Assembly (NCBI GenBank): GCA_024654575.1 | Contig: JANLHG010000005.1 | Coordinates: 65,260-129,259 of the forward strand | Source of the DNA: Patescibacteria group bacterium | GTDB taxonomy: Bacteria; Patescibacteriota; Minisyncoccia; Phycocordibacterales; PALSA-1337 | DNA length: 64,000 nt | Direction: 5' to 3' | Shown here: piece after piece, positions 1 to 64,000 of the stretch | How the letters are laid out: each line of letters opens with the position of its first letter | Position numbering within the stretch: the first letter of the stretch is position 1 | Notes under the pieces: model-generated | What the model was told of the DNA's origin: nothing | The model's database searches: none | Seen by the model: the letters and a program-made list of their open reading frames with translations, nothing else | Position numbers and translations under genes: made by a program

Positions 1-895
1 TTCCCAATCCAATACCATAACACCCCATCACCACTACTTTTTTCTCTCCATTTTCATCTTGATAAGTAAGGTCCAACGCTTCTGAAAATCTTGTACCCAA
101 ATTAAATATATTTCCAACTTCCACCGCTTTATCTTGTTTCAAATCTTTATTAGTACATATCGGACAAGCTATCTCTTCACCTTTTATTTCAGCATTAACG
201 GCAATATGACATTTTTCACAAATATGAATAATGTCTTCTCCAGCTGATGTTGTTGTCTGGAACTCATGAGAATATTTCGAAAATATTCCACCAGAAGCAT
301 GTGTAATGTATGTTTTTTCACCGATACCCATTCTGTTAAAAATATTCACATACGCCTGTTTGGCTTTTTCATAAAATTCCGCATGAGACTTTTCATCTTT
401 TGAAAATGAATATAAATCCTTCATCAAAAACTCTCTACCTCGCATTATCCCACTTTTAGCTCTTGCTTCATTTCTAAATTTTGTTTGAATTTGATATGTG
501 TAAACAGGCAAATCTCTCCACGAACGAATATAGTCCCGCATCAATGCTGTCAATTCTTCTTCGTGAGTGGAACCAAGTCCGATTTCAGTTCCATTTTTAA
601 GTTTTGTTTTGAACCAATTATCCACTTTTCCATCATCCCATCTATCTGTTTTTTCCCAAAGATTTTTATCTTGTAAAACCGTTAAAAAAATTTCTTGCCC
701 ACCAATAGCATTCATTTCGTGGCGAATAATATTACTTATTTTATTCATCACTCTCAAACCAAGTGGTAAAAAAGAATAGACCCCAGCCATTTCTTTATGA
801 ATATAACCGGCTCTTATTAATAACTGAGCATTTAAAGCCACCTCGTCTTTAGGCGCTTCCTTTCTAGTTTTTGTAAATAATTTAGACTGCAACAT
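1..895 (-). CDS. proS: Prolyl-tRNA synthetase (class II), N-terminal ~298 aa; 3' end runs off window start
   Basis: Reverse-strand translation from ATG at 895..893: MLQSKLFTKTRKEAPKDEVALNAQLLIRAGYIHKEMAGVYSFLPLGLRV...LGSTHEEELTALMRDYIRSWRDLPVYTYQIQTKFRNEARAKSGIMRGREFLMKDLYSF..SHEFQ; colinear with bacterial ProRS motifs 1/2. Not in ORF track because no stop within window. Confidence 0.85.
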   Translation of the reverse strand, partial: MLQSKLFTKTRKEAPKDEVALNAQLLIRAGYIHKEMAGVYSFLPLGLRVMNKISNIIRHEMNAIGGQEIFLTVLQDKNLWEKTDRWDDGKVDNWFKTKLKNGTEIGLGSTHEEELTALMRDYIRSWRDLPVYTYQIQTKFRNEARAKSGIMRGREFLMKDLYSFSKDEKSHAEFYEKAKQAYVNIFNRMGIGEKTYITHASGGIFSKYSHEFQTTTSAGEDIIHICEKCHIAVNAEIKGEEIACPICTNKDLKQDKAVEVGNIFNLGTRFSEALDLTYQDENGEKKVVVMGCYGIGLG

Positions 896-910
896 AGGTG
901 TATTATACAC

Positions 911-2023
911 TTATTGCACCAATTTCAAAATATCTCTATAAGTAACGACTATCATAAGTAAGATAAGCAAAGCAAAGCCAATCATATTGAGTAAATTAGC
1001 GATTTGTGGCGGAATTTCTTTTCTACGTATTGCTTCTATAAGCACAAACAGGAGTCGTCCCCCATCAAGCGCAGGAAAAGGAATCAAATTTATAATAGCC
1101 AGATTAATTGAAATAATTGCAGTAAAACTCAAAAGATAAGAAAAACCGAGTTTTGTGGCATCACCAACTAGACCAACAATTCCCACAGGACCAGATATTG
1201 ATGAGAAATTAGCACTACCAGTAAAGATCTGGTAAATAAAATTACCTAAACCCATACTCACACCAACTATCATATGCCCAGTTAAACGAGCTCCTTCCCA
1301 AACAGCCGTCTGTAACGGCAAGTGTAAAGTTCCTACATCATCCATAGCAATACCTATAGCTACCCTACCTTCCACAATCCCGTTTTTCGGCATAACAGTT
1401 TTTTTGATTGTCTCCCCATTTCTTTCTAATGTTAAAATCAAATTTTTATTAGTATGAGATGAAATAAATCCTTGAATGGCTTCAACATTCACCGCCATCC
1501 CGCGAATTTCATCTTTTGTCACATCATCTTGAATTGAAACGATAGCATCTCCAGCTTTTATTCCCACTATATCCGCCGGTGTGTCTTTATTCACTCCGAT
1601 TACAGCAGTATGTGGATTGACAAAATTATCTCCGTATTTAGCATAATCAGAAGATGAAGCCAAAATACCTGTCATAAAAGAAAAAGAAATGAGAATCCAC
1701 GCAAAAAGAAGATTAAAAGCAATTCCAGCTATTAAAACTGAAGCTTGAATCATTCTGTTTTTATTCACAAAACTTCTACTACTATCTGGACCAGTCGTTG
1801 ATTCAGCATCTGGATTTTCACCAAAAATTTTTACGAACCCTCCGAAAGGAATCCAGTTTAAAGAATAAGTCGTTTCTCCATATTTTTTACTCCAAATTCT
1901 AGGCGGAAAACCTAAACCAAATTCATCAACTCTAATTCCAGATTTTTTAGCAACTATAAAATGGCCGAATTCATGCACTAAAATAAGCGCTGCCAAAATG
2001 ATTAAAAATATTATTATAGACAT
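911..2023 (-). CDS. rseP: RIP zinc metalloprotease RseP/site-2 protease (HEFGH motif, PDZ domain, NxxPxxxLDGG motif)
   Basis: HEFGHFIVAK zinc motif near N-term, central PDZ-like segment, C-terminal NLIPFPALDGGR motif; 4 TM segments. Confidence 0.85.
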   Translation of the reverse strand: MSIIIFLIILAALILVHEFGHFIVAKKSGIRVDEFGLGFPPRIWSKKYGETTYSLNWIPFGGFVKIFGENPDAESTTGPDSSRSFVNKNRMIQASVLIAGIAFNLLFAWILISFSFMTGILASSSDYAKYGDNFVNPHTAVIGVNKDTPADIVGIKAGDAIVSIQDDVTKDEIRGMAVNVEAIQGFISSHTNKNLILTLERNGETIKKTVMPKNGIVEGRVAIGIAMDDVGTLHLPLQTAVWEGARLTGHMIVGVSMGLGNFIYQIFTGSANFSSISGPVGIVGLVGDATKLGFSYLLSFTAIISINLAIINLIPFPALDGGRLLFVLIEAIRRKEIPPQIANLLNMIGFALLILLMIVVTYRDILKLVQ

Positions 2024-2024
2024 A

Positions 2025-2573
2025 TTAATTCAAAATTTCTTTTTCCTTTTTTGCGAATAATTCTTCCAACATTTTATTTGCTCCATCTACATTCTTTTGC
2101 AATTCGTTCTTAAAACGAAGTGCGTCATCTTTTCCCATGTCCTTTTCTTTCTCTTTCATCTGAATATCTCTCACTACTGTATCACGCTGTATTCTTATAG
2201 AAACTTTAGCTTGTTCTAATCTTTCTTTAGCAATTTTTACTATCTGTTCTCTTCGTTCGGCAGTTAATTCTGGAAAAGAAACTCTCACACCTTTATCATC
2301 AAGAGCTACAGCAACACCCAAATTAGCCATACCGATAGCTCTTTCAATTTCTTTTGACATAGATGAGTCCCAAGGCGTAATGCGTATGCTTCTAGAGTCC
2401 TCAACAGAAACATTTGCTACTTGATTTATTGGTGTTTTTGAACCATATGATTCTACAAAAATACCATCAAGAAGCGACGGATTTGCTCGCCCAGTTCTTA
2501 TTCCAGAAAATTCCTTTTTCAACCATTCCTCAATCTCTTTTATTTTTTGTTTAAATTTTGAAAAATCGTACAT
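2025..2573 (-). CDS. frr: Ribosome recycling factor
   Basis: 182 aa; GIRTGRANPSLLDGIFVESYGSKTPINQVANVSVEDSRSIRITPWD aligns to Frr over full length. Confidence 0.9.
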   Translation of the reverse strand: MYDFSKFKQKIKEIEEWLKKEFSGIRTGRANPSLLDGIFVESYGSKTPINQVANVSVEDSRSIRITPWDSSMSKEIERAIGMANLGVAVALDDKGVRVSFPELTAERREQIVKIAKERLEQAKVSIRIQRDTVVRDIQMKEKEKDMGKDDALRFKNELQKNVDGANKMLEELFAKKEKEILN

Positions 2574-2579
2574 GAGAGT

Positions 2580-2590
2580 ATTATATCACA
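2580..2590 (-). promoter_or_regulatory. Extended -10 (TGaTATAAT) 6 nt upstream of frr ATG; leaderless-type promoter
   Basis: Minus-strand reads ...aaatgTGaTATAATactctcATG; no Shine-Dalgarno sequence. Confidence 0.5.
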
Positions 2591-2693
2591 TTTGGATTTA
2601 TAGCCTATAAAATCGAAACCCCGCAAAAGCGGGGTTTCTCGGAGGCCGAAGCCATAATACTTATTATATTAGCAAATACAAAAAATATGTCAA

Positions 2694-2730
2694 GAAAAAA
2701 CACCTCCGAGTCGAAACTCGAAGGTGTTAG
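2694..2730 (-). terminator. Rho-independent terminator (12-bp stem + U7) on minus strand
   Basis: Minus strand: aacaccttcgag-tttcga-ctcggaggtgtt followed by ttttttc; directly followed by TTGACA..TAATATAAT promoter-like sequence upstream of frr. Confidence 0.6.
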
Positions 2731-2940
2731 GTTTTAATGGAACCGATGTTCCATAAGTAGTTTTTTCTGCCGACAACCGCCGGGAAGTAAGTCATACTCA
2801 GGACTTAATTGTTGTAATTGGAATTCATACTTTCATTCTTGCACATAATTCCACTAATTATACAAGAACTATCGCTGTTAATACCTATTGAATTTCAATA
2901 GATCAACCGGGACCCGCGAAACGATATATCCGATTCCACT
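2694..2940 (-). ncRNA. Candidate ~240-nt non-coding RNA between holB and frr (own promoter and terminator, no ORF)
   Basis: Near-consensus promoter TTGACA-16nt-TATACT (plus coords 2945..2972) right after holB stop; strong intrinsic terminator at 2694..2730; no ORF >=60 aa either strand; no recognisable tmRNA/RNase P/SRP motifs. Confidence 0.3.
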
Positions 2941-2944
2941 ATAA

Positions 2945-2972
2945 AGTATAGCATACCCAGTTTTATTGTCAA
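2945..2972 (-). promoter_or_regulatory. Sigma70-like promoter TTGACA-16-TATACT on minus strand
   Basis: Minus strand: cTTGACAataaaactgggtatgcTATACTttatag. Confidence 0.5.
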
Positions 2973-2983
2973 GCGTTTAACTA

Positions 2984-3631
2984 TCAAACAATTAATGCTA
3001 CGTGTTCTAAAATCATTTTGACTGAGGGAGCCCTGTCTGATAGATAATTTTTAAACTTGATGATTTCTTCAATATGGCGAAAATCTTTTTTAGCGACAAG
3101 CTCTCTTTCAATACCATTGATAAATTCAATAGCATCCATTTTTTCAACAATCAATTTTGTCATTGCTAACCGTTCTGAAATAGCTAATTTTATAAACTTT
3201 TTAGCATTATCATTTATTTTTAAAGTAGACAAAAAAGGAGAAAACATTAGTCGTGAACGCAATGTAGGCATAAATATTTCTGATGACGGAGTTATTATAA
3301 AAAAATGATTTCCCGAAAATGGTTCCTCAAAAATCTTTAAGAGAGCATTTTGAGCTTCGCGAGTAATAAAATTAGTGGAAATTATGAAAATTTTTTTACT
3401 AGATTCATCAAATGATTTAGAAAGATGAAATTCTTTTATTTCCCTACTATCATCAATAGTCAATGTGTCATACTGGCGAACCCAAAGGTCTGGATTGCCA
3501 AATAATTTAATTTGAAAATCTTCCTCAAGAAATCTGTGTAATTCCTTAAGAATATCGTCCCTATTCCCTTCAATACAATAGGCGTGATGAAGTGTGCCGG
3601 TATTTTTAAGAGTATCAATAATCAATTGCAT
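2984..3631 (-). CDS. holB: DNA polymerase III delta' subunit (short form)
   Basis: MQLIIDTLKNTGTLHHAYCIEGNRDD...KKIFIISTNFITREAQNALLKIFEEPFSGNHFFIITPSSEIFMPTLRSRLMF: clamp-loader delta' box motifs. ORF track extends to 3763, but the first 44 aa look spurious; start at ATG 3631 is preceded by TGtTATACT + 6 nt. Confidence 0.6.
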   Translation of the reverse strand: MQLIIDTLKNTGTLHHAYCIEGNRDDILKELHRFLEEDFQIKLFGNPDLWVRQYDTLTIDDSREIKEFHLSKSFDESSKKIFIISTNFITREAQNALLKIFEEPFSGNHFFIITPSSEIFMPTLRSRLMFSPFLSTLKINDNAKKFIKLAISERLAMTKLIVEKMDAIEFINGIERELVAKKDFRHIEEIIKFKNYLSDRAPSVKMILEHVALIV

Positions 3632-3664
3632 TAAAAAAGTATAACATATGCTACAATTGCCCGT

Positions 3665-4567
3665 ATGAATTTTAATTTTACAAAATATAAAACCAAAGAA
3701 AATAAAAAAATCGCCATAATAGCTATAATTATAGCGATTATAGCAGGTGGTAGTGAATACCAATATTACTCCCTTATTATCAAAATAGACGATAATAATA
3801 AAAAAATAGCCTCTACGACAACAGAATTTGAAGTCAGAATAAAATCACTAGAAGACGGAGTAATCGGTGTAAAAAATGACAATAAAACTCTGAGCGATGT
3901 CGTCCAAAGTAAGACCAGTTCTTATGATGCACAAATAGGAAATATTGCTGGAACTGTCGGTTCTCTTGATAAACTTTCAAAAACTGACCCACAATTAATA
4001 GAAAAATATTCAAAGGTCTTTTTTCTAAATGAACACTACTCTCCATCTACACTAGCCACAATAACCCCAGAATTTCTTTTAAACGAAGAAGCTAGATTAC
4101 AATTTCACGCTAGTGCCTACCCTTTTTTATTAAAACTTCTACAATCAGCTAAAAACGATAAAATAGAACTCAAAGTTATTTCTGCCTATCGTTCATTTGG
4201 AAAACAATCTTCTTTAAAGAAAAGTTACAATTTTATTTACGGTGCAGGCACAGCAAATCAATTTTCTGCTGATCAGGGATATTCTGAACACCAACTTGGT
4301 ACCACAATAGATTTTACCACCCCAGAAGTCGGTTCAAGTTTTAATAATTTTGAGAAAACAGAGGCCTATGACTGGCTTCTTAATAATGCTTATAAATATG
4401 GCTTTATCCTTTCTTATCCAGAAAAAAATACATACTATGAATTTGAACCATGGCATTGGCGATTTGTTGGTGTTGATCTTGCACAAAAATTAGAACGCGA
4501 ACATATGACTTTTTATAATACCGATCAAAGAGAACTAGATAAATATCTTCTTCTTATTTTTAACTAA
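3665..4567 (+). CDS. Membrane-anchored peptidase M15 (VanY / D-Ala-D-Ala carboxypeptidase-like)
   Basis: N-terminal TM (IAIIAIIIAIIAGG); C-terminal SAYRS..Q, SEHQLGTTIDF and EPWHWRF motifs (LAS-family H-x-D..H zinc ligands). TGcTACAAT -10 lies 7 nt before ATG. Confidence 0.7.
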   Translation: MNFNFTKYKTKENKKIAIIAIIIAIIAGGSEYQYYSLIIKIDDNNKKIASTTTEFEVRIKSLEDGVIGVKNDNKTLSDVVQSKTSSYDAQIGNIAGTVGSLDKLSKTDPQLIEKYSKVFFLNEHYSPSTLATITPEFLLNEEARLQFHASAYPFLLKLLQSAKNDKIELKVISAYRSFGKQSSLKKSYNFIYGAGTANQFSADQGYSEHQLGTTIDFTTPEVGSSFNNFEKTEAYDWLLNNAYKYGFILSYPEKNTYYEFEPWHWRFVGVDLAQKLEREHMTFYNTDQRELDKYLLLIFN

Positions 4568-5689
4568 CTATTCTTCAATATCTGGTTTATCAATAGCTAT
4601 TGTCTCCATTTCTTGTGAGATTCCCGTTATACGTAATACATCTTTGTCTATTTTTTTAAATTCTTTGTTTGAATTATTAAAATGACTAACGACTGTTCCC
4701 AGTGAAGTGCCTAATTTTTTATGATAATCTTCAAAACTTTTCAAGTGTTTACCTAGTTGTTCTACTCTAACAATAATATCTTTTGCCGTTTCTTCAATCT
4801 GAAGAGCTTTAAGACCTTGAAGAACTGTTTGCAAAAAAGCCAGAAAAGAAGTTGGCGAAACAATAAGGACATGTTTTTCTTTAAATGCATACTCAATTAA
4901 ATCACGAGTATTTATTTTTACTCCCCCTACTTGAGCGACCAATAAATCATAATAAATTGCTTCGTGCGGAATAAACATAAAAGCAAAATCCATAGTACCT
5001 TCTGCTGGTTTTACATATTTTGCCGTTTCATCAATTCGCCCTTTTAAATCGTTTTTAAAAGCTTTTTCCAATCGCTCTCGTTCTGTTGGATCTTTTTCTT
5101 CAACTAATCTATTATAATTCTCAAGAGAAAATTTTGAATCAATAGGAATAATTTTTTCTTTAACAAAAACTACTGCGTCTACAATTGTTCCATCAGTAAA
5201 TGGATATTGCATTTGATAGCTACCCGGAGGCAAAACATTTTTTAATAATGTTTCTAAATAATATTCACCTAAAATCCCTCGTTGTTTCGGATTCTTCAAA
5301 ATATCTTGCAAATTTTGCAACTGGTCAGCAAAAGAAACCACTTGGCGATTTGTTTCATCAAGTTTTGTCAAACCTTGAGTGACTTCTTTTATCAGTTTTT
5401 GTGATTCTGAAAATTGTCGATGAACAGCATCACCCATATCACGAGCTGTTTGACCCATTTTAGTATCAACAGTTCTGGCTAAATCATTTACTTGTTGAAG
5501 AATAAGTTTAAAACCGGTATCATCTTGTTTAGGTAATTCTTTTTTTCCACGACTAAAAAGCAGATAGACTAATACCAGATTAACAATAAAAAGAATGATA
5601 ATAAAGAAAGTAATTGTATCCACAGACACAATTATATCAGAATATGCTATAATATAAACATGTCTCTTTATAATGATATAAAAAACCAA
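4568..5689 (-). CDS. rmuC: DNA recombination protein RmuC
   Basis: N-terminal TM + long coiled coil + C-terminal RmuC-type nuclease-like domain (DFAFMFIPHEAIYYDLL). True start is probably GTG at 5623/5629, which would avoid a 30-bp head-on overlap with the divergent gene at 5660. Confidence 0.7.
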   Translation of the reverse strand: MVFYIIIKRHVYIIAYSDIIVSVDTITFFIIILFIVNLVLVYLLFSRGKKELPKQDDTGFKLILQQVNDLARTVDTKMGQTARDMGDAVHRQFSESQKLIKEVTQGLTKLDETNRQVVSFADQLQNLQDILKNPKQRGILGEYYLETLLKNVLPPGSYQMQYPFTDGTIVDAVVFVKEKIIPIDSKFSLENYNRLVEEKDPTERERLEKAFKNDLKGRIDETAKYVKPAEGTMDFAFMFIPHEAIYYDLLVAQVGGVKINTRDLIEYAFKEKHVLIVSPTSFLAFLQTVLQGLKALQIEETAKDIIVRVEQLGKHLKSFEDYHKKLGTSLGTVVSHFNNSNKEFKKIDKDVLRITGISQEMETIAIDKPDIEE

Positions 5690-6109
5690 ATAAAAGACGC
5701 CATGCGTGCTAGAGATGCGATTAGACTAAATGCTCTACGCAACCTTGCTGCTGGATTACAAACAGAACTTATAGCCAAAAAAACCACTGACGTTGAATTG
5801 AAAGATGACGAAACTCTAGCGGTGATAAGACGTTTAGTTAAACAACGAAAAGATTCTATTGAACAATTTACCAAAGGTGGACGCGATGATTTAGTTAATG
5901 ATGAAAAAGCTGAATTAGCGATACTTGAAACATATCTACCCGCAATGATGAATCAAGAAGATATTAAAAAAATTGCTGAAGCTAAAAAAACAGAACTAGG
6001 AGTAACTGACAAAACAAAAACTGGTATTCTCATGTCGGTAATAATGAAAGAATTGAAAGGTAAAGCTGATGGAGCTGATGTTAAAGCAGTAGTGGAAAGT
6101 TTATTTTAG
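5660..6109 (+). CDS. GatB/YqeY domain-containing protein
   Basis: 149 aa; IKDAMRARDAIRLNALRNLAAGLQTELIAKK...LETYLP pattern typical of YqeY; TATAAT 6 nt upstream of ATG. Confidence 0.7.
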   Translation: MSLYNDIKNQIKDAMRARDAIRLNALRNLAAGLQTELIAKKTTDVELKDDETLAVIRRLVKQRKDSIEQFTKGGRDDLVNDEKAELAILETYLPAMMNQEDIKKIAEAKKTELGVTDKTKTGILMSVIMKELKGKADGADVKAVVESLF

Positions 6110-6113
6110 TATA

Positions 6114-7082
6114 CTAAACTATAAAATTTTTGACTGAATAAAGGTCTTCTTCTTTATTTTCTTCTATTATTATTTCCTCTTTAGGACGATCGTCTATCGG
6201 TTTTTCGCCTTCAGTAATAAATCGTTCCATCATTTCCGTCTTCGGTTTTAATTTATTTGAATTCACTAAATCTAAAATAACTCTCAAATCATTAATTGAA
6301 AAGAAATCAATAGTAATTTTGCCTCCCACTTCCCTTTTTTCAATATGCACTCTAGTGCCCAATGATTCCGATAATTTCGTTTCTAGTTCAATGGTTTCTG
6401 GATTTAAAAAAGTTTCTTTTTTTCGTGTTTTTTCAACGGCAATTCTTCTTGCTATATTTTCGGACTCTCTAACAGAAAGTTTTTTAAATAAAATTTCTTT
6501 AAAAAGAGTTCCTCTTTCTTCTGGACGGTCATTTAACATAAGCAACGGTCTTGTGTGTCCCTCAGAAATTTTTCCTTCAGAAAGAGCAACTATAATATCC
6601 TCAGGTAATGCAAGTATTCTAATTGAATTTGAAACATATTCCCTACTTTTACCCATTTTTTCTGCAATCTGCAGATGCTTCATATTAAACTCTTTAACAA
6701 GTTGTTCAAATGCTCTAGCGCGGTCAACTGCATTTAAATCTTCTCTTTGTAAATTTTCAATAATAGCAAGTTCTAATTTAACCCTAGCATCTTCCTCGCC
6801 ATTTCTAATAATAGCTGGTACTTGTATCAATCCTGCTAGTTTTGCTCCACGTAGTCGTCTTTCACCTGAAATAAGCTCATATTCAACTGCAAGTCCGCCA
6901 TCTTCTTTAGCAAATTCTTTTCTAGTTACAACGAGAGGTTGGAGAATTCCATACATGCGAATTGACTCCGATAAATCTTTAAGTCGAGCTTCATCAAATT
7001 CTCGACGTGGTTGATATGGATTAGGTTTTACTTTCTCCACTTCAATCCAAAATATTGAGTCCCCATAAAATTGAGATGTCAT
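6114..7082 (-). CDS. parB: Chromosome partitioning protein ParB/Spo0J
   Basis: GILQPLVVTR...YELISGERRLRGAKLAGL...HTH segment KHLQIAEKMGKSREYVSNSIRIL; ParB box motifs. Confidence 0.8.
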   Translation of the reverse strand: MTSQFYGDSIFWIEVEKVKPNPYQPRREFDEARLKDLSESIRMYGILQPLVVTRKEFAKEDGGLAVEYELISGERRLRGAKLAGLIQVPAIIRNGEEDARVKLELAIIENLQREDLNAVDRARAFEQLVKEFNMKHLQIAEKMGKSREYVSNSIRILALPEDIIVALSEGKISEGHTRPLLMLNDRPEERGTLFKEILFKKLSVRESENIARRIAVEKTRKKETFLNPETIELETKLSESLGTRVHIEKREVGGKITIDFFSINDLRVILDLVNSNKLKPKTEMMERFITEGEKPIDDRPKEEIIIEENKEEDLYSVKNFIV

Positions 7083-7148
7083 AGAAATATTATAACATAC
7101 TAATTTATGATAGCTGAAAACTCAAGTATGTTGTATATTATATTCATT

Positions 7149-7233
7149 GCCGGGATGGCGGAATTGGTAGACGCACACGACTCAAAATCGTGCGGAGTGA
7201 TCCATGAGAGTTCGATTCTCTCTCCCGGCACCA
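7149..7233 (+). tRNA. tRNA-Leu (anticodon CAA), long variable arm, encoded CCA
   Basis: Acceptor stem gccggga/tcccggc, anticodon loop ctCAAaa, long extra arm, T-arm gttcgattc, then a-cca. Confidence 0.85.
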
Positions 7234-7264
7234 ACGGTGGATTTTATGATATAATTAAAAAATA

Positions 7265-8341
7265 ATGCGCTTCGTACAGCCAAACATTTTTTTATACTTT
7301 TTTCTTCTAATTTTGGGAATCAGTGGTTTCTTTTTTGCAGTTATTTGGCCTCAAGCAATAGGATTTTACGCTTTTATCACTTTTGCGGCAGCTGGAGGGC
7401 TTGGTGTAACACTATATATTTACCACACAAAAAAAAATCATAGACAACTTGTTTGCCCAATCGGTTCGAACTGCAATGCCGTCATAACCAGCCGATACTC
7501 TAAATTTTTAGGCGTGCCACTAGAATATTGGGGAATGTTTTATTACTCTATTATTTTTATCACTTATATCATTTTAATTTTCGCTCCTTTTTTATTTTCT
7601 AAGTTTTTTTTGTCTGGATTAGTAATGTTTACCGCCACTGCGTTTCTTTTTTCTTTGTATCTTTTGTTTGTACAAGGATTTCTTTTGCGTCAATGGTGCA
7701 TTTGGTGTCTTCTTTCCGCAACACTCTCTATCGGAATTTTTATTGTTTCTCTTGCAAGTGTTGATTTCGTAGTAGCTTTTTTGGCTGATATAATAATTAT
7801 TATCCAAGCGATTCACTCTTTGGGATTCATACTTGGAATAGGTGGGGCTACAGCAACTTTGTTTCTTTTCTTCAAATTTTTACACGATTTAGATATTAAT
7901 GAAAGCGAATCACAAATACTTAAAGGAATTTCAGAATTGGTATGGTTCGGTCTTGCTCTTACTTTGATAAGTCAGTTTGCCTTTTATATTGTCTCTGCTA
8001 AAACACTAGCTTTTTCTGGCCCATTTTTAGCTCAAACTATTGCCCTTTTTATGGTCGCGATTAGTAATGCTGTTTTAATGATAATTTTTGCGCCATTTTT
8101 AGCAATGATTCCATTTAATGAAATAACAGAAGAACATCGCTATTCCCCTCTTAAATCTCTAAAAAAGCCATTTTTTCTTATAGGAGCAATCGCGCTTTCA
8201 TCTTGGTATTTTTCTTTTTTAATGAATTATTCACCAGAATATGAATTGATTGTTTTGTTTTCAGTATATATTATAGTTATCATAATATCGGTCGGAACAG
8301 CATTGTTTTTGGAAAAAAGTATTAGTAAGGCCAAGATTTAA
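7265..8341 (+). CDS. Vitamin K epoxide reductase (VKOR) family membrane protein with additional C-terminal TM domain
   Basis: Polytopic membrane protein; loop cysteines CPIGSNC and CxxC active site (CIWC) in a TM helix, as in bacterial VKOR/DsbB analogues. Confidence 0.55.
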   Translation: MRFVQPNIFLYFFLLILGISGFFFAVIWPQAIGFYAFITFAAAGGLGVTLYIYHTKKNHRQLVCPIGSNCNAVITSRYSKFLGVPLEYWGMFYYSIIFITYIILIFAPFLFSKFFLSGLVMFTATAFLFSLYLLFVQGFLLRQWCIWCLLSATLSIGIFIVSLASVDFVVAFLADIIIIIQAIHSLGFILGIGGATATLFLFFKFLHDLDINESESQILKGISELVWFGLALTLISQFAFYIVSAKTLAFSGPFLAQTIALFMVAISNAVLMIIFAPFLAMIPFNEITEEHRYSPLKSLKKPFFLIGAIALSSWYFSFLMNYSPEYELIVLFSVYIIVIIISVGTALFLEKSISKAKI

Positions 8342-8362
8342 GTTAGAACATCTTTACAAATT

Positions 8363-9283
8363 ATGCAGAAACTCCTAGTAATACTCGGTCCTACAGCTTC
8401 AGGAAAATCGACACTCGCCGTGGAATTAGCAAAAAAACTAAATGGCCTGCATGCGCAGGCATGTGAAGTTATTTCTGCTGATTCTCGTCAGGTCTATAAA
8501 GGACTTGATATTGGTACTGGAAAAATTACTCAAAAAGAAATGGACGGGGTTGTTCATCATATGCTTGATGTAGAAAATCCAAAAAATCGTTTTGATATAA
8601 CAAAATACCAAAAACTCGCTAAACAAAAAATAGAAGAAATTTTATCTAGAGGACATCTCCCGATTATTTGTGGTGGTACTGGATTTTATATCAGCTCTAT
8701 TGTAAACAATCTTTCTTTTCCTCCTGTCCCACCAAATAAAAAACTTCGAGAAAAACTTTCTAAATATTCTACAGAAACACTTTTTGAAAAACTTGAAAAG
8801 TTAGACCCTGTTCGTGCTTCTTCAATTGATTCTAAAAATAAAATTCGCCTTATTCGGGCTTTAGAAATAATCCAATCTATCGGTAAAGTTCCTCAAAACT
8901 CAAACACCGAGTGTTTGAGTTTTGACACATTACAAATAGGTATTGAGACTTCCCCAGAAAAATTAAAGGAAAATATTAATAAAAGATTGATATCTAGGAT
9001 AAAAGTCGGAATGATTGAGGAAGCAGAAAAACTTCATAACCCACCAACGGGCAAAGGACTATCGTGGAAAAGAATGGAAGAGTTAGGTCTTGAATATCGT
9101 TATCTTGCCTATTATTTACAAAAAAAGATAACTAAAGAAGAAATGATAACCAAACTTCAGACAGAAATTTGGCATTATGCAAAACGTCAAATGACGTGGT
9201 TTAAAAAAGATAAAAGGATTAAGTGGTTTAAAATTGAGGAGAAAGATGATATTATCTTATTGTGTAAAAGGGCGATTAGTTAA
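8363..9283 (+). CDS. miaA: tRNA dimethylallyltransferase
   Basis: GPTASGKS P-loop, ISADSRQVYKGLDIGTGK, ICGGTGFY motifs. Confidence 0.85.
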   Translation: MQKLLVILGPTASGKSTLAVELAKKLNGLHAQACEVISADSRQVYKGLDIGTGKITQKEMDGVVHHMLDVENPKNRFDITKYQKLAKQKIEEILSRGHLPIICGGTGFYISSIVNNLSFPPVPPNKKLREKLSKYSTETLFEKLEKLDPVRASSIDSKNKIRLIRALEIIQSIGKVPQNSNTECLSFDTLQIGIETSPEKLKENINKRLISRIKVGMIEEAEKLHNPPTGKGLSWKRMEELGLEYRYLAYYLQKKITKEEMITKLQTEIWHYAKRQMTWFKKDKRIKWFKIEEKDDIILLCKRAIS

Positions 9284-9329
9284 GTGGTATAATAGACGTC
9301 TCCAAAACGTCGGTCGGGGGTTCGATTCC
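9259..9329 (+). tRNA. tRNA-Trp (anticodon CCA)
   Basis: gggcgat...atcgccc acceptor stem, anticodon loop ctCCAaa, gggggttcgattccctc T-arm; 5' 25 nt overlap the miaA stop region. Confidence 0.8.
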
Positions 9330-9330
9330 C

Positions 9331-10494
9331 TCATCGCCCGCCGTGAAATCTACTGGGGTCAGGCATGATTGATTTATAAAGTTCTATAAGTTTTTTCGCA
9401 ATAATATTACTTGAAAATTGTTTAGAGGTTTCCATAGCTCCAATAGACAAACTCTCACGAAGATTTTTATCTTTAAGTATCTGTCCTGCTTTTTCAATTG
9501 CTTCTGCTTGAGAAGTAACCAAAAAACCATTCTCACCATTTTTTATAATTTCTGGAGCGACACCAATTGGATACACGATAGGTACTAACCCTTGAGACAT
9601 TCCTTCTATCAAACTTAAAGAAAAACCTTCGTAACGTGATGGAATAAATAAAATACTTCCACGAAGTGGTCTAATCAACTCTGGTAGTTTATCCTTTCCA
9701 GTGTTAGAAAATACCGTACTATGAGAAATTTTTGTATGAAGCCATGTCGTCAGTTTTTGATTTTTCGTCATACAAAAAGTAATTTTTGGAACATTTGGAA
9801 AATGTTGATAAAAATTAATAAGACGATCTAACCCTTTAAGTTTTAAAGTAAAAGCATCCCCACCAAGACGTCCGAGAAAAACCAAACTTGGTTCTGGTGC
9901 GAAATCTTGCCCCGATGGTTCAAGCCAATAATCTTCTATAGCATTATGAATAAGCTGAATTTTTTCTTTTTTAACACCAGATGTAAGTAATTCAGTACGC
10001 ACATTTTCAGATGTAGCCACAACTGCAGTCGCACGAGATGCTACATATTCCTCTATATCAGCAATATCACGCATCGGTCTACGTGTTTTTATATTTAATT
10101 CACTTATAACACCATCTTTTTTTAATCTATACCAAATTTTTTTACATCCATTTTCTAATTTATTAGCCATCGGAGTTGAATTCAAAAATCCTCTTGTAGT
10201 AGAACCAAAATGACTAACTACAGGAACTGGATAGGCTAAAAAAGGTAAAGGTGTATAAGTAGTACCTTGAATAACATTGAATTTTAAAATTTCTCTTCGA
10301 CGTTCAAGTAATGAATAAAAAAATAAAATACTTTTGAGACCGCCTAAATGTACAGGTGTATCAACGAGAGATGTTTTTGGATAAAAATTTTTAATATCCA
10401 AACCAGAACCTTTTAACTTAAGAGACATCAAGTCGTTTATGTAATGTGCGCCTGTACCAAGTTTTTTTTCATTATGTATAAAGGCAATCTTCAT
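9331..10494 (-). CDS. Glycosyltransferase family 1 (GT4-like)
   Basis: C-terminal FIPSRYEGFSLSLIEGMSQGLVPIV...GENGFLV signature of GT-B family 1 glycosyltransferases. Confidence 0.7.
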   Translation of the reverse strand: MKIAFIHNEKKLGTGAHYINDLMSLKLKGSGLDIKNFYPKTSLVDTPVHLGGLKSILFFYSLLERRREILKFNVIQGTTYTPLPFLAYPVPVVSHFGSTTRGFLNSTPMANKLENGCKKIWYRLKKDGVISELNIKTRRPMRDIADIEEYVASRATAVVATSENVRTELLTSGVKKEKIQLIHNAIEDYWLEPSGQDFAPEPSLVFLGRLGGDAFTLKLKGLDRLINFYQHFPNVPKITFCMTKNQKLTTWLHTKISHSTVFSNTGKDKLPELIRPLRGSILFIPSRYEGFSLSLIEGMSQGLVPIVYPIGVAPEIIKNGENGFLVTSQAEAIEKAGQILKDKNLRESLSIGAMETSKQFSSNIIAKKLIELYKSIMPDPSRFHGGR

Positions 10495-10500
10495 TAATTG

Positions 10501-10659
10501 TTATTTTTTAGCTTCTTTATGAATAGTGTTTTTCTTACACCAATTACAAAACTTCTTTAGTTCAATTTTTCGTTCCACTTTTTTCTTATTTTTACTAGTC
10601 ATGTAATTCATCCTCTTACAATCCTTACAGACCATTTTTATGAGTCGTTCTTGAGACAT
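10501..10659 (-). CDS. rpmG: 50S ribosomal protein L33 (52 aa; missed by >=60-aa ORF track)
   Basis: Minus-strand ORF MSQERLIKMVCKDCKRMNYMTSKNKKKVERKIELKKFCNWCKKNTIHKEAKK*: CxxC...CxxC zinc ribbon and TSKNKK..ERIELKKF..KHTxHKE L33 consensus. Confidence 0.7.
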   Translation of the reverse strand: MSQERLIKMVCKDCKRMNYMTSKNKKKVERKIELKKFCNWCKKNTIHKEAKK

Positions 10660-10701
10660 ATTGTTTAAATTTAATGTTTTTTAACTATAACTTATATAAT
10701 C

Positions 10702-12027
10702 TTAAAACACAATACATTTCACAAATTTCTCTCCCCTATCAAATTCATTTTTAAACATGCCAAAAGAAGCAAAAGCGGGGCTCAATAAAATATTATCGCC
10801 AGATTGAGCCATATTTATAGATTTTTGTACTGCTTCTTCTAATGTTTTTACAAAAACCACTCTGGTATTTTGAAATGTCTTTAATTCATTTTTAATCCTA
10901 TTTGTTCCAGTTCCCGGAAGTACAAAAATTGCTTTACAATGTTTAGGAATAGTTTCAATCAAATTATTCATATTGAGATTTTTATCAGCTCCTCCCATTA
11001 TGAGAATAATATTTTTATCAAGCGCTTTAATTCCTGCAATCGTTGCTTCAGGAGTAGTAGCTGTAGTGTCATTATATATATTTACCCCATTAATAGAGTT
11101 TATGAGTTCAAGTCGTCCCGATACACCCACAAAATCTTCAACAACTTTTTTTATTATATTTTTTGGTACTTTAAGTATGTCAGCGACGCTAATAGCTAAC
11201 GCGATATTATATTTATTATGTTCTCCTAAAAGTTTCGATTTTATTTCAAGAAACGAAGTAATATCTGGAATAATTATTTTTGACTTGATTTTGTCTTTAT
11301 ATTTTTTCAAAACAATCTCAGAGGCTTGACTGCCAATAATTAAAAAATCTTCGGATTTTTGATTTATAAAAATGTTAGCTTTATCTGCAAGGTATATATC
11401 AAGATTATTTTTATAGTAATTTAAATGATCTGGGAAAAAAGTGGTAAACACTGAAATATGTGGACTTATCTTTATTTCACCAAATCCTTGTAATTGCCAT
11501 GAATCCAATTCCAAAACTGCAATATCTCTTTCTTGAGCTTCTTTAATAAATGGTAAAGTTGCCACTCCTTTAACATTACCTCCTAAAAAAATATTTTTAT
11601 CTGGAAATGCTGTTTTTAAAATTTCATAAAGAAGATGTGTCACTGTAGATTTACCACGAGTACCTGTAATACCAACAATCATTGCTGGAGTCAGTCTAGC
11701 AAAAAGAGAGGTACTCATTTCTATAGGTATATTGTTTTTTCTAGCTTCTTCAATATACATTGAATCCATAGGCACTCCAGCTGATTTAATTATCATATCT
11801 CTATTCTTAAAGTCTTCTAAGCGGTGTTCACCTAATGTAAACTTTATATTTTTATAAGACGACAAAAGAATCAAGCTTTCAACTAGTTGTTCTTCAGTTT
11901 TTAAGTCAGTGACAATTAAATCAGCTCCACATTCTGCTAAAAATTTAACGTCATTAATCCCTCGCCCAAGAAGTCCTAAACCCATCACTGTAATTTTTTT
12001 GTTTTTAAAAAGATTTTGTATAGTCAT
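10702..12027 (-). CDS. murD: UDP-N-acetylmuramoylalanine--D-glutamate ligase
   Basis: N-terminal ITVMGLGLLGRG Rossmann motif; GITGTRGKSTVTHL P-loop; Mur ligase middle and C domains. Confidence 0.85.
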   Translation of the reverse strand: MTIQNLFKNKKITVMGLGLLGRGINDVKFLAECGADLIVTDLKTEEQLVESLILLSSYKNIKFTLGEHRLEDFKNRDMIIKSAGVPMDSMYIEEARKNNIPIEMSTSLFARLTPAMIVGITGTRGKSTVTHLLYEILKTAFPDKNIFLGGNVKGVATLPFIKEAQERDIAVLELDSWQLQGFGEIKISPHISVFTTFFPDHLNYYKNNLDIYLADKANIFINQKSEDFLIIGSQASEIVLKKYKDKIKSKIIIPDITSFLEIKSKLLGEHNKYNIALAISVADILKVPKNIIKKVVEDFVGVSGRLELINSINGVNIYNDTTATTPEATIAGIKALDKNIILIMGGADKNLNMNNLIETIPKHCKAIFVLPGTGTNRIKNELKTFQNTRVVFVKTLEEAVQKSINMAQSGDNILLSPAFASFGMFKNEFDRGEKFVKCIVF

Positions 12028-12856
12028 TGAATAGTTTCATCATTTTTTTAGTACCAACACCAACTGAACTAGAGCCGATTTTTTTATTATCAATACTAAT
12101 AATAGGCACAATATCTTTAAAACTGCCAGTAATAAAAATCTCATCAGCATTTGTGACTTCTTTCACACTCACCAATCTTTCCTCAATTTTGAAATGTTTT
12201 TGAGCCAACTCAAGTATAACTTTTCGTGTAATACCTTGAAAAATACTTTCTTTGGATGTTATAAGTTTATCACTTTTAAACATAAAAAAATTACTCATTG
12301 AAGCTTCAAGAACCTTATCTTTAGAAGTAAAAAGTACTTCAATAGCGTTATGTTTTTCTCGATAATCCTGAAGAGAAATAGCTCTAATGTAATTAATGGT
12401 TTTAATTTCTGGCAATAATCTTTGGTGCTCAAAAGTAACAAGTGATGCTCCTTCTGTATATATTTTTTTAGGAAGAGATTTCCATTCTTCAGCGAGAATA
12501 TAAAATGTTGGCTTTTCTTTATGATAACAAACACCTTTTTCTGTTTTACCACCAGTCAAAATAAGTCTAAAATTAGTACGTTTAAAATTATGTTTTTTAA
12601 TAAGTTCTTCTAAAACTTCAGCAATTTTTTTTCTAGAATAAGGAATTTTTAAATTAAGTGTTTTTGCAGATTTTTCAAATTGATCAAAATGGTCATCTAA
12701 TCTAAATGGTTTGCTATTTGCAGTTGTAATTCCTGCATAAATACCATAACCACGCAAAAGGCCGATATCTTCAATTGATACTTTGGCCTCTTCTGTAGGC
12801 ATAATTACATTATTTAAAAAACAATATCGCATTTGTCTTATACTATATGATATCAT
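12005..12856 (-). CDS. Class IV (D-amino-acid/branched-chain) aminotransferase; likely D-amino acid transaminase
   Basis: Fold-type IV PLP enzyme pattern (RGYGIYAGI, ILTGGKTE, catalytic K region). Probable true start at MPTEE (12799). Context between murD and alr suggests a D-Ala to D-Glu transaminase. Confidence 0.65.
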   Translation of the reverse strand: MISYSIRQMRYCFLNNVIMPTEEAKVSIEDIGLLRGYGIYAGITTANSKPFRLDDHFDQFEKSAKTLNLKIPYSRKKIAEVLEELIKKHNFKRTNFRLILTGGKTEKGVCYHKEKPTFYILAEEWKSLPKKIYTEGASLVTFEHQRLLPEIKTINYIRAISLQDYREKHNAIEVLFTSKDKVLEASMSNFFMFKSDKLITSKESIFQGITRKVILELAQKHFKIEERLVSVKEVTNADEIFITGSFKDIVPIISIDNKKIGSSSVGVGTKKMMKLFNDYTKSF

Positions 12857-12862
12857 TACATT

Positions 12863-13999
12863 ATGGTCAAAAGACTCATACGCTATTTACGAGCATTACA
12901 ATTTCACTACACTCCACTTGTAGAAATTACTATTTCCAAAGGACGAATGCTTCATAACTTACATACTTTTCAAAAAATAAATTCTGAAGTAAAAATTGCT
13001 CCGGTACTAAAAAGTAATGCTTACGGTCATGACCTAAAAATTATTGCCAAAATAATAGATAGAGAAAATATCCCTTTTATTGTTGTTGACTCCTATCATG
13101 AAGCTATGATTCTCCGTAATGAAAGAATACAATCGTCAATTCTGATTATTGGCTACACAGCGATTGAAAACATTATTTATAATAAACTTCCTAACACCAC
13201 TTTTGTTATTACGGGATTTGAACAGTTACAAGAAATAGTGGCGTTAGTCACGAAACCCACTCATTTTCATATAAAAATTGATACCGGAATGCATAGACAA
13301 GGAATAATCTCTAATCAAATTAGTGAAGCACACGAACTAATAAATACAAATAAAAATATTATTATTGATGGGGTTTGTTCTCATTTTGCAGACGCAGACG
13401 GTAAAGATCTAGACTTCACTAAAATTCAGATTAATGAATGGAATAAATTAGTAAAACAAGTTATACAGGAATTTCCAATGATAAAATATCGACATATTTC
13501 AGCAACCAGCGGTGCTTTATATATAAATGAAATAGATGCAAATGTTTTGCGACTTGGTATTGGACTTTATGGTGTGGATCCAAATGGTAAATTAGACCTT
13601 AAGCCAGTTTTAGAAATGAAATCAATAATAAGTGGAACAAAGATAATAGAAAAAGATCAAAAAATAGGTTACAACTGCACATATGAAGCTAAAGAAAAAA
13701 TGAAAATTGCTATTATTCCCGCTGGATATTATGAAGGAATTGATAGACGACTTTCTAATAAAGGTTTTTTAAAAATAGATAATATATTTTGTCCCATTGT
13801 AGGAAATATCAGTATGAATATAACCGCAATTGATATTACCAATGTTCCTAATGCAAAATTCAAAACACCTGTTACCATCATCAGTTCAAACCCTGGAGAT
13901 AAAAATTCAATTGAAAATATTGCTAGAATAAACAGTGCAATCCCCTATGACATTATGGCTCACATTCCACAACAATTGCGACGAAAAGTCACTACATAG
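12863..13999 (+). CDS. alr: Alanine racemase
   Basis: KIAPVLKSNAYGHDL PLP-lysine motif (AVxKAnAYGHG consensus); two-domain length of 378 aa. Confidence 0.85.
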   Translation: MVKRLIRYLRALQFHYTPLVEITISKGRMLHNLHTFQKINSEVKIAPVLKSNAYGHDLKIIAKIIDRENIPFIVVDSYHEAMILRNERIQSSILIIGYTAIENIIYNKLPNTTFVITGFEQLQEIVALVTKPTHFHIKIDTGMHRQGIISNQISEAHELINTNKNIIIDGVCSHFADADGKDLDFTKIQINEWNKLVKQVIQEFPMIKYRHISATSGALYINEIDANVLRLGIGLYGVDPNGKLDLKPVLEMKSIISGTKIIEKDQKIGYNCTYEAKEKMKIAIIPAGYYEGIDRRLSNKGFLKIDNIFCPIVGNISMNITAIDITNVPNAKFKTPVTIISSNPGDKNSIENIARINSAIPYDIMAHIPQQLRRKVTT

Positions 14000-14018
14000 G
14001 AAACTCCTATGTAGTGAC
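13988..14018. terminator. Perfect 13-bp hairpin overlapping alr stop; bidirectional terminator between alr and tRNA-Tyr
   Basis: gtcactacatagg-aaact-cctatgtagtgac. Confidence 0.5.
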
Positions 14019-14024
14019 TAATTG

Positions 14025-14106
14025 TGCGCCGGGTTGGACTCGAACCAACGATGCCCGAAGGCCGGAGATTTACAGTCTCCTGGAATAGCCGCTATCCGAC
14101 CGGCGC
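14025..14106 (-). tRNA. tRNA-Tyr (anticodon GTA), long variable arm
   Basis: Reverse complement gcgccgg...ggagactGTAaatctcc...long extra arm...ggttcgagtcc...ccggcgc-a. Confidence 0.85.
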
Positions 14107-14143
14107 ATAACATATAGAATATCATAAAAAACTCAAAAATCCA

Positions 14144-16840
14144 CTAGACAGAAGTTACTTCCAATTCCCTCTTCTCAAAAAAAGTTCCATTTCTTCTACC
14201 TTTTTTTATGTCAAAAGCAAATTCACCATTTTTTATGTAGATACTTATAACCCCACCTTTCAAAACATTTTGAGAAATAATCATATTAGCTACAGGTGTA
14301 AGAATTTTATTTTGAATAATTCTTTTTAGTGGTCGTGCACCGTATTGCGGATTATATCCCTCTTTAGTTAAATAAGATAAAACTTCTTCTGAAATTTCGA
14401 GAGTAATTTCTTTCACTTTCAGACGTTCTTTTACGAGCTCAACTTGAATTTTAACAATATCTTCAATAGCTTTAGAAGAAAGCACATCAAAAACAATAAT
14501 ATCATCTAGACGATTCAAAAACTCCGGACGAAAATGGTCTTTAAGATTACTCAAAACTTTATCTTTCATTCCAACATAATCATCCACTTTTGTAGCGTCG
14601 GAGGTAGTAAAACCAATTTTCTGCATTCGTTCAATGTATTGAGCACCGACATTTGAGGTCATTATTATGACAGTATTCTTAAAATTAACTGTTCGTCCTT
14701 TTGAATCAGTCAATCGCCCATTATCAAGAACTTGAAGAAGAACATTAAAAACTTCCGGATGAGCTTTTTCAATTTCATCAAAAAGAATTACCGCATAAGG
14801 TCTGCGTCTGATTATTTCAGTTAATCCTCCACCCTCATCATGACCAACATATCCTGGTGGTGCACCGATAAGTTTTGAAACGGAATGTTTTTCCATATAT
14901 TCCGACATATCAACACGAACAAGAGCTTTTTCATCATCAAACATAAATTCTGCCAAAGCTTTCGTAAGTTCAGTTTTTCCAACTCCTGTTGGACCTAAAA
15001 ATATAAACGAACCAATAGGTCGATTAGGATCAGATATTCCCGCTCTAGACCTTTTAACCGTATCAGCTATTTTTCTGACGGCTTCATCCTGTCCAATAAT
15101 CCGTTTTTTGATTTCCTTGTCCATACGATTTAGTTTTTGTGCTTCCTCTTCAAGCATTCTAGACACAGGAATGCCAGTCCATCTAGCTACGACTTCCGCA
15201 ATATCCTGCTCTGTAATTTCTTCTTTCAAAATTCGTCTTGATGATTGAAGTTTTTTCAATCTCTTTGATTTATTATCAAGTTCTTTTTCTAAAGTCGGGA
15301 TTTTTCCATATCTTATCTCTGCTGCTTTACCTAAATCAGCCCGTGATTCAGCACCTTCAGCTTCTAGTCGCAAAGTTTCTAAATCTTTTTTATCTTTTTT
15401 GATACCCATCAACATTTCCTTTTCATTTTTCCACTTCAATTCAAGTTCACTAGTTTTTTCTTTCAAATCACCGATTTCTTGCTCAATTTTTTTAATTCGC
15501 GCTTTAGCATTTTTGTTTGCCTGCGTAGGCAGGGTTGTCTCTTTTTTGAGAGCTTCTTTTTCAATTTCCAAACGCATAACTTTTCTACGAGTTTCTTCTA
15601 GAATAGGAGGCATATTTTCTAAAGATATTTTTAAACCAGATGCTGCTTCATCTATTAAATCCACGACTTTATCTGGTAAAAATCTATCCGTGATATATCT
15701 TGATGCCAAATTGACAGCAGAAATAATAGCATCATCAGTAATTCTCACTCCGTGAAAAAGTTCATATTTTTCTTTAAGTCCACGAAGAATAGCGATAGCA
15801 TCAGTATCTGTTGGTTCATTAACATAAACAGGTTGAAAACGACGAGTTAATGCTGGATCTTTTTCAATATGTTTTTGATACTCACGAAGTGTTGTAGCTC
15901 CGATAGCTCTTAATTCACCTTTGGATAAAGCTGGTTTCAACATATTTGAAGCATCCATAGAACCTTCTGCAGCACCTGCTCCAACAATAGTATGAATTTC
16001 ATCTATAAAAAGAATAACTTTTCCTTCAGAACGTTCCACTTCTTTTAAAATATTTTTTAATCTTTCTTCAAATTCTCCACGATACTTTGTACCAGCAATT
16101 AAAGAACCTAGATCAAGTGAAATAAGTTCTTTATCACGAAGTGATTCTGGTACATCACCCATAGCAACACGAATAGCCAAACCTTCCACAATAGCTGTTT
16201 TACCGACACCAGCTTCACCTATTAAAATAGGATTATTTTTTGTACGACGAGAAAGAATTTGAATAATTCTAGAAATTTCATTATCTCTACCAATGACTGG
16301 ATCAAGTTTATTTTCTCTCGCTAATTTTGTTAAACTTCTAGCGTATTTTGCTAGTGCTCTAAATTTTTTTGGCTGACCAACATCCGTAACTTTAGTATTT
16401 TTTAATTCTTGCACAACATTCAACACAGCTGTTCTTTCTATTCTAAAACGATTAAGAATTTCTCTTGCTGAGCTCGGAATATCAAACATAGCTAAAAATA
16501 AATGTTCAGTAGAAATGAATTCATCTTTAAGGGCTAGAGCAACTTTTGCTCCACCTTCAATAACTTGAGCTAAATCTGGAGTTAAATAAATTTGATATGA
16601 CGGTGAAAGAGTATTACCTCCTTCCGGAGCATCTAAACTTTCAATGAGTGAATCAGTCAAAAGCATTGTATCTACTTCTAATCGGTCCAAAATTGACGCC
16701 ACCATACTCTCCTCTTGAAGAATGAGAGCTGTGAGTAAATGAATGGGATTAACATGATTTTGACCACGTTCTATCGCCAGCTCATGAGCTTTTCGTACGG
16801 CCTCTTTTGCTTTTGTAGTAAAATGGCTAAATGGTGGCAT
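14144..16840 (-). CDS. clpB: ATP-dependent chaperone ClpB (two AAA+ modules + middle coiled-coil)
   Basis: 898 aa; N-domain repeats, Walker A GEAGVGKT and GPTGVGKT, long M-domain coiled coil between NBD1 and NBD2. Confidence 0.9.
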
Positions 16841-16856
16841 ATTTAATTAAATTGTA

Positions 16857-17675
16857 CTACTTATTTATACTATCTGTCAATAAATTTGCAATAATAGCTG
16901 AAGGGAGATAGAAACTTTTGATTTCATTATCTGAATTAAGTTTTGTAATTTTTAATCCAACAACTTCACCAGAAAGATTAATGAGTGGGCTTCCATTTAA
17001 AGAAGAACGACTATCAATATCTGTTTTGATTGCTGACGCAGTTTTATCAGTAGTTGTCGCATTATCATCTCCGATTACTTCAGAAACAATACCCATAGCG
17101 ACATTCATAGTTATTTTACCACCTAGTGAAAGTACACTTTGACCAAGATGTGCTGGAATTTTAGAAAGAATAACAGGAACAAACGGTCCTGTTGACGTAA
17201 TACTAAATAGAGCAAGACCTTCATCAGAAGTTTTTTGTAATTGAAGCGGATAATTTTTTCCTCCAGAAACAAGAGCTACATAATTTCCTTGAGCTGACAC
17301 AACATCTTTATCTGCAATAATTTTTCCATCTTTAGTAACAAAAACACCGAGACCTAAAAAACTATCAGGTGTAGTAGAAGAAGTGGTTGAATTTGTGGAA
17401 TAGATACGAACCACACTATCAGAGTTTTTATTTATGGCCTCAATGGCTTGGTCCTCCGAACGTACAACAATTGTTTCTTTTGTAACTACAGCGGCACTTT
17501 GTGTATTAGGTACTACCTTTTCAATAGTCCTTTCAACTACTCGATTGACTACCTGAGGTACACTTGGGGTACTCTGATCCACAAGAGAAACTGTCACAAT
17601 CCCAGTAGTAATAGAAGTGACAAAAGCCACCAATAAAGCTACGAGTACGATTTGATGTTTAGTAAGATGTTCCAT
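16857..17675 (-). CDS. Membrane-anchored HtrA/trypsin-fold protein with substituted catalytic His and Ser (putative pseudo-protease)
   Basis: Aligns to DegP S1C core, but TNNHVV -> ADKDVV and GNSGG -> LNGSP; the Asp motif DEGLALFSI is retained; no PDZ domain. Confidence 0.45.
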   Translation of the reverse strand: MEHLTKHQIVLVALLVAFVTSITTGIVTVSLVDQSTPSVPQVVNRVVERTIEKVVPNTQSAAVVTKETIVVRSEDQAIEAINKNSDSVVRIYSTNSTTSSTTPDSFLGLGVFVTKDGKIIADKDVVSAQGNYVALVSGGKNYPLQLQKTSDEGLALFSITSTGPFVPVILSKIPAHLGQSVLSLGGKITMNVAMGIVSEVIGDDNATTTDKTASAIKTDIDSRSSLNGSPLINLSGEVVGLKITKLNSDNEIKSFYLPSAIIANLLTDSINK

Positions 17676-17693
17676 AATTAATTTTAATATCTA

Positions 17694-18773
17694 TTATACA
17701 TGCTTTTTAACCACTTTGACAAGTTTGTCAATGTTTTTCTTAGTTGTGTCTCTACCTAAAGTAATCCTAATCGCATTTTTAGGATTACTATTCCCTATCG
17801 CTTTCAAAACGTAAGATTCGTTTTCATCCTTCAAACAAGAGCTTTTTGTGGAAACTGCAATACCTTCAGCATCAAGTTGTAAAGTTAAAAATTCTGTATC
17901 AATATTAGAAATAGAAATATTGATATTATTAGCTATTCTTTTTTTTCTGTCTCCATTTAACTTTGCTCCACATTCTTTTTCTAATTTTTGAATACAATAA
18001 TCTCGCAATTCGCAAAGTCGTGTTACTTCTTTTTGTTGTTCATTTTTTGCTAATTCAACAGCTTTTACAAAACCTTTTACTGCTGGCAGATTTTCTGTAC
18101 CCAATTTCAATTCTTTTTCCATTATCGTTCTTCTTTTTATGTAAAGCGCTCCAATTCCTTTTGGACCATAAACTTTATGACCGTCCATAGAAAGCATATC
18201 TACACCTAATTTATCTATATTAATATCTAAATATAGTAATGCTTGAGAAGCATCAGTGTGAAATAAAATTGATAAACCACTTTTACGAATTATGTGTGCG
18301 ATTTCTGAAATTGGCTGTATTGTTCCGATTTCATTATTGACAAGCATTATAGATATCAAGACAGTTTCTTTTTTAAGACTATCTTTTAATTCTTTCAAAT
18401 CAATAATTCCGTTTTCATCAACATTTACATACGTAACGCTTAATCCTCTTTTTTCTAATTCTTTAAATACTCTAAGAACTGACGAATGTTCTATAGTTGA
18501 AGTGATAGCGTGCTTTCCTTCCAATTTCATACCTAAAATAGCTAAATTATTAGCTTCTGTTCCATTACTCGTAAAAATTATCTCATCGGAATGAGCGTTA
18601 ATGGAAAAAGCCAAAGATTTTTTTGCTTCTTCTAGAGCTTTTTTAGCATTTACCCCTTCAGTATGAATTGATGAAGGATTTCCATATTCATATCCATAAT
18701 ACTTTACCATTTCCTTCAAAACTTCCTTTCTGGTGGGAGTAATGGATGCATTGTCTAAATATATCCTTTTCAT
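17694..18773 (-). CDS. Cysteine desulfurase (class V aminotransferase; IscS/NifS-like)
   Basis: YLDNASITP...; SMDGHKVYGPKGIGALYIKR PLP-lysine region; catalytic-Cys loop SSCL near C-term. Confidence 0.85.
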   Translation of the reverse strand: MKRIYLDNASITPTRKEVLKEMVKYYGYEYGNPSSIHTEGVNAKKALEEAKKSLAFSINAHSDEIIFTSNGTEANNLAILGMKLEGKHAITSTIEHSSVLRVFKELEKRGLSVTYVNVDENGIIDLKELKDSLKKETVLISIMLVNNEIGTIQPISEIAHIIRKSGLSILFHTDASQALLYLDINIDKLGVDMLSMDGHKVYGPKGIGALYIKRRTIMEKELKLGTENLPAVKGFVKAVELAKNEQQKEVTRLCELRDYCIQKLEKECGAKLNGDRKKRIANNINISISNIDTEFLTLQLDAEGIAVSTKSSCLKDENESYVLKAIGNSNPKNAIRITLGRDTTKKNIDKLVKVVKKHV

Positions 18774-18802
18774 TACTTATTATGATATACTATTTATTTA
18801 TA

Positions 18803-19290
18803 TGATGCATCTTATAGACACAATCACTAATCATGTGGGGATAATCCTCATATCCCTCATCATCCTGTTGATAACACTAGCTTTTTGGTTAATTTATCTA
18901 CAACTTAAAATAAATAAACTTCTACTTGGAACTGGCTCAAAAAACATAGGAGACTCCTTGGTACACATAGATAATAATTTAAAAGATGTAGCTAAGTTTA
19001 GAATTGAATTAGAAGAATATCTACGAACAGTAGAAAAAAGAGTGCGGAAAAGTACACAAGGTATTCATACTGTTCGTTTTAATCCATTCAAAGGTACAGG
19101 TGACGGAAGTAATCAAAGTTTTGCAACAGCTTTGATAAATCAAGAAGGAAATGGAGTTGTCTTTTCTAGTATTTATTCTAGAGACAGAGTAAGTGTCTTT
19201 TCTAAACCATTGATTGCTCATAAATCTGAATTTGAACTTTCTAAAGAAGAATTAGACGCTATTTCAGAAGCTGTAAAAAAATTACAATAA
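18803..19290 (+). CDS. DUF4446-like membrane protein
   Basis: N-terminal TM then RFNPFKGTGDGSNQSFATALINQEGNGVVFSSIYSRDRVSVFSKP pattern typical of DUF4446. ORF track starts at 18733, but that overlaps the divergent desulfurase start; ATG at 18803 is more likely. Confidence 0.45.
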
Positions 19291-19293
19291 ACT

Positions 19294-20808
19294 ATGGAAA
19301 AAACATCTTCAGCTCAAAATAATATTGGTATTTCGCGTCCTCCAATTGTCGTCATAATGGGACATATTGATCATGGAAAATCCACCTTACTTGATTACAT
19401 AAGAAAATCAAATACAACATCTGGTGAAGCAGGAGGTATTACGCAACACTTAGGAGCTTATGAAGTAACACAAGCAAGTAAAAAAATCACCTTTTTAGAC
19501 ACCCCCGGACATGAAGCATTTTGTGGAATTAGAACTAGAGGAGCAAATGTTGCTGATTTAGCTATTTTAGTTGTGTCAGCGGAAGATGGAGTCAAAACTC
19601 AAACACTTGAAGCATTACAATGTATCAAAAGTGCTGAACTTCCATATATTGTAGCTATAAATAAAATTGACAAACCAGAAGCCAATGTGGAAAGAATAAA
19701 ACAAAACTTAGCCGAGAACGAAATATATCTTGAAGGTTATGGAGGAGACATCCCGTATGTTCCAATATCAGCCATTACAGGTGATGGAATTCCAGAGCTT
19801 CTTGATACCATACTTCTTGTCGCAGAAATGGAAGAATTAAAAGCAGAACCAAATAAACCAGCAGAAGGTTTTGTTATAGAAGCTAACCTTGATAACAAAA
19901 AAGGAGTATCCGCCACCCTTCTCATAAAAAATGGCACAATTAAAACTGGAATGTACATAGTAATCGGTGATACTTTTTCTCCAATAAGAAATATTGAAGA
20001 TTTCCAAGGTAAAAAAATAAAGGAAGCGACATTTTCAAGTCCAGTCAAAATATTAGGATTTAATAAAGTTCCCGAAGTTGGTTCATCATTCGTAACTTGT
20101 AAAACAAAAAAGGAAGCTGAAAATTTGGCAGAAAAAAATAAAATTTCTGAAATATCATCAAAAAAAGTAACCACCTCCACCGAGGGATTCGGCGAGCCAA
20201 ACAGAATAATCATTCCCATAATTATAAAAACAGATGTTACTGGTAGTATGGAAGGAGTTAAACATGAACTTAACAAAATAAAACTTGAACGGGTTGCGAT
20301 TAAAATAATTCAAGAAGGCATAGGTGATATTACTGAAAATGATATAAAAATTGCGGATGGTATGAAAGATATAATCATAATAGGATTTAATGTGTCGGTT
20401 GATTCAAAAGCTAGAACTCTAGCAGAAAGATTGGGAGTGAGTATAGAAATATTTAAAGTAATTTATAAAATAAATGAATATGTTGAAAAAATTGCTTTAG
20501 GAAGAACACCTAAAATTAAAACTGAAGAAACTACTGGTACCGCTAAAATCATAAGAGTATTTAGTAAAAATAAAGATAAACAAATACTAGGTGGAAAAGT
20601 ACAAACAGGCATACTTAATGTAGGTTCAGAAGTTAAAATAATAAGAAGAGAAACGGAAATCGCAATAGGTAAAATACGAGAACTTCAATCTCAAAAATTA
20701 AGAGTTTCAGAAGTGAAAGAAGGATTTGAATTTGGAACAATGATTGAATCTAAAATAGAAATTATGCCCGGAGATAAAATTGAGGCCTTTAAGATAATTG
20801 AAAAATAA
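19294..20808 (+). CDS. infB: Translation initiation factor IF-2 (short form: G domain through C2)
   Basis: [29 protein letters not shown]-motifs; C-terminal beta-barrels; followed by rbfA. Confidence 0.85.
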
Positions 20809-20810
20809 TT

Positions 20811-21134
20811 ATGAAAGACATCAAAGGACTAAAAATAAAAGCTCAAATTCATGAACTTGCCTCAAAGTTTCTTCAACGAGAATCAAATCACCTCTCGCTT
20901 ATCACAGTCACGGATATTATGATAAGCAAAGATAGTAAACGAATGACTATCTTTTTTACTGTCCTTCCAGAAACAAAAGAAAAAGCAGCTTTAGATTTTA
21001 CAAAAAGAAAAAGAAGTGAATTTAGAGAATATGTTAAAAATAATTCACGAATGCAACGAATTCCCTTTTTTGATTTTGCCATAGATGGTGGTGAAAAAAA
21101 TCGACAAAAAATTGACGAGATAGCAAGATTGTAG
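20811..21134 (+). CDS. rbfA: Ribosome-binding factor A
   Basis: 107 aa; KH-like RbfA pattern; conserved infB-rbfA synteny. Confidence 0.75.
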   Translation: MKDIKGLKIKAQIHELASKFLQRESNHLSLITVTDIMISKDSKRMTIFFTVLPETKEKAALDFTKRKRSEFREYVKNNSRMQRIPFFDFAIDGGEKNRQKIDEIARL

Positions 21135-21177
21135 AATTTTGATAATATATTGAAAGGATCGTTGAAAGAGAAATATG

Positions 21178-21248
21178 GCCATGTAGACAAGTGGTAAGTC
21201 AGCAGTCTGCAAAACTGCTATACGCGAGTTCGATTCTCGCCATGGCCT
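21178..21248 (+). tRNA. tRNA-Cys (anticodon GCA)
   Basis: ggccatg.../catggcc acceptor stem, anticodon loop ctGCAaa. Confidence 0.85.
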
Positions 21249-21317
21249 CCCTAAAACAATTTGCTAGCAAATTGTTCGGGCGAATAATTCGTCCGAAAGA
21301 CGAATTGTTTTAGCCAA

Positions 21318-21402
21318 GCCCGAGTGGTGGAACTGGTATACACGCACGACTTAAAATCGTGTCTCGTAAGGGATGTGGGTTCGATTCCCACCTCGGGCAC
21401 CA
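21318..21402 (+). tRNA. tRNA-Leu (anticodon TAA), long variable arm, encoded CCA
   Basis: gcccgag.../ctcgggc-a-cca; anticodon loop ctTAAaa. Confidence 0.85.
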
Positions 21403-21433
21403 AAATAGAAAAAAGCATAATAATCTAATACAC

Positions 21434-21462
21434 TTGACACAAAGTCAAGATGGGTGTATACT
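21434..21462 (+). promoter_or_regulatory. Consensus sigma70 promoter TTGACA-17-TATACT
   Basis: cTTGACAcaaagtcaagatgggtgTATACTagag, just downstream of tRNA-Leu(TAA). Confidence 0.55.
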
Positions 21463-21507
21463 AGAGAATGGTAATAGAGTTCCTTGTCATCAACCAAAAA
21501 ACTAACT

Positions 21508-21696
21508 ATGAAGAAATGTCTTCTCATCGGAGGGGTTCTAGTTGTGCTTTTGGGAGCTTTGCTCCCAAAACTCACTGAGACTCCTACTCACCAACCTCAA
21601 TCCATCAACAAAACTAGCTCCTCTGTCTCGCCTGTTGCGAAAACAGAGAAAGTGTATCGCTTCCACCTTACGGGTGTTAAAGCGGTTGCAGAATAA
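21508..21696 (+). CDS. Small predicted secreted/membrane protein (62 aa, signal peptide), ~48% GC
   Basis: MKKCLLIGGVLVVLLGALLPKL...; compositionally atypical; unknown function. Confidence 0.35.
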   Translation: MKKCLLIGGVLVVLLGALLPKLTETPTHQPQSINKTSSSVSPVAKTEKVYRFHLTGVKAVAE

Positions 21697-21737
21697 ATAC
21701 GGAAAACAAACAGAAAATCAAGAAAGAAAAAAATAGA

Positions 21738-22817
21738 ATGAAAAAGTTAATTGCAGTACTTATCGGACTTCTTATCATCCCAGTGACATTCGCGCAGGCC
21801 GCGGATCAACTTCCGCCGACCTTGCCGATTGATTCGCCGGAAATGCTTATCGCCAACGCGAAACGGATGGTGACAAGCGTTTCGGTTTGGGTGAATTCTC
21901 AAGGGTTCATGCATGATGAAAGCACGGTCACCAGTTTCAACAAGCCGTACACGCCGTCGCTTGAAGGTCAGGCGGATTTCGCAGAAATTCTAAACATCGC
22001 CAGTTTGGCGGAGTTTAATTTCAAAACACGAAATCCGAAGGACTGGATATCACTTTCAGTCGCATTCCGCGGTGTCGTGGGAAATGAGTACGAAAAGCAG
22101 GAGATTGATCTTTTCAATGGCGGGACAGGGTTTAATCTGATTGAAAAGAATGGAACCTATTCTTTGCCGGAACCGCCATTCCTTGTGTCGGTTTATCCGA
22201 ACGGGCAGTTGCCACTTATCATTCCCGGTGCTAATGACGCTGAAGTTGCGTTTTTAGACCATCGTGGACAAACAGTGCAAACGGAATGGTTGGAACAGAT
22301 TGCTCCTGGAGTATTTTTGTTCAACCGCTACTGGGCGGGACAAAAAAATGTTCAGGTCATGGCCACAAGTTACGGCAACGATGGTCAGTCAAGCCGAGCA
22401 GTTTACAACGCTCTCACGGGAGAGCGCGAAGAAATTCGTCAAGCAAAATTGACAGCATCGGCGAGAATGGAAGAAATTGTTATTATCCCGACGGACCAGA
22501 ATACCGTCATGATAAATATGACAGACGCGCAGAGTGCGCGGTCGCTGAAAAATGGCGTGTCGCCACTCGTGCAGGTTCGGTTCACCGAGCCCAAAATGCT
22601 CGCCTTCTATGCAGAAGTCCAAGACGAAGTCGCGAATGGTTTTTGGATTCGGCGTGCCGACACAAATACCTGGGTATATTTTTCGATTACCCAGGGAGCA
22701 TTGGCTGAGGTTTCCGTTCCGGAAGCGGGTGTCTACGACATTGTGATTGACTGGCCGACATTTGGGAAGCAACAGCAGACCTTCGGGGACTACTGCTGTG
22801 GAGAAGGAAAAGGTTAG
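21738..22817 (+). CDS. Secreted hypothetical protein; compositionally foreign (about 55-60% GC body after an AT-rich signal-peptide region)
   Basis: 359 aa with Sec signal peptide (..VTFAQA|AD); GC jumps from about 35% to about 60% near nt 21790; several spurious overlapping ORFs in other frames, as expected for high-GC DNA. Confidence 0.65.
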   Translation: MKKLIAVLIGLLIIPVTFAQAADQLPPTLPIDSPEMLIANAKRMVTSVSVWVNSQGFMHDESTVTSFNKPYTPSLEGQADFAEILNIASLAEFNFKTRNPKDWISLSVAFRGVVGNEYEKQEIDLFNGGTGFNLIEKNGTYSLPEPPFLVSVYPNGQLPLIIPGANDAEVAFLDHRGQTVQTEWLEQIAPGVFLFNRYWAGQKNVQVMATSYGNDGQSSRAVYNALTGEREEIRQAKLTASARMEEIVIIPTDQNTVMINMTDAQSARSLKNGVSPLVQVRFTEPKMLAFYAEVQDEVANGFWIRRADTNTWVYFSITQGALAEVSVPEAGVYDIVIDWPTFGKQQQTFGDYCCGEGKG

Positions 22818-22952
22818 GTTTGGTTGATTAAACACAGAGGGCGCACTTGGATTTACAAATCCTTGTGCGCCTTTTCTTTTTGAAAATCAATTTGATATTC
22901 CTTTAAAAATCTGTTACATTTTATGTTGTTGCTCTAATAGATGTTATAAATT

Positions 22953-23025
22953 GCGCCTATAGCTCAGTTGGTAGAGCAACCGCCTCTTAAGCGGTGGGTC
23001 CATGGTTCGAATCCATGTGGGCGCA
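22953..23025 (+). tRNA. tRNA-Lys (anticodon CTT)
   Basis: gcgccta...tgggcgc-a; anticodon loop ctCTTaa; ggttcgaatcc T-loop. Confidence 0.85.
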
Positions 23026-23026
23026 C

Positions 23027-23076
23027 AGACTTTAAAAAAATATAAACTGCTTTATATTTTTTTAAAGTCTGTGCGA
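23027..23076. terminator. Long perfect palindrome (about 21-bp stem) after tRNA-Lys
   Basis: cagactttaaaaaaatataaa-ctg-ctttatatttttttaaagtctg. Confidence 0.5.
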
Positions 23077-23186
23077 AGCGCAGTGATGTTTTTGTTTGAG
23101 CGAAGCGAAAGGCAAAAACCACGAGCTGGGGTCGCGAGATTTTTTCGTCAGAAAAAATACTTGTGACCACCAGTTAAAAAATATAT

Positions 23187-23270
23187 GCCGGGGTGGCGAA
23201 ATGGCAGACGCACTTGCCTTAGGAGCAAGCGGAGTAATCCATGGAGGTTCGAGTCCTCTCCCCGGCACCA
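23187..23270 (+). tRNA. tRNA-Leu (anticodon TAG), long variable arm, encoded CCA
   Basis: gccgggg.../ccccggc-a-cca; anticodon loop ctTAGga. Confidence 0.85.
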
Positions 23271-23338
23271 GAAGTAACTTGTTCGGAATTAAGAATATTG
23301 ATAATTTGATAAATTTAAATTTTGGAAGAAAAAATAAC

Positions 23339-24382
23339 ATGAACCACCAAAAATCAGAACTTTATTTTTTACTTATTCTACTTTCAGGAATTTTTGTTCT
23401 TGCCTTTTTCATTTTTAAGCCATTTTTCTATGCGTTTATATTAGCAATAGTTTTTGCGACCGTTTTTGGACCATTGCACAAAAAAATACTCACTGTAACG
23501 CGAGAAAAAAGGGGTCTGGCGGCACTCCTCGCCACTCTCTCCGTTCTCGTCGTCGTTGTTGTACCCCTCGCGTTTTTAGGCATACAGATTTTTCAGGAAG
23601 CATCGGGAATCTACTCTTCTCTTGCACAAAACAGCGACGCAACTGATCTTTCTCGCAGTATAGGCGAATACTTACAGAACCTCACCAGATTTTCTCCTGT
23701 GCCGGTAGAGACCTCTTTTGATGTTAGTCAGTACTTAAAACAGGGATTAAGTTTGTTGCTCCAACATCTTGGTCCGCTCTTTGCGAATATTGTGCAAGCA
23801 ATGTTGAGTGTTTTTATATTCCTCGTCACTCTGTATTACTTGTTTAAGGATGGCCACAAACTGAAAAGAGTCGTCGTCACTTTAAGCCCCTTGCAAGATA
23901 TCCACGATGAAACAATTTTTAATAAACTTTCCTTGGCAATTAACTCGGTCATCAGGGGAAATCTTGTAGTGGCACTTGTCCAAGGAACATTAACCGCAAT
24001 CGGGTTTGCCATTTTCGGAATTCCCAATGCGGTGCTTTGGGGTAGTATTGCGACAATAACCGCGTTAATCCCCGGCATTGGAACAGCACTGGTACTCCTT
24101 CCAGCAATTCTCTACCTATACTTCAGCGGAGCGACGCTTTCCGCGGGCGGTCTTCTTCTTTGGGGGATGACGGCAGTGGGGCTCGTTGATAACTTTTTGG
24201 GGCCAAAGCTTATTGAACGAGGAATGCGGCTCCATCCATTTCTTATTCTTCTTTCTATCCTGGGTGGTATTGGATTTTTCGGGCCTCTTGGATTCCTACT
24301 GGGACCGCTTGTTCTTAGCTTGCTATTCGCTTTTCTTGAGATTTATTTTACGATTAGAAAAAATATAAGCGAAATGAATTGA
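23339..24382 (+). CDS. AI-2E family transporter (PerM/YdiK/UPF0118-like); internal segment about 58-63% GC
   Basis: 347 aa polytopic membrane protein matching AI-2E topology. ORF track start 23096 overlaps tRNA-Leu(TAG); ATG 23339 is used instead. GC about 30% for the first about 170 nt and last about 75 nt, about 60% between about 23505 and 24310. Confidence 0.7.
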   Translation: MNHQKSELYFLLILLSGIFVLAFFIFKPFFYAFILAIVFATVFGPLHKKILTVTREKRGLAALLATLSVLVVVVVPLAFLGIQIFQEASGIYSSLAQNSDATDLSRSIGEYLQNLTRFSPVPVETSFDVSQYLKQGLSLLLQHLGPLFANIVQAMLSVFIFLVTLYYLFKDGHKLKRVVVTLSPLQDIHDETIFNKLSLAINSVIRGNLVVALVQGTLTAIGFAIFGIPNAVLWGSIATITALIPGIGTALVLLPAILYLYFSGATLSAGGLLLWGMTAVGLVDNFLGPKLIERGMRLHPFLILLSILGGIGFFGPLGFLLGPLVLSLLFAFLEIYFTIRKNISEMN

Positions 24383-24431
24383 CTTATTTTTATATATGTG
24401 ATACTGTATCATCAGTAGTAGAAAGCACATT

Positions 24432-24776
24432 ATGAAAAAAATTCTAATCGTAGAAGATGACGGGCCTATCTTGAATATCCTTTCAGAACTTCTAAAAGCC
24501 ATTGGACATGAAATCCTGACCGCTGAAAACGCGGAAAAAGGATTGGAAGTGTTTCAAAATAACAAAGACATTGATGTTGTTTTAACAGACGATGCGATGC
24601 CTGTAGAGGGCGACGGGTGTAAACTCGTCGCAAAGATACGTCATCAACTCGGTTTTCAAGGAAAAATCATCATGATGTCTGGGACGATTTGCGAAGAAAT
24701 GGCTTTGACGGTAGGAGCTAACTGCTTCTTGTCAAAACCATTTCTGCCAAAAGAGATTTTTTCCGCAGTTCAATAA
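24432..24776 (+). CDS. Stand-alone response-regulator receiver (CheY-like) domain protein
   Basis: ILIVEDDGPIL...VVLTDDAMPVEGDG...KPF receiver-domain pattern (phospho-acceptor D in LTDDAMP). No output domain, no adjacent kinase. Confidence 0.7.
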   Translation: MKKILIVEDDGPILNILSELLKAIGHEILTAENAEKGLEVFQNNKDIDVVLTDDAMPVEGDGCKLVAKIRHQLGFQGKIIMMSGTICEEMALTVGANCFLSKPFLPKEIFSAVQ

Positions 24777-24798
24777 CATCCACCGATGAGGTGGAAAC

Positions 24799-24835
24799 CA
24801 AGCCAGTTCTCACGAACTGGCTTGACTTTATTTAG
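24799..24835 (+). terminator. Intrinsic terminator (10-bp stem) whose 3' arm overlaps the next promoter's -35 (cTTGACT)
   Basis: caagccagtt-ctcacg-aactggcttg + actttattt. Confidence 0.55.
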
Positions 24836-24899
24836 TATATGTGATAGTATATAAGAGAAGCAGATTTTTGACATAAACATACCAACAGAAGGAAAAAAA

Positions 24900-25613
24900 A
24901 TGAAAGTAAAAACATCGAAACAGGTGGCAACTCCTCCTCCACTGCCACCGACGCCAGTAAATATCCCTCAACAAACAGGATCACAAGGACAACAGTCATC
25001 ACCCCCGGCAAATTTAGTAAAAACATACAAACAGGAGATAGGTTTGAGCATCTTGATTCTCCTGTTGGCGTTCTGCTTCTTCTACTTCCTGTTACCTTGG
25101 ATGAAAAACAAGGGAACTTCGGCACTGCCAAAAGTATTAGAAGTGCAAGCTGGACAAAGTCCATTACCAGCACCTTCCACCGGTAGCAATGGAACAACTT
25201 ACTACATTGTGGACCCCAAAGTTCTCGCTGAATTGATTTCTACAAATGTTGCCGGGGGAATTCATATAACACAAATTGCGACACAAACTGTAGATGGACA
25301 AAGAGCAAATGGTAGCAATACCACCAATACTACTGCTCCATCGACAACAACAACCAATTCACAGCAAGTTGAAAAGCAACCTGTGAATGTAGAAATCCAT
25401 GAACTTGCAAATTGCGGATCATTCTATGAGTTTGAGGTTCCTGACGAACAAAATGTTCGTTGGGATCAAACTGAGGGAAGCAAGATGATCGTCTATGTAG
25501 ACGGCTTCACCTACACTGGAACAGCTACGGCATTCCAGACAGGCAAAAAAATTAAGTTCGTCTCGCAGACAACCTTCCCTTTTAAGATAAGGCTACGGTT
25601 CTACGAGAAATAG
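24900..25613 (+). CDS. Hypothetical membrane-anchored protein with proline-rich N-terminus and Thr/Asn-rich linker
   Basis: PPPLPPTPVNIPQ low-complexity, one TM (LSILILLLAFCFFYFLLPW), then extracytoplasmic domain; no recognised family. Confidence 0.45.
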   Translation: MKVKTSKQVATPPPLPPTPVNIPQQTGSQGQQSSPPANLVKTYKQEIGLSILILLLAFCFFYFLLPWMKNKGTSALPKVLEVQAGQSPLPAPSTGSNGTTYYIVDPKVLAELISTNVAGGIHITQIATQTVDGQRANGSNTTNTTAPSTTTTNSQQVEKQPVNVEIHELANCGSFYEFEVPDEQNVRWDQTEGSKMIVYVDGFTYTGTATAFQTGKKIKFVSQTTFPFKIRLRFYEK

Positions 25614-25751
25614 ATCTTCGCTCATTGCTATGAGCTCACGAAAGGGATTGACTTCGGTCTCTCCCTTTTTTTATTGACTTTTTTACAGATATACTGTATT
25701 ATATAAAGAGATCGATAAACACTTTGATCCTTGAAACCTTAAAATTTACCT

Positions 25752-26630
25752 ATGAAAGTTATTACAAATCTAGTGATATGGGCTTTTACTCTTATCCTAT
25801 TGTTAGCGCTCGAAAATCACATCCTCTGGCCAACCGCCAGTCCTGTGATTAGCATCGTTGTATTGATACTTATACTGTTTGCAACACGAAAGTGGTGGTT
25901 CGTACTTACCGAAGGTAATACGGGAGTTGTGTTATTTGATCCCATGTTCAATCATCTTTCTGAAATTTCAGGTGGGTTGAGTATGAAATTGCCATGGGAG
26001 AGTATATACAAAACCATAGATACTCGCAAGGATATCTTTACAATGAAACATTTAGACGGAGAAAACTATCCGACAGCCAATGGATTCTTGCTTGAAGTAA
26101 AATGGATTGTGGTAATTTCTCCAAATATTGGCCATTTAGTCAATTTTGTGAGATTTAAACCAGAAGATGCTCAAACGCAGGTCCGTGCTCGAGTCACTGC
26201 ATTTCTCAATGCATACATAAATCAACGTAGTGATAATGAAGTGATTGGTGGTATAAAAAAAAGGTCAGTGCCCGGATTTCATACTCTACGAAACGATTTT
26301 GAAAATTTATTTAATGGACAAAATCTCCACCAGATAGAAAAAGATTATGGCATTTGGACTGGCAAACCAGAGGTGTTTGATGTAGACCGCGATGCAGAAT
26401 CGCAAAAAACACGAGCAACTAAAGGAAAAGTAGAAGCTCTTAAAGAAGCAGCTGATTTTCTAGTAGAGAGTTCTAAAGTTAAAGGTAAACCAACACTAAC
26501 ATATAAGGAGGCATTAAAAATCGCCCAAACAGAACACGAGACAAGAAAAGCTGAGAGTATTGATTTGGATGTTTCAGGATTACCAGGTGGAATCCAATCA
26601 TTCATTGTACCAATGAAGGGAAAAACTTAA
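25752..26630 (+). CDS. SPFH/band-7 (prohibitin/stomatin-like) domain membrane protein, paralog 1
   Basis: N-terminal 2 TM; then VVLFDP..LPWESIYKTIDTRKDIF..YPTANGFLLEVKWIVVIS..VRF.PEDAQTQVRARVTAFL..SDNEVIGG, colinear with SPFH core, then alanine-rich coiled-coil tail. Confidence 0.5.
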   Translation: MKVITNLVIWAFTLILLLALENHILWPTASPVISIVVLILILFATRKWWFVLTEGNTGVVLFDPMFNHLSEISGGLSMKLPWESIYKTIDTRKDIFTMKHLDGENYPTANGFLLEVKWIVVISPNIGHLVNFVRFKPEDAQTQVRARVTAFLNAYINQRSDNEVIGGIKKRSVPGFHTLRNDFENLFNGQNLHQIEKDYGIWTGKPEVFDVDRDAESQKTRATKGKVEALKEAADFLVESSKVKGKPTLTYKEALKIAQTEHETRKAESIDLDVSGLPGGIQSFIVPMKGKT

Positions 26631-26720
26631 AAAACAAAGGGTAGACATTTATTTTTGATGTCTACCCTTTTATTGACACACACATAACTATATACTACTC
26701 TTTGAAATAGAAAGGTAAAC

Positions 26721-27581
26721 ATGAGACTACTAACAAACTTAATGATATGGATTCTGTCCTTTGTCATCACGGTATCTTTAGCTACTTTAATCATCCCCTC
26801 CGTTGGAGGGGCAATAATCGGTGCCATAATCTGGCTCATTGTCTTTAGCAAGACATTCAAACACTTCGTCGTGTCTGTTGGAAACAACGAGGGTTGGGTT
26901 ATTTTTGACCCACTCTTTAATATGCAACACGAACTCTCATCAGGATGGTGTTGTAAATTCTTTTGGGAAAAATTCTACGAAAAAATTGATATGAGGAAAA
27001 AAATACTTGTAGAAAATAACCCATGCGAAATATACCCAACCATCAACGGAGTAACCATTAAAATAAAATGGATAATACGCTTACAACCACTTAAAGGTTA
27101 CTTGATAAACTTCACTTCTTTTCATCAAAAAAATGTAGAAACTCAATTAAGATCAAAAATAAAAGCGTTTCTGAATGGTTATATTACCACTAGAAGTGAT
27201 GACGAAATTATTGGAGGAAAAAATAAAAATCCAAACAAAGGATTTGAAGAACTCCATAAGGCGTTCGAACTTTTATTTAATGAAAAAAAAATAAACGACT
27301 GGAAAAAGGAATGTGGTATTTGGACTGGTATACCGGACCTTTACGATGCTGATCGTGATGTTGAGGCACAAAAAGCATTGGCAACCAAGCAACTGGCGCT
27401 TGCTCTCGAGGAGACAGCTAAAGCTTTAGTAGAGGCATCTAAAGTAAACAACATTGCCACTATAACCTTTGAAAATGCTTTTGAAAAAGCAATGATTCTT
27501 AATAAATCCACAGCATCTTCAACGGTCAGGTATGAAGGATTACCGCAAGATGCAAAAACACTCATAGTTGGACAAAAATAA
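26721..27581 (+). CDS. SPFH/band-7 domain membrane protein, paralog 2
   Basis: Same architecture and conserved blocks as 25752..26630 (WVIFDPLFN, YPTINGVTIKIKWII, RSKIKAFLNGYITTRSDDEIIGG); own TTGACA promoter and terminator. Confidence 0.5.
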   Translation: MRLLTNLMIWILSFVITVSLATLIIPSVGGAIIGAIIWLIVFSKTFKHFVVSVGNNEGWVIFDPLFNMQHELSSGWCCKFFWEKFYEKIDMRKKILVENNPCEIYPTINGVTIKIKWIIRLQPLKGYLINFTSFHQKNVETQLRSKIKAFLNGYITTRSDDEIIGGKNKNPNKGFEELHKAFELLFNEKKINDWKKECGIWTGIPDLYDADRDVEAQKALATKQLALALEETAKALVEASKVNNIATITFENAFEKAMILNKSTASSTVRYEGLPQDAKTLIVGQK

Positions 27582-27641
27582 AGAAAAACAAAAAGGTGTC
27601 GCACAAAGCGACGCCTTTTATTTATCCCGCCTTGGCGGGAT

Positions 27642-27899
27642 TTATACCCCGATAGTTCCTTTAATTATATTAATTATCCCATAAGCACCAAACATAATAA
27701 CCATACCAACAAGTCCCCAGAGAATATGCTGACTACCTGTCACCCTAGCAGTCGGGTCATTTGATTTTACAAAATACTCAAAAACACCATAAAGAAAGAA
27801 AATGAGAGCTAAAGCAAACATCAAGCCAATTGCCGGATTGACTATGTAGTCAGCAATTTTTGTTAAAACTTGAGTAATAGCTGGATTTTCTTTAGACAC
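27642..27899 (-). CDS. Small 2-TM protein, paralog family member 1 (VirB2/TrbC-like topology)
   Basis: 85 aa; GTG start overlaps upstream TAG (TAGTG); shares ..hVxYh...(G/K)..h.WGhhGhhhhhu.WGLhN core with four neighbours. Confidence 0.45.
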   Translation of the reverse strand: MSKENPAITQVLTKIADYIVNPAIGLMFALALIFFLYGVFEYFVKSNDPTARVTGSQHILWGLVGMVIMFGAYGIINIIKGTIGV

Positions 27900-28279
27900 T
27901 AAATAGTTTGATTAATTCTTAATACATTAGGAATTTGATTTTGGTCAACAATATTATTCAAACCAAATGTTTGAACTAAGATATTTACCAATCCCCAAAT
28001 GGAAAGAATAACAAACAAACCTATCACTCCCCATTTTATATGGCTCTTACCAACTTCTTTATCATCTTCATTACCTGCAACTACATATTTTACGATTGCG
28101 TATATAAGCCAAACTACTGCAACAGAAATAAGTATAGGAATAATGGCGTTAAGAATAGTATTAACCTTTCCAAATAAACTATTTGCATCAAGAACACGAC
28201 TATAGGTAGGTACTACCTGTTGAGCGAAAGCTATGATAGGTAAAACAAACAAAGAAACTGCCGTGATTATTTTTTTCAT
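27899..28279 (-). CDS. Small secreted 2-TM protein, paralog 2 (VirB2/TrbC-like)
   Basis: 126 aa; Sec signal peptide MKKIITAVSLFVLPIIAFAQQ; ..AVVWLIYAIVKYVVAGNEDDKEVGKSHIKWGVIGLFVILSIWGLVNILVQTFGLNN. Confidence 0.45.
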   Translation of the reverse strand: MKKIITAVSLFVLPIIAFAQQVVPTYSRVLDANSLFGKVNTILNAIIPILISVAVVWLIYAIVKYVVAGNEDDKEVGKSHIKWGVIGLFVILSIWGLVNILVQTFGLNNIVDQNQIPNVLRINQTI

Positions 28280-28382
28280 TTTTATTTATCCCGCCTTGGC
28301 GAGATTGATTACTAATAATTAATAAATTACTTATTTTCATTATACCAACACCTAATTATATAACAATAGCGAGGTGTGGATA

Positions 28383-28823
28383 CTAAGGTCTATAAAAAGT
28401 ATCTTGAAGGTCAAGTTTGTAGCCACCTAAATTGTCAGGACTATTAACACCACCTGTTTGATTAAGTACAGAACTTGGACTATCAACACCACCTGTTTGA
28501 GTAAAATTACCTCCACAAGCCGATACACCACTCTGACTCCCTGGAGTTACTCCGGGTAATTGATTATTAAAACCAAATGTCTTCACAAGAACATTAACCA
28601 AACCCCACACAGAAAACATGACAAAAAGACCGATAATACCCCACAAAATAAGACTTCGTGCTTCCTCTTTTTTTTCCTGCACAAAAATATATTTAACAAT
28701 ACCAAAAATAAATACCACTAAAGCCACAGAAAAAAGAAGTGGGATGGTATAACCAAGATAGGTATTTACGAGACACATGACATCTTTGAGAGTACTAAGT
28801 TGTGGTGTGGCGACATTATTCAT
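28383..28823 (-). CDS. Small 2-TM protein, paralog 3, with Gly/Ser-rich C-terminal tail
   Basis: 146 aa; ..FSVALVVFIFGIVKYIF....EARSLILWGIIGLFVMFSVWGLVNVLVKTFGFNN then GVTPGSQSG..TGGV repeats. Confidence 0.45.
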   Translation of the reverse strand: MNNVATPQLSTLKDVMCLVNTYLGYTIPLLFSVALVVFIFGIVKYIFVQEKKEEARSLILWGIIGLFVMFSVWGLVNVLVKTFGFNNQLPGVTPGSQSGVSACGGNFTQTGGVDSPSSVLNQTGGVNSPDNLGGYKLDLQDTFYRP

Positions 28824-28834
28824 ATTTTTTATAA

Positions 28835-29098
28835 TTAACCTTTAATTTGTTTAATTGTAGCATCTATTACTCCAGCGATCACTGAAGCTCCTAAAAGCAC
28901 GGCAGTGCCGACCACTGTCCATAAAAATGTACTCTTTGCATCTGTCAGTTTTTTTGGATCGCCTCGAGCAGTCACAAAAAGAAAACCAGAGTATATAATA
29001 AATACTACTGCCACAGGCAAACCAATTTGAAGAACCAAACCTAGTATTGAATTAATAAGTTCACTAATCGTTTTTACTTGAAGAGGGTTTTCAATCAT
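28835..29098 (-). CDS. Small 2-TM protein, paralog 4
   Basis: 87 aa; LPVAVVFIIYSGFLFVTARGDPKKLTDAKSTFLWTVVGTAVLLGASVIAGVI. Confidence 0.45.
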   Translation of the reverse strand: MIENPLQVKTISELINSILGLVLQIGLPVAVVFIIYSGFLFVTARGDPKKLTDAKSTFLWTVVGTAVLLGASVIAGVIDATIKQIKG

Positions 29099-29505
29099 TG
29101 TTTCTCTATATTATAGTATTTTTCTGGTTCTTTTAAAAGTGCCCCAGTGATAGTATGCACAATAAGCCAAGCAGAAAACATTAGAATAAGTCCTACGACG
29201 ACTATTCTAAAAATTTTATGAGCTTGAGCTAATTTTCCAGTATCTCCTGATGCTGTCATATATAAAAATCCAGCATAAGCAAAGGATACAGTAGCAAGTG
29301 GAACCGCCAAGTAAATTATAAACTGAATAAGGCCGTTTATCCCATTAATGAGGTCATTAAAACCACAATCTGTATCACAAGGGATCAATCCTCCATCGCC
29401 GAACGGGGCAAAACCAGGGCCTAGGACGTATAAAATTAAAGTAAACATAAAATTATTGTGTAATAAGATTATTAATTTGATTTGAACCCCGTGTAATGGC
29501 CTCAC
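29095..29505 (-). CDS. Small 2-TM protein, paralog 5 (start probably at internal Met, about 29448)
   Basis: AVPLATVSFAYAGFLYMTASGDTGKLAQAHKIFRIVVVGLILMFSAWLIVHTI; the 5' 53 nt of the ORF-track model overlaps the upstream substrate-binding protein gene, so a shorter model is likely. Confidence 0.4.
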   Translation of the reverse strand: MRPLHGVQIKLIILLHNNFMFTLILYVLGPGFAPFGDGGLIPCDTDCGFNDLINGINGLIQFIIYLAVPLATVSFAYAGFLYMTASGDTGKLAQAHKIFRIVVVGLILMFSAWLIVHTITGALLKEPEKYYNIEKQ

Positions 29506-30694
29506 TAATTATCTCCTTTCCACTGACAATATTTTCAACCATGCTTTGAAAAATCATGGATGTATCATTAGCCGAAGGGTCAAGCCATCCTTTAGCTATA
29601 AGTGCTGAATCATAAAATATAGAAAGATAAGGGTCGGCAGGTTTTACCGTGAGCATATCTCTTCTAACTGGAGGTAAGTAAGTTAATTCTGTCCATTTTA
29701 ATAAAGCTGATTGTCCAGATAAAATAGAGAGTACGCTATATGCCGTGTTGAAATTGGGAGAACTGCGAGGAAAAGCAAAACCCAATATCGTACCAAACGT
29801 GGCTTTAATTTGAGCATTTTTTGATTGAGGCATAGGGGCTACATCAAAATTAAGCTGAGGATTTTTTGTTCTGATATCTGTAATTTCACTAGCAAAACCA
29901 AAATATAAAGCGAGGTCTCCAGAAATAAAGAAATTTTTTGATTGAGGTAAAGCCCTGTTCCAAGAATATGTTTCTTTGGTCGGATTAGAAAATTGAGTAT
30001 AAAAATCAAGTGTCGACTCCGCGGATTTTGATGAAAGTCCAATTACTGAATTCCCTGCCTGCATAAGAAGGGATAGTATTATTTCTTTAGCATGAGTGAC
30101 ATTTCTAAACTCTCCAAAAGCTAACCCACTTTGACTTATATTTTTAGCATTATCTTTATTTGTCACTTTTTTAGAAAGTGTTGTTACTTCATCCCAAGTA
30201 CTTGGATAACGAGCAAAACCAGCTCCAGATAAAGTGTCTCTGTTCCAATACATCACTAATGGGTCAAGGGCAAATGGGATAGCTAAAATACCATTATCAG
30301 TCAAATACAACTCTGCTTCTTGAATAAAGGTATTCTTAAAATCCCTCTGAGAAAAGGAAGTATAAGGGATAGCTATCAGTTTATCTTTTTCTTTAAGAAT
30401 CAAGTCCTGGGGCAAAATTATAGCATCTGGACCCTTTCCTGTAGCCAATGCTTCCACAAACTCTTGATGAAAAGTGTCTGGTCGCTTTTGTACATATGAA
30501 ATATTTAGAGGAGTAGCTTGTTCTAAATTAAAATCAGTAAGAAATTTATTAAAAAGATCCTCTTTTATAGTTCCCCACAACACGATAGTCGGAACATCCT
30601 GCGAACTATTACCTTTTAGACTAGCAAAAACAACCACACCTATTATTATGAAAAAAATGAAAATACCAGTTAATACAATTTGAAAATTAGACAT
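29453..30694 (-). CDS. Membrane-anchored extracellular solute-binding protein (family 1, sugar-type ABC substrate-binding protein-like), orphan
   Basis: N-terminal TM anchor; PDAIILPQDL, ALDPLVMYWNRD, YFGFASE blocks typical of MalE-like solute-binding proteins; no adjacent permease or ATPase genes. Confidence 0.55.
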   Translation of the reverse strand: MSNFQIVLTGIFIFFIIIGVVVFASLKGNSSQDVPTIVLWGTIKEDLFNKFLTDFNLEQATPLNISYVQKRPDTFHQEFVEALATGKGPDAIILPQDLILKEKDKLIAIPYTSFSQRDFKNTFIQEAELYLTDNGILAIPFALDPLVMYWNRDTLSGAGFARYPSTWDEVTTLSKKVTNKDNAKNISQSGLAFGEFRNVTHAKEIILSLLMQAGNSVIGLSSKSAESTLDFYTQFSNPTKETYSWNRALPQSKNFFISGDLALYFGFASEITDIRTKNPQLNFDVAPMPQSKNAQIKATFGTILGFAFPRSSPNFNTAYSVLSILSGQSALLKWTELTYLPPVRRDMLTVKPADPYLSIFYDSALIAKGWLDPSANDTSMIFQSMVENIVSGKEIISEAITRGSNQINNLITQ

Positions 30695-31253
30695 TGTGTT
30701 TATTAAATATTAGCCCATAATGATGTTCCCCAGCTGATATTGATGAATCAAAATCAAAACCAGCTTTTTCAAATAATGATTTTGTAATTGCTTCTGGAAC
30801 AAGTGTTTTTGGACCAAGTGGACTTTTGTCTGACCAATCAACAATCAAAACTTTTCCTCCCGGTTTAAGAATACGCTTTATTTCCAAACAAAAATTATCT
30901 TTATGTTCAACCTGAAAAAGAATATTAGAAGCAATAGCTTTGTCAATTGAACCATCTCTCAAGCGAGTACCTCCTATGTTTTCAACATCTCCTAAAATCA
31001 CTTCTACATTAAAAAGATGTTCGTGAACTGCGTTGGTTTTTAATTTTTCTAATAAATCTTTTTGTACTTCTATAGCATAAACTTTGCCCGCTCCTCCAAC
31101 TTTTCTAGCTGATTCAATTGTGTAAAAACCACTCCCAGCACCCAGGTCAGCCACTTGCATCCCGTGTCCTATTTTAAATTGAGTAACATTTTTTTCTGGG
31201 TCACTAAAAAACATGTGGTAATTATAGCATAAAATAAAAACAACCCCCTGCAT
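30687..31253 (-). CDS. Class I SAM-dependent methyltransferase
   Basis: VADLGAGSGFYT (motif I), KVYAIEVQ (motif II), ILKPGGKVLIVDW (post-II/III). Confidence 0.7.
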   Translation of the reverse strand: MQGVVFILCYNYHMFFSDPEKNVTQFKIGHGMQVADLGAGSGFYTIESARKVGGAGKVYAIEVQKDLLEKLKTNAVHEHLFNVEVILGDVENIGGTRLRDGSIDKAIASNILFQVEHKDNFCLEIKRILKPGGKVLIVDWSDKSPLGPKTLVPEAITKSLFEKAGFDFDSSISAGEHHYGLIFNKHNV

Positions 31254-31307
31254 TTTGCCCCCTTAATAAAGGGGGTCTAGCCTGCCTGTGCAGGCAGGGG
31301 GAGGATT

Positions 31308-31559
31308 TTAAGAATTAGGAATATTCCTATTTTTATCTTTTCCGTAAATCCAGCCGATGACTAATCCCAACAAAAAAACTAATATTGCAATTTCCTGCCA
31401 TATTCCATTTACAATAAGTGAATAACAAACAGGTTGATCTGTAGGATATGCAGGACCAATTCTATAAAAATCAGAACAAATACTAGAAGTAACCAATACA
31501 ACAAAAATACTAGCTATTAAACCTACAATCCCTCCCCTTAACCAATATCTTTTTTGCAT
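31308..31559 (-). CDS. Small membrane protein (83 aa), unknown
   Basis: Two hydrophobic helices flanking a Cys-containing loop; no family assignment. Confidence 0.35.
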   Translation of the reverse strand: MQKRYWLRGGIVGLIASIFVVLVTSSICSDFYRIGPAYPTDQPVCYSLIVNGIWQEIAILVFLLGLVIGWIYGKDKNRNIPNS

Positions 31560-31610
31560 AATTTTTTTATTACTTTATAAATTAATATATCTAAATTATC
31601 CCACAAAAAA

Positions 31611-31901
31611 CTAAAATATTGCCATTTTTAATCCTAAACCACCTACAACTTTCTTCAAAAAAGATAATGTAGGATTTGCCCGTCCAGCTTCAAAACGAGC
31701 TAATACCGATTGTGCAATACCAATACGTTCTGCAAGTTCTCTTTGAGTCAAACCCTGTTTTCCTCGTGCTTTAATAATAGCTCTAATAATACTGAATTCG
31801 AATTCAAGATCTTCATAAGCCTTTTTAAATCCAGGCTTTTTCATAAGATCTTTATGAATCTCGTCAAAGGGAATAAGTTTTATATTATCTTTAGTTTTCA
31901 T
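31611..31901 (-). CDS. higA: HTH XRE-family antitoxin (HigA-like)
   Basis: GLTQRELAERIGIAQSVLARFEAGRANPTLSFLKKV: cro/C1 HTH; directly downstream of HigB-like toxin. Confidence 0.65.
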   Translation of the reverse strand: MKTKDNIKLIPFDEIHKDLMKKPGFKKAYEDLEFEFSIIRAIIKARGKQGLTQRELAERIGIAQSVLARFEAGRANPTLSFLKKVVGGLGLKMAIF

Positions 31902-31925
31902 ATTTATATGATACCATATATGGTA

Positions 31926-32237
31926 TCAAGAATGCAAGAGTTTTAAGCGATTTCGGGTGGTACTCAAATCTTTGAGTTTTAACTTTTGAGTTTTTTTATT
32001 AATAGCATGCAGTAAAACTATCTGATCTTCATAAAAAGTGTAGAAAATTCTAATATTTTGAAAACTTGAAATTCTTAGTTCATAAAGATTCTTTTCAATC
32101 TTTTTACTATATGGCATTGATAAATGGTATTCTTCAATAGATAAAAGTTTTATAGTGCTAGAAACTTTTGCACTTACCATATCCTCTAGAGAATTGAAAA
32201 ACAATTTAATATCGGGGTGGAAATAAAAAACTTTCAT
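31926..32237 (-). CDS. higB: RelE/ParE-superfamily toxin, HigB/Gp49-like
   Basis: 103 aa; ..NLYELRISSFQNIRIFYTFYEDQIVLLHAINKKTQK.. pattern of HigB/phage Gp49 family; toxin upstream of HTH antitoxin. Confidence 0.6.
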   Translation of the reverse strand: MKVFYFHPDIKLFFNSLEDMVSAKVSSTIKLLSIEEYHLSMPYSKKIEKNLYELRISSFQNIRIFYTFYEDQIVLLHAINKKTQKLKLKDLSTTRNRLKLLHS

Positions 32238-32252
32238 TTATTTTTTAATGTC

Positions 32253-34694
32253 TTACAAACAAATCATTGAAGCAATGGAATCCCCTTCGCGAAGTTTCAT
32301 AATACGAACACCTTGAGTTTGTCTACCGAGTGATGGAATTTCTTTAATATCTACACGAATGACTTGACTCTTTTTTGAAATGGCTACTAGTTCTTCATGT
32401 TCTTCTGTAACTACCTTTGCTCCGATAAGCTTTCCTGTTTTTGGAGTGACTTTCATTGTGATAATTCCAGAACCGGCTCTTTTTTGAATTTTATATTCTC
32501 CAACATCTGTTTTTTTTCCATAACCATTTCCACTAATAACAAGCAGATGTGCTTCTTTTACATTATTTTTAACAATATCAGCACTAATGATGAAATCATC
32601 TTTATCAAGTTTCATTCCTGTCACTCCAGAAGCTCCCCGTCCCATTTCTCTAACATCCGATTCTTTAAATCTAATAGCTTGTCCTTGACTAGTAGCAAGC
32701 ATCACACTATCTCCTTTACCACAAAAAGACACTGACACTAATTCATCATCATCTTTTAAAGTAATGGCAATCAAACCACTTCTTCGTACATCATGAAAAC
32801 TTTTCGCAGCCACTCTTTTAGCGACACCATTTTTTGTAACCATAATAAGAGATAACTCAGCAGTAGCTTTAGTTTCTTTAGGCATAGGTAAAATAGATGT
32901 TACTTTTTCATCTTCATTTAGAGAAAGAAAATTCATAATTGATTTACCTTTTGTGGCGCGTTTTCCTTCAGGAACATCATACATTTTTATTTGATAGGCC
33001 TTACCTTTATCAGTAAAAAATAGTAGGTCATTATGAGTAGAAGCCGTAATAAACTTTGTCACAAAATCTTCTTCTTTCGTATCAAGGTCAACAACTCCAA
33101 CCCCACCACGTCTTTGTTTACGATATTCTTCAGGGTCAGTTCTTTTAATATATCCTCCAGAAGTATAAACCAACACACTCTCAACATCTGGAATTAAATC
33201 TTCATCCGAAATTGTTTTTACTCCACTTTTTATGACTTTTGTTTTCCTGTCATCTCCATACTTTTGACCGATTTCTTGTAGTTCTGATTTTATAATCTCC
33301 TGTATTTTTTTATTACTTCCCAAAATCTCTTTGAGTTTTGCTATTAATTCTTGCATTTCCTTCAATTCATCTTCAATTTTCTTTCTTTCAAGACCGGCAA
33401 GTTTTTGAAGTCGCATTTCAAGAATAGCTGTAGCTTGTTTATCAGAAAATTTAAATTCTTTCATTAAAGCGGTATGAGCTTCAGAAACATCTTTTGATTT
33501 TCTAATAAGTGAAATAATTTTATCAATATGGTCAAGAGCTTTCTTTAAACCAATTAAAATATGCTCTCGTTCTTCCGCTTTGTTTAAATCAAACTTTGTT
33601 CGTCTTCTTACTACATTAGCTCTATGTAAAATAAATTCTTCAAGCATTGATTTTAGAGACAATGTCTGAGGAATACCATTAACCAGTGCTACCACATTAA
33701 AATGAAAAGCTTCTTCCAACTGTGTATGTTTATAAATATAATTTAAAACTTTTTGAGGATGAGCACCTTGTTTTAAATCAATAGCAATTCTAATATCTTT
33801 AGCGGATTCATCACGGAGTCCTTTGATACCTTCAAGTTGTTTATCGCGTACTAAACCTGCAATTTTTTCTATCAACTCCGCCTTGTTCACTCTGTATGGA
33901 ATTGAAGTGATTATAATTTGAAATGTTCCTTTTTTATCTTCTACTACTTCTGCTTCACCACGACAAACAACCCCTCCACGACCAGTAGCATAAGCGTGAT
34001 GCATATCTTTTTCACTATAAACAAGTCCTCCTGTTGGAAAATCTGGTCCTTTTATAAATTGAAGTAAATCTTCTGTCGTAGCATCTTTATTATCTATAAG
34101 ATGAACAGTGGCATTAACGACTTCCCTGAGATTATGAGGAGGGACATTAGTCGCCATTCCAACCGCGATACCCAAAGTTCCATTCAACAAAAGATTTGGA
34201 ACAGATGCTGGAAGAACTTCCGGTTCTTTTCTTGTACCGTCATAATTAGGTCTCCAGTCAACGGTTTCTTTTTCCAAATCTCGAAGAATTTCAGAAGACA
34301 GACGAGACATTTTAGCTTCGGTATAACGCATTGCCGCCGCTGCATCTCCATCAATAGAACCAAAATTTCCTTGACCAATAATCAAAGGGTATCTAAAAGA
34401 GAACTCTTGAGCCATTTTGACCATAGAATCATAAACAGCAACATCTCCGTGAGGATGGTATTTTCCGAGTACATCTCCCACTACCGCCGCTGATTTTCTA
34501 AATCGTCCACCAGCAGTCAAACTCATTTCATTCATTGAGAACAAAATTCTTCTATGAACGGGTTTTAAACCATCTCTAATATCGGGTAATGCTCTAGCAG
34601 TAATAACCGACATTGCGTAGTCAAGATACGACTCTCGCATTTCAGTAGTTATATTACGAGCAATGATGCCCTTATTTTCACCTTCTTTAGCCAT
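32253..34694 (-). CDS. gyrA: DNA gyrase subunit A
   Basis: [12 protein letters not shown], active-site Tyr region AAMRYTE, GyrA-box QRRGGVG in C-terminal beta-pinwheel; 813 aa. Confidence 0.9.
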
Positions 34695-34717
34695 ATTACT
34701 ATGTATTATAGCATACT

Positions 34718-35665
34718 TTACTCTATTGAGTTAGTTATAGAATCAATAATCGGGTCAAGGTCGCCGGCCATAATTTTTTCAATATTATGCCAAGATTCTT
34801 TGATACGATGGTCCGTAATTCTATCTTGTAATATGTTATAAGTTCTAATTTTTTCTGAACGATCACCTGTGCCGATTTGTCCTTTTCGTTCTGCAGAGAA
34901 TTTTTTTGCGTCTTCTTCCTCTTTTTGTGCTTCAAGTTTTGCGATAAGAATACTCATCGCTTTATCGCGATTTTTAGCTTGACTTCGTTCTGATGTTGAA
35001 CGAACATCAATACCAGTTGGTTTATGAATTAAACGCACTGCGGTTTCTACCTTGTTGACATTTTGTCCACCAGCCCCTCCAGAACGTGAAAATTCCATTT
35101 CAATATCCGTTGGTTTTATTTCCATTAAATTTTTTTTGCGAATTGGTAAAATAGCCACCGAAGCAGTTGAAGTATGTACTCTACCCATTTTTTCAGTTGC
35201 AGGAACTCTTTGAACACGGTGGACTCCAGTCTCGTATCGCAATTTAGTAAAAGCATTTTTACCAGAAATCTCAAATGAAGCTTCTTTGTATCCTCCAGAC
35301 GCACTTTTTGATTCCTCCAATGTTTTAAACTTCCACCCACATTTTTCAGCATATTTTTTATACATTGTTGCTAGTTCTTCAGCAAACAAAGAAGCTTCAT
35401 CCCCACCCGCACCAGCACGAACTTCAAGAATGAGCTCTGTAGGCATTTCTTCAGCAGTTTTGACCACTTCTGCAATTTCTCGCATTTGCTTTTCAAGTGC
35501 TTCTTTTTGAATAACAATATTTTTTAAATCTTCATCAACTAATCCACGAAAAGAAACATCACTTATCTCCATTTCTTTTAAATCTTTTTCTTCAGCCAAA
35601 AGACGCTCGTATGTTTCTGCGAGATAACTGGTCTTATGATTTTTTTTAAATTCATCTAGGTTCAT
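34718..35665 (-). CDS. prfA: Peptide chain release factor 1
   Basis: PAT tripeptide (RVQRVPATE) and GGQ ([11 protein letters not shown]); strong Shine-Dalgarno (aaaggagggattaagggagg) upstream. Confidence 0.9.
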
Positions 35666-35791
35666 AAAATCCTCCCTTAATCCCTCCTTTAAAAAGTAGG
35701 GAAAACACGGAAGCGAAAGTGTTTTTTAAAGGTCTGGCCGACTAGAAGGAGGAGATCCGAGGACCTTTCAAAAAACACTTTCGCTGAAGTA

Positions 35792-36001
35792 TTATTTCTT
35801 CTTTTTAGAAGCTCTTTTTTTGAATTTATCCACTCTTCCTGCCGAGTCAAGAACCTTATCATTTCCCGTATAGTACGGATGACAGCTACTACAAATTTCC
35901 ACCTCTACCTTTTCTTTAGTAGAGCCAATATGCATCTTTTTGCCACAGGCACAGGAAAACACTGCCTTTGGGAAATACTCTGGATGTGTGTCTTTTTTCA
36001 T
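35792..36001 (-). CDS. rpmE: 50S ribosomal protein L31
   Basis: MKKDTHPEYFPKAVFSCACGKKMHIGSTKEKVEVEICSSCHPYYTG: CxxC...CxxH L31 signature. Confidence 0.85.
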   Translation of the reverse strand: MKKDTHPEYFPKAVFSCACGKKMHIGSTKEKVEVEICSSCHPYYTGNDKVLDSAGRVDKFKKRASKKKK

Positions 36002-36019
36002 AAGATATACTCTACACTA

Positions 36020-37372
36020 CTAATTATTCTGAATCAAGTTAATCATATTTTCTTGAATATTCGTCGCAAGAGCCATTACACTATTTCCATAAAAAGTATT
36101 ACCTTTTTTTGCTCCGCAACTTGAACCAGAATAATACTTACAAGCGGAATTTCTTTCGGCACTATATGTTTGAACATCCGCCCCTAAGTCAGAAAGATAC
36201 ATTGCTGATGCCATAAAAGCATCACGAGGTTCCCAAGGGTTTGGTGTACTAACTTTAAGCATACTAGCAAGTCTAGATTTGACAGATTGCCAGGTGGAAG
36301 GAATAAATTGTGCTGGCCCCATCGCTCCTCCGTAACCGATAGAGAGTGGGCATGATACTTTAGTTTGTAATGGATCAATACCTAATTCTGAGGTTATCTC
36401 TCTAAATGGTCCGATATCTCTAGTAGGTTTCATTACATTTTTTACTGCCGAATTAGAGGTAACACGAATTCCCGCTCCTGTATCAAAATTTGTTACCAAA
36501 CAAGAACCAACATTCTTACCCAAATTAGATTCTTGGGTCAAAATAGCCAAAAGAAATGCAGGACGAACACCAGTTTGCTGAGAAGCTATCGTCGCGTATT
36601 CAAAAGCTTTAGCAAAAGGAATAGCTGAACTATCTCGCAAAGCGAATAATGCACTTCTTATTTCTGATGCACGTCTAGCTTTATCATCTAATAAGGCCTG
36701 ATAACTTTTCTCTTGAGTTTTACTAAAACTTAACAATCTATTAACTTCAGTTTGGTTCTTTTCAATAGCCCGCTTATTCGCCTGAATTGCTGTCTGTGCA
36801 TCTGTTTCTGAATTTCTTTTAACTTCTAAACCTTGTTTTTGAGTTTTTGTTTCATCTTTAGCTTGTCTCAGTTCTTCAAAAGAATTTTTCAAACTTTGTT
36901 TTACCGAATCGAAATTATCCAAATCAAGAAAAAAAGATGAGATGTCATCTTGAGACAAAAGCATCTCTGGCAAAGAATATGACTCTATTTCATTTGTTTT
37001 TCGTAGAAGTTGTGCAAGTGATTCTTGTTCTTTAATAATTTTATCAGAAAGACTGACAATAACTGTTTGTTTTTTGGTAATATCTTTTGATAATCCCTGT
37101 ATAATAATTGTTTTTGCTCTAATATCTAACTTCGCTTTTTCAATTTTAGCGTTCAATATGGCAATATCACGAGAAAGTGACGCACTCTGATTTTTTTGAT
37201 TATTTAATATAGCATCCTGTTGGGCTATTTCAATATTTACTCTATCAAGCTCCTTTTGACATATAACTCGTTGTTCCGCCGTTAAAGGTTGTCCGTTGGT
37301 AGGGCAAGTTTCTTGTGCGTAAGCAAAAGTTGCAGAAAATAATATAACAAGCGTAATTAATATACGATACAT
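36020..37372 (-). CDS. Secreted coiled-coil protein with C-terminal lytic transglycosylase (SLT-like) domain
   Basis: Signal peptide, about 230-aa coiled coil, then LLAILTQESNLGKN...GAMGPAQFIPSTW resembling SLT catalytic E-S and GLMQ motifs. Confidence 0.55.
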   Translation of the reverse strand: MYRILITLVILFSATFAYAQETCPTNGQPLTAEQRVICQKELDRVNIEIAQQDAILNNQKNQSASLSRDIAILNAKIEKAKLDIRAKTIIIQGLSKDITKKQTVIVSLSDKIIKEQESLAQLLRKTNEIESYSLPEMLLSQDDISSFFLDLDNFDSVKQSLKNSFEELRQAKDETKTQKQGLEVKRNSETDAQTAIQANKRAIEKNQTEVNRLLSFSKTQEKSYQALLDDKARRASEIRSALFALRDSSAIPFAKAFEYATIASQQTGVRPAFLLAILTQESNLGKNVGSCLVTNFDTGAGIRVTSNSAVKNVMKPTRDIGPFREITSELGIDPLQTKVSCPLSIGYGGAMGPAQFIPSTWQSVKSRLASMLKVSTPNPWEPRDAFMASAMYLSDLGADVQTYSAERNSACKYYSGSSCGAKKGNTFYGNSVMALATNIQENMINLIQNN

Positions 37373-37390
37373 CTAGATATTATAGCACTT

Positions 37391-38122
37391 TTATTTTCCC
37401 TCTTTAGTTTCTTTTTCTTCACCCTCTACTGGAGCTTCACCCTCTTTAGCTTCTTTACCTTTCTTTTCAACTTCAATAGCAGACATATCTATAGGTACAG
37501 TTTCTTCTACCACTTCTTCTTTAGCTATATCAATAAGGGCGACCACTTCTTCTGGAGATATCTTAAGTTCTACCCCATCAGGTAATATAATATCTTTAGC
37601 CAAAATCTGACTTTCAAGTGTTTCAAGTTTAGATATATCAACATTTATTTCTCTAGGTAAATCTTTCGGCAAAGCTTCAATTTCAATCTCGTGGAGTACT
37701 TTAACCAAAATACCTTCCAAATCTTTTACTGCTGGAGATACTCCGATAAAATTAATAGGTACTTTTATTTCAAGTTTTTTACCTTTTTCAACCACATAAA
37801 AATCAACATGTCTTGGTACACTAGTAACTGGATGAACATCAACTTCCTTAATAAGAGATTCGTGACTATCAGAAACTCCTTTAAGTTCTACTATTGATGA
37901 TTCACCAGCTTTTTTCCATATTTTCAAGAAATCAACGGAAGATAAAGTAATGGGAGTAGATTTTTCTTTTCTACCATAAAACACAGCGGGTATTTTACCG
38001 TTTTTTCTAAGTGTTTCCAATTTTTGAGTTTTATCCCTCGTCTCATAATTTATTGTAAGCATAAAGAACAGTATACAGAAATGTATTATAAAATCAAGAA
38101 ACCTTGCCTTTATTACTACCAA
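37391..38122 (-). CDS. rplY: 50S ribosomal protein L25/general stress protein Ctc
   Basis: TRDKTQKLETLRKNGKIPAVFYGR... full L25 N-domain plus Ctc-type C-terminal extension, acidic tail; probable start at MLTINYE (38062). Confidence 0.75.
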   Translation of the reverse strand: MVVIKARFLDFIIHFCILFFMLTINYETRDKTQKLETLRKNGKIPAVFYGRKEKSTPITLSSVDFLKIWKKAGESSIVELKGVSDSHESLIKEVDVHPVTSVPRHVDFYVVEKGKKLEIKVPINFIGVSPAVKDLEGILVKVLHEIEIEALPKDLPREINVDISKLETLESQILAKDIILPDGVELKISPEEVVALIDIAKEEVVEETVPIDMSAIEVEKKGKEAKEGEAPVEGEEKETKEGK

Positions 38123-38265
38123 ATGTTAATATATACAAGTACTCATGAATCGCAAGGTTTGTTCGGCTAAATGAATTTCATAAGCCGAAAGTGAGTACAT
38201 CAAAACAGCTCTCATTTTGAGGGCTTTTTTGTTTTCTTATCCCCCTTCTTCCAAACGCCATTTTG

Positions 38266-38559
38266 TCATTTTAAAAATCCTACAGATCTCCAGATTTCAT
38301 CCTCTGATTTACCACTCAATCTTAACAAAGATTTAAATATACTTTCATTCATATTTTTGTGTAAATTATTTGGCACTACAGTAATAAGACTTGCTTTACC
38401 GTCATCATCAGGCATATTTGGATTTCTAATAGTTGACGGATGTTTTGACCCACGACAAACTCGCAAACCAAGTTTTTCACCAGCTTTCATCCATTCCTCA
38501 ACCCTTTTTATATTTCCAAGTCTAATATATAAATCTTTCCGCTTTATATCATTAGACAT
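38266..38559 (-). CDS. hicA: HicA-like mRNA interferase toxin (YcfA family), N-terminally extended
   Basis: ..GLRVCRGSKHPSTIRNPN....KASLITVVPNNLHKNMNESIFKSLLRLSG resembles HicA GSH..VVP.H...L..GTL..IL core. Confidence 0.5.
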   Translation of the reverse strand: MSNDIKRKDLYIRLGNIKRVEEWMKAGEKLGLRVCRGSKHPSTIRNPNMPDDDGKASLITVVPNNLHKNMNESIFKSLLRLSGKSEDEIWRSVGFLK

Positions 38560-38571
38560 GAAAATTTATAT

Positions 38572-38892
38572 TTAAGCTATTGCAGGAGTTTCTTGTTGTT
38601 TGAATTCTTGAAAAGAAAAAAATGGAGTTTCTTCAATCTCTACACTAAAAGCAGCATATATAGATTCTCTAATCTGAGATTTTATTTCTGAATCAGTAGG
38701 ATTAGTATTTGTCCCTCCAGCAATCACTCCATCAATTTCATTACATTCAGCCATCCAACCATTCTCATTTTTTAAAAACTTAAAAGTCAACATTTTACCA
38801 ATTTTTCTCAATTCGTTTTCCACTCTAACTCTTTCACTTGGTGAAATATTTGTATCTCCCTCGAATATAAGCCCTATTTTTTGATTTTCCAT
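38572..38892 (-). CDS. hicB: HicB-like antitoxin (UPF0150/RNase H-like fold)
   Basis: IGLIFEGD....WMAECNEIDGVIAGGTN..SEIKSQIRESI pattern of HicB N-domain; gene pair with hicA-like downstream (antitoxin-first order). Confidence 0.5.
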   Translation of the reverse strand: MENQKIGLIFEGDTNISPSERVRVENELRKIGKMLTFKFLKNENGWMAECNEIDGVIAGGTNTNPTDSEIKSQIRESIYAAFSVEIEETPFFSFQEFKQQETPAIA

Positions 38893-39028
38893 ATATTTTA
38901 TATTATACCTTGCAGGTAAATAGGTACACTAGCATAACTGTGCATAACTATGCAACTAATTATACCACCCCATAGGCAAGACCTATGGGGTATACACAAT
39001 AACTTTTATAGTATAAAATGCTTTCATT

Positions 39029-39595
39029 ATGGCATTGCTTGAATATAGTGAAGTAGTTGAGAGAAAATACATCATTCTTGATGGGCAACCATATGAGGTT
39101 ATTTCTTCGCATGTTTTTAGAAAACAACAAAGAAAACCGGTAAACGCCACCAAATTAAAAAATCTGATGACTGGTAAAGTAACTGAACACTCATATCATC
39201 AATCAGAAAAAATAGAAGAAGCGGAAATCGAAAAACGACCAGTAAAATTTTTATATCAAAATCGCGGAGAATACTGGTTTTGCGAAAATGATAATCCAAG
39301 CAAAAGATTTAAAGTTACAAATGAGAAAACGGGTCCTCAGGGCAAATTTTTGAAAGCTAATTCTGTAGTAGATATGCTTACCTTTAAAGAACAATTTATT
39401 GGTTTCAAATTCCCTATCACTGTTGATTTAAAAGTTACAGAAGCTGCTCCTTCTGTCAAAGGAAATACCGTTACTGGAGGACTAAAAATTGTTACTTTAG
39501 AAACAGGAGCAACGATAAATGTCCCCTTGTTTGTAAACGAAGGGGACATTATCCGAATCAATACCGAAACTGCAGAATACAGAGAAAGAATCTAA
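39029..39595 (+). CDS. efp: Elongation factor P
   Basis: 188 aa three-domain EF-P; KPVNATKLKNLMTGKV (lysine loop region), C-terminal OB folds. Confidence 0.85.
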   Translation: MALLEYSEVVERKYIILDGQPYEVISSHVFRKQQRKPVNATKLKNLMTGKVTEHSYHQSEKIEEAEIEKRPVKFLYQNRGEYWFCENDNPSKRFKVTNEKTGPQGKFLKANSVVDMLTFKEQFIGFKFPITVDLKVTEAAPSVKGNTVTGGLKIVTLETGATINVPLFVNEGDIIRINTETAEYRERI

Positions 39596-39596
39596 T

Positions 39597-40499
39597 CTAC
39601 TTTAATTCATTAAGCTTTGCTCTAGTCTTTGGACCGACAGTACCATATCCGGGATCTCCAGGATTAGCTACACCGTATTTGACTTGAAATCTTCCTACAG
39701 CATCTTCCGTAAGAGAACCGAAGAAATCTGTTTCATTACCAATTGAACCAACTCCTGTTTGAGCAATACGAGTGTCACTATCCGAGTTTAATATAACCTG
39801 TAATGTTTTTACATCATCACCAGATATTCCTTTAGATAAATGTCGAGTAAAATTCGCTGACGACGGAACGCTTATTGTCATTGAAGCACCAGTACCCATA
39901 AGCGATGCTTGGACATTTGCTATTGTCGTTGCTTCAGCTCCAAATGACTGGAGTAATCCTATGATTGCAGAAATTTGAACAGATGTAAGTTTTGAAGAAA
40001 CTGTTGAAGTAACAACGGGTATTACTGGTACGACAACTGGAGCTACATAGGCTACGGTTGAACCTCCACCTCCCCCACCTCTACTACTACTACCTGAACC
40101 AGAAGTTCCTGAAGAAAAACTACAATTGACATTAGCATCTGGTGTAACTGTAACGGTAGCTGTTGCTCCACCAGTAGGTGAAGAAAGTACAAGGCCAGAA
40201 TAAGTATCGGTACATTCTTCTGTTACATACAAACTTGAAGAATCGGTATTAAGTTGATATCTATTTCCAGACCTAACGGTAAGGGTAGAACCAGCATCGA
40301 GAGTTACTGAAAAATGGTCTGTATCCACAGTAATGCTATCTACAGCATCTGACGAACCACTTACGGCTAGAGATGTACTACTAAGACTAATGGTAGCATC
40401 TGTGGTCAAACTAACATCATTATACGAACCAGCAAACACCATCACTGGAAATAGCAAGATAACCCCTATACCTATTCTTAATTGATAATATTTAGACAT
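39597..40499 (-). CDS. Secreted Ser/Thr/Gly-rich surface protein with C-terminal peptidoglycan-binding domain (PG_binding_1)
   Basis: Signal peptide; low-complexity S/T/G region (GGGGGG run); C-terminal DVKTLQVILN...FGSLTEDAVGRFQ...GTVGPKT pattern of PGBD. Confidence 0.55.
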   Translation of the reverse strand: MSKYYQLRIGIGVILLFPVMVFAGSYNDVSLTTDATISLSSTSLAVSGSSDAVDSITVDTDHFSVTLDAGSTLTVRSGNRYQLNTDSSSLYVTEECTDTYSGLVLSSPTGGATATVTVTPDANVNCSFSSGTSGSGSSSRGGGGGGSTVAYVAPVVVPVIPVVTSTVSSKLTSVQISAIIGLLQSFGAEATTIANVQASLMGTGASMTISVPSSANFTRHLSKGISGDDVKTLQVILNSDSDTRIAQTGVGSIGNETDFFGSLTEDAVGRFQVKYGVANPGDPGYGTVGPKTRAKLNELK

Positions 40500-40508
40500 A
40501 GGAATAAT

Positions 40509-41045
40509 TTAACGAATAATAAGATAGTTAGTTGAAGAGCCAAAAGTTAAAACTGATGAAGGAATTCTGTCTGCACCAGTCAAATTAAGAAGTGTAACAT
40601 CAACAATACCTGTAGCTGTTGTTGAAGCTTGTGCTCCCTGCACAATAAACTGTGCTCCTATACCACCTACTCCACTAGTCGTTGTGGTTGCAAGAGTAAT
40701 AAATACTATATCTCCTGATGTAACATTTGAGATTGCGCACCAAGCACTACCCGTTGAAGTTGCTATAATAGATTGATCAGCTTTTAACGTACAAGTACCT
40801 TTTAGAACTTGTGTAAGTGCTGTTCCACTTGAACCAATAGCAACAGTTGAACTGTGAGTTGTTGCACCCGCAACAGCCAAAGTTGAACTCAAAGTAGTTG
40901 CACCAGTTACTGAAAGTGTCCCCGCAGTAGTAATGTTAGTGCTGATAGTAGTAGCAGCTGAAAGTGAAGCTGTAACCAGAAGTACTCCTACGACTACAGA
41001 AAGTACTACTGTAGAAAACTTTGCGTTTGATAAAAATTTTTTCAT
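40509..41045 (-). CDS. Secreted Thr/Ser/Ala-rich repeat protein
   Basis: Signal peptide + T/S/A/G low-complexity (TTAGTLSVTGATTLSSTLAVAGATTHSSTVAIG). Confidence 0.45.
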   Translation of the reverse strand: MKKFLSNAKFSTVVLSVVVGVLLVTASLSAATTISTNITTAGTLSVTGATTLSSTLAVAGATTHSSTVAIGSSGTALTQVLKGTCTLKADQSIIATSTGSAWCAISNVTSGDIVFITLATTTTSGVGGIGAQFIVQGAQASTTATGIVDVTLLNLTGADRIPSSVLTFGSSTNYLIIR

Positions 41046-41156
41046 ACAATGAACAAATTAAAAACTATTAATAATTAAAAACCTTCTAAGACAATATTTA
41101 GTATACATCTAAACTATATATATATAAAAAATATAAAAGTGGATAACTCAGAAAAG

Positions 41157-41366
41157 TTATCTAGACACAAAAGGAAGAAGCCCAATAAACCTAGCTTGTT
41201 TTACAGCAATGGAAAGTTTTCTTTGAAAATGAGCACTTAGACCTGTTTTTTTTCTAGAAAGCATTCGTCCATGTGGATTCAAAAACTTTTTAAGAATATC
41301 AACATCTTTATAATCAACGTGTTTTATATTATTTTGCGAAAAATAGCATTGTTTCATAGTAGTCAT
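41157..41366 (-). CDS. rpsR: 30S ribosomal protein S18
   Basis: DYKDVDILKKFLNPHGRMLSRKKTGLSAHFQRKLSIAVKQARFIGLLPF. Confidence 0.85.
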   Translation of the reverse strand: MTTMKQCYFSQNNIKHVDYKDVDILKKFLNPHGRMLSRKKTGLSAHFQRKLSIAVKQARFIGLLPFVSR

Positions 41367-41376
41367 AAAATTTTAA

Positions 41377-41817
41377 TTAAAATGGTATATCTTCTGGATT
41401 AATTTCCTCTTCTGGATACTCTATAGCCCCCTCAGCTGGTGCATCTACAGCTGACGATGGTGTAGCCATAGCTGGTGATCCAGTACCACCAGATTTTGGA
41501 CCAAACTGAAATCTTTCTGCCACTACTTCTGTCCTATATTTCTTTTGACCTTCTTTATCTTGCCAACTTCTATTTTGAATTCTACCTTCCACAAACACTC
41601 CTGCTCCTTTTTTCAAGTACTGTGCAGCAGTTTCTGCTTGTCTACCAAATAAAACAATATTATGAAAATCTGTAGATTCTTGTTTTGCTCCATTTTTATC
41701 TTTCCAGACACGATTAGTAGCGATACTAAAAGAAGTGACTTTAATACCAGATGGAAGAGCTCGAACCTCAGGGTCACGAGTAATATTTCCATATAATAAT
41801 ACTTTGTTTAAATACAT
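41377..41817 (-). CDS. ssb: Single-stranded DNA-binding protein
   Basis: OB-fold N-domain (NKVLLYGNITRDPEVR..), acidic C-terminal tail ending EEDIPF. Confidence 0.85.
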   Translation of the reverse strand: MYLNKVLLYGNITRDPEVRALPSGIKVTSFSIATNRVWKDKNGAKQESTDFHNIVLFGRQAETAAQYLKKGAGVFVEGRIQNRSWQDKEGQKKYRTEVVAERFQFGPKSGGTGSPAMATPSSAVDAPAEGAIEYPEEEINPEDIPF

Positions 41818-41830
41818 AAAATTAATTATA

Positions 41831-42271
41831 TTATACTTCTTTCACCATTGCATCAATTTTCATATCAATTTCTTCGACAGAAATAAGTTTTTTATCTTCA
41901 TCTTTTTCAACTACCACTATAGGCTTTTGCGAAGCAAGAGTGCTTTCTTTAACTGTAGAAATAAGAAGATACCTTAAAATATTACTTTGAGAATCAAGAG
42001 CTTTTTTAATAGAATCAATTAAAGAAGATTGAATTTCAAATTTAACCCAACCAAAATAACCCTCATCGTGTTTGTTTATATTATAAGCAAGAGGTTGTAA
42101 TTTTGGAGTATCGCTAGAGATAATAACTCCACCCTCTTTTGTTACTATAGAATGAATAATTTCCATTTCTTCCAAAGCCTTATTTTCTGGAATAGAAGGA
42201 ACTAAAAAATAGCCCACCTCGTAGATCTTGTCACTATCTGTTATTTTGTTGCCTTCTTTTATATCTACCAT
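41831..42271 (-). CDS. rpsF: 30S ribosomal protein S6
   Basis: YEVGYFLVPSIPE...LAYNINKHDEGYFGWVKFE...NILRYLLI; classic rpsF-ssb-rpsR operon order. Confidence 0.8.
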   Translation of the reverse strand: MVDIKEGNKITDSDKIYEVGYFLVPSIPENKALEEMEIIHSIVTKEGGVIISSDTPKLQPLAYNINKHDEGYFGWVKFEIQSSLIDSIKKALDSQSNILRYLLISTVKESTLASQKPIVVVEKDEDKKLISVEEIDMKIDAMVKEV

Positions 42272-43501
42272 TTATTGGTACACATTATCATAGATAATCT
42301 TTCTTGCAAGTATAAGACCAGACACTATAAAAAGTCCTAATGAAAAACCCCCAATAACATCACTAAACCAGTGTACATTCAGGTAGACCCTACTAAAACC
42401 AATTATAAGAAATGAAAATATAGAAACAAGGCCTATAATCTCTCTAGCAAACTTACGTTTTGTGTGAGATTGTAAAATGTAAAATAATAGACAGAAAAAC
42501 ACTATCGAAAAAACAGCATGTCCTGAAGGAAAACTATATCCTGTATCAAGATACAAGGCATTTTCAGGACGGGTTCTTTCAACTAAATATTTAACGAAAG
42601 TAACCATCACTGCACTGGCTCCGATTGATGAAATAAAAAGAAAAAAATTATCCCATATTTTTTTATATGCTAATACCGCAACTATAATAATAGTGAAAAT
42701 TGTAATATTTAAAGGTGAAAAATAATTGGTTACAAAAAACATCATTTCTGTCAAAAATGGTGTTTGAATTACCGTCATTTTTAAATTAAACCAGACATCT
42801 AATTGAGCAAAAACAGACTTCTCACTAAAACTATCATCAAGCATTTTAAAGAAAACATACAAAGAAGCGATGTTAATTCCAAGAGTAAAAAGATGATATC
42901 TAGCAAAAATATGTCTACGATTATTTATGTATTTATAACCCCATATAATTAAAATAGATAATACAATAGCGATAAAAATAAATCGACCAACATATCTTGA
43001 GACAATCTCATAGCTAGCTCCAAATACATACCCAATGATTATAGATGAGACAGCCCAACTAATACCTCCTAGAATATTAAATATCCAAAATTTTTTGATA
43101 TGGACTCCTCCAGCACCAGCTAAATAAGGAGTAAACGGTCTAGCGATTGGATTAAACCTACTTAAAATAAGGGCTTTACCACTATGCATATGCATAATTT
43201 CTTTTATTTTTTCAATATAATTCTTTTTTATAAAAAAACGATGTCCGTATTTTTCTAAAAACGAATAACCATATTTCTTACCAAGTTTATAACCAATAAT
43301 ATCCCCACAAATAGCCCCCAGTGAAACAAAAAACATCAGTGGTAATAATTTTAGTATTCCAAGTTTCGCTAAAAATCCAGAAAAAAATACAATAGTATGA
43401 CCAGGAATAAAAGAACCTACGACGGGAGTAGCCTCAAGTACAGATACCACAAAAACAATCCAATATCCGCCATGTTCTAAAATAAGACGCAAAAATTCCA
43501 T
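42272..43501 (-). CDS. DedA/SNARE-associated domain fused to PAP2 (type-2 phosphatidic acid phosphatase) domain membrane protein
   Basis: N-terminal DedA pattern (YWIVFVVSVLEATPVVGSFIPG...); C-terminal PAP2 motifs KxxxxRxRP-like (ERTRPE), FPSGHA, SRVYLNVHWFSDV. Confidence 0.65.
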   Translation of the reverse strand: MEFLRLILEHGGYWIVFVVSVLEATPVVGSFIPGHTIVFFSGFLAKLGILKLLPLMFFVSLGAICGDIIGYKLGKKYGYSFLEKYGHRFFIKKNYIEKIKEIMHMHSGKALILSRFNPIARPFTPYLAGAGGVHIKKFWIFNILGGISWAVSSIIIGYVFGASYEIVSRYVGRFIFIAIVLSILIIWGYKYINNRRHIFARYHLFTLGINIASLYVFFKMLDDSFSEKSVFAQLDVWFNLKMTVIQTPFLTEMMFFVTNYFSPLNITIFTIIIVAVLAYKKIWDNFFLFISSIGASAVMVTFVKYLVERTRPENALYLDTGYSFPSGHAVFSIVFFCLLFYILQSHTKRKFAREIIGLVSIFSFLIIGFSRVYLNVHWFSDVIGGFSLGLFIVSGLILARKIIYDNVYQ

Positions 43502-43510
43502 ATTTTTTAA

Positions 43511-44386
43511 TTATATCATATACAAATCTTGATTATATCCACCAACCCCAACATAATACGCATCTCCAGCAATAATTTTTTCAAAAGGTTTACAAAAAAA
43601 GCAACCTTCATTTCCTTTCTGACAAAATAAAGTTTTTGAATCACGAGATGACTTTAGTTTTGAAGCAATTTCAATAACACGATTATACGAATCTTCCACT
43701 GAAGGTAATTTTACAGAAATCGGTTCGTTATCACGATCTAAATACCAGTAACTCGCTCCACTAACCTTTCTTTTCTGTAAATTTTTTAAAAGTAATTGAT
43801 AAATAGGCAATTGAAGTGAATCTTCACTTTCATCGTTTTTTCCAGTTTTGAAATCAAGAACATGAACACTATTGTCATCTGGAACATACGATAACCAATC
43901 TATTTTGCCACATAAAATAATATTTTGGTCTTCCGATAAAAAATAGCTAGGCAATTCCTGTTTTATTTTTACGGTTTTTTTGATAAGAATACCGGGATTA
44001 TTCATAACCCTTTTTATCATTTCTCTAGCTTTATCTTTTACTAATAATTCTTCCTTTTTATTTTTAAATCCACCCATTTTACCAGAAACTTTTTTCCAAG
44101 CTTCTTCCAATTTTTCTAAATTACAATGTTTCATTCTTTCTTCAGCACTAAAATTACTCAAATTTTCCAAAACTTCATGGACAGCTATTCCGAGCGCTAA
44201 AGAAGGATTTATTATATTTATTTTTCTACCAGTATTCGGATTTTTATAAACATTGTGTAGATAATAAGCGCGAGGACACTTCAAAAAATCTCCCATCGAG
44301 GAATGCGATACCCACGTTGCTGTATATTTATCTTTAGACATATTTTTTTGTTCCACTAGCTTTTGTAATAAAGGCCTTATGTACAT
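43511..44386 (-). CDS. PD-(D/E)xK nuclease with 4-Cys cluster (Cas4/RecB/Dna2-nuclease-like)
   Basis: N-terminal Cys in LKCPRAYY; motif II ILCGKIDWL; motif III VHVLDFKTGK; QLPIYQLL (QhxxY); C-terminal CQKGNEGCFFC. Likely start at internal MSKDKY (about 44341) immediately after the helicase stop. Confidence 0.65.
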   Translation of the reverse strand: MYIRPLLQKLVEQKNMSKDKYTATWVSHSSMGDFLKCPRAYYLHNVYKNPNTGRKINIINPSLALGIAVHEVLENLSNFSAEERMKHCNLEKLEEAWKKVSGKMGGFKNKKEELLVKDKAREMIKRVMNNPGILIKKTVKIKQELPSYFLSEDQNIILCGKIDWLSYVPDDNSVHVLDFKTGKNDESEDSLQLPIYQLLLKNLQKRKVSGASYWYLDRDNEPISVKLPSVEDSYNRVIEIASKLKSSRDSKTLFCQKGNEGCFFCKPFEKIIAGDAYYVGVGGYNQDLYMI

Positions 44387-45665
44387 CTTTCTTTTCTCCA
44401 GCAGAAAATGAATCTATATAATTTCTAGATTTCATTGAATTTTCTTTAAGAATTCTATCAAAAGCAAGAGCATTTTTATCTATCATGAGAGCTACATCAT
44501 TAAAACCAATTAATTTTAAACCCGCTAATGTTCGTACTCGTGAAAGGGCTACGTATCCCTGCCCTGCCACAAATGATTTTGAAAGATCAATTTCAGCTCT
44601 ATCCAAACTCATTCCCTGACTTTTATGAACCGTAATAGCCCAAGCTAAACGTAATGGAATTTGTTCAATTCCCGCCTTAATTTTACCATCTTCTTCTATG
44701 GTCCAAGTTTCTCTCTCAACAATAATTTTCCGACCAGAAAGTGTTTTTACTATCGGCATATTATTTTTAAAATCTACTATTTTACCCAAGGTCCCATTAA
44801 CATAATCCAATTCATAATTATTTTTAACAAACATCACACTGGCTCCTTTTTTCAGACGTAATTTTTCTGGTGCTAAACAACTTTTTTTAATACTTTCCAC
44901 TAAATTCGCCGAACCTCTACTGGTCATAGTATATGTTTCTATCTCACCATCTAATTTATTTAATTCTTCATCATTAATTGAATCAACATCGGCATTGTGA
45001 GTATAAAGTTTTGTCGCCATATCAAGCTTCACATTCATTCTTGATTCCAATAGTTTTTTTAATTCATCTGTGACTTTTCCAGCTCGAATGTGATTCAAAA
45101 ACTTAGTAAAATCATCATCAGATTGACGATGCTGTTCGTGTAAGTAACAAATTCTTATATCAGAATTTTTCCAAGCTTTTGAATTATGTGCTGACTCTGA
45201 ATTTTGATTTCTTGAAATAGGTGGTAACTGAAAAAAATCTCCACAAAGAACAACTTGCATACCACCAAACGGTTCATTATTTCTTTTAAATAACCGACAA
45301 ACCCTTTCTACCATATCCAATCGAGTGGCTTCAAGCATTGAAATCTCATCGATAATCAAAACATTTGTTTTTTTAAAATGGTTCCAGAGGTATTGTTTCT
45401 GTTCAATGTGGTCAATATCATAATCAGAAAGAAAATCTTTGATACCAATACCCGTCCATGAATGAATAGTTGTTCCGTTCATATGAGTAGCAGCGATACC
45501 TGTTGAAGCTGTAACACCGACACCAACATCGTGAGTTTTTAAATATTTAATATATTGATTCAAAACATAAGTTTTCCCACTTCCCGCTGAACCAGTTAAG
45601 TAAACATTATGTCCCATTTTTAAAATATCTAGAGCATCTTTTTGAGTCATAATATTAAATACCAA
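44334..45665 (-). CDS. Pif1-family SF1B DNA helicase
   Basis: VYLTGSAGSGKTYVLNQYIKYLK (Walker A, Pif1-like), DEISML (Walker B), GDFFQLPPI (Pif1 motif III), C-terminal 2B/SH3-like region. Confidence 0.75.
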   Translation of the reverse strand: MVFNIMTQKDALDILKMGHNVYLTGSAGSGKTYVLNQYIKYLKTHDVGVGVTASTGIAATHMNGTTIHSWTGIGIKDFLSDYDIDHIEQKQYLWNHFKKTNVLIIDEISMLEATRLDMVERVCRLFKRNNEPFGGMQVVLCGDFFQLPPISRNQNSESAHNSKAWKNSDIRICYLHEQHRQSDDDFTKFLNHIRAGKVTDELKKLLESRMNVKLDMATKLYTHNADVDSINDEELNKLDGEIETYTMTSRGSANLVESIKKSCLAPEKLRLKKGASVMFVKNNYELDYVNGTLGKIVDFKNNMPIVKTLSGRKIIVERETWTIEEDGKIKAGIEQIPLRLAWAITVHKSQGMSLDRAEIDLSKSFVAGQGYVALSRVRTLAGLKLIGFNDVALMIDKNALAFDRILKENSMKSRNYIDSFSAGEKKDVHKAFITKASGTKKYV

Positions 45666-45809
45666 CTAATTTTATAGCTAGATAAAGAACAGCTACTCCA
45701 ATTAATGATTATCATAATGGCTTATTATAATTCAATTTCTGTTTTTATTCTATTATTGACAATAAAATTAACTAATGTTAGCGTATGAAATAGAAAGGAG
45801 GTGAGAAAT

Positions 45810-46169
45810 GTGAAAGTTGGACAAATAATCAATCAACTGGAATTACAACGAGGACATCGTAACGAAGAAAGAGTGGTAAACGCAGTATTGTCTGCAAATC
45901 TACCATGGATTCATTCGGTTCAACTAGCAAACAAAGAAGAAGATTGTCATGGTATTGATGTAGTCATTAATACCGATGTAGGAAAACTTTTTTTTCAAAT
46001 TAAAAGCTCCTATTACGGGAAAAAAAAGTTTCTTTATACACATAGAAAGTCTCGGACTCGGATCGCCATCATTGTCCTTAATCGTTATTTAACAGAAAAA
46101 GAGTTTCAAAAAATAGTAGAAGAAGCGATTCAGTCAGAGTATCAAACAATCCTCGCTATGCGAGAATAA
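45810..46169 (+). CDS. Hypothetical small protein (about 119 aa), possible PD-(D/E)xK-like core
   Basis: GTG start 9 nt after perfect Shine-Dalgarno aaggagg; ..CHGIDVVINTD..KLFFQIKSS.. reminiscent of D..(E/Q)xK nuclease cores; no confident family. Confidence 0.35.
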   Translation: MKVGQIINQLELQRGHRNEERVVNAVLSANLPWIHSVQLANKEEDCHGIDVVINTDVGKLFFQIKSSYYGKKKFLYTHRKSRTRIAIIVLNRYLTEKEFQKIVEEAIQSEYQTILAMRE

Positions 46170-46229
46170 AGTTAAAACCCTTCACAGTCGCATATTGTGG
46201 GGGGATTTTTACTTGTAGGAGCCAGGCTC

Positions 46230-48737
<2,508 letters not shown>

Positions 48738-48741
<4 letters not shown>

Positions 48742-49220
48742 GGTGTCGGTGCAAAAATATCCATCATATTTTCTTGTATAGTAAATGTTTGTGTAAATAA
48801 ACTAGTATTCCAAGAAATTTTAACCTCTATCATCGCATTATTTTCTACTGTATCATCAATATTAATAGTACGAGTAAAACCAGATTTAATTCCTCCATTA
48901 CCATAACCATACTGACCATTACTGCTATTATAAAGTAATTCTCCAGAATTACTTTTTGTGCCTGCAATAGTATCAATCATACAATCTGTATTTAAACACA
49001 AATCAAGTTCTTCAAGCCAAGATTTTGATGCTAAAAAATTACCATCTCTTACACTTCTAATATACTCAACAGCATCTTGAGCTAAATAATATGCTGTAAC
49101 TTGGTCTTTAGCATAAAGTGCAGATTGCACACCTCTATGAGCAATAGTAAGAGGACCTGTGACAGCCAACATCATTATCGCAACGGCTACTAATGTTTCT
49201 ATAAGTGTAAATCCTTTCAT
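48738..49220 (-). CDS. Type IV minor pilin (prepilin N-terminal methylation motif)
   Basis: MKGFTLIETLVAVAIMMLAVTG: G|FTLIE class III signal. Confidence 0.6.
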
Positions 49221-49221
49221 A

Positions 49222-49785
49222 TTAAAAATCTAAAGCTCTCTGAGTTATTGTTGTTTGTAAATTAAAATTTGTTTGATTTTTCAGCTTATCAAGCCCCGCG
49301 TAACCTTGAATTATCATAAAAATTTTAGGTTGCAAACTATCTCCCGGAGTAGTACCTGTCGAAACAAACTCAACATTGGTAATTTTCACTTCCGGAGCAG
49401 TGATGGGGATAGCTATAGAAGCTCCTTTCACTTTTTCAAATTCAATTCTATTTTGAGCTTCATTAAATATATATTTTGATGTCACGGATTCATAACCATT
49501 ACTAAATGCAACACCCTTTCCATCCGGGTCTACTACATAATCTTTACCTATTCTCAAATTTCTTGACATATCTTCCATAGCAAAATTGAGATTATTAATA
49601 ACTGATTTAAGAGCTTGAGTTTTTTTAGCTCCGCTAATAATTGAAAGCAATGCACCCGCTGCTACCAAAACCACAATACTAAAAACTGCTAAAGAAACCA
49701 TAATTTCAATTAATGAAAATCCTTTATTTTTATTTAAATAATTATTGACCATTTTGAATTGATATTTGACCTGTCTCTTGTACAA
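49222..49785 (-). CDS. Type IV minor pilin (start likely internal Met about 49752)
   Basis: NKGFSLIEIMVSLAVFSIVVLVAAGALLSI prepilin motif. Confidence 0.55.
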   Translation of the reverse strand: MYKRQVKYQFKMVNNYLNKNKGFSLIEIMVSLAVFSIVVLVAAGALLSIISGAKKTQALKSVINNLNFAMEDMSRNLRIGKDYVVDPDGKGVAFSNGYESVTSKYIFNEAQNRIEFEKVKGASIAIPITAPEVKITNVEFVSTGTTPGDSLQPKIFMIIQGYAGLDKLKNQTNFNLQTTITQRALDF

Positions 49786-50356
49786 TTATATCCTTTATCA
49801 CACCATTTCCTGAAGCCTTTACTTGAATTCGAGCATAACCGTAATAGTTTCCAGAAGTAGCATTAATGACAGCTGATGGGTCTGGACGATTAAATGTAAT
49901 ATCTAAAAATGTATCATCACAAACTTCCGTAAGACCCCCTATGTTACCAATACTACTACCCACACAAAACTTTTCTACAACAATCCCTTTTTTTAATATA
50001 AAAGTATTCACTTTCGTATCATTACCACTAGTTCCTCCATCATATTTACCATCTCCAGTACTTATTCCCGTATCTTTATTCGCGTTATTTAAATCTTGCT
50101 TATCAGTAAATACAACAAAAGATTTATCATTACTACTATCAAAATGAACTCCGTAAGCCACATTAAAATCATTCAAATTCCCTTTAACATTTATTCCGTA
50201 GGTTTGTGTTTCGCGAATGGTGAGTGCTATCTCATAAGCCAAATTTGTTAAAATAATTCCTCCATTAAAAGATTGATATTTCGCTAACACAAGTCCTGTG
50301 ACCACTGCAAATATGGAAATTGAGACTAAAAGCTCTATTAGAGTAAAACCTTTCAT
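49742..50356 (-). CDS. Type IV minor pilin (PilV/FimT-like)
   Basis: MKGFTLIELLVSISIFAVVTGLVLAKY. Confidence 0.6.
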   Translation of the reverse strand: MKGFTLIELLVSISIFAVVTGLVLAKYQSFNGGIILTNLAYEIALTIRETQTYGINVKGNLNDFNVAYGVHFDSSNDKSFVVFTDKQDLNNANKDTGISTGDGKYDGGTSGNDTKVNTFILKKGIVVEKFCVGSSIGNIGGLTEVCDDTFLDITFNRPDPSAVINATSGNYYGYARIQVKASGNGVIKDIIVQETGQISIQNGQ

Positions 50357-50359
50357 ACT

Positions 50360-51097
50360 CTATATTATAACATTAATATGAAAAAAGAATGTTATCAGCA
50401 TACCTAGGATAAGATATGGAGCAAAAGGTATTTCTGTCTTCATACCAATATGTTTACCAAAAATAGAAGAAATTCCTATCCACAAAAGTCCAGCTACTGC
50501 ACCAATCCAAAAACCCAAAATTATTGAAGAAACTCCTTCAGTAAACCCCATAAAAAAACCTATACCTATAGCCAATTTTGCATCACCAAAACCCATCCAT
50601 TTACCTTTTGATAAATACCATAATAAAAAGAATGGAGTGAAAAGAATTGGACCAGCTAATAAATCAAAAATGCTAGTATAATAAAAAAGTTTTAAAGCAC
50701 TTAAAGCGATAAAAGTGTAAACTAACCCATCTGGAATAATTTTATGTCGTAAATCATAAACAGTGATAATTATAAGAATAGAAAAAATAGTTAAATAATA
50801 TGGAAAAAATTCTATTGGGAAAAAAGCAACATATGATGCAAAAATAAAACCCGTAAAAAGTTCAACCAAAGGATACTGTAGAGAAATCTTCGCTTTACAT
50901 TGAGAACATCTACCTTGCAATAATAAAAAACTTAATATTGGGAAAAGTTCATACCACTCCAGTTTTTTACCACAAGAAAAACATCCTGACCGTCCAGTTA
51001 TGGATACACCAGTGTTATATCTCAAAATAACAACATTAAGAAAAGAACCGATTATGATACCAAAAATAAAAAAAGATGTGAGATAAAAAAAATCCAT
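50360..51097 (-). CDS. pilD: Prepilin peptidase (A24 family)
   Basis: N-terminal CxxC...CxxC zinc-binding (RSGCFSCGKKL...CSQCKAKI), DLRHKIIPDG and downstream Asp-containing TM; 8 TM. Confidence 0.8.
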   Translation of the reverse strand: MDFFYLTSFFIFGIIIGSFLNVVILRYNTGVSITGRSGCFSCGKKLEWYELFPILSFLLLQGRCSQCKAKISLQYPLVELFTGFIFASYVAFFPIEFFPYYLTIFSILIIITVYDLRHKIIPDGLVYTFIALSALKLFYYTSIFDLLAGPILFTPFFLLWYLSKGKWMGFGDAKLAIGIGFFMGFTEGVSSIILGFWIGAVAGLLWIGISSIFGKHIGMKTEIPFAPYLILGMLITFFFHINVII

Positions 51098-51098
51098 T

Positions 51099-51509
51099 TT
51101 ACGGCTTCACACGATGATTACCTGTTGCAGAAGTACCACACTGAGTAAGAATATTTGTATTATTTGTATTTTCAAGAGTGGCACTCATACAATAATCTTT
51201 CGTTCCATTTAGTACATATGAATAGACAACATGTGTAGAAGGGTCAGTGGGAATTGAAGAAATAAATATACCGAGATCTGTTCCCGTTCCACAACCTGTA
51301 GCTTCAGTAATATTGAGTGCATTAGGATATTGTTTACAAGCATCAAAATATGATTCAAGAGCAAGTTGAAGTTGAGCAACATCCGAAAGTCGTTTACCAT
51401 CTCTAGAATTTGCCCTAACACTATTTAAAGAAGTGAGTACAATAGCACTCAGAATACCAATGATGGCGATGACCACCAAAAGCTCAATAAGTGTAAAACC
51501 TTTTTTCAT
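51099..51509 (-). CDS. Type IV major-pilin-like protein, paralog A
   Basis: MKKGFTLIELLVVIAIIGILSAIVL + C-terminal Cys pair. Confidence 0.7.
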   Translation of the reverse strand: MKKGFTLIELLVVIAIIGILSAIVLTSLNSVRANSRDGKRLSDVAQLQLALESYFDACKQYPNALNITEATGCGTGTDLGIFISSIPTDPSTHVVYSYVLNGTKDYCMSATLENTNNTNILTQCGTSATGNHRVKP

Positions 51510-51524
51510 ACTACAAGTATATCA

Positions 51525-51992
51525 TTAGTTACATTGTGTTGCACCAACAGTAGTGTGAGCAGCGGTAGCAGAACCAGTAAGAGCTGTGTAAGGAGTACCG
51601 TCTACTGTAGTTCCACGTGAAGTATTTTTATCATCTACACACCACGCCGTATTTCCGGGAGTGCCTTGAAGTGTTGCTGCTACAGAATATTCATTTTGGG
51701 AATCACCACAATCTATTTCTGTTGCTGTAGGATAAGATGATGTTTGAAGAAGTGAATAAAGACCTGAGTTGTCATCTGACGCAACGGCACATAAACCTGC
51801 ATAAGTATCATCTCTATCTACATAAACACTTGTTGCTGAACGAAGATTAGCAAGCTGACTTTTTACTTTTGCATCATTACCCTTTTTCCTACCTTGATTC
51901 AAAGCTCCAAGCACAATAGAAGCCAATATGCCTATGATAGCGATAACAACAAGAAGCTCGATGAGTGTGAATCCTTTATTTTTATTAATCAT
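51525..51992 (-). CDS. Type IV major-pilin-like protein, paralog B
   Basis: NKGFTLIELLVVIAIIGILASIVL; C-terminal disulfide Cys (CGD...C...CN). Confidence 0.7.
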   Translation of the reverse strand: MINKNKGFTLIELLVVIAIIGILASIVLGALNQGRKKGNDAKVKSQLANLRSATSVYVDRDDTYAGLCAVASDDNSGLYSLLQTSSYPTATEIDCGDSQNEYSVAATLQGTPGNTAWCVDDKNTSRGTTVDGTPYTALTGSATAAHTTVGATQCN

Positions 51993-52021
51993 ATTGATGA
52001 TATTAAAACTATAATTAATTA

Positions 52022-53587
52022 TTATAACGCATATACTACAAAATTACCATCTTCAAATATCATTTTTGTATCATATTTCTTAAGAAGATTGGACTGTTTT
52101 GATTCTATAAAATAATCAACATTATATTTTGTTCCAATCGACATCAATTTTTCAGCAGATAAACGTGAATTAGCAAAATCGTCTAAACGGTCCGGAATAC
52201 GAATATATTGTCCAGCGAAAAAACTCCACATTACATAATTTTTGGTATAGAAAGGAATGATACTCGATAATTCATAAGGAGCTGAAATTATAGTGTCAGG
52301 AGATATATTATTTTTTATCCAATTAAGTACAGGCACATATCTTTGACTTTTTTCAGCATATGGCAACCAATGTACATATGATGAATACTGAACAAGTATT
52401 CCATTAGCAATCCCTAATAATATTAGTAAATATAAAATATATTGATATCTTGTATTATGACTATTACTTAAAAATATCCACGAAAAATAAACAATCGCAA
52501 CAACAAAAATAGGACTAAAAAAATACCATTCGTAATGAGAATACTGCATAATCGCACCAGTAATAATATGTTGATTTCTCATAATAAAACACGACAAGAC
52601 AAGTATCGTAACAAAGTATGTACTAACCTTATTTTTTTTAATCTTCAAAAGAGATAAGGCAAAAATAACTATAAAAAGTCCAAATAAAATAATACCGATT
52701 AATGTAAAATCAGGAGTATGTGTTTTAATCAAATATTCTGTTGGAATGGTTGAATAATATGGATGATGAAACACTTTATATATCTCAATAATTACTGGCA
52801 CACCAATAATTAATCCTAATATCGTTGATACAATAGATTTAAATATACTGGAATATTCTTTGTGTAATAAAAATAATCCAATCAGTACTCCTTGTACTAA
52901 AGTAATAAAAGTATAAGTAAAAAAATAAATATAAAATGAAAACCCATAAACTAAAGCAAGTGTAATGAACCATTTCCACGTCTTTTTCATCATTGTGGAA
53001 AGTAAAACGTGAAGATATACAAAAAATATTAATGAACTAAACTGAGGATTCACAGGACGAGAAAATTGTAAAAATGAGGTCTCGTTAGTTTTCCATTTAA
53101 AAATATTACCGAAATCAATAAAACTTATTAAATCAACATCGTTGATAAGATTGTATCCCAATACAATAAATACTGAACCAAAAACCGACCAAGCAACACT
53201 ACTTGTTAAACGAAAAATAAGAGAATAAATAAGTAAAGAAAGTACAAAAGGTAAAAAAAACTCATAAAATACTTTCAGTGCAGGCACCGAAATATTTAAA
53301 ATAACCCCAGGAATTGCAAGAATGGTCTCAGAAATAGATGGATCAAAAAATGGGTATTTATTACCATATTCCTTAATATAAGGATTACAACTAACTATAC
53401 ACCCCTTATAAACAGCATTGATACGAGATAAATACAACGATTCTGCATCAGAGTATACCATTGGTAAACCTTTGTATGAAGTAGAATTAACAAAAAATAG
53501 ATTCGGACCAACAACAATTAATCCTGAGAACAAAGCAAAAATCACTCCAACCCAATGTCTCCTAAATAGACTAAATAAACTCCACAT
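52022..53587 (-). CDS. Large polytopic membrane protein (>=12 TM) embedded in pilin cluster; possible pilin-modifying glycosyl/oligosaccharyl transferase (inference)
   Basis: 521 aa, highly hydrophobic with Trp/Tyr/Phe-rich helices and extracytoplasmic loops; position between pilin genes parallels TfpW/PglL-type pilin glycosylation genes; no motif confirmed. Confidence 0.3.
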   Translation of the reverse strand: MWSLFSLFRRHWVGVIFALFSGLIVVGPNLFFVNSTSYKGLPMVYSDAESLYLSRINAVYKGCIVSCNPYIKEYGNKYPFFDPSISETILAIPGVILNISVPALKVFYEFFLPFVLSLLIYSLIFRLTSSVAWSVFGSVFIVLGYNLINDVDLISFIDFGNIFKWKTNETSFLQFSRPVNPQFSSLIFFVYLHVLLSTMMKKTWKWFITLALVYGFSFYIYFFTYTFITLVQGVLIGLFLLHKEYSSIFKSIVSTILGLIIGVPVIIEIYKVFHHPYYSTIPTEYLIKTHTPDFTLIGIILFGLFIVIFALSLLKIKKNKVSTYFVTILVLSCFIMRNQHIITGAIMQYSHYEWYFFSPIFVVAIVYFSWIFLSNSHNTRYQYILYLLILLGIANGILVQYSSYVHWLPYAEKSQRYVPVLNWIKNNISPDTIISAPYELSSIIPFYTKNYVMWSFFAGQYIRIPDRLDDFANSRLSAEKLMSIGTKYNVDYFIESKQSNLLKKYDTKMIFEDGNFVVYAL

Positions 53588-53595
53588 TCAATAAA

Positions 53596-54045
53596 CTAGT
53601 TGGCTGGACAAACTGTAGCTCCTGCCACCATCGCGGTAGTAACTTTTTTAGATACTCCAGTACTATCCACACACCAATAAGCTGCAGTTCCTCCTAAAGT
53701 CGTTGGTAATTGAGCTTGTGCTGCCCAAACCAACGCACCACTACCAGCGGTATGGGTTGTAGTATTAGTATTAATACCAGTTAAAATTGCTTGAACATTT
53801 GCATCAGCAGAGGCCCATGTATTGTTTGTTGTAAATAAATTAGCGAAACTATTTGAATTATTACTTGCGTAAATCTCAGCTTGAGACCTTAAGCTTGAAA
53901 GTTCGCCTTGAACCGCTGCATCTCTTCCTTTATTTCTCGCAGTACTCAAAGAGGCAAGAACAATGGATGACAAAATACCAATAATAGCGATGACCACCAA
54001 CAGTTCAATAAGTGTAAAACCTGATTTTTTATTCTTTTTGTTCAT
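53596..54045 (-). CDS. Type IV major-pilin-like protein, paralog C
   Basis: KSGFTLIELLVVIAIIGILSSIVLASL; Ala/Thr-rich globular domain; C-terminal CxxxxxxxC. Confidence 0.7.
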   Translation of the reverse strand: MNKKNKKSGFTLIELLVVIAIIGILSSIVLASLSTARNKGRDAAVQGELSSLRSQAEIYASNNSNSFANLFTTNNTWASADANVQAILTGINTNTTTHTAGSGALVWAAQAQLPTTLGGTAAYWCVDSTGVSKKVTTAMVAGATVCPAN

Positions 54046-54114
54046 TTTAATAAATGATTAATAATTTAATAAAGTCATTATAACAAACATACAATAATAA
54101 ACACAAGTGGATAA

Positions 54115-55320
54115 TTATATCCCCGCGGATATATTGTAAATCGGTATAAGAACAGCAGCGAGTAGAAAACCAACACCCAATCCAAGCATAACTATCATCA
54201 CCGGTTCTATAAGGTCAACCAAAGTATCCACGGCATTATTGACTTCACGAGTGTAGAATTTAGCCAGTGTCTTCAAAATATTACCCAATTCTCCTGTTTC
54301 CTCACCAATTTTCATCATTTGAATCATAATACCTGGTATTTCATTATTTCTAGAAAGTGCTTCTGACACAGAACTTCCACCTTTCACTAGCTCAAGTGCA
54401 TTTTCCAGTATATTTTTATAAACTTGATTATCTATAACAGAAGATGTTAATTCAAGCACCCTAATCATTGGAATTCCAGAAAGAAGCATGGTATTCATAT
54501 TATCTGAAATGCGTGCCAAATAAAGTTTCTTATACAAAACACTAACAAACGGTATAGAAATTTTAAATCTATCAAGAGAAAGTCTACCAGCATCCGTTTG
54601 AATGAAACGCCAAAGAAAAAAACTTCCAATAACCACAATTGCTGCCAAAATAAGTCCGTAATTCACAAAAAAATCGCTAATACCAAGTATTACTTCCGTA
54701 TAAATAGGAATCGTCTGACCAGATTCTTTTAAAATTCCACTGATTTTAGGAATAACGAGAGTAAGCATCAAAACCATTACAGTAATAAAAGTAAAAACCA
54801 CGAATGCAGGATAAATAAGAGCATTTCTAGCCTTAGAAGATACCTCATAAGTTCTATCGAGATAATCGGCTAGATAAAGAAATGTCTCATCTAGTCGGCC
54901 AGATTCTTCACCTGATTTAACCATATTAATATAAAACTCAGAAAAAACTTTAGGGTGTTTTGCTAAAGCATTGGAAATAGAACTACCTCCTTGCAAATCA
55001 CTTGAGACTTCTTCAAGCGTTTTTCTTAAAAAGGCATTTTCTGTTTCAGCAGAAAGTAATCTAAAAACTCGCAAAGCAGAAACTTGAGCTTCAAACAGGG
55101 TTGCCATTTGTCTTGAAAGAATAACCACATCTTTGTTTGATACTCTATCAAAAAAAGAAAGATTTCTTTTAAAAATACCGCCCTCTTCATCACCTTTTAT
55201 AGAAGAAATAACAAAACCTCGTCGTTGAAGCGATGCGATAGCCACATCTAAATTTATAGCATCTATACTGCCTTGTTTTTCTCCGCCATCTTGGTCTATT
55301 GCTTTATAATTAAATAACAT
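54115..55320 (-). CDS. pilC: Type IV pilus assembly platform protein PilC (T2SS F-domain x2)
   Basis: 401 aa, two GspF repeats, 3 TM. Confidence 0.8.
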   Translation of the reverse strand: MLFNYKAIDQDGGEKQGSIDAINLDVAIASLQRRGFVISSIKGDEEGGIFKRNLSFFDRVSNKDVVILSRQMATLFEAQVSALRVFRLLSAETENAFLRKTLEEVSSDLQGGSSISNALAKHPKVFSEFYINMVKSGEESGRLDETFLYLADYLDRTYEVSSKARNALIYPAFVVFTFITVMVLMLTLVIPKISGILKESGQTIPIYTEVILGISDFFVNYGLILAAIVVIGSFFLWRFIQTDAGRLSLDRFKISIPFVSVLYKKLYLARISDNMNTMLLSGIPMIRVLELTSSVIDNQVYKNILENALELVKGGSSVSEALSRNNEIPGIMIQMMKIGEETGELGNILKTLAKFYTREVNNAVDTLVDLIEPVMIVMLGLGVGFLLAAVLIPIYNISAGI

Positions 55321-55324
55321 AATT

Positions 55325-56386
55325 TTATATCAATTTTTCCAATGTTTTTGGATTAAGCGAATTAAGATAGGCATTTTCAATAGTAATTTCTCCAGCTCTT
55401 ACTAAATCAGCTAATGAACGGTTCATATCTATCATTCCCTCTCCTGAACTTGTTTCTATCACATTACTAACCTCATAAATCCTTTTTTCTCTAATTAAAT
55501 TAGATACTGCATTATTATTTATCAAAAGCTCATAAGCAGGAACAAGACCACCAGATACTCTCGAAATAAGTCTTTGAGAAAAAATTCCCGAAAGTGAACC
55601 AGCAAGCTGTACTCTAATCTGGTCTTGTTGTTCTGGAGGAAAAGAATCAATGATACGATTAATGGTTTGAGCTGCATTGTTGGTATGAAGTGTTGAAAAA
55701 ACTAAATGTCCAGTTTCAGCAGCGGTAACTGCTGTAGCAATAGTATCTATGCCTCTCATTTCACCAATCATCACCACATCAATATCTTCTCTAAACATAC
55801 TTATTAAAGCAGTATGAAAATCTTTCGTATCAATTCTAACTTCTCGTTGGTCAATAATTGATTTTTTAGGTTCATATTGATATTCAATTGGGTCTTCAAT
55901 AGTGAGAATATGTTCCGGACGAGACATATTTATCATTTCTACCATAGAAGCTAGAGTAGTAGTTTTTCCCTGACCAACCGGACCAACTACTAGAAAAAAT
56001 CCTTGCTGTTTTCTGGTAAACATTTCAAGTGAGCTTGGAAGATTAAGCTCAGCTAACGTTTTTATTTTTCTTGGAATAAGACGAAGAGCAATACTGATAC
56101 CTCCCTGTTGAAAATAACCATTACCTCTAAATCTTGCTTTATCTCCATATGCGTAAGAAAAATCGATTTCTTTTGTAGCCAAAAAACGTTCTAAATTTTC
56201 AGAAGTCAAAAGTTCTTTTAAATATCCACGAACATCATCTTTAGAAACCGCTTGTTTTTTTATTAGTGGAGTTAGAAAACCAGATACACGAATTGAAGGT
56301 GAACGTCCCTCCGATATGTGTAAATCGGAAGCCCCTTCTTTTATAACCGTATTAATAAGATCTTCTAGTTCTTTTTTATAATCCAT
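55325..56386 (-). CDS. pilT: Twitching-motility retraction ATPase PilT
   Basis: 353 aa; Walker A GPVGQGKTTT, Asp box, Walker B, His box (STLHTN); lacks the N-terminal GSPII_E_N extension, so PilT-type. Confidence 0.8.
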   Translation of the reverse strand: MDYKKELEDLINTVIKEGASDLHISEGRSPSIRVSGFLTPLIKKQAVSKDDVRGYLKELLTSENLERFLATKEIDFSYAYGDKARFRGNGYFQQGGISIALRLIPRKIKTLAELNLPSSLEMFTRKQQGFFLVVGPVGQGKTTTLASMVEMINMSRPEHILTIEDPIEYQYEPKKSIIDQREVRIDTKDFHTALISMFREDIDVVMIGEMRGIDTIATAVTAAETGHLVFSTLHTNNAAQTINRIIDSFPPEQQDQIRVQLAGSLSGIFSQRLISRVSGGLVPAYELLINNNAVSNLIREKRIYEVSNVIETSSGEGMIDMNRSLADLVRAGEITIENAYLNSLNPKTLEKLI

Positions 56387-56765
56387 GTTTTTTTATAATA
56401 TTCATAACTTCAGAAACTACTTCCGAAGGAATGGTTGTGGCTTTGACAATATATCCATCAGCTCCGAGCGTTTTCGCTCTTTCAATATCAGCAGACTGAT
56501 TTTGATTTGTAAGCATTATTATTATTGATTTACTTGCTAATTTTTCTTTTCTTATTGTTTCTAAAAGTTGTAAACCATCCATATTAGGCATTACAATATC
56601 AATCATTAACACATTCGGAGTTGCTCCATCTCGAAGAAGTTTAAGAGCATGTAAAGAATTACCAATAGCTTCAACGTTTAATCCAATTTTAGAAAACTTG
56701 ATTGAATACATATTAAGAAGCATTTTGTCATCATCAATAATTAGTATTGAATATTTATTTTCCAT
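56376..56765 (-). CDS. Single-domain response regulator (CheY/PilH-like) inside pilus operon
   Basis: ILIIDDDKMLL..., LMIDIVMPNMDG, K in ...YIVKA; 129 aa, no output domain. Confidence 0.7.
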   Translation of the reverse strand: MENKYSILIIDDDKMLLNMYSIKFSKIGLNVEAIGNSLHALKLLRDGATPNVLMIDIVMPNMDGLQLLETIRKEKLASKSIIIMLTNQNQSADIERAKTLGADGYIVKATTIPSEVVSEVMNIIKKHGL

Positions 56766-56777
56766 AAGATTATTATA

Positions 56778-58505
56778 CTATAGTTTATTCACTTCTTCAA
56801 AAGGTATTTCTTTATTCAAAGCTTTCAAAATAGCATCCTCTTTTAGAGTAAACATTCCCTTATTACGTAATAAACGTGTGATTTCAACTTCTGTTGGTTT
56901 ATTTAAAATAATATTCTCTAATTCTTTATCCATTTTAAAAGCTTCAAACACTGCCGTCCTACCACTTGTACCACTAGGAAATTCTTTTGTTGGTGATATT
57001 CCGTAAACACTTTTTGCTTGAGGAATTTCTTTTCTATAAGATTCTGGTAGATCGGCAAATTGTTTTTCCAACATAACTTTAATACTACCTTCAACAGGAA
57101 ATTCTACCCCAGAACCTGGACTTAATAATTTCACCAATCTTTGAGCCATTGCTAATATTAAAGTCGGTGCTATTAAGAAAGGGTCAACTCCCATATCTAT
57201 TAAACGAGGAATAACACCAACTGCATTATTTGTGTGCAAAGTGGAAAAAACAAGGTGACCTGTAAGTGCAGCTTGGACAGCTAGTTGGGCTGTTTCTTTA
57301 TCTCTAATTTCACCAACCATAATAACATCAGGGTCTTGACGTAACGTGGTGCGAAGACCCGTAGCAAATGTATAGCCAATTTCTGGTTTAACTTGTGACT
57401 GACTAATACCTTCAATATTATATTCAATCGGGTCTTCAAGAGAAAGAATGTTATTAGTTTCTTTATCAAGTTCGTTAAGCATAGAATACAGTGTAGTAGT
57501 TTTTCCGCTTCCAGTCGGACCAGTTATAAGAATTAGTCCATAAGGTCTACTTAGCGCCTCTCTTATGAGTGACAGATTTTTAGGAGTAAGTCCCATCTGA
57601 TCAAGTTTTTTAACTCCTTTTTCTTGATCAAGAATACGCATTTCTACTTTTTCTCCAAAATACGCTGGAAATGTTGAAACACGAAAATCAATTTTTCTTC
57701 CATCTATTCGAGCTGAAAAACGTCCGTCTTGCGGTTTACGTTTTTCATCAAGTTTCATATTGGAAAGAATTTTAATACGAGTCACAACCGCACTATGAAC
57801 TTTCATCGGCAATATCAAACTCGTATTAAGCACACCGTCCACTCGAAAACGCACTCTTATTTTATCTCTCATTGCTTCAATGTGGACGTCTGAAGCATTT
57901 CCTTCTGTAGCATAACGCAATATGGTAGCCACAATTTTAGTTACTGGAGCATCTTCAATAATACGCATTCCTTTAAGAGAAGAAGTGGAAACATCATCAC
58001 CTTTGTCGCTAGTTGAAATATTAATTTCTTCTGCAGAAAGCTCACTTTCCAATTCGGACAAAGCTTTTGTCACTTCTCCAGAAAGACCTTTATATGTTTC
58101 AAGTACTTTTTCGTAATCTTCCTCGGATATGATAAATATTTTATAAGTCAGGTCTAATTTTGAAGTGATAAAATTAAGAGCATCACGAGCTTCAATATTA
58201 TCTGGATCTACAAATCCCATTTCAAGAACCTTATCTTTTAAACCTATAGGCACAAATTTATAATGATTTGCCGATTCTTCAGAAATATATTCAAGAATAC
58301 TAAAAGGAATACTTTGATCACCTATGACACGAGTCGGAATATTTAAATATTCTCCTTTTGCCGAAAGAATATCTTCCGAAGATACCCCCTGTTCAATCAA
58401 AGCTTTATCTAAAGATATACCAGAATCAGATGCCTGTTTTTTAATAGAAGGAATATCTCCCTCTTTTATAATTTTTTTTTGAGAAAGTATTTCCAGAATA
58501 CTCAT
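56778..58505 (-). CDS. pilB: Type IV pilus assembly ATPase PilB (GspE family)
   Basis: 575 aa; N-terminal GSPII_E_N domain; Walker A GPTGSGKTTTLYSML; tetracysteine replaced; His box. Confidence 0.85.
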   Translation of the reverse strand: MSILEILSQKKIIKEGDIPSIKKQASDSGISLDKALIEQGVSSEDILSAKGEYLNIPTRVIGDQSIPFSILEYISEESANHYKFVPIGLKDKVLEMGFVDPDNIEARDALNFITSKLDLTYKIFIISEEDYEKVLETYKGLSGEVTKALSELESELSAEEINISTSDKGDDVSTSSLKGMRIIEDAPVTKIVATILRYATEGNASDVHIEAMRDKIRVRFRVDGVLNTSLILPMKVHSAVVTRIKILSNMKLDEKRKPQDGRFSARIDGRKIDFRVSTFPAYFGEKVEMRILDQEKGVKKLDQMGLTPKNLSLIREALSRPYGLILITGPTGSGKTTTLYSMLNELDKETNNILSLEDPIEYNIEGISQSQVKPEIGYTFATGLRTTLRQDPDVIMVGEIRDKETAQLAVQAALTGHLVFSTLHTNNAVGVIPRLIDMGVDPFLIAPTLILAMAQRLVKLLSPGSGVEFPVEGSIKVMLEKQFADLPESYRKEIPQAKSVYGISPTKEFPSGTSGRTAVFEAFKMDKELENIILNKPTEVEITRLLRNKGMFTLKEDAILKALNKEIPFEEVNKL

Positions 58506-58804
58506 AGAGGAGAAAATGGATTATCTCTACCTACCGCCTGAGGTACTATTGTAACAGAGAAATCGTTTAGACTATTGAAGACAGAATCTTTAAGTAGAGA
58601 ATCATCTAAGGTTATAGCATTCAAACGATTAAGAGCCATAAGTAAATCTTTACCCACAATTTGATCATTTTGAGTCTCTTCCACTTGCAATAATATGTCA
58701 CTATTATTGCCACTTGAAGATACATAAAAATACCCTATTAATCCTAATATAAGAACCAAAATAACTACTGATAATATTGTTTTATTTTTTGAAATTTGTT
58801 GCAT
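58502..58804 (-). CDS. Small membrane-anchored pilus-operon protein (PilP-like position), unknown
   Basis: 100 aa, one N-terminal TM; located between pilO and pilB; no motif. Confidence 0.35.
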   Translation of the reverse strand: MQQISKNKTILSVVILVLILGLIGYFYVSSSGNNSDILLQVEETQNDQIVGKDLLMALNRLNAITLDDSLLKDSVFNSLNDFSVTIVPQAVGRDNPFSPL

Positions 58805-58805
58805 A

Positions 58806-59333
58806 TTATTGTAACCAATATGTTCTAATACTAATTGTATATTCGTACGGCTCTTTATCTCCTGCTTTAAATGAAATAGAGATCACATCAAGTAATCGTA
58901 AACTTCTCTCTAAGTCCCCAAGAATATTTAAAAAATTATCATATGAAGCATTTAAAGCAAAACTTAAAATCATAGTTTTATATCCTGAATCACTTCTTTC
59001 TGTATCAATACTTGGAGTACTCAATTTAACATTTTTTATACTTGAACCATATTTTGATGTAATACTATTTATATCAATAATTAATCTAACATTATCTATA
59101 TTATCTGGAAGTAGTTTTTCTAAACGATTTAAATCTTCAGGTCTAAAACTGTTATATTTATCAAGTAAACCATCTCTAACTTCCAAAAGCTGATTAGATT
59201 GTTCTATAGCTTTATTATACTCAGCATTTGTAGCTTGTAATTCTTTAACTTTTTGCCATTGTGGGTCAACATAAAAGAAGAACATACCAACAGCTAGAAG
59301 TATTAAAATAATTGGACTTAAAAATTTGTTCAT
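58806..59333 (-). CDS. pilO: Pilus assembly protein PilO-like
   Basis: 175 aa; N-terminal TM, coiled coil, ferredoxin-like C-domain; operon position pilM-pilN-pilO. Confidence 0.55.
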   Translation of the reverse strand: MNKFLSPIILILLAVGMFFFYVDPQWQKVKELQATNAEYNKAIEQSNQLLEVRDGLLDKYNSFRPEDLNRLEKLLPDNIDNVRLIIDINSITSKYGSSIKNVKLSTPSIDTERSDSGYKTMILSFALNASYDNFLNILGDLERSLRLLDVISISFKAGDKEPYEYTISIRTYWLQ

Positions 59334-59977
59334 TGTGGTGTTGATGACGAGACATTAACTTCTATAACTGTAGGATTTACTACTGGCTCAGAAATGCTAC
59401 TATTTTTATAAAGCACCAAACTTGGGTCAATCGACGCACTAAAATCAAAACTCACATTTCCATTTTGCCCGACCACCAAATTTGAAATTATTGGATTTTT
59501 AAATAATTTACTCTTTCCAAATGCATCTGATTGCAAAGCGATACTACTAAAACTTTCTCCTTCTCCTTTCATAGTTACATTAACCTTATCATTACTGATG
59601 AGTGTATATTCAAAATCTTGAAAACGTACTGTCTTCAAAGTCATAGATTCTAATACTCCAAAAAAAGGTGAAACTGCTATGTGACTTCCCAACAGAGTTT
59701 TTCCCGTTTTAAATCTCGTATCTAGATTCGTAAGTGTATCTATAAGCGATGGGTCAAAAGCCTGCCGAGCTTTCTCAAGTGTTTGTTCACTCTGCGTAAT
59801 ACTTCTGTTTAAAAATTGCGTAGCTATAAAAACATACAACACCCCAGCGATAACCACTAAAAAAATAATTGACCCGATAAGAAAGAAAAAATTTATACTC
59901 CTATGATGAGTTTCTGGTCTGCCAGTTGGCACGAGAGGTTTTTTAGGAATAAATGATGATTGGAATTTTGTATCCAT
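59330..59977 (-). CDS. pilN: Pilus assembly protein PilN-like
   Basis: 215 aa; short cytoplasmic N-tail, single TM, periplasmic domain; follows pilM. Confidence 0.55.
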   Translation of the reverse strand: MDTKFQSSFIPKKPLVPTGRPETHHRSINFFFLIGSIIFLVVIAGVLYVFIATQFLNRSITQSEQTLEKARQAFDPSLIDTLTNLDTRFKTGKTLLGSHIAVSPFFGVLESMTLKTVRFQDFEYTLISNDKVNVTMKGEGESFSSIALQSDAFGKSKLFKNPIISNLVVGQNGNVSFDFSASIDPSLVLYKNSSISEPVVNPTVIEVNVSSSTPQ

Positions 59978-60018
59978 TTACTCTATTATAGTACCAATTA
60001 GCAAATTTCGTCTGTGGA

Positions 60019-61137
60019 TTACTCCAACTCACTCAACTTCCTCAAGGCAATTCCGAGGGCGACAGCAAATTCTGGACCAGCATTATTTAAAACTTCATCT
60101 AAAAACGCTGGAGTTTGAACTTTACTAAATGGATCAGCCAATACAACTTCCGTTTGAAAACTTTTTCTAGCCATCTCATCAAAACCATTCAATAACACTC
60201 CTCCGCCAGTCAAAACAACTTTGCTAATATCTTTATTATTCTTCTTTTGATAATTAAGCAAAACACGATTAGCTTCATAAAAAATATAATCGAGAGTAAG
60301 GGTGATTGTTTCATTCAATTGTTTATCCTCAGGTTTTGCGGAAAGTCCAATTGTCCTTTTTAAATTTTCTGCATCATTTACTTCCTTACTTAAAGAACGA
60401 GAAATAGCTAAAGTAATATCTTGTGAACCACGATTAATTGTGTGAGAACTTTGTAAAACACCTCGTTCTACTATGTATAATTTCGTTGTTCCTGCTCCCA
60501 TATCAAGTACCATAACTGATTCAATTCCTTGCTCAAGCGAAGAACGAATAGTGCTAAATATTTCAATTTCAAAAAAAGATGAATCCAAAGAAGCTTTAGC
60601 TGTAATATCTCGATACTTTGCGATTGCTTCATTGTGAATAGCGACTACCATAACATCAACATCTTTTTTTTCTGAACTAGAACTTTGCTCCATTCCCGTT
60701 TCAACAGGTACCGATTTGTCCTCTTTTGGAATTATCCACCAATCAAGCAAAACTTCACTAATAGGCACTGGAATATATTTTCTAGCTTCTATAGGAATCA
60801 TTTGTACAAGTTGTTTATTATCCAATGCTGGCATTTTTATAAACGTCACCAAACTAGAAGAAAGGGGAACAGCGATACCACATTTTTTTGTCGTCACGTG
60901 AGATTCTTTTACTAAATCAATAAGTCCTTCAATTATTTTTTCTGTTGGTAAATTAGTTGCTCTACCTATTTCCACTCCTCCATAAGGTCCTAAAGATAAT
61001 TCTCCATACGTTTCAAGTACAGCTCTTCCTTTTTTCTTCTTAATTTGAACAACTTTTATTGAAGACGAGCCGATATCTATACCAAGCACACTAGTATCGC
61101 TTCTTTTAAAAATTTTAAATATGTCTGAAAAAGGCAT
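60019..61137 (-). CDS. pilM: Type IV pilus assembly protein PilM (actin-like ATPase fold)
   Basis: LGIDIGSSSIKVVQ (phosphate-1), ..VLDMGAGTTKL.. (phosphate-2), GGG adenosine motif region; 372 aa. Confidence 0.75.
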   Translation of the reverse strand: MPFSDIFKIFKRSDTSVLGIDIGSSSIKVVQIKKKKGRAVLETYGELSLGPYGGVEIGRATNLPTEKIIEGLIDLVKESHVTTKKCGIAVPLSSSLVTFIKMPALDNKQLVQMIPIEARKYIPVPISEVLLDWWIIPKEDKSVPVETGMEQSSSSEKKDVDVMVVAIHNEAIAKYRDITAKASLDSSFFEIEIFSTIRSSLEQGIESVMVLDMGAGTTKLYIVERGVLQSSHTINRGSQDITLAISRSLSKEVNDAENLKRTIGLSAKPEDKQLNETITLTLDYIFYEANRVLLNYQKKNNKDISKVVLTGGGVLLNGFDEMARKSFQTEVVLADPFSKVQTPAFLDEVLNNAGPEFAVALGIALRKLSELE

Positions 61138-61174
61138 AATAATTATGGAACTAGTATAACATAATTAAGATGTT

Positions 61175-61822
61175 ATGCTTATCATCATGAACTTAAAAAA
61201 TTTCTTTGCAAAATTGCTAGATATAGTTTTTCCTCACTCACAATCTCTTATAAATCTAGAGAATATGAGTGAGGAAGAATTGCATAAATCAGTATCTAAA
61301 CCTAGAACTATTAGTCAAGAATTAAATATAATAGCTATTTTTGACTACCAAAACAAAATTATGAAAAATATGATTTGGCAATTAAAATATCGTCAAAATA
61401 TAAAAATCGCAAAACTTTTAGCTCATTGTTTATATCAAACACTTTTAATTGAAATAAAAGAGAAGTCAATTATTATACCTATGCCGTTGTCAAAAGAAAG
61501 ATTGCGAGAAAGACAATATAATCAAATGGAACTTCTCATAAATGAACTAGAAAAAATTGATATAAACAAAATATTTGAATACTCAAATTCAATTTTATAT
61601 AAAATAAAAAACACTCCTCATCAAACCTCTGTCAAAAGTCGAGAAGAAAGAATGAAAAATTTACGTGATTGTTTTAGTATAAAAGATAGTGAAAAAATAA
61701 AAGATAGAAATATAATTTTAATAGATGATGTAACTACTACCGGCACTACTTTATCACAAGCTCGTCGCGTTTTCCTACACTCCAGTGCTAAAAAAGTTTT
61801 TTGTGTAGCTCTAGCACATTAG
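61175..61822 (+). CDS. comFC: ComF family protein (ComFC-type phosphoribosyltransferase domain)
   Basis: C-terminal PRTase motif NIILIDDVTTTGTTL; competence context adjacent to pilus genes. Confidence 0.7.
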   Translation: MLIIMNLKNFFAKLLDIVFPHSQSLINLENMSEEELHKSVSKPRTISQELNIIAIFDYQNKIMKNMIWQLKYRQNIKIAKLLAHCLYQTLLIEIKEKSIIIPMPLSKERLRERQYNQMELLINELEKIDINKIFEYSNSILYKIKNTPHQTSVKSREERMKNLRDCFSIKDSEKIKDRNIILIDDVTTTGTTLSQARRVFLHSSAKKVFCVALAH

Positions 61823-61830
61823 TGGTAAAT

Positions 61831-62600
61831 GGGGACAGCCACCATTGTTTTACATTTTGTGTGTTGTAATAATATATCTTCACTCTTTTTTCTTCGGGCG
61901 TCCTGGAGATTTTAGTGTTGAATCAAGGTGATGTTTGGAAACCATCTTTTCTACCCATTGTTCTTTTCCATATGGTACATTCTTGTTTACTGAAATGCGA
62001 ACGGTATTTAAATCATTTAGTTTTTCCTGAGTATTAATCCATTTTATATAATTGTCTGGAAGTTGAAAAGATTTTTGATCAAGTAATTTTTTCTGTTGTG
62101 CTGTCCCATGTATACGTCTCCATGTGCTTCCCCATTGCCAATCTTCACAAGAGCGGACAAGCTTTGCACGCACTGCATTGCGTTCAACATATTTAATAAC
62201 CGCAAAAAGATAGCTGTCTTTATCGATAAGAAAAGATTTGTAACGACCTTGGTACAGGTGTCCACTACCGTTTGTGTTCGTGCGTGCATGTACTTTTCGA
62301 GTGTGCGCGTTACTTAATCTGTGCATAAATAAACCAAGGTCTCCATTGTTTCTTGGATAAAGCACTAAATGAAAGTGATTTGGCATTAACTCATATGCAA
62401 GTATACGCATATCAAAAATCTCTTTCGTCTCAAGTAAAAGTTGCTCAAAGAGTCTATAATCTTCGTCTTTATTAAAAATTTGGAGACGACCATTCGCACG
62501 ATTAATTACATGATATATTTCTCCTCCGACATCAACTCTTGCATTTCGTGGCATGGTTTTATTATACCATATTATTTAGGAAACAATGGTGGCTGTCCCC
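61831..62600. mobile_element. Compact mobile element: HuH Y1 transposase gene bounded by perfect 20-bp inverted repeats (IS200/IS605- or REP/RAYT-like)
   Basis: ggggacagccaccattgttt at 61831..61850 and its exact reverse complement at 62581..62600; element GC about 42% vs about 30% background; sits exactly in the comFC-pilin intergenic gap. Confidence 0.6.
61880..62554 (-). CDS. tnpA: IS200/IS605-family-like HuH tyrosine (Y1) transposase (Transposase_17/RAYT-like)
   Basis: HuH motif LMPNHFHLVL; conserved GHLYQGRYKS and YVERNAVRAKL helix with candidate catalytic Tyr; 224 aa. Confidence 0.65.
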   Translation of the reverse strand: MPRNARVDVGGEIYHVINRANGRLQIFNKDEDYRLFEQLLLETKEIFDMRILAYELMPNHFHLVLYPRNNGDLGLFMHRLSNAHTRKVHARTNTNGSGHLYQGRYKSFLIDKDSYLFAVIKYVERNAVRAKLVRSCEDWQWGSTWRRIHGTAQQKKLLDQKSFQLPDNYIKWINTQEKLNDLNTVRISVNKNVPYGKEQWVEKMVSKHHLDSTLKSPGRPKKKE

Positions 62601-62606
62601 TTTATC

Positions 62607-63143
62607 TTACCAACAAATACCACCAGGAGAGGAAACTTTTCTAGACCAAAAACCAGCACCATCTAGGACACATGGATTAGAACCACTATCTCTTGTAGGA
62701 TCAAAAAGAGTTGGTTGCGTAAGATAGCTAAAACCCACATCTACTATATTATGATCAAGAAGTGCATAATCAGTGCCGTTAGAGATATAAAGATAACAAC
62801 TAGTACTGTTTGTCTTGTCCATAGATGGATCAGTAGGAAAGCTAGATATATATGTCGGAACAAGACCAGGAATCACATTATCTGAAGCAAAACCACCCCA
62901 GCCATTACATTCACTTCGCCAGCCCCATCCAGGATTTGGATATGATGAATTATTAGAACTATAATACATTTCCAACGCAGTTTGAATTTGTCGAATATCA
63001 GAAAGTCGTTTTGCGTCTCTAGCTTTGGCACGGGCACTACTTAAACTAGCAAGAACCACACTTGAAAGTATACCTATAATAGCAATAACAACTAGAAGCT
63101 CAATTAATGTAAACCCCCGATTATTATTTTTATATAAATTCAT
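62607..63143 (-). CDS. Type IV pilin-like protein, paralog D (larger, Trp/Gly-rich C-domain)
   Basis: NRGFTLIELLVVIAIIGILSSVVLASL prepilin motif; 178 aa. Confidence 0.7.
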   Translation of the reverse strand: MNLYKNNNRGFTLIELLVVIAIIGILSSVVLASLSSARAKARDAKRLSDIRQIQTALEMYYSSNNSSYPNPGWGWRSECNGWGGFASDNVIPGLVPTYISSFPTDPSMDKTNSTSCYLYISNGTDYALLDHNIVDVGFSYLTQPTLFDPTRDSGSNPCVLDGAGFWSRKVSSPGGICW

Positions 63144-63147
63144 AATA

Positions 63148-63441
63148 TTATCTATTATTAGGAAGATTCTGAATCGTTGTATCTAGCACATTATCCATAG
63201 TATATTTCGGTGTAAAAGTAGTTTTTCTTCCCCAACCAAAAACCAAAAACAACGAAATAACAATTGCAATAACCGCAAACGCAATCAAAACATAATTCGC
63301 TTGATTTTCATTTTTAATAATTCCACCTGAATATTTAATAACCCATTGAACCATTTTCGGTACTGGTGTTTGAGTAGACAGAGGTCGTTTAAAATTCTCG
63401 CCTTCAAATACTATTTTTGGTGACTCATTATTTTGATCCAT
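63148..63441 (-). CDS. Small membrane protein (97 aa), unknown; co-directional with pilin paralog D
   Basis: Single TM (ANYVLIAFAVIAIVISLFLVFGW). Confidence 0.35.
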   Translation of the reverse strand: MDQNNESPKIVFEGENFKRPLSTQTPVPKMVQWVIKYSGGIIKNENQANYVLIAFAVIAIVISLFLVFGWGRKTTFTPKYTMDNVLDTTIQNLPNNR

Positions 63442-63476
63442 GCTACAATTTTACCACATAACCATATATTTATAAC

Positions 63477-64000
63477 AATGTTAAACTCATTCTTCAAAGA
63501 ATTTATAAGAAACTGGCGGGAAGTCGGGTCTATTGTTCCGAGTTCCAATTTTTTGATTAAAAAAATGCTCAAAACCATAGATTTTAAACGAGCAAAGATT
63601 ATTGTTGAATTCGGACCGGGTTCAGGTTGTATGACAAAAGAATTATTAAAAAAAATGAATTCAGACAGTAAACTTATTGTTTTTGAATCCAATAATAATT
63701 TTTGTCGCAGAATTAAAAATATAGACGACTCAAGAATAACAATTTTTAATGAATCCGCTCTTAATTTAAAAAAACACCTAAATAAACAACGTCCAAATTA
63801 CATAATTTCAGGAATTCCTCTAGCTAATCTTTCTGAAAGTGATAAAAAAAATCTTTTATTGTCATCTTATGATGCTTTAATACCAGAAGGGCGTTTTATT
63901 CAATTTCAATATTCCATAGAGTCCCTCAATAATTTAAAAAATACTTTTGATGATGTCTCCATTGATTTTACTATACTAAATATTCCCCCCGCCTTCGTCT
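63477..64000 (+). CDS. Class I SAM-dependent methyltransferase, N-terminal about 174 aa (runs off window end)
   Basis: Plus-strand ORF from ATG 63477 without stop: ..AKIIVEFGPGSGCMTKELLKKM..KLIVFESN..; motif I E/DxGxGxG. Not in ORF track because there is no stop within the window. Confidence 0.55.

Follow-up and report, generated by a model that had tools for sequence, protein, structure and literature searches.

Many genes in a small Patescibacteria (candidate phyla radiation) genome and in its relatives carry a -10 box exactly 6-7 bases before the ATG, which raises the question of where their mRNAs begin and how they are translated. A sequence-only reading of the window (the whole stretch of DNA analysed, 64,000 nucleotides) had listed eight genes with TATAAT-like boxes at a fixed distance upstream of ATG and had proposed leaderless mRNAs. 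The observation is confirmed and is stronger than was first stated: all eight quoted combinations of motif, spacer and ATG are present as written, with gene identities checked against Pfam, and the claimed lack of Shine-Dalgarno sequences holds, as a G-rich Shine-Dalgarno-like stretch is absent from 8/8. The mRNAs of the boxed genes most likely begin at the start codon, i.e. are leaderless, and we consider it probable that they are produced from sigma-70-type extended -10 promoters fused to start codons. The motif, its spacing and enrichment, its RNA-polymerase-type extensions, the scarcity of Shine-Dalgarno sites and the conservation in relatives are direct observations, from which we infer where transcription starts and how the ribosome engages the mRNA. 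Leaderless expression is a known mode in Actinobacteria and Deinococcus; we found no documentation of it for Patescibacteria.

The gene for ribosome recycling factor (frr, 2025-2573(-); Pfam RRF) is preceded by TGaTATAAT-N6-ATG (2571..2588(-)). The gene for a HolB-like DNA polymerase III delta' subunit (Pfam DNA_pol3_delta2) has TGtTATACT-N6-ATG (3629..3646(-), ATG 3631-3629), and its longest-ORF start, a TTG at 3763, is probably an over-extension. Back to back with it lies the cassette of a VanY/M15 peptidase (TGcTACAAT-N7-ATG, 3649..3667(+), ATG 3665; Pfam VanY), so arranged that the two start codons are 33 bp apart and the TRTG motifs overlap in the palindrome CATATG. A second divergent pair consists of rmuC (TGaTATAAT-N7-GTG, 5621..5639(-), GTG 5623-5621, 351-aa ORF; Pfam RmuC), whose longest-ORF start, a TTG at 5689, would run into yqeY, and yqeY itself (TGcTATAAT-N6-ATG, 5645..5662(+), ATG 5660; Pfam YqeY, profile position 3 aligning to residue 6); here the start codons are 36 bp apart. 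The parB cassette (TGtTATAAT-N6-ATG, 7080..7097(-), ATG 7082; Pfam ParB) is followed along the window by the same kind of box ahead of an untranslated gene, tRNA-Leu(caa), where TATTAT and 7 nt lead to the mature G+1 (7128..7149(+)), an arrangement conserved in L013. The VKOR gene (TGaTATAAT-N9-ATG, 7247..7267(+), ATG 7265; Pfam VKOR) has a longer spacer and a predicted mRNA leader of 2-3 nt.

Similar cassettes are found throughout the window. A Pfam-identified alanine racemase gene has TGaTATCAT-N6-ATG (12848..12865(+)), with a box at 6-7 nt in 3/4 orthologues. In front of clpB (16838..16880(-), ATG 16840; Pfam ClpB) the arrangement is TTGACA-18-TACAAT-N10-ATG, with the -35 element and the spacer located within the 3' end of the upstream gene and a predicted mRNA leader of 3-4 nt. 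The gene infB, encoding a short IF2 of 504 aa (Pfam IF-2), has TACAAT-N5-ATG (19283..19296(+), ATG 19294), and the upstream gene ends 3 nt before. At least two further cassettes in or near the range covered by the sequence-only reading were not listed there, namely that of rmuC and that of a methyltransferase gene (TGcTATAAT-N6-ATG, 31212..31229(-); Pfam), which may start at the ATG at 31214 instead of the longest-ORF position 31253. For gyrA, TGcTATAAT-N10-ATG (34692..34713(-)) implies a short leader. An SLT-domain gene (TGcTATAAT-N6-ATG, 37370..37387(-)) starts 18 nt past its upstream gene, and a PAP2/VTT membrane protein gene (TGaTATAAT-N8-ATG, 43499..43518(-)) follows after a gap of 9 nt. 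The proposed split between housekeeping genes with the motif and island genes without it is only roughly right; the motif is, however, also found before two pseudopilin genes, a response regulator gene (TATAAT-N6-ATG, 56763..56777(-), gap 12 nt), an IS200-like Y1 transposase gene (TGgTATAAT-N6-ATG, 62552..62569(-)) and an antitoxin-like HTH_3 gene (TGgTATCAT-N6-ATG, 31899..31916(-)), the cassette of which is overlapped by an 18-bp palindrome, GATACCATATATGGTATC. One pseudopilin cassette (TGtTATAAT-N7-ATG, 50354..50372(-), gap 3 nt) has its box within the upstream gene, and its start codon is fixed because the N_methyl motif occupies residues 2-24. The other (TGaTATACT-N6-ATG, 51507..51524(-), gap 15 nt) has a box at 6-7 nt in 3/3 related-locus homologues, which are pilin-family members of unestablished orthology.

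For statistics, every ORF was assigned its first ATG as start by a mechanical rule (72 genes in the window), and a box was defined as a TAnnnT hexamer matching at least 5/6. Such a box lies at a spacer of 5-8 nt in 21/72 genes, compared to 4.3±2.0 in dinucleotide shuffles and 3.2% of other ATGs (n=1934; binomial p about 5e-15). The spacer profile has its maximum at 6 (11 genes), then 7 (5 genes), and after three start corrections about 30/72 genes have a box at 5-11 nt. The two strands of the window together contain 108 exact TATAAT hexamers; eight of them are followed by an ATG after 6 nt, and in all eight cases this ATG begins an ORF of 60 aa or longer. The 19 exact TGnTATAAT sequences include 11 that lie 6-10 nt upstream of a start codon and three more that are intergenic, with longer leaders. 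The called ATGs agree with Pfam, domains beginning within a few residues of them (N_methyl 2, YqeY 6, Response_reg 7, Aminotran_5 4).

The hexamer enrichment at -12 to -6 is strong well beyond the genes named at first, both in the whole window and in about 0.9 Mb of contigs from related Patescibacteria (31-55% GC). In the frr loci of these relatives, 29/149 genes have a box where about 6 are expected, with a peak at spacer 6. The parB loci, comprising 589 genes, have 71 boxes at spacer 6, 37 of them with TGn, whereas a background spacer has about 5, and 103 genes with a box at 5-8 nt against 22.3±4.6; with parB itself left out, the TAnnnT excess at 5-9 nt amounts to 20% of genes. Among 503 extended -10 sites, 60 have an ATG at spacer 6 that begins an ORF of 100 aa or longer (background about 1), and GTG, TTG and CTG at that spacer were looked for and number 0. 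The box geometry is also kept in orthologues across the 31-55% GC relatives while the flanking DNA diverges. For frr, a box at 5-10 nt is retained in 7/10 orthologues, and conservation with L001 extends over about 25 nt of promoter and gives way to unrelated DNA further upstream. In parB, the -10 lies at 6-9 nt in 43/78 orthologues (at exactly 6 in 29), TGn is present in 34/47 of those with a box at 3-13 nt, and an independent tblastn analysis found a box at 5-10 nt in 35/64. In an alignment of four close relatives, including one contig of 55% GC, TGnTATAAT-N6-ATG is invariant, and the parB cassette remains so across intergenic lengths of ~35 to 150 nt.

These data bear on whether the boxes are a mere product of chance, arising from AT-rich intergenic DNA (33% GC), from the use of the first ATG as start or from a repeated element. 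TAnnnT hexamers are indeed very common (3466 on both strands), and a generic -35/-10 scan of the focal region returned 22 sites compared with 22.7 in shuffles. However, none of 2000 dinucleotide shuffles reached the observed count of 21, neighbouring spacer windows, which serve as internal controls, are flat, and the enrichment is still present in relatives at 50-55% GC (12 vs 1.3 in the 50-65% GC class of the parB loci). The flanks of the boxes are mutually unrelated, so there is no repeat family. An origin by chance, start choice or repetition was thus tested and not supported, and we regard it as extremely improbable.

The boxes have the features of promoters. TGn precedes 14/29 start-proximal hexamers in the window but only 54/912 others (6%; Fisher p 9e-10), and the former also have T at -5 and A at -4, forming TRTGn. 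The consensus is TRTGnTAtAAT with a pyrimidine at -1; in the relatives, the spacer-6 logo reads T-17 R-16 T-15 G-14, and position -1 is C or T in 77%. No conserved -35 consensus was detected upstream of the start-proximal hexamers. Similar boxes precede tRNA-Leu, tRNA-Tyr and tRNA-Trp, and the best promoter of the region drives a candidate non-coding RNA, a non-coding stretch closed by a terminator. The same combination of TG at -15/-14 after T-R with a weak or absent -35 is known from the extended -10 or '-16 region' promoters (TRTGnTATAAT) of Gram-positive bacteria and of Mollicutes, whose promoters are likewise poor in -35 elements. In contrast to all of these, promoter and start codon are fused here. 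Across 49 bacteria, the distribution of transcription starts is centred 7 bp past the -10; this distance, like the TG/TRTG extension, is a general property of bacteria (PMC12641261). The signature accepted for leaderless genes in bacteria is a Pribnow box at 6-8 nt from the start (PMC6028130; PMC3160421). Every sequence-level prediction of the leaderless proposal holds, including spacing, TGn/TRTGn, the -1 pyrimidine, the nearly exclusive use of ATG at that distance, Shine-Dalgarno matches no more frequent than by chance, and orthologue conservation.

Shine-Dalgarno use in the window is near chance, only 7/72 genes reaching an anti-Shine-Dalgarno pairing of -6 kcal/mol. The sequence-only reading had contrasted the boxed genes with four that it considered Shine-Dalgarno-led. 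Two of these are real exceptions: prfA (34718-35665), with GGAGG/GGGAGG in the leader aaaGGAGGgattaaGGGAGGatttt before its ATG (35666..35693(-), -11.4 kcal/mol), and the 45810 gene, with GGAGG 6 nt before ATG. At 24900 and 26721, the genes offer no more than weak AGGA/AAGG, and most boxless genes are without a Shine-Dalgarno sequence as well. A study of rRNA (Tsurumaki et al. 2022, PMC9297842), in which neither promoter-fused starts nor leaderless genes were described, detected CCTCCT at the 16S 3' end in only 48% of Parcubacteria, a figure consistent with the chance-level use seen here. The few strong sites, such as that of prfA, suggest that the anti-Shine-Dalgarno motif may be retained in this genome.

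Given this scarcity, another initiation signal might be expected, and the TATAAT-like element could be a non-Shine-Dalgarno ribosome-binding or translation-enhancer motif on leadered or polycistronic mRNAs, akin to GeneMarkS-2 'group B' (Bacteroidetes-type), rather than a promoter. Its frequency, similar at short-gap same-strand genes and at divergent ones, fits that idea: 26% for same-strand gaps of 11-50 nt, 13% for gaps of 10 nt or less and 20% for divergent genes. Against it, these values of 13-26% per class mean that most genes lack the motif; TGn/TRTGn and the -1 pyrimidine are RNA-polymerase contacts with no known ribosome-binding role, and TGn is equally frequent (39-60%) in all gene-context classes. 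In addition, the peak is one base wide and at the -10-to-start distance, and the boxes ahead of tRNA genes and the non-coding unit are similar. Bacteroidetes share the genome-wide Shine-Dalgarno scarcity with few retained exceptions, but there an A-rich motif lies on the leader of nearly every gene and is excluded as a promoter, whereas the motif here has RNA-polymerase-type features and marks a subset of genes. We consider a ribosome-binding role very unlikely.

Under the leaderless reading, RNA polymerase would start at a purine 7 (6-8) nt past the hexamer, which is the A of the ATG, so that the mRNA would begin with 5'-AUG or, where the spacer is 8-11, with a leader of up to about 4 nt. A ribosome carrying initiator tRNA would then bind the 5'-terminal AUG directly, without Shine-Dalgarno:anti-Shine-Dalgarno pairing. 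Coupling or reinitiation probably accounts for the translation of boxless genes that directly adjoin or overlap the gene before them, such as rseP, which is located 1 nt after frr and has a box in 0/6 orthologues. The expression signal spans only ~18 bp and therefore fits into gaps of 9-18 nt, the 3' end of an upstream gene or divergent modules of 29-37 bp. Some points count against this reading: spacers of 8-11 nt imply short leaders, not zero; the use of the motif at tight same-strand junctions departs from the classic pattern, which is confined to the first gene of an operon, and might point to a role on the RNA; and the same genes could have leadered transcripts from upstream promoters.

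The last point can be extended to an alternative in which the boxes are real promoters of secondary or regulatory importance and leaderless transcripts are a minor product, with most expression supplied by upstream promoters or by read-through and with translation initiated internally on A/U-rich leaders, independently of Shine-Dalgarno sequences. Many cassettes do lie 3-18 nt past a same-strand gene with no terminator between, strong distal boxes exist at 54082(-) (24-nt leader) and 28344(-) (53-nt leader), 38964(-) is a second upstream box, and about half of the genes, having neither box nor Shine-Dalgarno sequence, must be translated in some other way. However, strong selection acts on the placement of ATG at spacer 6 (60 vs about 1, and conserved in orthologues), an observation that is hard to explain if the 5'-AUG transcript is irrelevant, and divergent holB/M15 and rmuC/yqeY as well as parB leave no room for another promoter within 33-36 bp. 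This alternative appears unlikely.

Leaderless expression as proposed here most resembles the 'TA-led' genes of Actinobacteria and Deinococcus-Thermus (GeneMarkS-2 'group C'; PMC3160421, PMC6028130), which likewise have a Pribnow-type -10 located 6-8 nt before the start and no Shine-Dalgarno sequence, account for about 20-40% of genes or operons, and strongly prefer ATG as the 5'-terminal codon. In contrast to that group, the present case concerns an AT-rich genome of Patescibacteria, with promoters of the extended TRTGn type that lack a -35 and a motif that is also common at tightly packed same-strand junctions; leadered and internal genes of 'group C' use Shine-Dalgarno sequences, whereas the remaining genes here do not. 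Archaeal leaderless transcripts (Haloferax, Sulfolobus; 'group D') similarly combine a fixed promoter-to-start distance with an mRNA that begins at AUG, but their TATA box lies about 26 nt upstream and their transcription and initiation machinery differs.

At 33% GC, with genes mostly on the minus strand and the standard genetic code, the window carries genes for pilins of type IV secretion and for type IV pseudopilins, among others. In public data, its frr gene has its nearest relatives in metagenome-assembled genomes that bear the labels Candidatus Saccharibacteria, Paceibacterota, Adlerbacteria or 'Patescibacteria group'. We regard the DNA as belonging to the Patescibacteria (candidate phyla radiation), probably to their Parcubacteria/Paceibacteria side. 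A sequence-only reading had pointed to -10 hexamers lying a few nucleotides upstream of the start codons of several genes; all of the strings it quoted were found as written, and its gene names were confirmed by Pfam. These are frr (TGaTATAAT, a 6-nt spacer, ATG), the holB-like gene (TGtTATACT, 6 nt, ATG at 3631), the VanY/M15 peptidase gene (TGcTACAAT, 7 nt, ATG), yqeY (TGcTATAAT, 6 nt, ATG), parB (TGtTATAAT, 6 nt, ATG), infB (TACAAT, 5 nt, ATG) and, with longer spacers, the VKOR gene (TGaTATAAT, 9 nt, ATG) and clpB (TACAAT, 10 nt, ATG, with TTGACA 18 nt upstream). The gene called infB is the 504-aa IF2 gene at 19294; gyrA is the 813-aa gene at 32253-34694. Two further cases had been missed, namely rmuC (TGaTATAAT, 7 nt, GTG) and a methyltransferase gene (TGcTATAAT, 6 nt, ATG).

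Exact TATAAT occurs 108 times on the two strands of the window. Counted with no gene calls, it is followed by ATG after 6 nt in eight cases, and each of these eight ATGs begins an ORF of 60 aa or more, as against 0-2 such ORFs at each other spacer. To guard against circularity, starts were also set mechanically at the first ATG of each ORF (72 genes), and a box was defined as a TAnnnT hexamer with at least five of six matches to TATAAT at a spacer of 5-8 nt. Such a box precedes 21 of the 72 genes, with maxima at spacers of 6 nt (11 genes) and 7 nt (5 genes), but only 3.2% of the other ATGs in the window (n = 1934). In dinucleotide shuffles of the 45 nt upstream of these genes, 4.3±2.0 genes had a box, and none of the 2000 shuffles attained 21, so the enrichment that a scan against shuffled controls had been predicted to reveal is present, and chance or AT-richness as the source of the boxes can be dismissed. 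A repeated element was likewise rejected as their source. After correction of three starts (below), about 30 of the 72 genes have a box at a spacer of 5-11 nt. The motif is thus placed sharply about 6-8 nt upstream of starts, as is characteristic of leaderless genes.

The hexamers near starts also carry the marks of an RNA polymerase site. TG stands one base 5' of 14 of 29 start-proximal hexamers, as opposed to 54 of 912 other hexamers (5.9%; Fisher p = 9e-10), and is itself preceded by T and A in the window sites, giving TRTGnTATAAT. This is the sigma-contacted motif known as the extended -10 or '-16 region', with TG at -15/-14 and TRTG of the Gram-positive type. Among the relatives, sites with a 6-nt spacer have T at -17, R at -16, T at -15 and G at -14 with frequencies of 0.62, 0.66, 0.69 and 0.61, respectively, and 77% of them have a pyrimidine at -1. 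A pyrimidine at -1 before a purine is the Y-1/R+1 pattern of bacterial start-site choice. No -35 consensus was found among the aligned window sites, and a generic -35/-10 scan gave 22 sites versus 22.7 in shuffles, so these promoters appear to be independent of a -35 hexamer, which is dispensable and unconserved in extended -10 promoters; the unenriched scan appears to reflect this independence and not an absence of promoters. TTGACA is present at two exceptions, clpB and the promoter of a candidate non-coding RNA. Untranslated genes are preceded by the same kind of box: tRNA-Leu by TATTAT at 7 nt, tRNA-Tyr by TGaTATTCT at 9 nt and tRNA-Trp by TGaTATTAT at 14 nt. These four results (the TG and TRTG, the pyrimidine at -1, the -35 independence and the boxes of tRNA and non-coding genes) point to a promoter rather than an element borne on the RNA. 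It is accordingly very unlikely that the box serves as a translation enhancer on a leadered RNA, because such a role accounts neither for the polymerase-type features nor for the occurrence of boxes upstream of tRNA genes and of a non-coding unit.

Exact TGnTATAAT is found at 19 sites in the window, of which 11 have a start codon 6-10 nt downstream, three are intergenic with longer leaders and five are intragenic. The TATTAT of tRNA-Leu(caa) (7128-7149, plus strand) lies 7 nt from the mature 5' G and is kept in L013, a locus from a related member of the Patescibacteria, so the primary transcript may have little or no 5' leader; the spacers are longer in two other related loci, L011 and L012. 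The boxes of tRNA-Tyr and tRNA-Trp are at 9250 and 14106-14130.

Several start codons can be placed more precisely. Pfam domains begin close to the N termini set by the called ATGs (N_methyl at residue 2, Aminotran_5 at 4, YqeY at 6, Response_reg at 7, ParB_N at 12), and alignments of parB orthologues begin at residues 1-3. For three genes, the longest ORF is probably over-extended: holB (TTG at 3763, corrected to 3631), rmuC (TTG at 5689, corrected to 5623) and the methyltransferase gene (ATG at 31253, corrected to 31214). With starts 6 or 7 nt after the box, the overlaps of all three with their divergent neighbours vanish. Gene callers without a model of leaderless starts are likely to misplace starts in such genomes.

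Shine-Dalgarno sequences are scarce. The conserved 3' region of 16S rRNA is absent from the window and from all 90 loci fetched from relatives, which hold no rRNA there; with a generic tail as partner, anti-Shine-Dalgarno pairing of -6 kcal/mol or stronger was predicted for only seven of the 72 window genes, and part of these are artefacts of mis-called starts. No box-bearing gene is among the seven, in agreement with the earlier claim that such genes have no Shine-Dalgarno sequence, and their 6-7 nt spacers are rich in A, T and C. The sequence-only reading had set against them four genes said to have Shine-Dalgarno sequences; this holds for prfA and the ATG at 45810, each with a strong GGAGG, whereas the AGGA/AAGG matches of those at 24900 and 26721 are no more than weak. 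In the relatives, Shine-Dalgarno 4-mers precede 7-18% of genes; where GC is below 50% this is at or close to what shuffles give, and in the 50-65% GC class it is modestly more (13 versus 6.1). Shine-Dalgarno 5-mers precede 41 of 589 genes, with AGGAG enriched in a small subset only (20 versus 2), so a few genes appear to use this mode of initiation. Complementarity to the anti-Shine-Dalgarno 5-12 nt upstream of most starts, which defines group A among the GeneMarkS-2 genome classes, is therefore not seen. The anti-Shine-Dalgarno motif has been detected in only 48% of Parcubacteria, in a study that does not discuss leaderless genes (Tsurumaki et al., PMC9297842), and a rule that places promoters at starts fits this reported loss in part of the group.

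The same arrangement recurs among relatives. Ten frr loci (37-51% GC) contain 149 genes, 29 of them preceded by a box at 5-8 nt where about 6 would be expected, and the peak is at spacer 6. A larger set comprised 80 metagenome loci with parB orthologues (58-89% identity, 31-55% GC). The parB box is kept at 6-9 nt in 43 of 78 orthologues, at exactly 6 nt in 29; TGn accompanies 34 of the 47 boxes found at 3-13 nt. Across 589 non-redundant genes of these loci, 103 have a box at 5-8 nt (22.3±4.6 in shuffles), and 71 (37 with TGn) have one at spacer 6, compared with about 5 per background spacer. The excess is seen in every GC class, including 50-65% (12 versus 1.3). Expressed as the excess of TAnnnT at 5-9 nt, it amounts to 20% of genes in the relatives, with parB left out, and 30% in the window. 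A start-independent count over all relative sequence (503 extended -10 sites, an ORF of at least 100 aa being required) yielded 60 opening ATGs at spacer 6 and 18 at spacer 7 on a background of about 1. GTG was found only at spacer 7 (five cases), TTG and CTG never, and at spacer 6 GTG, TTG and CTG were all zero; the start codon is thus ATG or, less often, GTG, as would suit a 5'-terminal AUG or GUG.

Presence of the box follows the gene family: frr 7/10, parB 35/64, alanine racemase 3/4, rseP 0/6 and rbfA 0/3. In four close relatives the divergence of parB and tRNA-Leu is retained, and TGnTATAAT-N6-ATG before parB is invariant, in a 55% GC contig as well, while the region between varies from about 35 to 150 nt. 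The frr promoter in L001, a related locus, behaves in the same way, retained amid varying surroundings. The 55% GC contig, L012 (OBEQ011286415.1), encodes a ParB with 81% amino-acid identity to that of the 33% GC window and retains TATGcTATAAT-N6-ATG with the divergent tRNA-Leu, so GC content differs very widely between these close relatives.

Boxes are found before 20% of divergent genes and, in same-strand pairs, before 15% of genes after a gap of more than 50 nt, 26% after 11-50 nt and 13% after 10 nt or less; TGn accounts for 39-60% of boxes in every gene-context class. With only 13-26% of genes per class bearing it, the box does not resemble the non-Shine-Dalgarno ribosome-binding motif of group B (Bacteroidetes type), a single motif that cannot be a promoter and is carried on the leader of essentially all genes. 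Nor is it confined to the first genes of operons, with ribosome-binding sites for internal genes, as in group C. The cassettes of the window (extended -10, spacer and start codon, about 18 bp) often occupy the entire gap of 9-18 nt or lie within the 3' end of the upstream gene. Where both genes of a divergent pair have boxes, 29-37 bp separate the start codons in five of nine pairs from relatives. The back-to-back pairs of the window, with an extended -10 on each gene, measure 33 bp (holB/M15, 3629-3667) and 36 bp (rmuC/yqeY, 5621-5662); in the former both TRTG motifs overlap in CATATG. The minimum for two extended cassettes back to back is about 30 bp.

Both signals, box and Shine-Dalgarno sequence, are missing from about half of the genes. 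Most genes of this half directly adjoin or overlap the one before them, which points to translation by coupling or reinitiation. One such gene, rseP (M50 protease; 911-2573, minus strand, with frr), starts 1 nt after frr, and none of six orthologues has a box; its translation is probably coupled to that of the predicted leaderless frr message.

In a survey of 49 bacteria, transcription starts 7 bp after the -10 (PMC12641261); by this rule a 6-nt spacer would make the A of ATG the first transcribed base, and transcription start and start codon would coincide. We consider it probable that extended -10 promoters start transcription on, or a few bases from, the A of ATG, and that the resulting 5'-AUG mRNAs would be translated without Shine-Dalgarno pairing. 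It is unlikely that the boxes are real promoters of which leaderless transcripts are only a minority product. The earlier interpretation in terms of leaderless mRNAs is thus supported at both the sequence and the comparative level. The accepted hallmark of leaderless genes in bacteria is a Pribnow box 6-8 nt from the start; such genes exceed 20% of the total in Actinobacteria and Deinococcus-Thermus (PMC3160421), and the same feature is what defines group C of GeneMarkS-2 (PMC6028130). The genes described here share with group C and TA-led genomes the position of the box, the lack of a Shine-Dalgarno sequence and the ATG, but differ in that the box is not limited to first genes and the remaining genes show no general use of Shine-Dalgarno sequences. 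Because the mechanism is well known in Actinobacteria, Deinococcus and archaea, the leaderless-type organisation of this Patescibacteria lineage is an extension of a known kind to a new lineage and reveals no new one. In the literature we found no paper linking leaderless genes with Patescibacteria, candidate phyla radiation, Parcubacteria or Nanosynbacter, and nothing on the anti-Shine-Dalgarno with Patescibacteria by those terms; an earlier report or an automatic group C assignment is possible. The sole transcription starts used for the group were derived indirectly from RNA-seq of Nanosynbacter lyticus (PMC12641261).

Patescibacteria account for a large part of bacterial diversity, have almost no cultured members and possess ribosomes that are unusual and reduced; a -10 box 6-7 nt before ATG offers a sequence-only rule for their promoters and true starts. 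The rule resolves the three over-extended ORFs of the window that would otherwise overlap divergent neighbours, and it matters for gene calling since MetaProdigal has no model for leaderless starts (PMC8153819); it also bears on predictions for 5'-end sequencing (co-cultures, groundwater metatranscriptomes) and on heterologous expression. More tentatively, a large branch of Patescibacteria might effectively have given up Shine-Dalgarno-led initiation, with an 18-bp TRTGnTATAAT-N6-ATG cassette as the default unit gene by gene and reinitiation for the remainder. Cassettes would then occur even within the terminal part of the preceding gene and as back-to-back modules of 29-37 bp, the reduced ribosomes, with anti-Shine-Dalgarno loss reported in about half of Parcubacteria, would be tied to 5'-AUG recognition as the main means of finding starts, and start sites would be systematically biased in thousands of metagenome-assembled genomes whose genes were called by tools that take no account of leaderless starts.

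Upstream of frr, a candidate non-coding RNA of about 200-245 nt (2699-2972, minus strand) occupies a stretch without an ORF. It has the best full promoter of the region (TTGACA-16-TGcTATACT, 2972..2945) and a strong terminator (2728..2699), and pairing is predicted between its 5' and 3' ends (MFE -71 kcal/mol, z = -3.3). No Rfam family matches this RNA, and it is absent upstream of frr in L001; for the unassigned stretch 2600-2960, Rfam returned nothing but tRNAs at the gathering threshold and, at E<=1, nothing but sub-threshold chance hits. A second tiny unit (2615-2693, minus strand) consists of TTGACA-16-TAATAT with TG, followed by a GGCUUCGGCC hairpin, and ends at a terminator (2638..2615) that lies next to the frr promoter, on its upstream side; the unit may represent either a short transcript (about 50 nt) or no more than a double terminator.

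The segment at about 20000-28000 has a GC content of 0.39-0.40, as opposed to 0.33, a positive GC skew, and plus-strand genes with large gaps. It carries four tRNA genes (Cys, Leu, Lys, Leu) and encodes an AI-2E transporter, a response regulator and three proteins without a Pfam match, with weak Shine-Dalgarno matches only and essentially no spacer-6 box; it may be acquired DNA. An IS200-like Y1 transposase gene (61880-62569, minus strand) has a perfect TGgTATAAT-N6-ATG cassette, so this mobile element would use a leaderless signal of the host type. At 31611-32237 (minus strand), an HTH_3 gene comes after a Gp49/HigB-like gene, and the two look like a toxin-antitoxin pair. The HTH_3 gene has its own cassette (TGgTATCAT, 6 nt, ATG), which is overlapped by a perfect 18-bp palindrome, GATACCATATATGGTATC (approximately 31906-31923), likely an operator.

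Follow-up and report, generated by a model that had tools for sequence, protein, structure and literature searches.

The 64,000-nt stretch of Patescibacteria DNA analysed here (the window) contains a native four-tRNA cluster in a 33%-GC genome. Our reading of it, to which we assign a probability of about 0.8, is that two whole genes of other Patescibacteria with moderately higher GC entered the spacers of this cluster through ordinary horizontal transfer, the tRNAs acting as a hotspot. The analysis shows the insertions, their breakpoints, codon usage foreign to the genome and, for both genes, an affinity with Patescibacteria. A preliminary description of this DNA had recognized foreign, GC-richer DNA in the tRNA cluster, and that part of its interpretation holds; its proposal that only gene interiors were replaced, in frame, from a high-GC host does not.

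Composition of the tRNA cluster and its surroundings

The GC-elevated island at 21430-25700 is real, with 43.2% GC between flanks of 32.7% and 33.3%, but weaker than first described, and the window background is 33% GC, not approximately 30%. In a sliding-window check, no 800-nt window outside 21100-26700 exceeded 40.7% GC. The anomaly had been thought to end at 25700, but GC3 elevation reaches approximately 27.6 kb: seven consecutive + strand ORFs (21484-27581) have GC3 values of 0.41, 0.53, 0.41, 0.39, 0.39, 0.29 and 0.33, compared to 0.200±0.033 (maximum 0.271) in 60 other ORFs (z 2.8 to 9.9 overall and 6.3-9.9 for the inserted genes). By tetranucleotide distance from the host genome, insertion 1 (matched by 0/140 host windows), the AI-2E gene (3/141) and an older downstream block (0/136) were outliers; the GC-normalised dinucleotide signatures of the inserts were not outlying. 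The features are as follows.

21177..21250, +, tRNA-Cys(GCA), native, first of the conserved four-tRNA cluster (ARAGORN, Rfam)
21251..21317, +, window-specific 67-nt spacer with nested hairpins, tRNA-Cys to tRNA-Leu(TAA) (fold -25.4 kcal/mol, z -5.6)
21318..21402, +, tRNA-Leu(TAA), native (ARAGORN; 96.6% identity to L141)
21406..22880, +, insertion 1, ~1.48 kb, ~49% GC (missing in sister genomes; GC3; tetranucleotides)
21434-21462, +, predicted promoter of insertion 1 (11/12 consensus positions match)
21484-21696, +, membrane-anchored 70-aa ORF of insertion 1 (GC3 0.41)
21738-22817, +, predicted 359-aa secreted beta-sandwich protein of insertion 1 (GC3 0.53)
~22836-22882, +, predicted terminator hairpin of insertion 1 (fold -25.1 kcal/mol, z -7.8)
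22886..22952, +, native Leu(TAA)-Lys spacer kept right of insertion 1 (aligns with L141 ~8150-8210 and L143 ~7150-7215)
22953..23026, +, tRNA-Lys(CTT), native (ARAGORN, Rfam)
23027..23184, +, window-specific 160-nt spacer after tRNA-Lys (17-19 nt in L141-L143)
23187..23270, +, tRNA-Leu(TAG) (ARAGORN; comparison with sister genomes)
23268..23298, +, 3' trailer motif GCACCAGAAGTAACTTGTTCGGAATTAAGAAT behind tRNA-Leu(TAG)
23305..23340, +, donor gene remnant, last 10 codons and stop, FDKFKFWKKK* (94-97% identity to L145/L146/L009)
23339..24382, +, AI-2E/PerM-family transporter gene, insertion 2 (PF01594, 176.9 bits)
24379..24776, +, native promoter (TTGACTT..TGTGATACT) and stand-alone response-regulator receiver gene (24432-24776; PF00072)
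24900..25613, +, 237-aa membrane protein, older block
25752..27581, +, two tandem paralogs of 292 and 286 aa, lineage-restricted membrane-protein family (38% identical)

All four tRNAs (Cys-GCA, Leu-TAA, Lys-CTT and Leu-TAG) of the cluster noted previously were verified. The cluster sits downstream of infB-rbfA, and its tRNA-Cys(GCA) is syntenic in three sister genomes (L141, L142 and L143) and in many more distant relatives. The sister genomes are collinear with window positions 14.0-35.2 kb at 78-86% nucleotide identity, and this collinearity is broken at 21251-21317, ~21406-22885, 23027-23184 and 23269-24378. Their four tRNAs are packed into 390 bp. The Leu(TAA)-Lys spacer of L141 and L142 is 62 nt long and lacks insertion 1, and in all three genomes tRNA-Leu(TAG) lies 6 nt from the response-regulator promoter, the AI-2E stretch (23271-24378) being missing. 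No homologs of the AI-2E or secreted protein were found in L141-L143, and no island gene was found at 80 more distant infB loci, where the tRNA cluster and pilin synteny are kept. Since both cassettes are missing from collinear sister genomes, they are insertions specific to the window lineage.

The smaller spacers also vary. That between tRNA-Cys and tRNA-Leu(TAA) is 0 nt in L141 and L142 and holds an HNH gene in L143; that at 23027-23184 has a fold energy of -35.1 kcal/mol (z -8.7), and a perfect 25-bp palindrome (23022-23075) overlaps the tRNA-Lys 3' end. Other cargo in the L143 spacers comprises a SET-domain ORF and a 125-nt element, and variable inserts are present in L061, L066 and L069 as well. 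The tRNA cluster behaves as an insertion hotspot, with different cargo in the same spacers of L143.

Breakpoints of the two insertions

Insertion 1 begins right at the 3' end of tRNA-Leu(TAA) and is predicted to be a self-contained transcription unit, from promoter to terminator. Its ORF pair, including the secreted-protein ORF that had been reported at 21738-22817, is conserved in a Taylorbacteria genome (L003-L005).

The AI-2E ORF was likewise confirmed. Ortholog-homologous DNA extends over 23305-24361; the last 7 codons (24362-24382) have no homology to orthologs, and the TGA stop codon shares bases with the -35 box of the promoter that follows. As placed by alignment, the true breakpoints of this insert are 23304/5 and 24361/2, not 23505 or 24310. 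The remnant at its left end has only 15% GC, yet retains its high identity to L145/L146/L009. Its source gene encodes a two-TM protein of 69-75 aa and ends 1 nt before the AI-2E start in donor-like genomes; a small gene matching the remnant precedes AI-2E in L145, L146, L009, L010, L025 and L007. A short TTGATAA duplication is present at the 23298-23311 junction. The adjoining tRNA-Leu(TAG) has the same body as in the sister genomes, an acceptor stem altered by compensatory changes and an encoded CCA. The trailer behind it is not found in the sister genomes; in the distant genome L121 it follows tRNA-Leu(TAG), and in L029/L030 it lies immediately 5' of AI-2E. The encoded protein resembles AI-2E family transporters (PerM, TqsA/YdgG, YdiK, YtvI) in its full-length Pfam match (model positions 5-326 of 327), but falls under the NCBIfam cut-offs for the YtvI, YdiK and PRK12287 subfamilies. 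The patescibacterial clade of which it is a member shows 70-85% identity between lineages.

A metagenome assembly chimera, in which segments of a co-occurring Patescibacterium of ~45% GC were mis-joined at conserved tRNA genes, would account for the abrupt composition change, and such genes could bridge assembly graphs. The exact AI-2E and secreted proteins occur on one contig only in the public collection, so the junctions are without independent assembly support. However, four separate mis-joins would be needed, and native tRNA-Lys and the native tRNA-Leu(TAG) body lie between the inserts. The right junctions are not in tRNAs but at the native 62-nt spacer (22886-22952) and at the promoter of the response regulator (24379), for each of which homology is confined to the sister genomes. 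Because the junctions fall in non-coding sequence particular to the lineage rather than in conserved repeats, a chimera is an unlikely source of the island, and we give it very little weight. The AI-2E ORF is also intact, with new terminal codons and its stop within the native -35 box, and intergenic GC in the island (0.33) matches that of the host (0.31).

Within-gene GC profile, donor affinity and the older block

The preliminary description held that the interiors of resident AT-rich genes had been replaced in frame from a high-GC donor, for example the host of an epibiotic CPR bacterium. The AT-rich ends of the AI-2E gene do exist, at 31.1% GC (23339-23505) and 27.4% GC (24310-24382). Its GC-richer core (23505-24310), however, has 46.4% GC (39-56% in 100-nt windows), not the 58-63% reported. 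The secreted-protein gene has 49% GC overall and 49.9% past 21790, with a 100-nt maximum of 54%, where 55-62% had been given. The switch perceived at 21790 is the signal peptide only: codons 1-18 have 35% GC compared to 38% expected from their amino acids, and their GC3 (7/18) is no different from that of the remainder (182/341, p=0.33).

Block GC followed the values that the amino acids by themselves predict (r=0.96-0.97). At their AT-rich ends the two genes encode a signal peptide of Lys/Ile/Leu, first helices rich in Phe/Ile/Leu/Lys and a C-terminal tail of similar make-up. In 42 AI-2E orthologs, too, core GC exceeded that of the ends, by a mean of 0.079, and since the orthologs show the same pattern, it was inherited with the gene. 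The pattern is largely set by amino-acid composition and is not a recombination mosaic. One point in favor of interior replacement is a GC3 contrast in AI-2E left after amino-acid control (ends 0.27 vs core 0.45, synonymous-shuffle p=0.004); this difference of 0.18, compared to 0.045±0.065 in orthologs, exceeds most of them and is not fully explained. In contrast, identity to the closest ortholog, L145, was 0.94-0.95 over 23305-23420 and 0.77-0.91 over the core, without a drop at 23505 or 24310, and reached background only at 23271-23304 and from 24362 on; between these points the identity profile is flat and high. The AT-rich 5' end, at 95% identity, matches the donor-like ortholog that the core also matches, and when ends and core were compared separately, the same orthologs ranked first for the N-terminal end and the core. 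Moreover, neither site holds a resident gene in the sister genomes; therefore, whole genes were inserted, and in-frame replacement of interiors is hardly credible.

Nor do the homologs point to a high-GC host: every named homolog of the two proteins is patescibacterial and matches over its full length, and donor-like loci have 40-45% GC. The preliminary description had itself said that agreement of ends and cores in their taxonomic best hits would weaken the mosaic idea. At identical amino acids, AI-2E shared identical codons at a frequency of 0.59-0.70, compared to 0.37 expected (z 8-12), with orthologs in loci titled Tagabacteria, Taylorbacteria, Uhrbacteria and Jorgensenbacteria and in other Parcubacteria-type MAGs. 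Control genes from the same genomes (RmuC, YqeY, ParB, MiaA and ClpB) were saturated (z -1.0 to 1.6), and we therefore conclude that AI-2E moved between members of the phylum. A universal codon constraint does not explain the excess, since the L028 AI-2E has saturated codons despite 74% amino-acid identity.

Downstream lies an older block, consisting of the response regulator and three membrane proteins, which is moderately GC3-rich and common to the sister genomes; it is regarded as older because these genes are shared with the sisters and GC3-rich there too. The response-regulator promoter aligns with L141 from 8390 onward, and GC3 of the gene is 0.39 in the window, 0.42 in L141 and 0.38 in L143. 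Homology of the 237-aa gene to L141 starts at window position 25027; the C-terminal part of the protein is conserved in sister genomes, its N-terminal low-complexity part is variable, and a family search with it gave no matches. The 292- and 286-aa paralogs, which close the GC3-elevated block, have GC3 values of 0.29 and 0.33 (0.36-0.38 in sisters). Their family was found in L141-L144, and a search of 5.8 billion proteins returned three proteins including the query, i.e., two homologs elsewhere.

The GC3 richness of this block in all three sisters would also fit an ancestral origin of the cassettes, with precise loss in the sisters and a GC excess arising from selection, e.g., codon adaptation in membrane or secreted proteins that are expressed. 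AI-2E is, in addition, near-ubiquitous in Patescibacteria and its protein strongly conserved. Loss is nevertheless less parsimonious than gain in the window lineage, and we consider it improbable: it calls for two deletions, in L141/L142 and in L143, exact enough to recreate a compact tRNA cluster, and L143 has other cargo at the same point. The unsaturated AI-2E codons and the donor-context gene fragment also argue against it, as does the difference between AI-2E and host GC, which is +0.10 here and mostly within ±0.05 in other genomes, where AI-2E GC tracks that of the host.

Proposed route and comparison with known systems

Under horizontal transfer, two gene-sized pieces of patescibacterial-type DNA would have been inserted after the window lineage split from the sister genomes. 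The first is the unit that codes for the secreted multi-beta-sandwich protein along with the small membrane protein, and it lies directly 3' of tRNA-Leu(TAA); the second, the AI-2E/PerM-family permease gene, lies between tRNA-Leu(TAG) and the response-regulator promoter. The latter was probably cut from its donor context with 34 nt of the donor's upstream gene carried along, and its last 7 codons are new sequence that extends into the -35 box belonging to the promoter that follows. We infer a route of DNA uptake followed by illegitimate recombination, or by recombination for which the conserved tRNA genes served as anchors. The locus was found to contain no integrase, no transposase and no direct repeats at the flanks, and the integration mechanism therefore stays a proposal. 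The inserted genes may have been kept because the tRNA operon supplies transcription, and over time their composition would move slowly towards the AT-rich host's, a process reportedly called amelioration.

Mosaic genes can arise by intragenic recombination, as in the pbp genes of Streptococcus or Neisseria. The window genes resemble these in having compositional heterogeneity inside an intact ORF; they differ in that no change of nearest relative by segment was found and in that the amino-acid sequence predicts the heterogeneity, which is common to orthologs.

Homology-facilitated illegitimate recombination is said to follow natural transformation, and natural competence has reportedly been shown for Saccharibacteria. 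The likeness is that one side of each insert adjoins a highly conserved tRNA gene, a possible homologous anchor, and the other junction lies in unrelated DNA, even inside an ORF. The TTGATAA duplication and the tRNA-Leu(TAG) trailer common to a distant genome are further likenesses; in contrast, the tRNA body is of the native type, and no donor with contiguous tRNA-Leu(TAG), trailer and AI-2E was found.

tRNA genes are also reportedly integration sites. The window inserts differ from tRNA-associated genomic islands or islets gained by horizontal transfer in being single genes or one small operon (1.1-1.5 kb) without integrase or att direct repeats, and in lying between the genes of a tRNA cluster instead of beside a single tRNA. 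They resemble such islands in that genes of foreign composition lie directly 3' of tRNA genes and are missing in close relatives, and in that a related genome (L143) carries different cargo at the same site.

Composition and gene content of the island

The window lies on a 129.5-kb contig of a Patescibacteria MAG whose locus tags have the form NUV47_*. The four tRNA genes of the cluster, tRNA-Cys(GCA), tRNA-Leu(TAA), tRNA-Lys(CTT) and tRNA-Leu(TAG), and both ORFs named in the preliminary description were found at the locus. The assignment of the second ORF as an AI-2E transporter was borne out by a full-length match to PF01594 (176.9 bits against a gathering cut-off of 34.3), in which residues 12-336 aligned with model positions 5-326 of 327. 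Its scores against the YtvI, YdiK and TqsA-like equivalogs were 103, 89 and 51 bits (cut-offs 198, 305 and 318), and it fell under every equivalog cut-off in NCBIfam. By profile similarity, the protein is predicted to be a PerM-type permease.

A GC-rich island had been described at this locus, and the region 21430-25700 was indeed richer in GC (43.2%) than its flanks (32.7% and 33.3%), in a window of 33.9% GC overall. The figures originally given were too high: the AI-2E core (23505-24310), described as 58-63% GC, measured 46.4%, and the secreted-protein gene, described as 55-62% GC, measured 49.9% from 21790 on. The anomaly also did not end at 25700, as had been stated, and instead ran to approximately 27.6 kb. 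Seven successive plus-strand ORFs between 21484 and 27581 had third-codon-position GC (GC3) values of 0.41, 0.53, 0.41, 0.39, 0.39, 0.29 and 0.33, as compared to 0.200±0.033 (maximum 0.271) for the remaining 60 ORFs of the window. Tetranucleotide distances between island and host were outlying, and intergenic GC within the island was at the host level.

Comparison of the tRNA cluster with sister genomes

Sister genomes were found by searching with the rare 292-aa protein encoded at 25752-26630, which gave three matches among 5.8 billion proteins, the query included, and so has two homologs elsewhere. A search of the metagenome collection for close relatives with IF2 gave a best match of 57% identity; these IF2-derived relatives were used for synteny, and the mapping of insertions rests on the relatives found with the 292-aa protein. 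The sister contigs (L141, L142 and L143) were 78-86% identical to the window in nucleotide sequence and collinear with it over 14.0-35.2 kb. The common order was ClpB, protease, aminotransferase, DUF4446, IF2, RbfA, the tRNA cluster and a response regulator, followed by three membrane proteins, T4SS pilins, a solute-binding protein, a methyltransferase and GyrA. All four tRNAs fit into 390 bp in L141 and L142. Relative to these two contigs, the window contained extra DNA in four places.

Extra DNA in the window relative to L141 and L142
21251-21317: 67-nt spacer rich in hairpins
About 21406-22885: insertion 1, the secreted-protein cassette 3' of tRNA-Leu(TAA)
23027-23184: 160 nt that include a perfect 25-bp palindrome
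23269-24378: insertion 2, the AI-2E gene 3' of tRNA-Leu(TAG)

No AI-2E and no secreted-protein homolog was present in the sister loci, and none of the island genes was found in 80 more distant infB loci. The presence of foreign DNA within the tRNA cluster was thus upheld, as both inserts were missing from the sisters and had foreign codon composition. The proposal that a resident gene copy had been partly replaced was not, since the sisters carried no gene at either site. In the sisters, 6 nt separate the 3' end of tRNA-Leu(TAG) from the -35 box (TTGACT) of the promoter of the response-regulator gene, and it is this box that the AI-2E stop codon overlaps in the window.

The same spacers in L143 held other cargo, namely an HNH gene, a SET-domain ORF and a 125-nt element with a 9-nt duplication on its flanks, and variable inserts also occurred in the tRNA cluster of more distant relatives. 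Thus, the cluster is an insertion hotspot. Within 5970-7342 of L143, the HNH gene lay between tRNA-Cys and tRNA-Leu, and the 125-nt element was a GC-rich hairpin flanked by two copies of GCGTCCATA, which is the tRNA-Lys 5' end. Elsewhere in L143, 3' of gyrA (18006-20069), a diversity-generating retroelement seems to be partly represented by genes for SocA/Panacea, a reverse transcriptase and bAvd. The 25-bp palindrome of the window (23022-23075) is AT-rich and window-specific, has a 4-nt loop and a fold energy of -35.1 kcal/mol, and starts within the last 5 nt of tRNA-Lys. An Rfam scan of 20.8-28.5 kb returned only the four tRNAs above threshold.

The preliminary description had also offered a metagenome assembly chimera as an explanation, and the exact proteins of the inserted genes are indeed known from one contig only. 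A chimera would, however, require four mis-joins, with native tRNAs lying between the two inserts and with island intergenic GC equal to that of the host. Furthermore, the left junctions adjoin tRNAs and fall outside them, and those on the right are in spacer or promoter sequence specific to this lineage, with that of AI-2E inside the ORF. We consider a chimeric contig very improbable. As this example suggests, questions of the type "mosaic or chimera" may be resolved without reads by comparison with sister genomes.

Adjacent to insertion 2 was an older GC3-rich block that the window shares with its sisters, in which its GC3 was 0.35-0.50, against 0.19-0.25 in neighbouring genes. The values were slightly lower in the window than in the sisters.

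Older GC3-rich block (response regulator through 286-aa gene)
Window: 24379-27640
L141: 8390-12190
L143: 7524-12170

This block was probably acquired by the common ancestor of the window and its sisters, apart from the recent insertions. In the sisters it includes an 85-aa pilin-like ORF. Its genes at 25752-26630 (292 aa) and 26721-27581 (286 aa) are tandem paralogs of a membrane-protein family, 38% identical, and match nothing in Pfam, PHROGs or NCBIfam. At the syntenic place, distant relatives carry SPFH/Band-7 genes. Assignment of the paralogs as divergent SPFH/Band-7 proteins was rejected, as the BLASTP match (E=0.007) covered only 69 residues and the hhalign probability was 5.9%; the AlphaFold model in this test was unusable (pLDDT 44). 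Further downstream is an array of T4SS-pilin genes (PF18895; 27899-29505, minus strand), where near-identical 30-nt hairpins (TTTTATTTATCCCGCCTTGGCGGGATTTAT) stand beside successive genes (27616-27645 and 28280-28309). Between the methyltransferase gene and gyrA, the window has approximately 1 kb that is extra relative to L141 and L143 (31276-32252), of host-like composition, which also holds an 83-aa membrane ORF.

Toxin-antitoxin-like genes
31611-31901: XRE-type HTH antitoxin-like ORF
31926-32237: Gp49/HigB-like toxin (PF05973)

Breakpoints and origin of the inserted genes

The AI-2E gene had been read as an in-frame intragenic mosaic with junctions at 23505 and 24310. The AI-2E protein is conserved from end to end, including the AT-rich N-terminus, and its N-terminal end and core had the same top-ranking orthologs. 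The identity profile was flat and high over 23305-24361 against L145, the closest ortholog, and against L146, L006, L009 and L002, with no break at 23505 or 24310 for any of these five. The mosaic was therefore rejected, as the nearest relatives remain unchanged along the gene.

Nucleotide identity of the window to L145 (L145 protein, 85% amino acid identity)
23271-23304: 0.41
23305-23338: 0.94
23339-23420: 0.95
AI-2E core: 0.77-0.91
24311-24361: 0.76
24362-24382: 0.29

These segment identities show that the AT-rich 5' end and the core share one origin. On the left, the true breakpoint is 34 nt 5' of the start codon; on the right, it is 21 nt 5' of the stop codon. In the closest orthologs, a gene of 69-75 aa with two transmembrane segments (two-TM gene; …FDKFKFWKKK*) ends 1 nt 5' of the AI-2E ATG. 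The window retains only its last ten codons (23305-23340), with stop codons ahead, and this remnant is a direct footprint of excision from a donor context.

Two-TM gene upstream of AI-2E in other genomes
L145: 2368-2595
L146: 4790-4999
L009: 7790-7999
L010: 356-565
L025: 3380-3592
L007: 586-825

The C-terminal consensus of the two-TM protein is …LTPLTPGSWLxIIGLELLGxRILFxDKFKFWKKK*. A further ORF of 66-74 aa lies 5' of this gene in the closest orthologs, the gene is degenerate in L002, L006 and L024, and in other genomes a P-type ATPase gene takes its place directly 5' of AI-2E.

The internal GC steps largely followed protein sequence. Across 30-codon blocks of AI-2E, GC correlated with the value expected from amino acids alone (r=0.96-0.97), and GC at codon positions 1-2 was 0.34, 0.47 and 0.26 for codons 1-55, 56-324 and 325-347, respectively. 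In 42 orthologs, the ends were likewise below the core in GC (mean difference 0.079). With amino acids controlled, a residual GC3 contrast was present in the window gene (ends 0.27, core 0.45; p=0.004), and this difference of 0.18 was stronger than in most orthologs (0.045±0.065). Possibly the tail, which is less constrained, drifted more quickly to host composition, or weak mRNA structure was selected for at the 5' end. In the secreted-protein gene, the supposed composition switch at 21790 proved to be the signal peptide (codons 1-18, 35% GC against 38% expected); GC3 did not differ between these codons and the rest (p=0.33), and the Taylorbacteria ortholog has the same GC step. The locus exemplifies how GC heterogeneity within membrane and secreted protein genes of AT-rich genomes stems mostly from their amino acids, and the attractive reading of a host-to-epibiont in-frame gene mosaic is removed as wrong.

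Insertion 1 is a complete transcription unit, with a sigma-70-like promoter (21434-21462, 11/12), a 70-aa membrane-anchored ORF, a 359-aa secreted protein and a strong closing terminator hairpin, to the right of which the native 62-nt Leu-Lys spacer is kept. The secreted protein had 14 matches counting itself, and all those that carry a name are patescibacterial. The best other match (63% identity) was in a Taylorbacteria genome of ~45% GC that also keeps the small upstream ORF. The predicted structure has several beta-sandwich domains behind the signal peptide (pLDDT 86), and no specific structural relative of the model was found; a surface or binding role is our guess from this model.

Named homologs of both proteins were patescibacterial only, at odds with the suggested high-GC host as donor. 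AI-2E had more than 1,700 matches, the best 120 of which were 69-85% identical and nearly all full length, and identity was 66-81% across loci titled Tagabacteria, Uhrbacteria, Taylorbacteria, Jorgensenbacteria, Nomurabacteria, Moraniibacteriota and others. Where amino acids were identical, the codons of the window gene and its orthologs were also identical at a frequency of 0.59-0.70 (z 8-12), against 0.37 expected by synonymous shuffling. RmuC, YqeY, ParB, MiaA and ClpB, compared as controls with the same genomes, were at expectation (z -1.0 to 1.6). A universal codon constraint was rejected as the cause of the excess because the L028 and L036 orthologs (74% and 60% amino acid identity) are saturated. 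The AI-2E DNA is much younger than the genomes in which it resides, and so was transferred within the phylum. Donor-like loci are 40-42% GC, with genes of 44-46% GC. Over 32 loci, gene-minus-flank GC was mostly within ±0.05 (r=0.65), against +0.10 in the window; the idea that AI-2E is always richer in GC than its host was rejected on these data.

Patescibacterial-type AI-2E genes (49-70% identity, several beside tRNAs) also occurred on contigs of MAGs with record titles of Deltaproteobacteria, Bdellovibrionales, Gammaproteobacteria, Desulfobacterales or Nitrospirae (L025, L032, L033, L040, L043, L045 and L060), which could reflect mis-binning or transfer beyond the phylum.

Insertion 3' of tRNA genes and comparison with known islands

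AI-2E orthologs very often lay 5-350 nt 3' of a tRNA gene. A same-strand tRNA was found within 350 nt 5' of AI-2E at 11/40 loci, which involved at least nine tRNA species, as compared to 18/385 among the remaining ORFs of these loci (p=1.3e-5, odds ratio 7.7, or about 8-fold). The tRNA-adjoining loci were L002, L008, L011, L013, L023, L024, L026, L034, L035, L039, L040, L045 and the window (23187-23339); tRNA-Leu(GAG) of L035 is on the opposite strand and was left out of the count. The tRNAs concerned were Ala-GGC/TGC/CGC, Ser-GGA, Thr-CGT, Pro-CGG/TGG, Lys-TTT and Leu-CAA/GAG/TAG, and at several loci the gap to AI-2E was 5-37 nt, too short for a promoter. In L039 (6873-9897), the order is parB, tRNA-Leu(CAA), AI-2E, miaA and tRNA-Trp. 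The window has the same frame at 6114-9342, with a VKOR-family gene (7265-8341) 3' of tRNA-Leu(CAA), so that here too the slot behind a tRNA varies in content. In L015, AI-2E adjoins a VKOR gene.

The sisters lack the 31-nt trailer that follows tRNA-Leu(TAG) in the window; it is 97% identical to a trailer in the distant L121, and recurs directly 5' of AI-2E in L029/L030. This trailer, the frequent tRNA adjacency of AI-2E and a TTGATAA duplication at the left junction of insertion 2 are weak hints on mechanism. The motif, (G)TAGTAACTTGTTYGGAATTAAGA(AT), lies at 23268-23298 in the window, 8835-8867 in L121 and 7981-8000 in L029/L030. It is also found at about 2910-2935 (minus strand) in L068, after a tRNA-like fragment near tRNA-Tyr, and had no match in viral contigs. 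Possibly it marks a site of recombination or the end of an element.

One tentative proposal, which we think rather unlikely, is that AI-2E/PerM with its small upstream two-TM gene is unusually mobile in Patescibacteria and repeatedly lands just 3' of many tRNAs. Taken-up DNA might recombine at conserved tRNA sequences that serve as anchors, or promoterless inserts might survive only where a tRNA operon transcribes them. If this were true, the window would record one event with both breakpoints visible (remnant, 23305-23340; new C-terminus, 24362-24382), and its trailer motif (23268-23298) would be one that recurs beside tRNAs and AI-2E in unrelated genomes. A search for literature on AI-2E in Patescibacteria or on tRNA islands in CPR found nothing specific. 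The unsaturated synonymous sites and tRNA adjacency of AI-2E are of possible interest for CPR gene flow and natural transformation.

We conclude that annotation of the locus should describe a native tRNA cluster, two recent insertions from within the phylum and an older common block. Its inserts lie at tRNA gene 3' ends, are atypical in composition and are missing from close relatives. These features resemble those of integrase-type tRNA-targeted islands; the window differs from such islands in that no tyrosine or serine integrase was found among the island ORFs (Pfam, PHROGs, NCBIfam) and no att repeat of a tRNA 3' end was present among 18 direct-repeat families at 20800-28500. Integrase-mediated insertion is thus unsupported by the present structure. 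Taken-up DNA may instead have entered by illegitimate recombination, or by recombination anchored on tRNA genes, and the inserts may have persisted owing to transcription from the tRNA operon. The result is incremental and reveals no new kind of system, with AI-2E mobility in Patescibacteria as a side lead. It indicates that Patescibacteria swap single genes with one another at tRNA-cluster hotspots, and the locus is a fresh case of a known kind, that of small inserts gained by horizontal transfer at a tRNA hotspot.

Follow-up and report, generated by a model that had tools for sequence, protein, structure and literature searches.

A conserved tandem array of five diverged VirB2/TrbC-like pilin genes behind a solute-binding-protein-like gene in a Patescibacteria genome

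Layout of the operon

Five consecutive small genes are found on the minus strand between positions 27642 and 29448 of the window (the whole 64-kb stretch of DNA that was analyzed), and the ORF list together with hydropathy analysis showed that all of them encode two-helix hairpin proteins. They are numbered here in the order of transcription, pilin 1 lying nearest the solute-binding-protein-like (SBP) gene and pilin 5 at 27642–27899. The genes and other features of the operon are as follows.

30687–31253, minus strand: small class I SAM-dependent methyltransferase that opens the operon; its end runs 8 nt into the start of the SBP gene
29453–30694, minus strand: SBP, family 1 carbohydrate/MalE type (PF13416, PF01547)
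29095–29448, minus strand: pilin 1, 117 aa (136 aa from an alternative GTG start at 29505)
28835–29098, minus strand: pilin 2, 87 aa; start codon overlapping the stop codon of pilin 1 (ATGA)
28383–28823, minus strand: pilin 3, 146 aa; FGFNN motif and a Gly/Ser/Thr-rich C-terminal tail
28339–28380, minus strand: internal promoter predicted by promoter scan (TCCACA, -35 TTGTTA, extended -10 TGgTATAAT)
28280–28301, minus strand: 22-nt hairpin repeat, copy 1 (CGCCAAGGCGGGATAAATAAAA), abutting the pilin 4 ATG
27899–28279, minus strand: pilin 4, 126 aa; Sec signal peptide, FGLNN motif; candidate major subunit
27642–27899, minus strand: pilin 5, 85 aa; lacks a signal peptide and starts at a GTG that has one base in common with the stop codon of pilin 4
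27616–27637, minus strand: 22-nt hairpin repeat, copy 2, 5 nt past the pilin 5 stop
27588–27612, minus strand: terminator-like hairpin with T-run (terminator scan and sequence) at the operon end after pilin 5, facing a convergent gene that ends at 27581

The original prediction, which had been made from the sequence of the window, placed five consecutive minus-strand genes here, and the corresponding open reading frames were all present (27642–27899, 27899–28279, 28383–28823, 28835–29098 and 29095–29505). The GTG at 29505 was rejected as the start of pilin 1 since the extension is not conserved in the two closest relatives, and the ATG at 29448, 4 nt past the SBP stop, is the likelier start. 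The genes had also been described as each separately punctuated, which proved incorrect: pilins 1 and 2 overlap by 4 nt and pilins 4 and 5 by 1 nt, pilins 2 and 3 are spaced by 11 nt, and there is one terminator-like hairpin and a single real intergenic gap in the array, the 103 nt before pilin 4 that contain the promoter.

The Sec signal peptide expected in one of the proteins was located in 27899–28279 (MKKIITAVSLFVLPIIAFA followed by QQ). It was clear in pilin 4 alone, three of the array copies having no leader peptide, and orthologues of pilins 1–4 in more distant relatives carry a signal peptide. An FG(L/F)NN motif is present in 27899–28279 and 28383–28823 as had been noted, although neither protein terminates there as was then thought, and the Gly/Ser/Thr-rich repeats said to follow the motif were recovered as the tail of 28383–28823. 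Pilin 1 contains a conserved Cys...Cys loop ahead of helix 1.

In 31 of 60 related loci a pilin gene is preceded by the composite promoter motif TCC(A/C)CA-N27-32-TAnMMT, and in 27 of these 31 the gene is a type-4 pilin; the background rate of the motif is 0.025 per kb. The promoter predicted before pilin 4 is conserved among relatives. The 22-nt hairpin repeat occurs as two exact copies in 64 kb, where none is expected by chance, and was missing at both corresponding sites in an 86%-identical relative (L001).

The array is flanked by the methyltransferase and SBP genes upstream and by convergent genes downstream, with neither virB3 nor virB4 adjacent. The convergent neighbor at 26721–27581 (286 aa) had no Pfam match. 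The homologue search for this protein found only one relative. An AlphaFold2 model of the 286-aa protein, made from a 3-sequence alignment, had a pLDDT of 41; our impression is that the protein may resemble an SPFH/band-7 domain.

Family assignment and topology of the hairpin proteins

Profile scores were read against gathering scores of 26.6 bits for PF18895 (T4SS_pilin) and 27.9 bits for PF04956 (TrbC/VirB2) and a cut-off of 40 for NCBIfam NF045849 (pilin-like conjugal transfer protein). Pilins 1 to 4 all reached the PF18895 cut-off with 37.9, 50.4, 34.1 and 49.1 bits, respectively, while pilin 5 scored 23.6 bits (E = 5.5e-5) and fell under it; pilin 5 orthologues in three relatives (L003, L005 and L006) matched the family without a "weak" mark. 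The five E-values, not given here in gene order, were 6e-13, 2.4e-13, 1.9e-9, 2.8e-8 and 5.5e-5, and these values, together with a dN/dS of 0.09–0.15 against the closest relative, indicate that the PF18895 matches are not due to chance. Only pilin 2 passed PF04956 (30.7 bits), pilin 1 reaching 18.2 bits (E = 0.003) and pilin 5 13.8 bits, and pilins 3 and 4 gave no match to PF04956 at E < 1 in the Pfam scan. NF045849 matched all five proteins with E-values from 1e-4 to 6e-12; pilin 4 was over the cut-off with 45.1 bits and pilin 5 had an E-value of 2.9e-8. Pilin 4 is 100% identical to an NCBI protein from a Patescibacteria MAG that was given the name "pilin" by PGAP.

Profile–profile alignment (hhalign) showed that the five orthogroups are mutually homologous, with probabilities of 89–99.8% and of about 99% for pilin 5 with pilins 3 and 4. 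When aligned to verified VirB2/TrbC proteins, pilin 1 reached 49% and pilin 2 66% (E = 6e-5), with a reversed control below 1%, while pilins 3–5 reached only 0.6–8% to canonical VirB2 and their similarity is thus transitive. By these profile comparisons pilin 2 is the copy nearest to canonical TrbC/VirB2, and the array as a whole is VirB2-like, yet not PF04956 proper.

The two-helix topology that had been described for these diverged paralogues was confirmed, since two strongly hydrophobic helices with a short charged loop between them were found in every copy (hydropathy analysis of 30 proteins) and pairwise identity among the five was 25–55%, pilins 3 and 4 forming the pair with 55%. AlphaFold2 modeled pilin 4 as a helical hairpin, its helices spanning residues 32–67 and 71–104, with a core pLDDT of 83–91. 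A Foldseek search of the PDB with the hairpin returned nothing significant, as is expected for a bare hairpin. The family also includes single polypeptides in which 2–8 hairpin modules are concatenated behind one signal peptide.

The profile search of each paralogue that had been proposed as a check came out in favor of the pilin reading, and no holin or other unrelated Pfam family was matched by any of the five genes at E < 1. The proposal of TrbC/VirB2-like pilins in a tandem paralogue array is upheld by PF18895 in four of the five genes, PF04956 in one of the five, NF045849 and hhalign. We consider it probable, with moderate confidence, that the five genes are anciently diverged VirB2/TrbC-like pilin subunits of a Patescibacterial type IV secretion system (T4SS), acting by the filament mechanism proposed below.

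Genomic context and conservation

Of the 75 non-overlapping ORFs of at least 70 aa listed in the window, all but five short ones (70–97 aa) were scanned against Pfam. As had been predicted, no T4SS ATPase was found, there being no VirB4 or VirD4 match among the scanned ORFs of the 64-kb window, nor one to VirB6 or VirB3, and the sole secretion ATPases present were PilB/PilT of a type IV pilus operon lying 20 kb away from the array. VirB4, VirB6, VirB3 and VirD4 were likewise absent within 10 kb in the seven related loci with Pfam annotation (L001, L003, L005–L007, L094 and L095). The source genomes of two further loci that have the same operon (L050 and L068) are listed as VirB4-positive (Table S1, PMC12102498). 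The neighborhood consists of housekeeping genes and is conserved across species; there were no phage genes in the surrounding context, and the window contained neither a relaxase gene nor any other gene of an ICE.

The methyltransferase matched Pfam Methyltransf_31/11/25 and no specific NCBIfam equivalog. The SBP has an N-terminal transmembrane anchor, and among solved structures it is closest to sugar-binding proteins, with 4r9f first (5e-12) and MalE and its relatives next. No match to an ABC permease or ATPase (BPD_transp, ABC_tran) was obtained in the scanned window ORFs or the annotated flanks of relatives, and a classical SBP-dependent ABC importer was rejected on this ground. In 72 of 80 related loci the gene directly before the SBP, on the same strand, is a methyltransferase homologue. 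In every one of the 56 species-level Paceibacteria genomes that could be evaluated (56/56), 3–8 pilin genes come right after the SBP gene. The arrangement of gyrA, then the SAM-methyltransferase, the membrane-anchored SBP and the pilins is found again in relatives. SBP–pilin fusion proteins were not seen among the top 120 SBP relatives. The SBP had been called an orphan membrane-anchored neighbor; its anchor and its adjacency to the array were verified, but it is no orphan, gene order across these genomes marking it as a fixed operon partner of the pilins and not an accidental neighbor.

T4SS biology offers no precedent for this universal linkage to an SBP and a methyltransferase, and the pilus model leaves it unexplained. 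In a different reading, the hairpins form no pilus and instead make up, with the SBP, a fixed membrane hetero-oligomer for uptake or sensing that is independent of a T4SS and was co-opted from a VirB2-like ancestor. The class-wide conservation of the methyltransferase–SBP–pilin order with the SBP immediately before the pilins, the lack of an adjacent virB4 in the seven loci with annotated gene lists, and five positionally fixed paralogues under purifying selection, which look like a stoichiometric complex, would all suit such an assembly, as would the polypeptides of concatenated modules. Against it, filament formation is the only known role of the homologous pilins, a homologous array in Saccharimonadia is essential and lies inside a T4SS cluster without an SBP, and an energizing ATPase or permease is absent nearby. 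Concatenated modules also fit a pilus, as the ends of VirB2-type subunits face the filament exterior, and the pilin gene copy number of 2–8 across the class Paceibacteria suits a polymer better than a fixed complex. We therefore regard a pilus-free complex as unlikely, though it is the strongest of the alternatives to T4SS pilin subunits.

All five pilin genes are matched one to one by positional orthologues in five relatives, and pilin dN/dS against the closest relative is similar to that of the SBP (0.08) and the methyltransferase (0.10). In L003 and L007, which are more distant relatives, pilin 4 is better conserved than any other pilin. The tail of pilin 3 differs between relatives, its orthologues in L003, L006 and L007 having long G/S/T-rich tails of differing sequence, that in L001 a shorter one and that in L005 none. 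Apart from the one 22-nt hairpin pair, no silent cassettes or recombination repeats were detected. As far as these comparisons go, the array is not fast-varying.

The earlier suggestion of a variable surface family was consequently not sustained. A family that varies antigenically or in host range by fast diversification and strain copy-number variation, as proposed for Bartonella/Anaplasma VirB2, would agree with the low identity of the paralogues (just 25–55%), with the differing copy number among distant species (the extra copies being mostly of type 4) and with the host adaptation suggested in PMC12102498. Strict positional orthology, purifying selection at a level shared with the SBP and methyltransferase genes, and the scarcity of recombination repeats all speak against it and make it quite improbable. 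Still less credence can be given to unrelated small membrane proteins (holins, immunity proteins) or minor pilins of the type IV pilus operon, for which small size, two transmembrane helices and the presence of that operon in the window could be cited, since holin families were unmatched, the conserved housekeeping context is free of phage genes, and the PF07963 N-terminal methylation motif was found in none of the five pilins while eight other window ORFs have it (49222, 49742, 51099, 51525, 53596, 62607 and others), seven of them in the 48.7–54 kb type IV pilus cluster; a holin or type IV pilus pilin identity is effectively refuted by the family searches.

Proposed mechanism and comparison with known systems

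If the five proteins are T4SS pilin subunits, each would form a two-helix hairpin in the membrane, the charged loop on the cytoplasmic side and the two termini on the outer side. Pilin 4 would enter by way of a cleavable Sec signal peptide, like the orthologues of pilins 1–4 in relatives. A VirB4-containing T4SS, which we infer to be encoded elsewhere in the genome, would then extract the subunits and polymerize them, giving a filament or conduit at the surface for host-cell contact or exchange. The major subunit is probably pilin 4, to which pilin 5 is translationally coupled, because pilin 4 has its own conserved promoter, is better conserved than the other pilins in more distant relatives and represents the type that has been amplified in related loci. 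Pilins 1–3 would be cotranscribed with the upstream methyltransferase and SBP-like genes and are probably minor or specialized subunits, pilin 1 with a putative disulfide loop. In VirB2-type pilins both ends are on the filament exterior, as seen in F- and T-pilus structures, and the Gly/Ser/Thr-rich tail of pilin 3 would sit there. The anchored carbohydrate-type SBP is most plausibly a ligand- or host-glycan-binding component alongside the filament.

A more speculative extension is that the methyltransferase, the anchored carbohydrate-type SBP and the fixed VirB2-like set constitute a distinct Paceibacteria-wide organelle. The SBP could be physically joined to a VirB2-type filament and serve it as adhesin or ligand receptor where VirB5 or PrgB is missing, or the hairpin proteins could have become a membrane conduit that works without a T4SS and is supplied by the SBP. 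We regard this as unlikely; if true, it would give biosynthetically poor bacteria a new route to bind or take host material. A large part of bacterial diversity belongs to the Patescibacteria, and the T4SS with its pilin array is essential in the one species tested.

The view that tandem paralogue arrays of this kind are known in bacteria was correct, and they have already been published for Patescibacteria (Wang 2023; Quiñonero-Coronel 2025), so that the present locus adds little as a sighting. What is added here is positional orthology and purifying selection, a fixed SBP partner, a conserved internal promoter and placement away from virB4. The comparative result, a conserved pilin set with a sugar-type binding protein and a methyltransferase away from virB4, is more useful than the sighting, and the fixed positions of the genes together with purifying selection speak against simple antigenic variation.

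The present array is most like the Patescibacterial T4SS pilin arrays, being composed of tandem, sequence-divergent and structurally alike two-helix pilins of PF18895. Published arrays contain 2–11 divergent VirB2-like pilins with a mean identity of 25% and a maximum of 54%, and adaptation to different hosts has been suggested for them (Quiñonero-Coronel et al. 2025, PMC12102498); the 25–55% found here is in that range. The text of that paper makes no mention of an SBP or methyltransferase partner, and its Table S3 includes VirB2 clusters flagged as not near VirB4. A pilus has so far been seen on no Patescibacterium, and a review calls it a possibility (PMC12857230). The six-gene PF18895 array of S. 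epibionticum ML1 (SEML1_0014–0019) is essential and lies inside a T4SS cluster (Wang et al. 2023, PMC10633639). Both organisms belong to a monoderm, ultrasmall, host-dependent phylum. The S. epibionticum array adjoins VirB6-like and VirB4 genes and has no SBP, whereas the present one is unlinked to virB4 and lies in a methyltransferase–SBP–pilin operon beside gyrA that is conserved across Paceibacteria.

The TrbC/VirB2 proteins of diderm MPF_T systems (A. tumefaciens VirB2, RP4 TrbC) share the helix–charged loop–helix arrangement, with a signal peptide in some copies. The present proteins differ in that four of the five copies are below the PF04956 cut-off and the host is monoderm; the verified VirB2/TrbC genes compared all adjoin virB3, while the present pilins adjoin neither virB3 nor virB4. 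Mbov_0395 and MMCAP2_0565 of Mycoplasma ICEs (NF045849) are likewise small hairpin proteins of a wall-less/monoderm MPF_FATA-type system, each a single gene in a mobile conjugative element, in contrast to five chromosomal paralogues in a housekeeping context. The T4SSs of Bartonella and Anaplasma also have several divergent VirB2 copies side by side; antigenic or host-range variation has been proposed for those copies, whereas the present ones are positionally orthologous and under purifying selection.

Composition and family identity of the array

The ORF listing of the 25-32.5 kb region gave five consecutive minus-strand genes, and in each of the five products a short charged loop was found between two strongly hydrophobic helices, as the original prediction of a run of small two-helix proteins had it. 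These genes are numbered here as pilins 1 to 5 in transcription order. Pairwise identity among them was 25-55%, with pilins 3 and 4 the closest pair. The single signal peptide (in pilin 4), the FG(L/F)NN motif (pilins 3 and 4) and the Gly/Ser/Thr-rich tail (pilin 3) that had been read from the sequence were all present, as was the transmembrane-anchored solute-binding-protein-like protein (SBP) beside the array.

Genes of the operon
30687-31253, minus: small class I SAM methyltransferase, upstream of and overlapping the SBP gene
29453-30694, minus: SBP-like protein, upstream of the array; closest solved relatives are sugar-binding proteins
29095-29448, minus: pilin 1, 117 aa from ATG 29448 (136 aa from the ORF-finder GTG start at 29505)
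28835-29098, minus: pilin 2, 87 aa
28383-28823, minus: pilin 3, 146 aa
27899-28279, minus: pilin 4, 126 aa
27642-27899, minus: pilin 5, 85 aa

The ATG of pilin 1 lies 4 nt past the stop of the upstream gene. The GTG start was rejected: the residues it adds come from reading the upstream gene's 3' end in another frame, and the closest relative lacks a start codon for this extension.

All five proteins matched PF18895 (T4SS_pilin) in Pfam, four of them above the gathering score of 26.6 bits (49.1, 34.1, 50.4 and 37.9 bits) and pilin 5 below it (23.6 bits, E = 5.5e-5). Pilin 2 also exceeded the cut-off of PF04956 TrbC/VirB2 (30.7 vs 27.9 bits), and no holin or other competing family was found for the five in Pfam. 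The NCBIfam model NF045849 was matched by all five, by pilin 4 above cut-off. Using hhalign, the alignment of each positional orthogroup was compared with verified VirB2/TrbC proteins from MPF_T plasmids, each annotated as such and adjoining virB3, with column-reversed alignments as control. Probabilities of 49% and 66% (E about 1e-4) were obtained for pilins 1 and 2 against less than 1% for the control, and the match was weak for pilins 3-5 (0.6-8%); the five orthogroups were mutually homologous (89-99.8%). The two Pfam families, the NCBIfam model and the hhalign results for pilins 1 and 2 thus support the predicted VirB2/TrbC-like nature of the array. The AlphaFold2 model of pilin 4 consisted of a signal helix and a helical hairpin (core pLDDT 83-91), and a Foldseek search of this model against PDB returned nothing informative. 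An exhaustive profile search yielded 15,608 cluster representatives at E <= 1e-3, and the family is therefore very large. In NCBI, the pilin 4 sequence is found with 100% identity in an entry named "pilin [Patescibacteria group bacterium]", which belongs to a 129,546-bp contig.

A pair of cysteines, Cys-x(n)-Cys, immediately ahead of helix 1 was kept in position-1 pilins (window 29095-29448 and the related loci L001, L003, L005 and L007), and C-x7-9-C was kept in type-3 modules. Such conservation implies probable extracytoplasmic disulfides, which the VKOR-family protein encoded at 7265-8341 could form.

Many of the top pilin 4 relatives were single polypeptides with 2, 3, 5, 6 or 8 tandem hairpin modules (P0121, P0122, P0123, P0134, P0183 and P0185, all outside the window). 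Because they have a single signal peptide, at the N terminus, together with short polar linkers, and contain neither start nor signal sequences further in, they appear to be genuine "poly-pilin" fusions rather than products of read-through.

Transcriptional organization and repeats

Separate punctuation of each gene, as originally proposed, was not observed. Pilins 1 and 2 overlap by 4 nt (ATGA), pilins 2 and 3 are spaced by 11 nt, pilins 4 and 5 have one base in common (TAGTG), and a single terminator-like hairpin follows pilin 5. The sole real gap in the array, of 103 nt, precedes pilin 4, and relatives also showed an enlarged gap at this point. This gap contains a conserved composite of TCC(A/C)CA, a TTG-type -35 and an extended -10.

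Sequence elements around pilins 4 and 5
28380-28339, minus: promoter composite, pattern TCC(A/C)CA-N27-32-TAnMMT
28280-28301 and 27616-27637, minus: exact 22-nt direct repeat CGCCAAGGCGGGATAAATAAAA, GC hairpin and A-rich tail

Of 60 loci, 31 had the pattern upstream of a pilin gene, 27 of them before a type-4 gene, compared with a background of 0.025 per kb. The conserved composite supports transcription of pilins 4 and 5 as a separate unit of their own, probably a stronger one. Pilin 4 is likely the major subunit because of this separate unit and the conservation and amplification of type 4.

Copies of the 22-nt repeat flank pilins 4 and 5, one abutting the pilin 4 ATG and the other 5 nt past the pilin 5 stop; no such exact repeat is expected by chance. 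In L001, the closest relative (86% identity), both copies are lacking, and the corresponding sites have the sequences ...TATAAAAATG and TAAATAAAGG. The repeat resembles either a palindrome of approximately 20 nt recently inserted at (A)TAAA sites or an element of mRNA ends.

Conservation and genomic setting of the operon

Contigs with pilin 4 relatives, from 86% down to about 43% identity, had in common the layout gyrA - methyltransferase - SBP - five small genes. Nearly all of these small genes matched PF18895, some weakly, with 3 of 25 lacking a recorded Pfam hit, and no VirB4-type gene was found within 10 kb on these contigs. By local alignment score each window pilin was best matched by its positional counterpart in 5/5 loci, indicating strict positional orthology. 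Against the closest relative, the pilins gave dN/dS values of 0.09-0.15, compared with 0.08 (SBP), 0.10 (methyltransferase) and 0.04 (GyrA). The array is an old one under constraint and is not hypervariable.

An SBP-alignment scan of species-representative genomes gave 529 relatives, of which the best 80 were taken. These 80 came from MAGs labelled Taylorbacteria, Zambryskibacteria, Wolfebacteria, Nomurabacteria, Paceibacterota, Parcubacteria or Patescibacteria group, many of them also "uncultured Candidatus Saccharibacteria", which we take to be a generic name. Downstream sequence of 2.6 kb or more was available for 56 loci, and in every one of them 3-8 pilin ORFs could be detected directly after the SBP; the modal number was five, the commonest order 1-2-3-4-5, and extra copies were mostly of type 4. 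One Campbellbacteria locus had just two small genes after the SBP. The methyltransferase was immediately upstream of the SBP in 72 of the 80 loci and gyrA was upstream in 59. Because these linkages recur across loci, the SBP is not an accidental neighbour, nor the "orphan" it had been called.

Between the release factor and gyrA, L001 (2481-3676) carries bAvd, a reverse-transcriptase fragment and a SocA/Panacea gene, the first two likely a diversity-generating retroelement; at the corresponding place in the window there is nothing. A Gp49/HigB-like toxin and HTH_3 antitoxin (31611-32237, minus), not found in L001, break the otherwise conserved gyrA-methyltransferase adjacency in the window; in L006 (2117-2748) a comparable pair is found upstream of gyrA.

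Except for five ORFs among the shortest (70-97 aa), the Pfam scan covered the whole non-overlapping ORF list. The window is housekeeping Patescibacteria chromosome (ClpB, IF-2, GyrA, RF, LigA, Mur ligase, ParB and others), and none of VirB4, VirD4, VirB6 or an ABC transporter partner was found among the scanned ORFs of the 64 kb, in agreement with the prediction that T4SS ATPases are absent from it.

Other features of the window
about 48-63 kb (48200-63150), minus: type IV pilus operon (PilM, PilB, PilT, PilC, prepilin peptidase, N-methyl pilins), comprising the next six entries
60019-61137, minus: PilM
56778-58505, minus: PilB
55325-56386, minus: PilT-like ATPase
54115-55320, minus: PilC
52022-53587, minus: unannotated 521-aa protein
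50360-51097, minus: prepilin peptidase
61880-62554: IS200-type Y1 transposase, between PilM and a further N-methyl pilin
25752-26630, plus: 292-aa protein, two N-terminal transmembrane helices
26721-27581, plus: 286-aa protein, two N-terminal transmembrane helices

The type IV pilus cluster also encodes a PilO-like protein, a response regulator and several N-methyl pilins. The 292-aa and 286-aa proteins are paralogues (38% identical) convergent on the pilin operon, and homologues hold the same position in L001, L003 and L007; they had no Pfam or NCBIfam match and the AlphaFold2 model was unusable (pLDDT 41). Just beyond them are a 237-aa proline-rich transmembrane protein and a response regulator (region including 24900-25613, plus). 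G+C rises to 0.42-0.44 at 22001-26000 vs about 0.33 elsewhere. This segment, which may be horizontally acquired DNA, spans the response regulator, an AI-2E family transporter (23096-24382) and a 359-aa familyless protein (21738-22817).

Interpretation and relation to published systems

On balance we favour the reading that the five genes encode pilin subunits that depend on a T4SS and build a filament or conduit at the cell surface. The main rival, a complex of hairpin proteins that stays in the membrane and acts together with the SBP without any T4SS, appears rather unlikely to us; the universal SBP linkage, the lack of virB4 adjoining the operon and the existence of 2-8 pilin modules concatenated in one polypeptide speak for it. 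Antigenic variation is disfavoured by the positional orthology and dN/dS values, as is the "variable surface" family first suggested.

T4SS-dependent pilins would accord with published arrays. In S. epibionticum, the T4SS cluster includes a run of predicted pilins that is essential (Wang et al. 2023, PMC10633639), SEML1_0014-0019 being assigned to PF18895 in the Table S2 of that paper. VirB2-like pilins were reported in 1,948 VirB4-positive assemblies, with 441 arrays of 2-11 genes (identity mean 25%, maximum 54%) and, in Table S3, also clusters away from VirB4 (Quiñonero-Coronel et al. 2025, PMC12102498). Two genomes with the present operon, Zambryskibacteria RIFOXYC1_FULL_39_10 (source of L050) and Athens0714_16 (source of L068), are listed there (Table S1) as class Paceibacteria with VirB4 present. 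A review treats pilus formation as an open possibility (PMC12857230). No SBP or methyltransferase partner is mentioned in these three papers, nor are poly-pilin fusions in the cited Patescibacteria T4SS papers, and a search of a limited literature collection turned up no others on Patescibacteria/Parcubacteria PF18895 pilin arrays.

The pilin array itself is of a published kind, its gene already annotated as pilin by PGAP, and the finding as first stated is of modest interest; the part worth pursuing is the conserved methyltransferase-SBP-pilin operon. NF045849 describes the "Mbov_0395 family pilin-like conjugal transfer protein" of Mycoplasma ICEs, and because all five pilins match this model, it suggests that VirB2-like proteins do occur in MPF_FATA-type systems of wall-less monoderms, which bears on the published question of whether the Patescibacteria pilin was co-opted from diderm systems.
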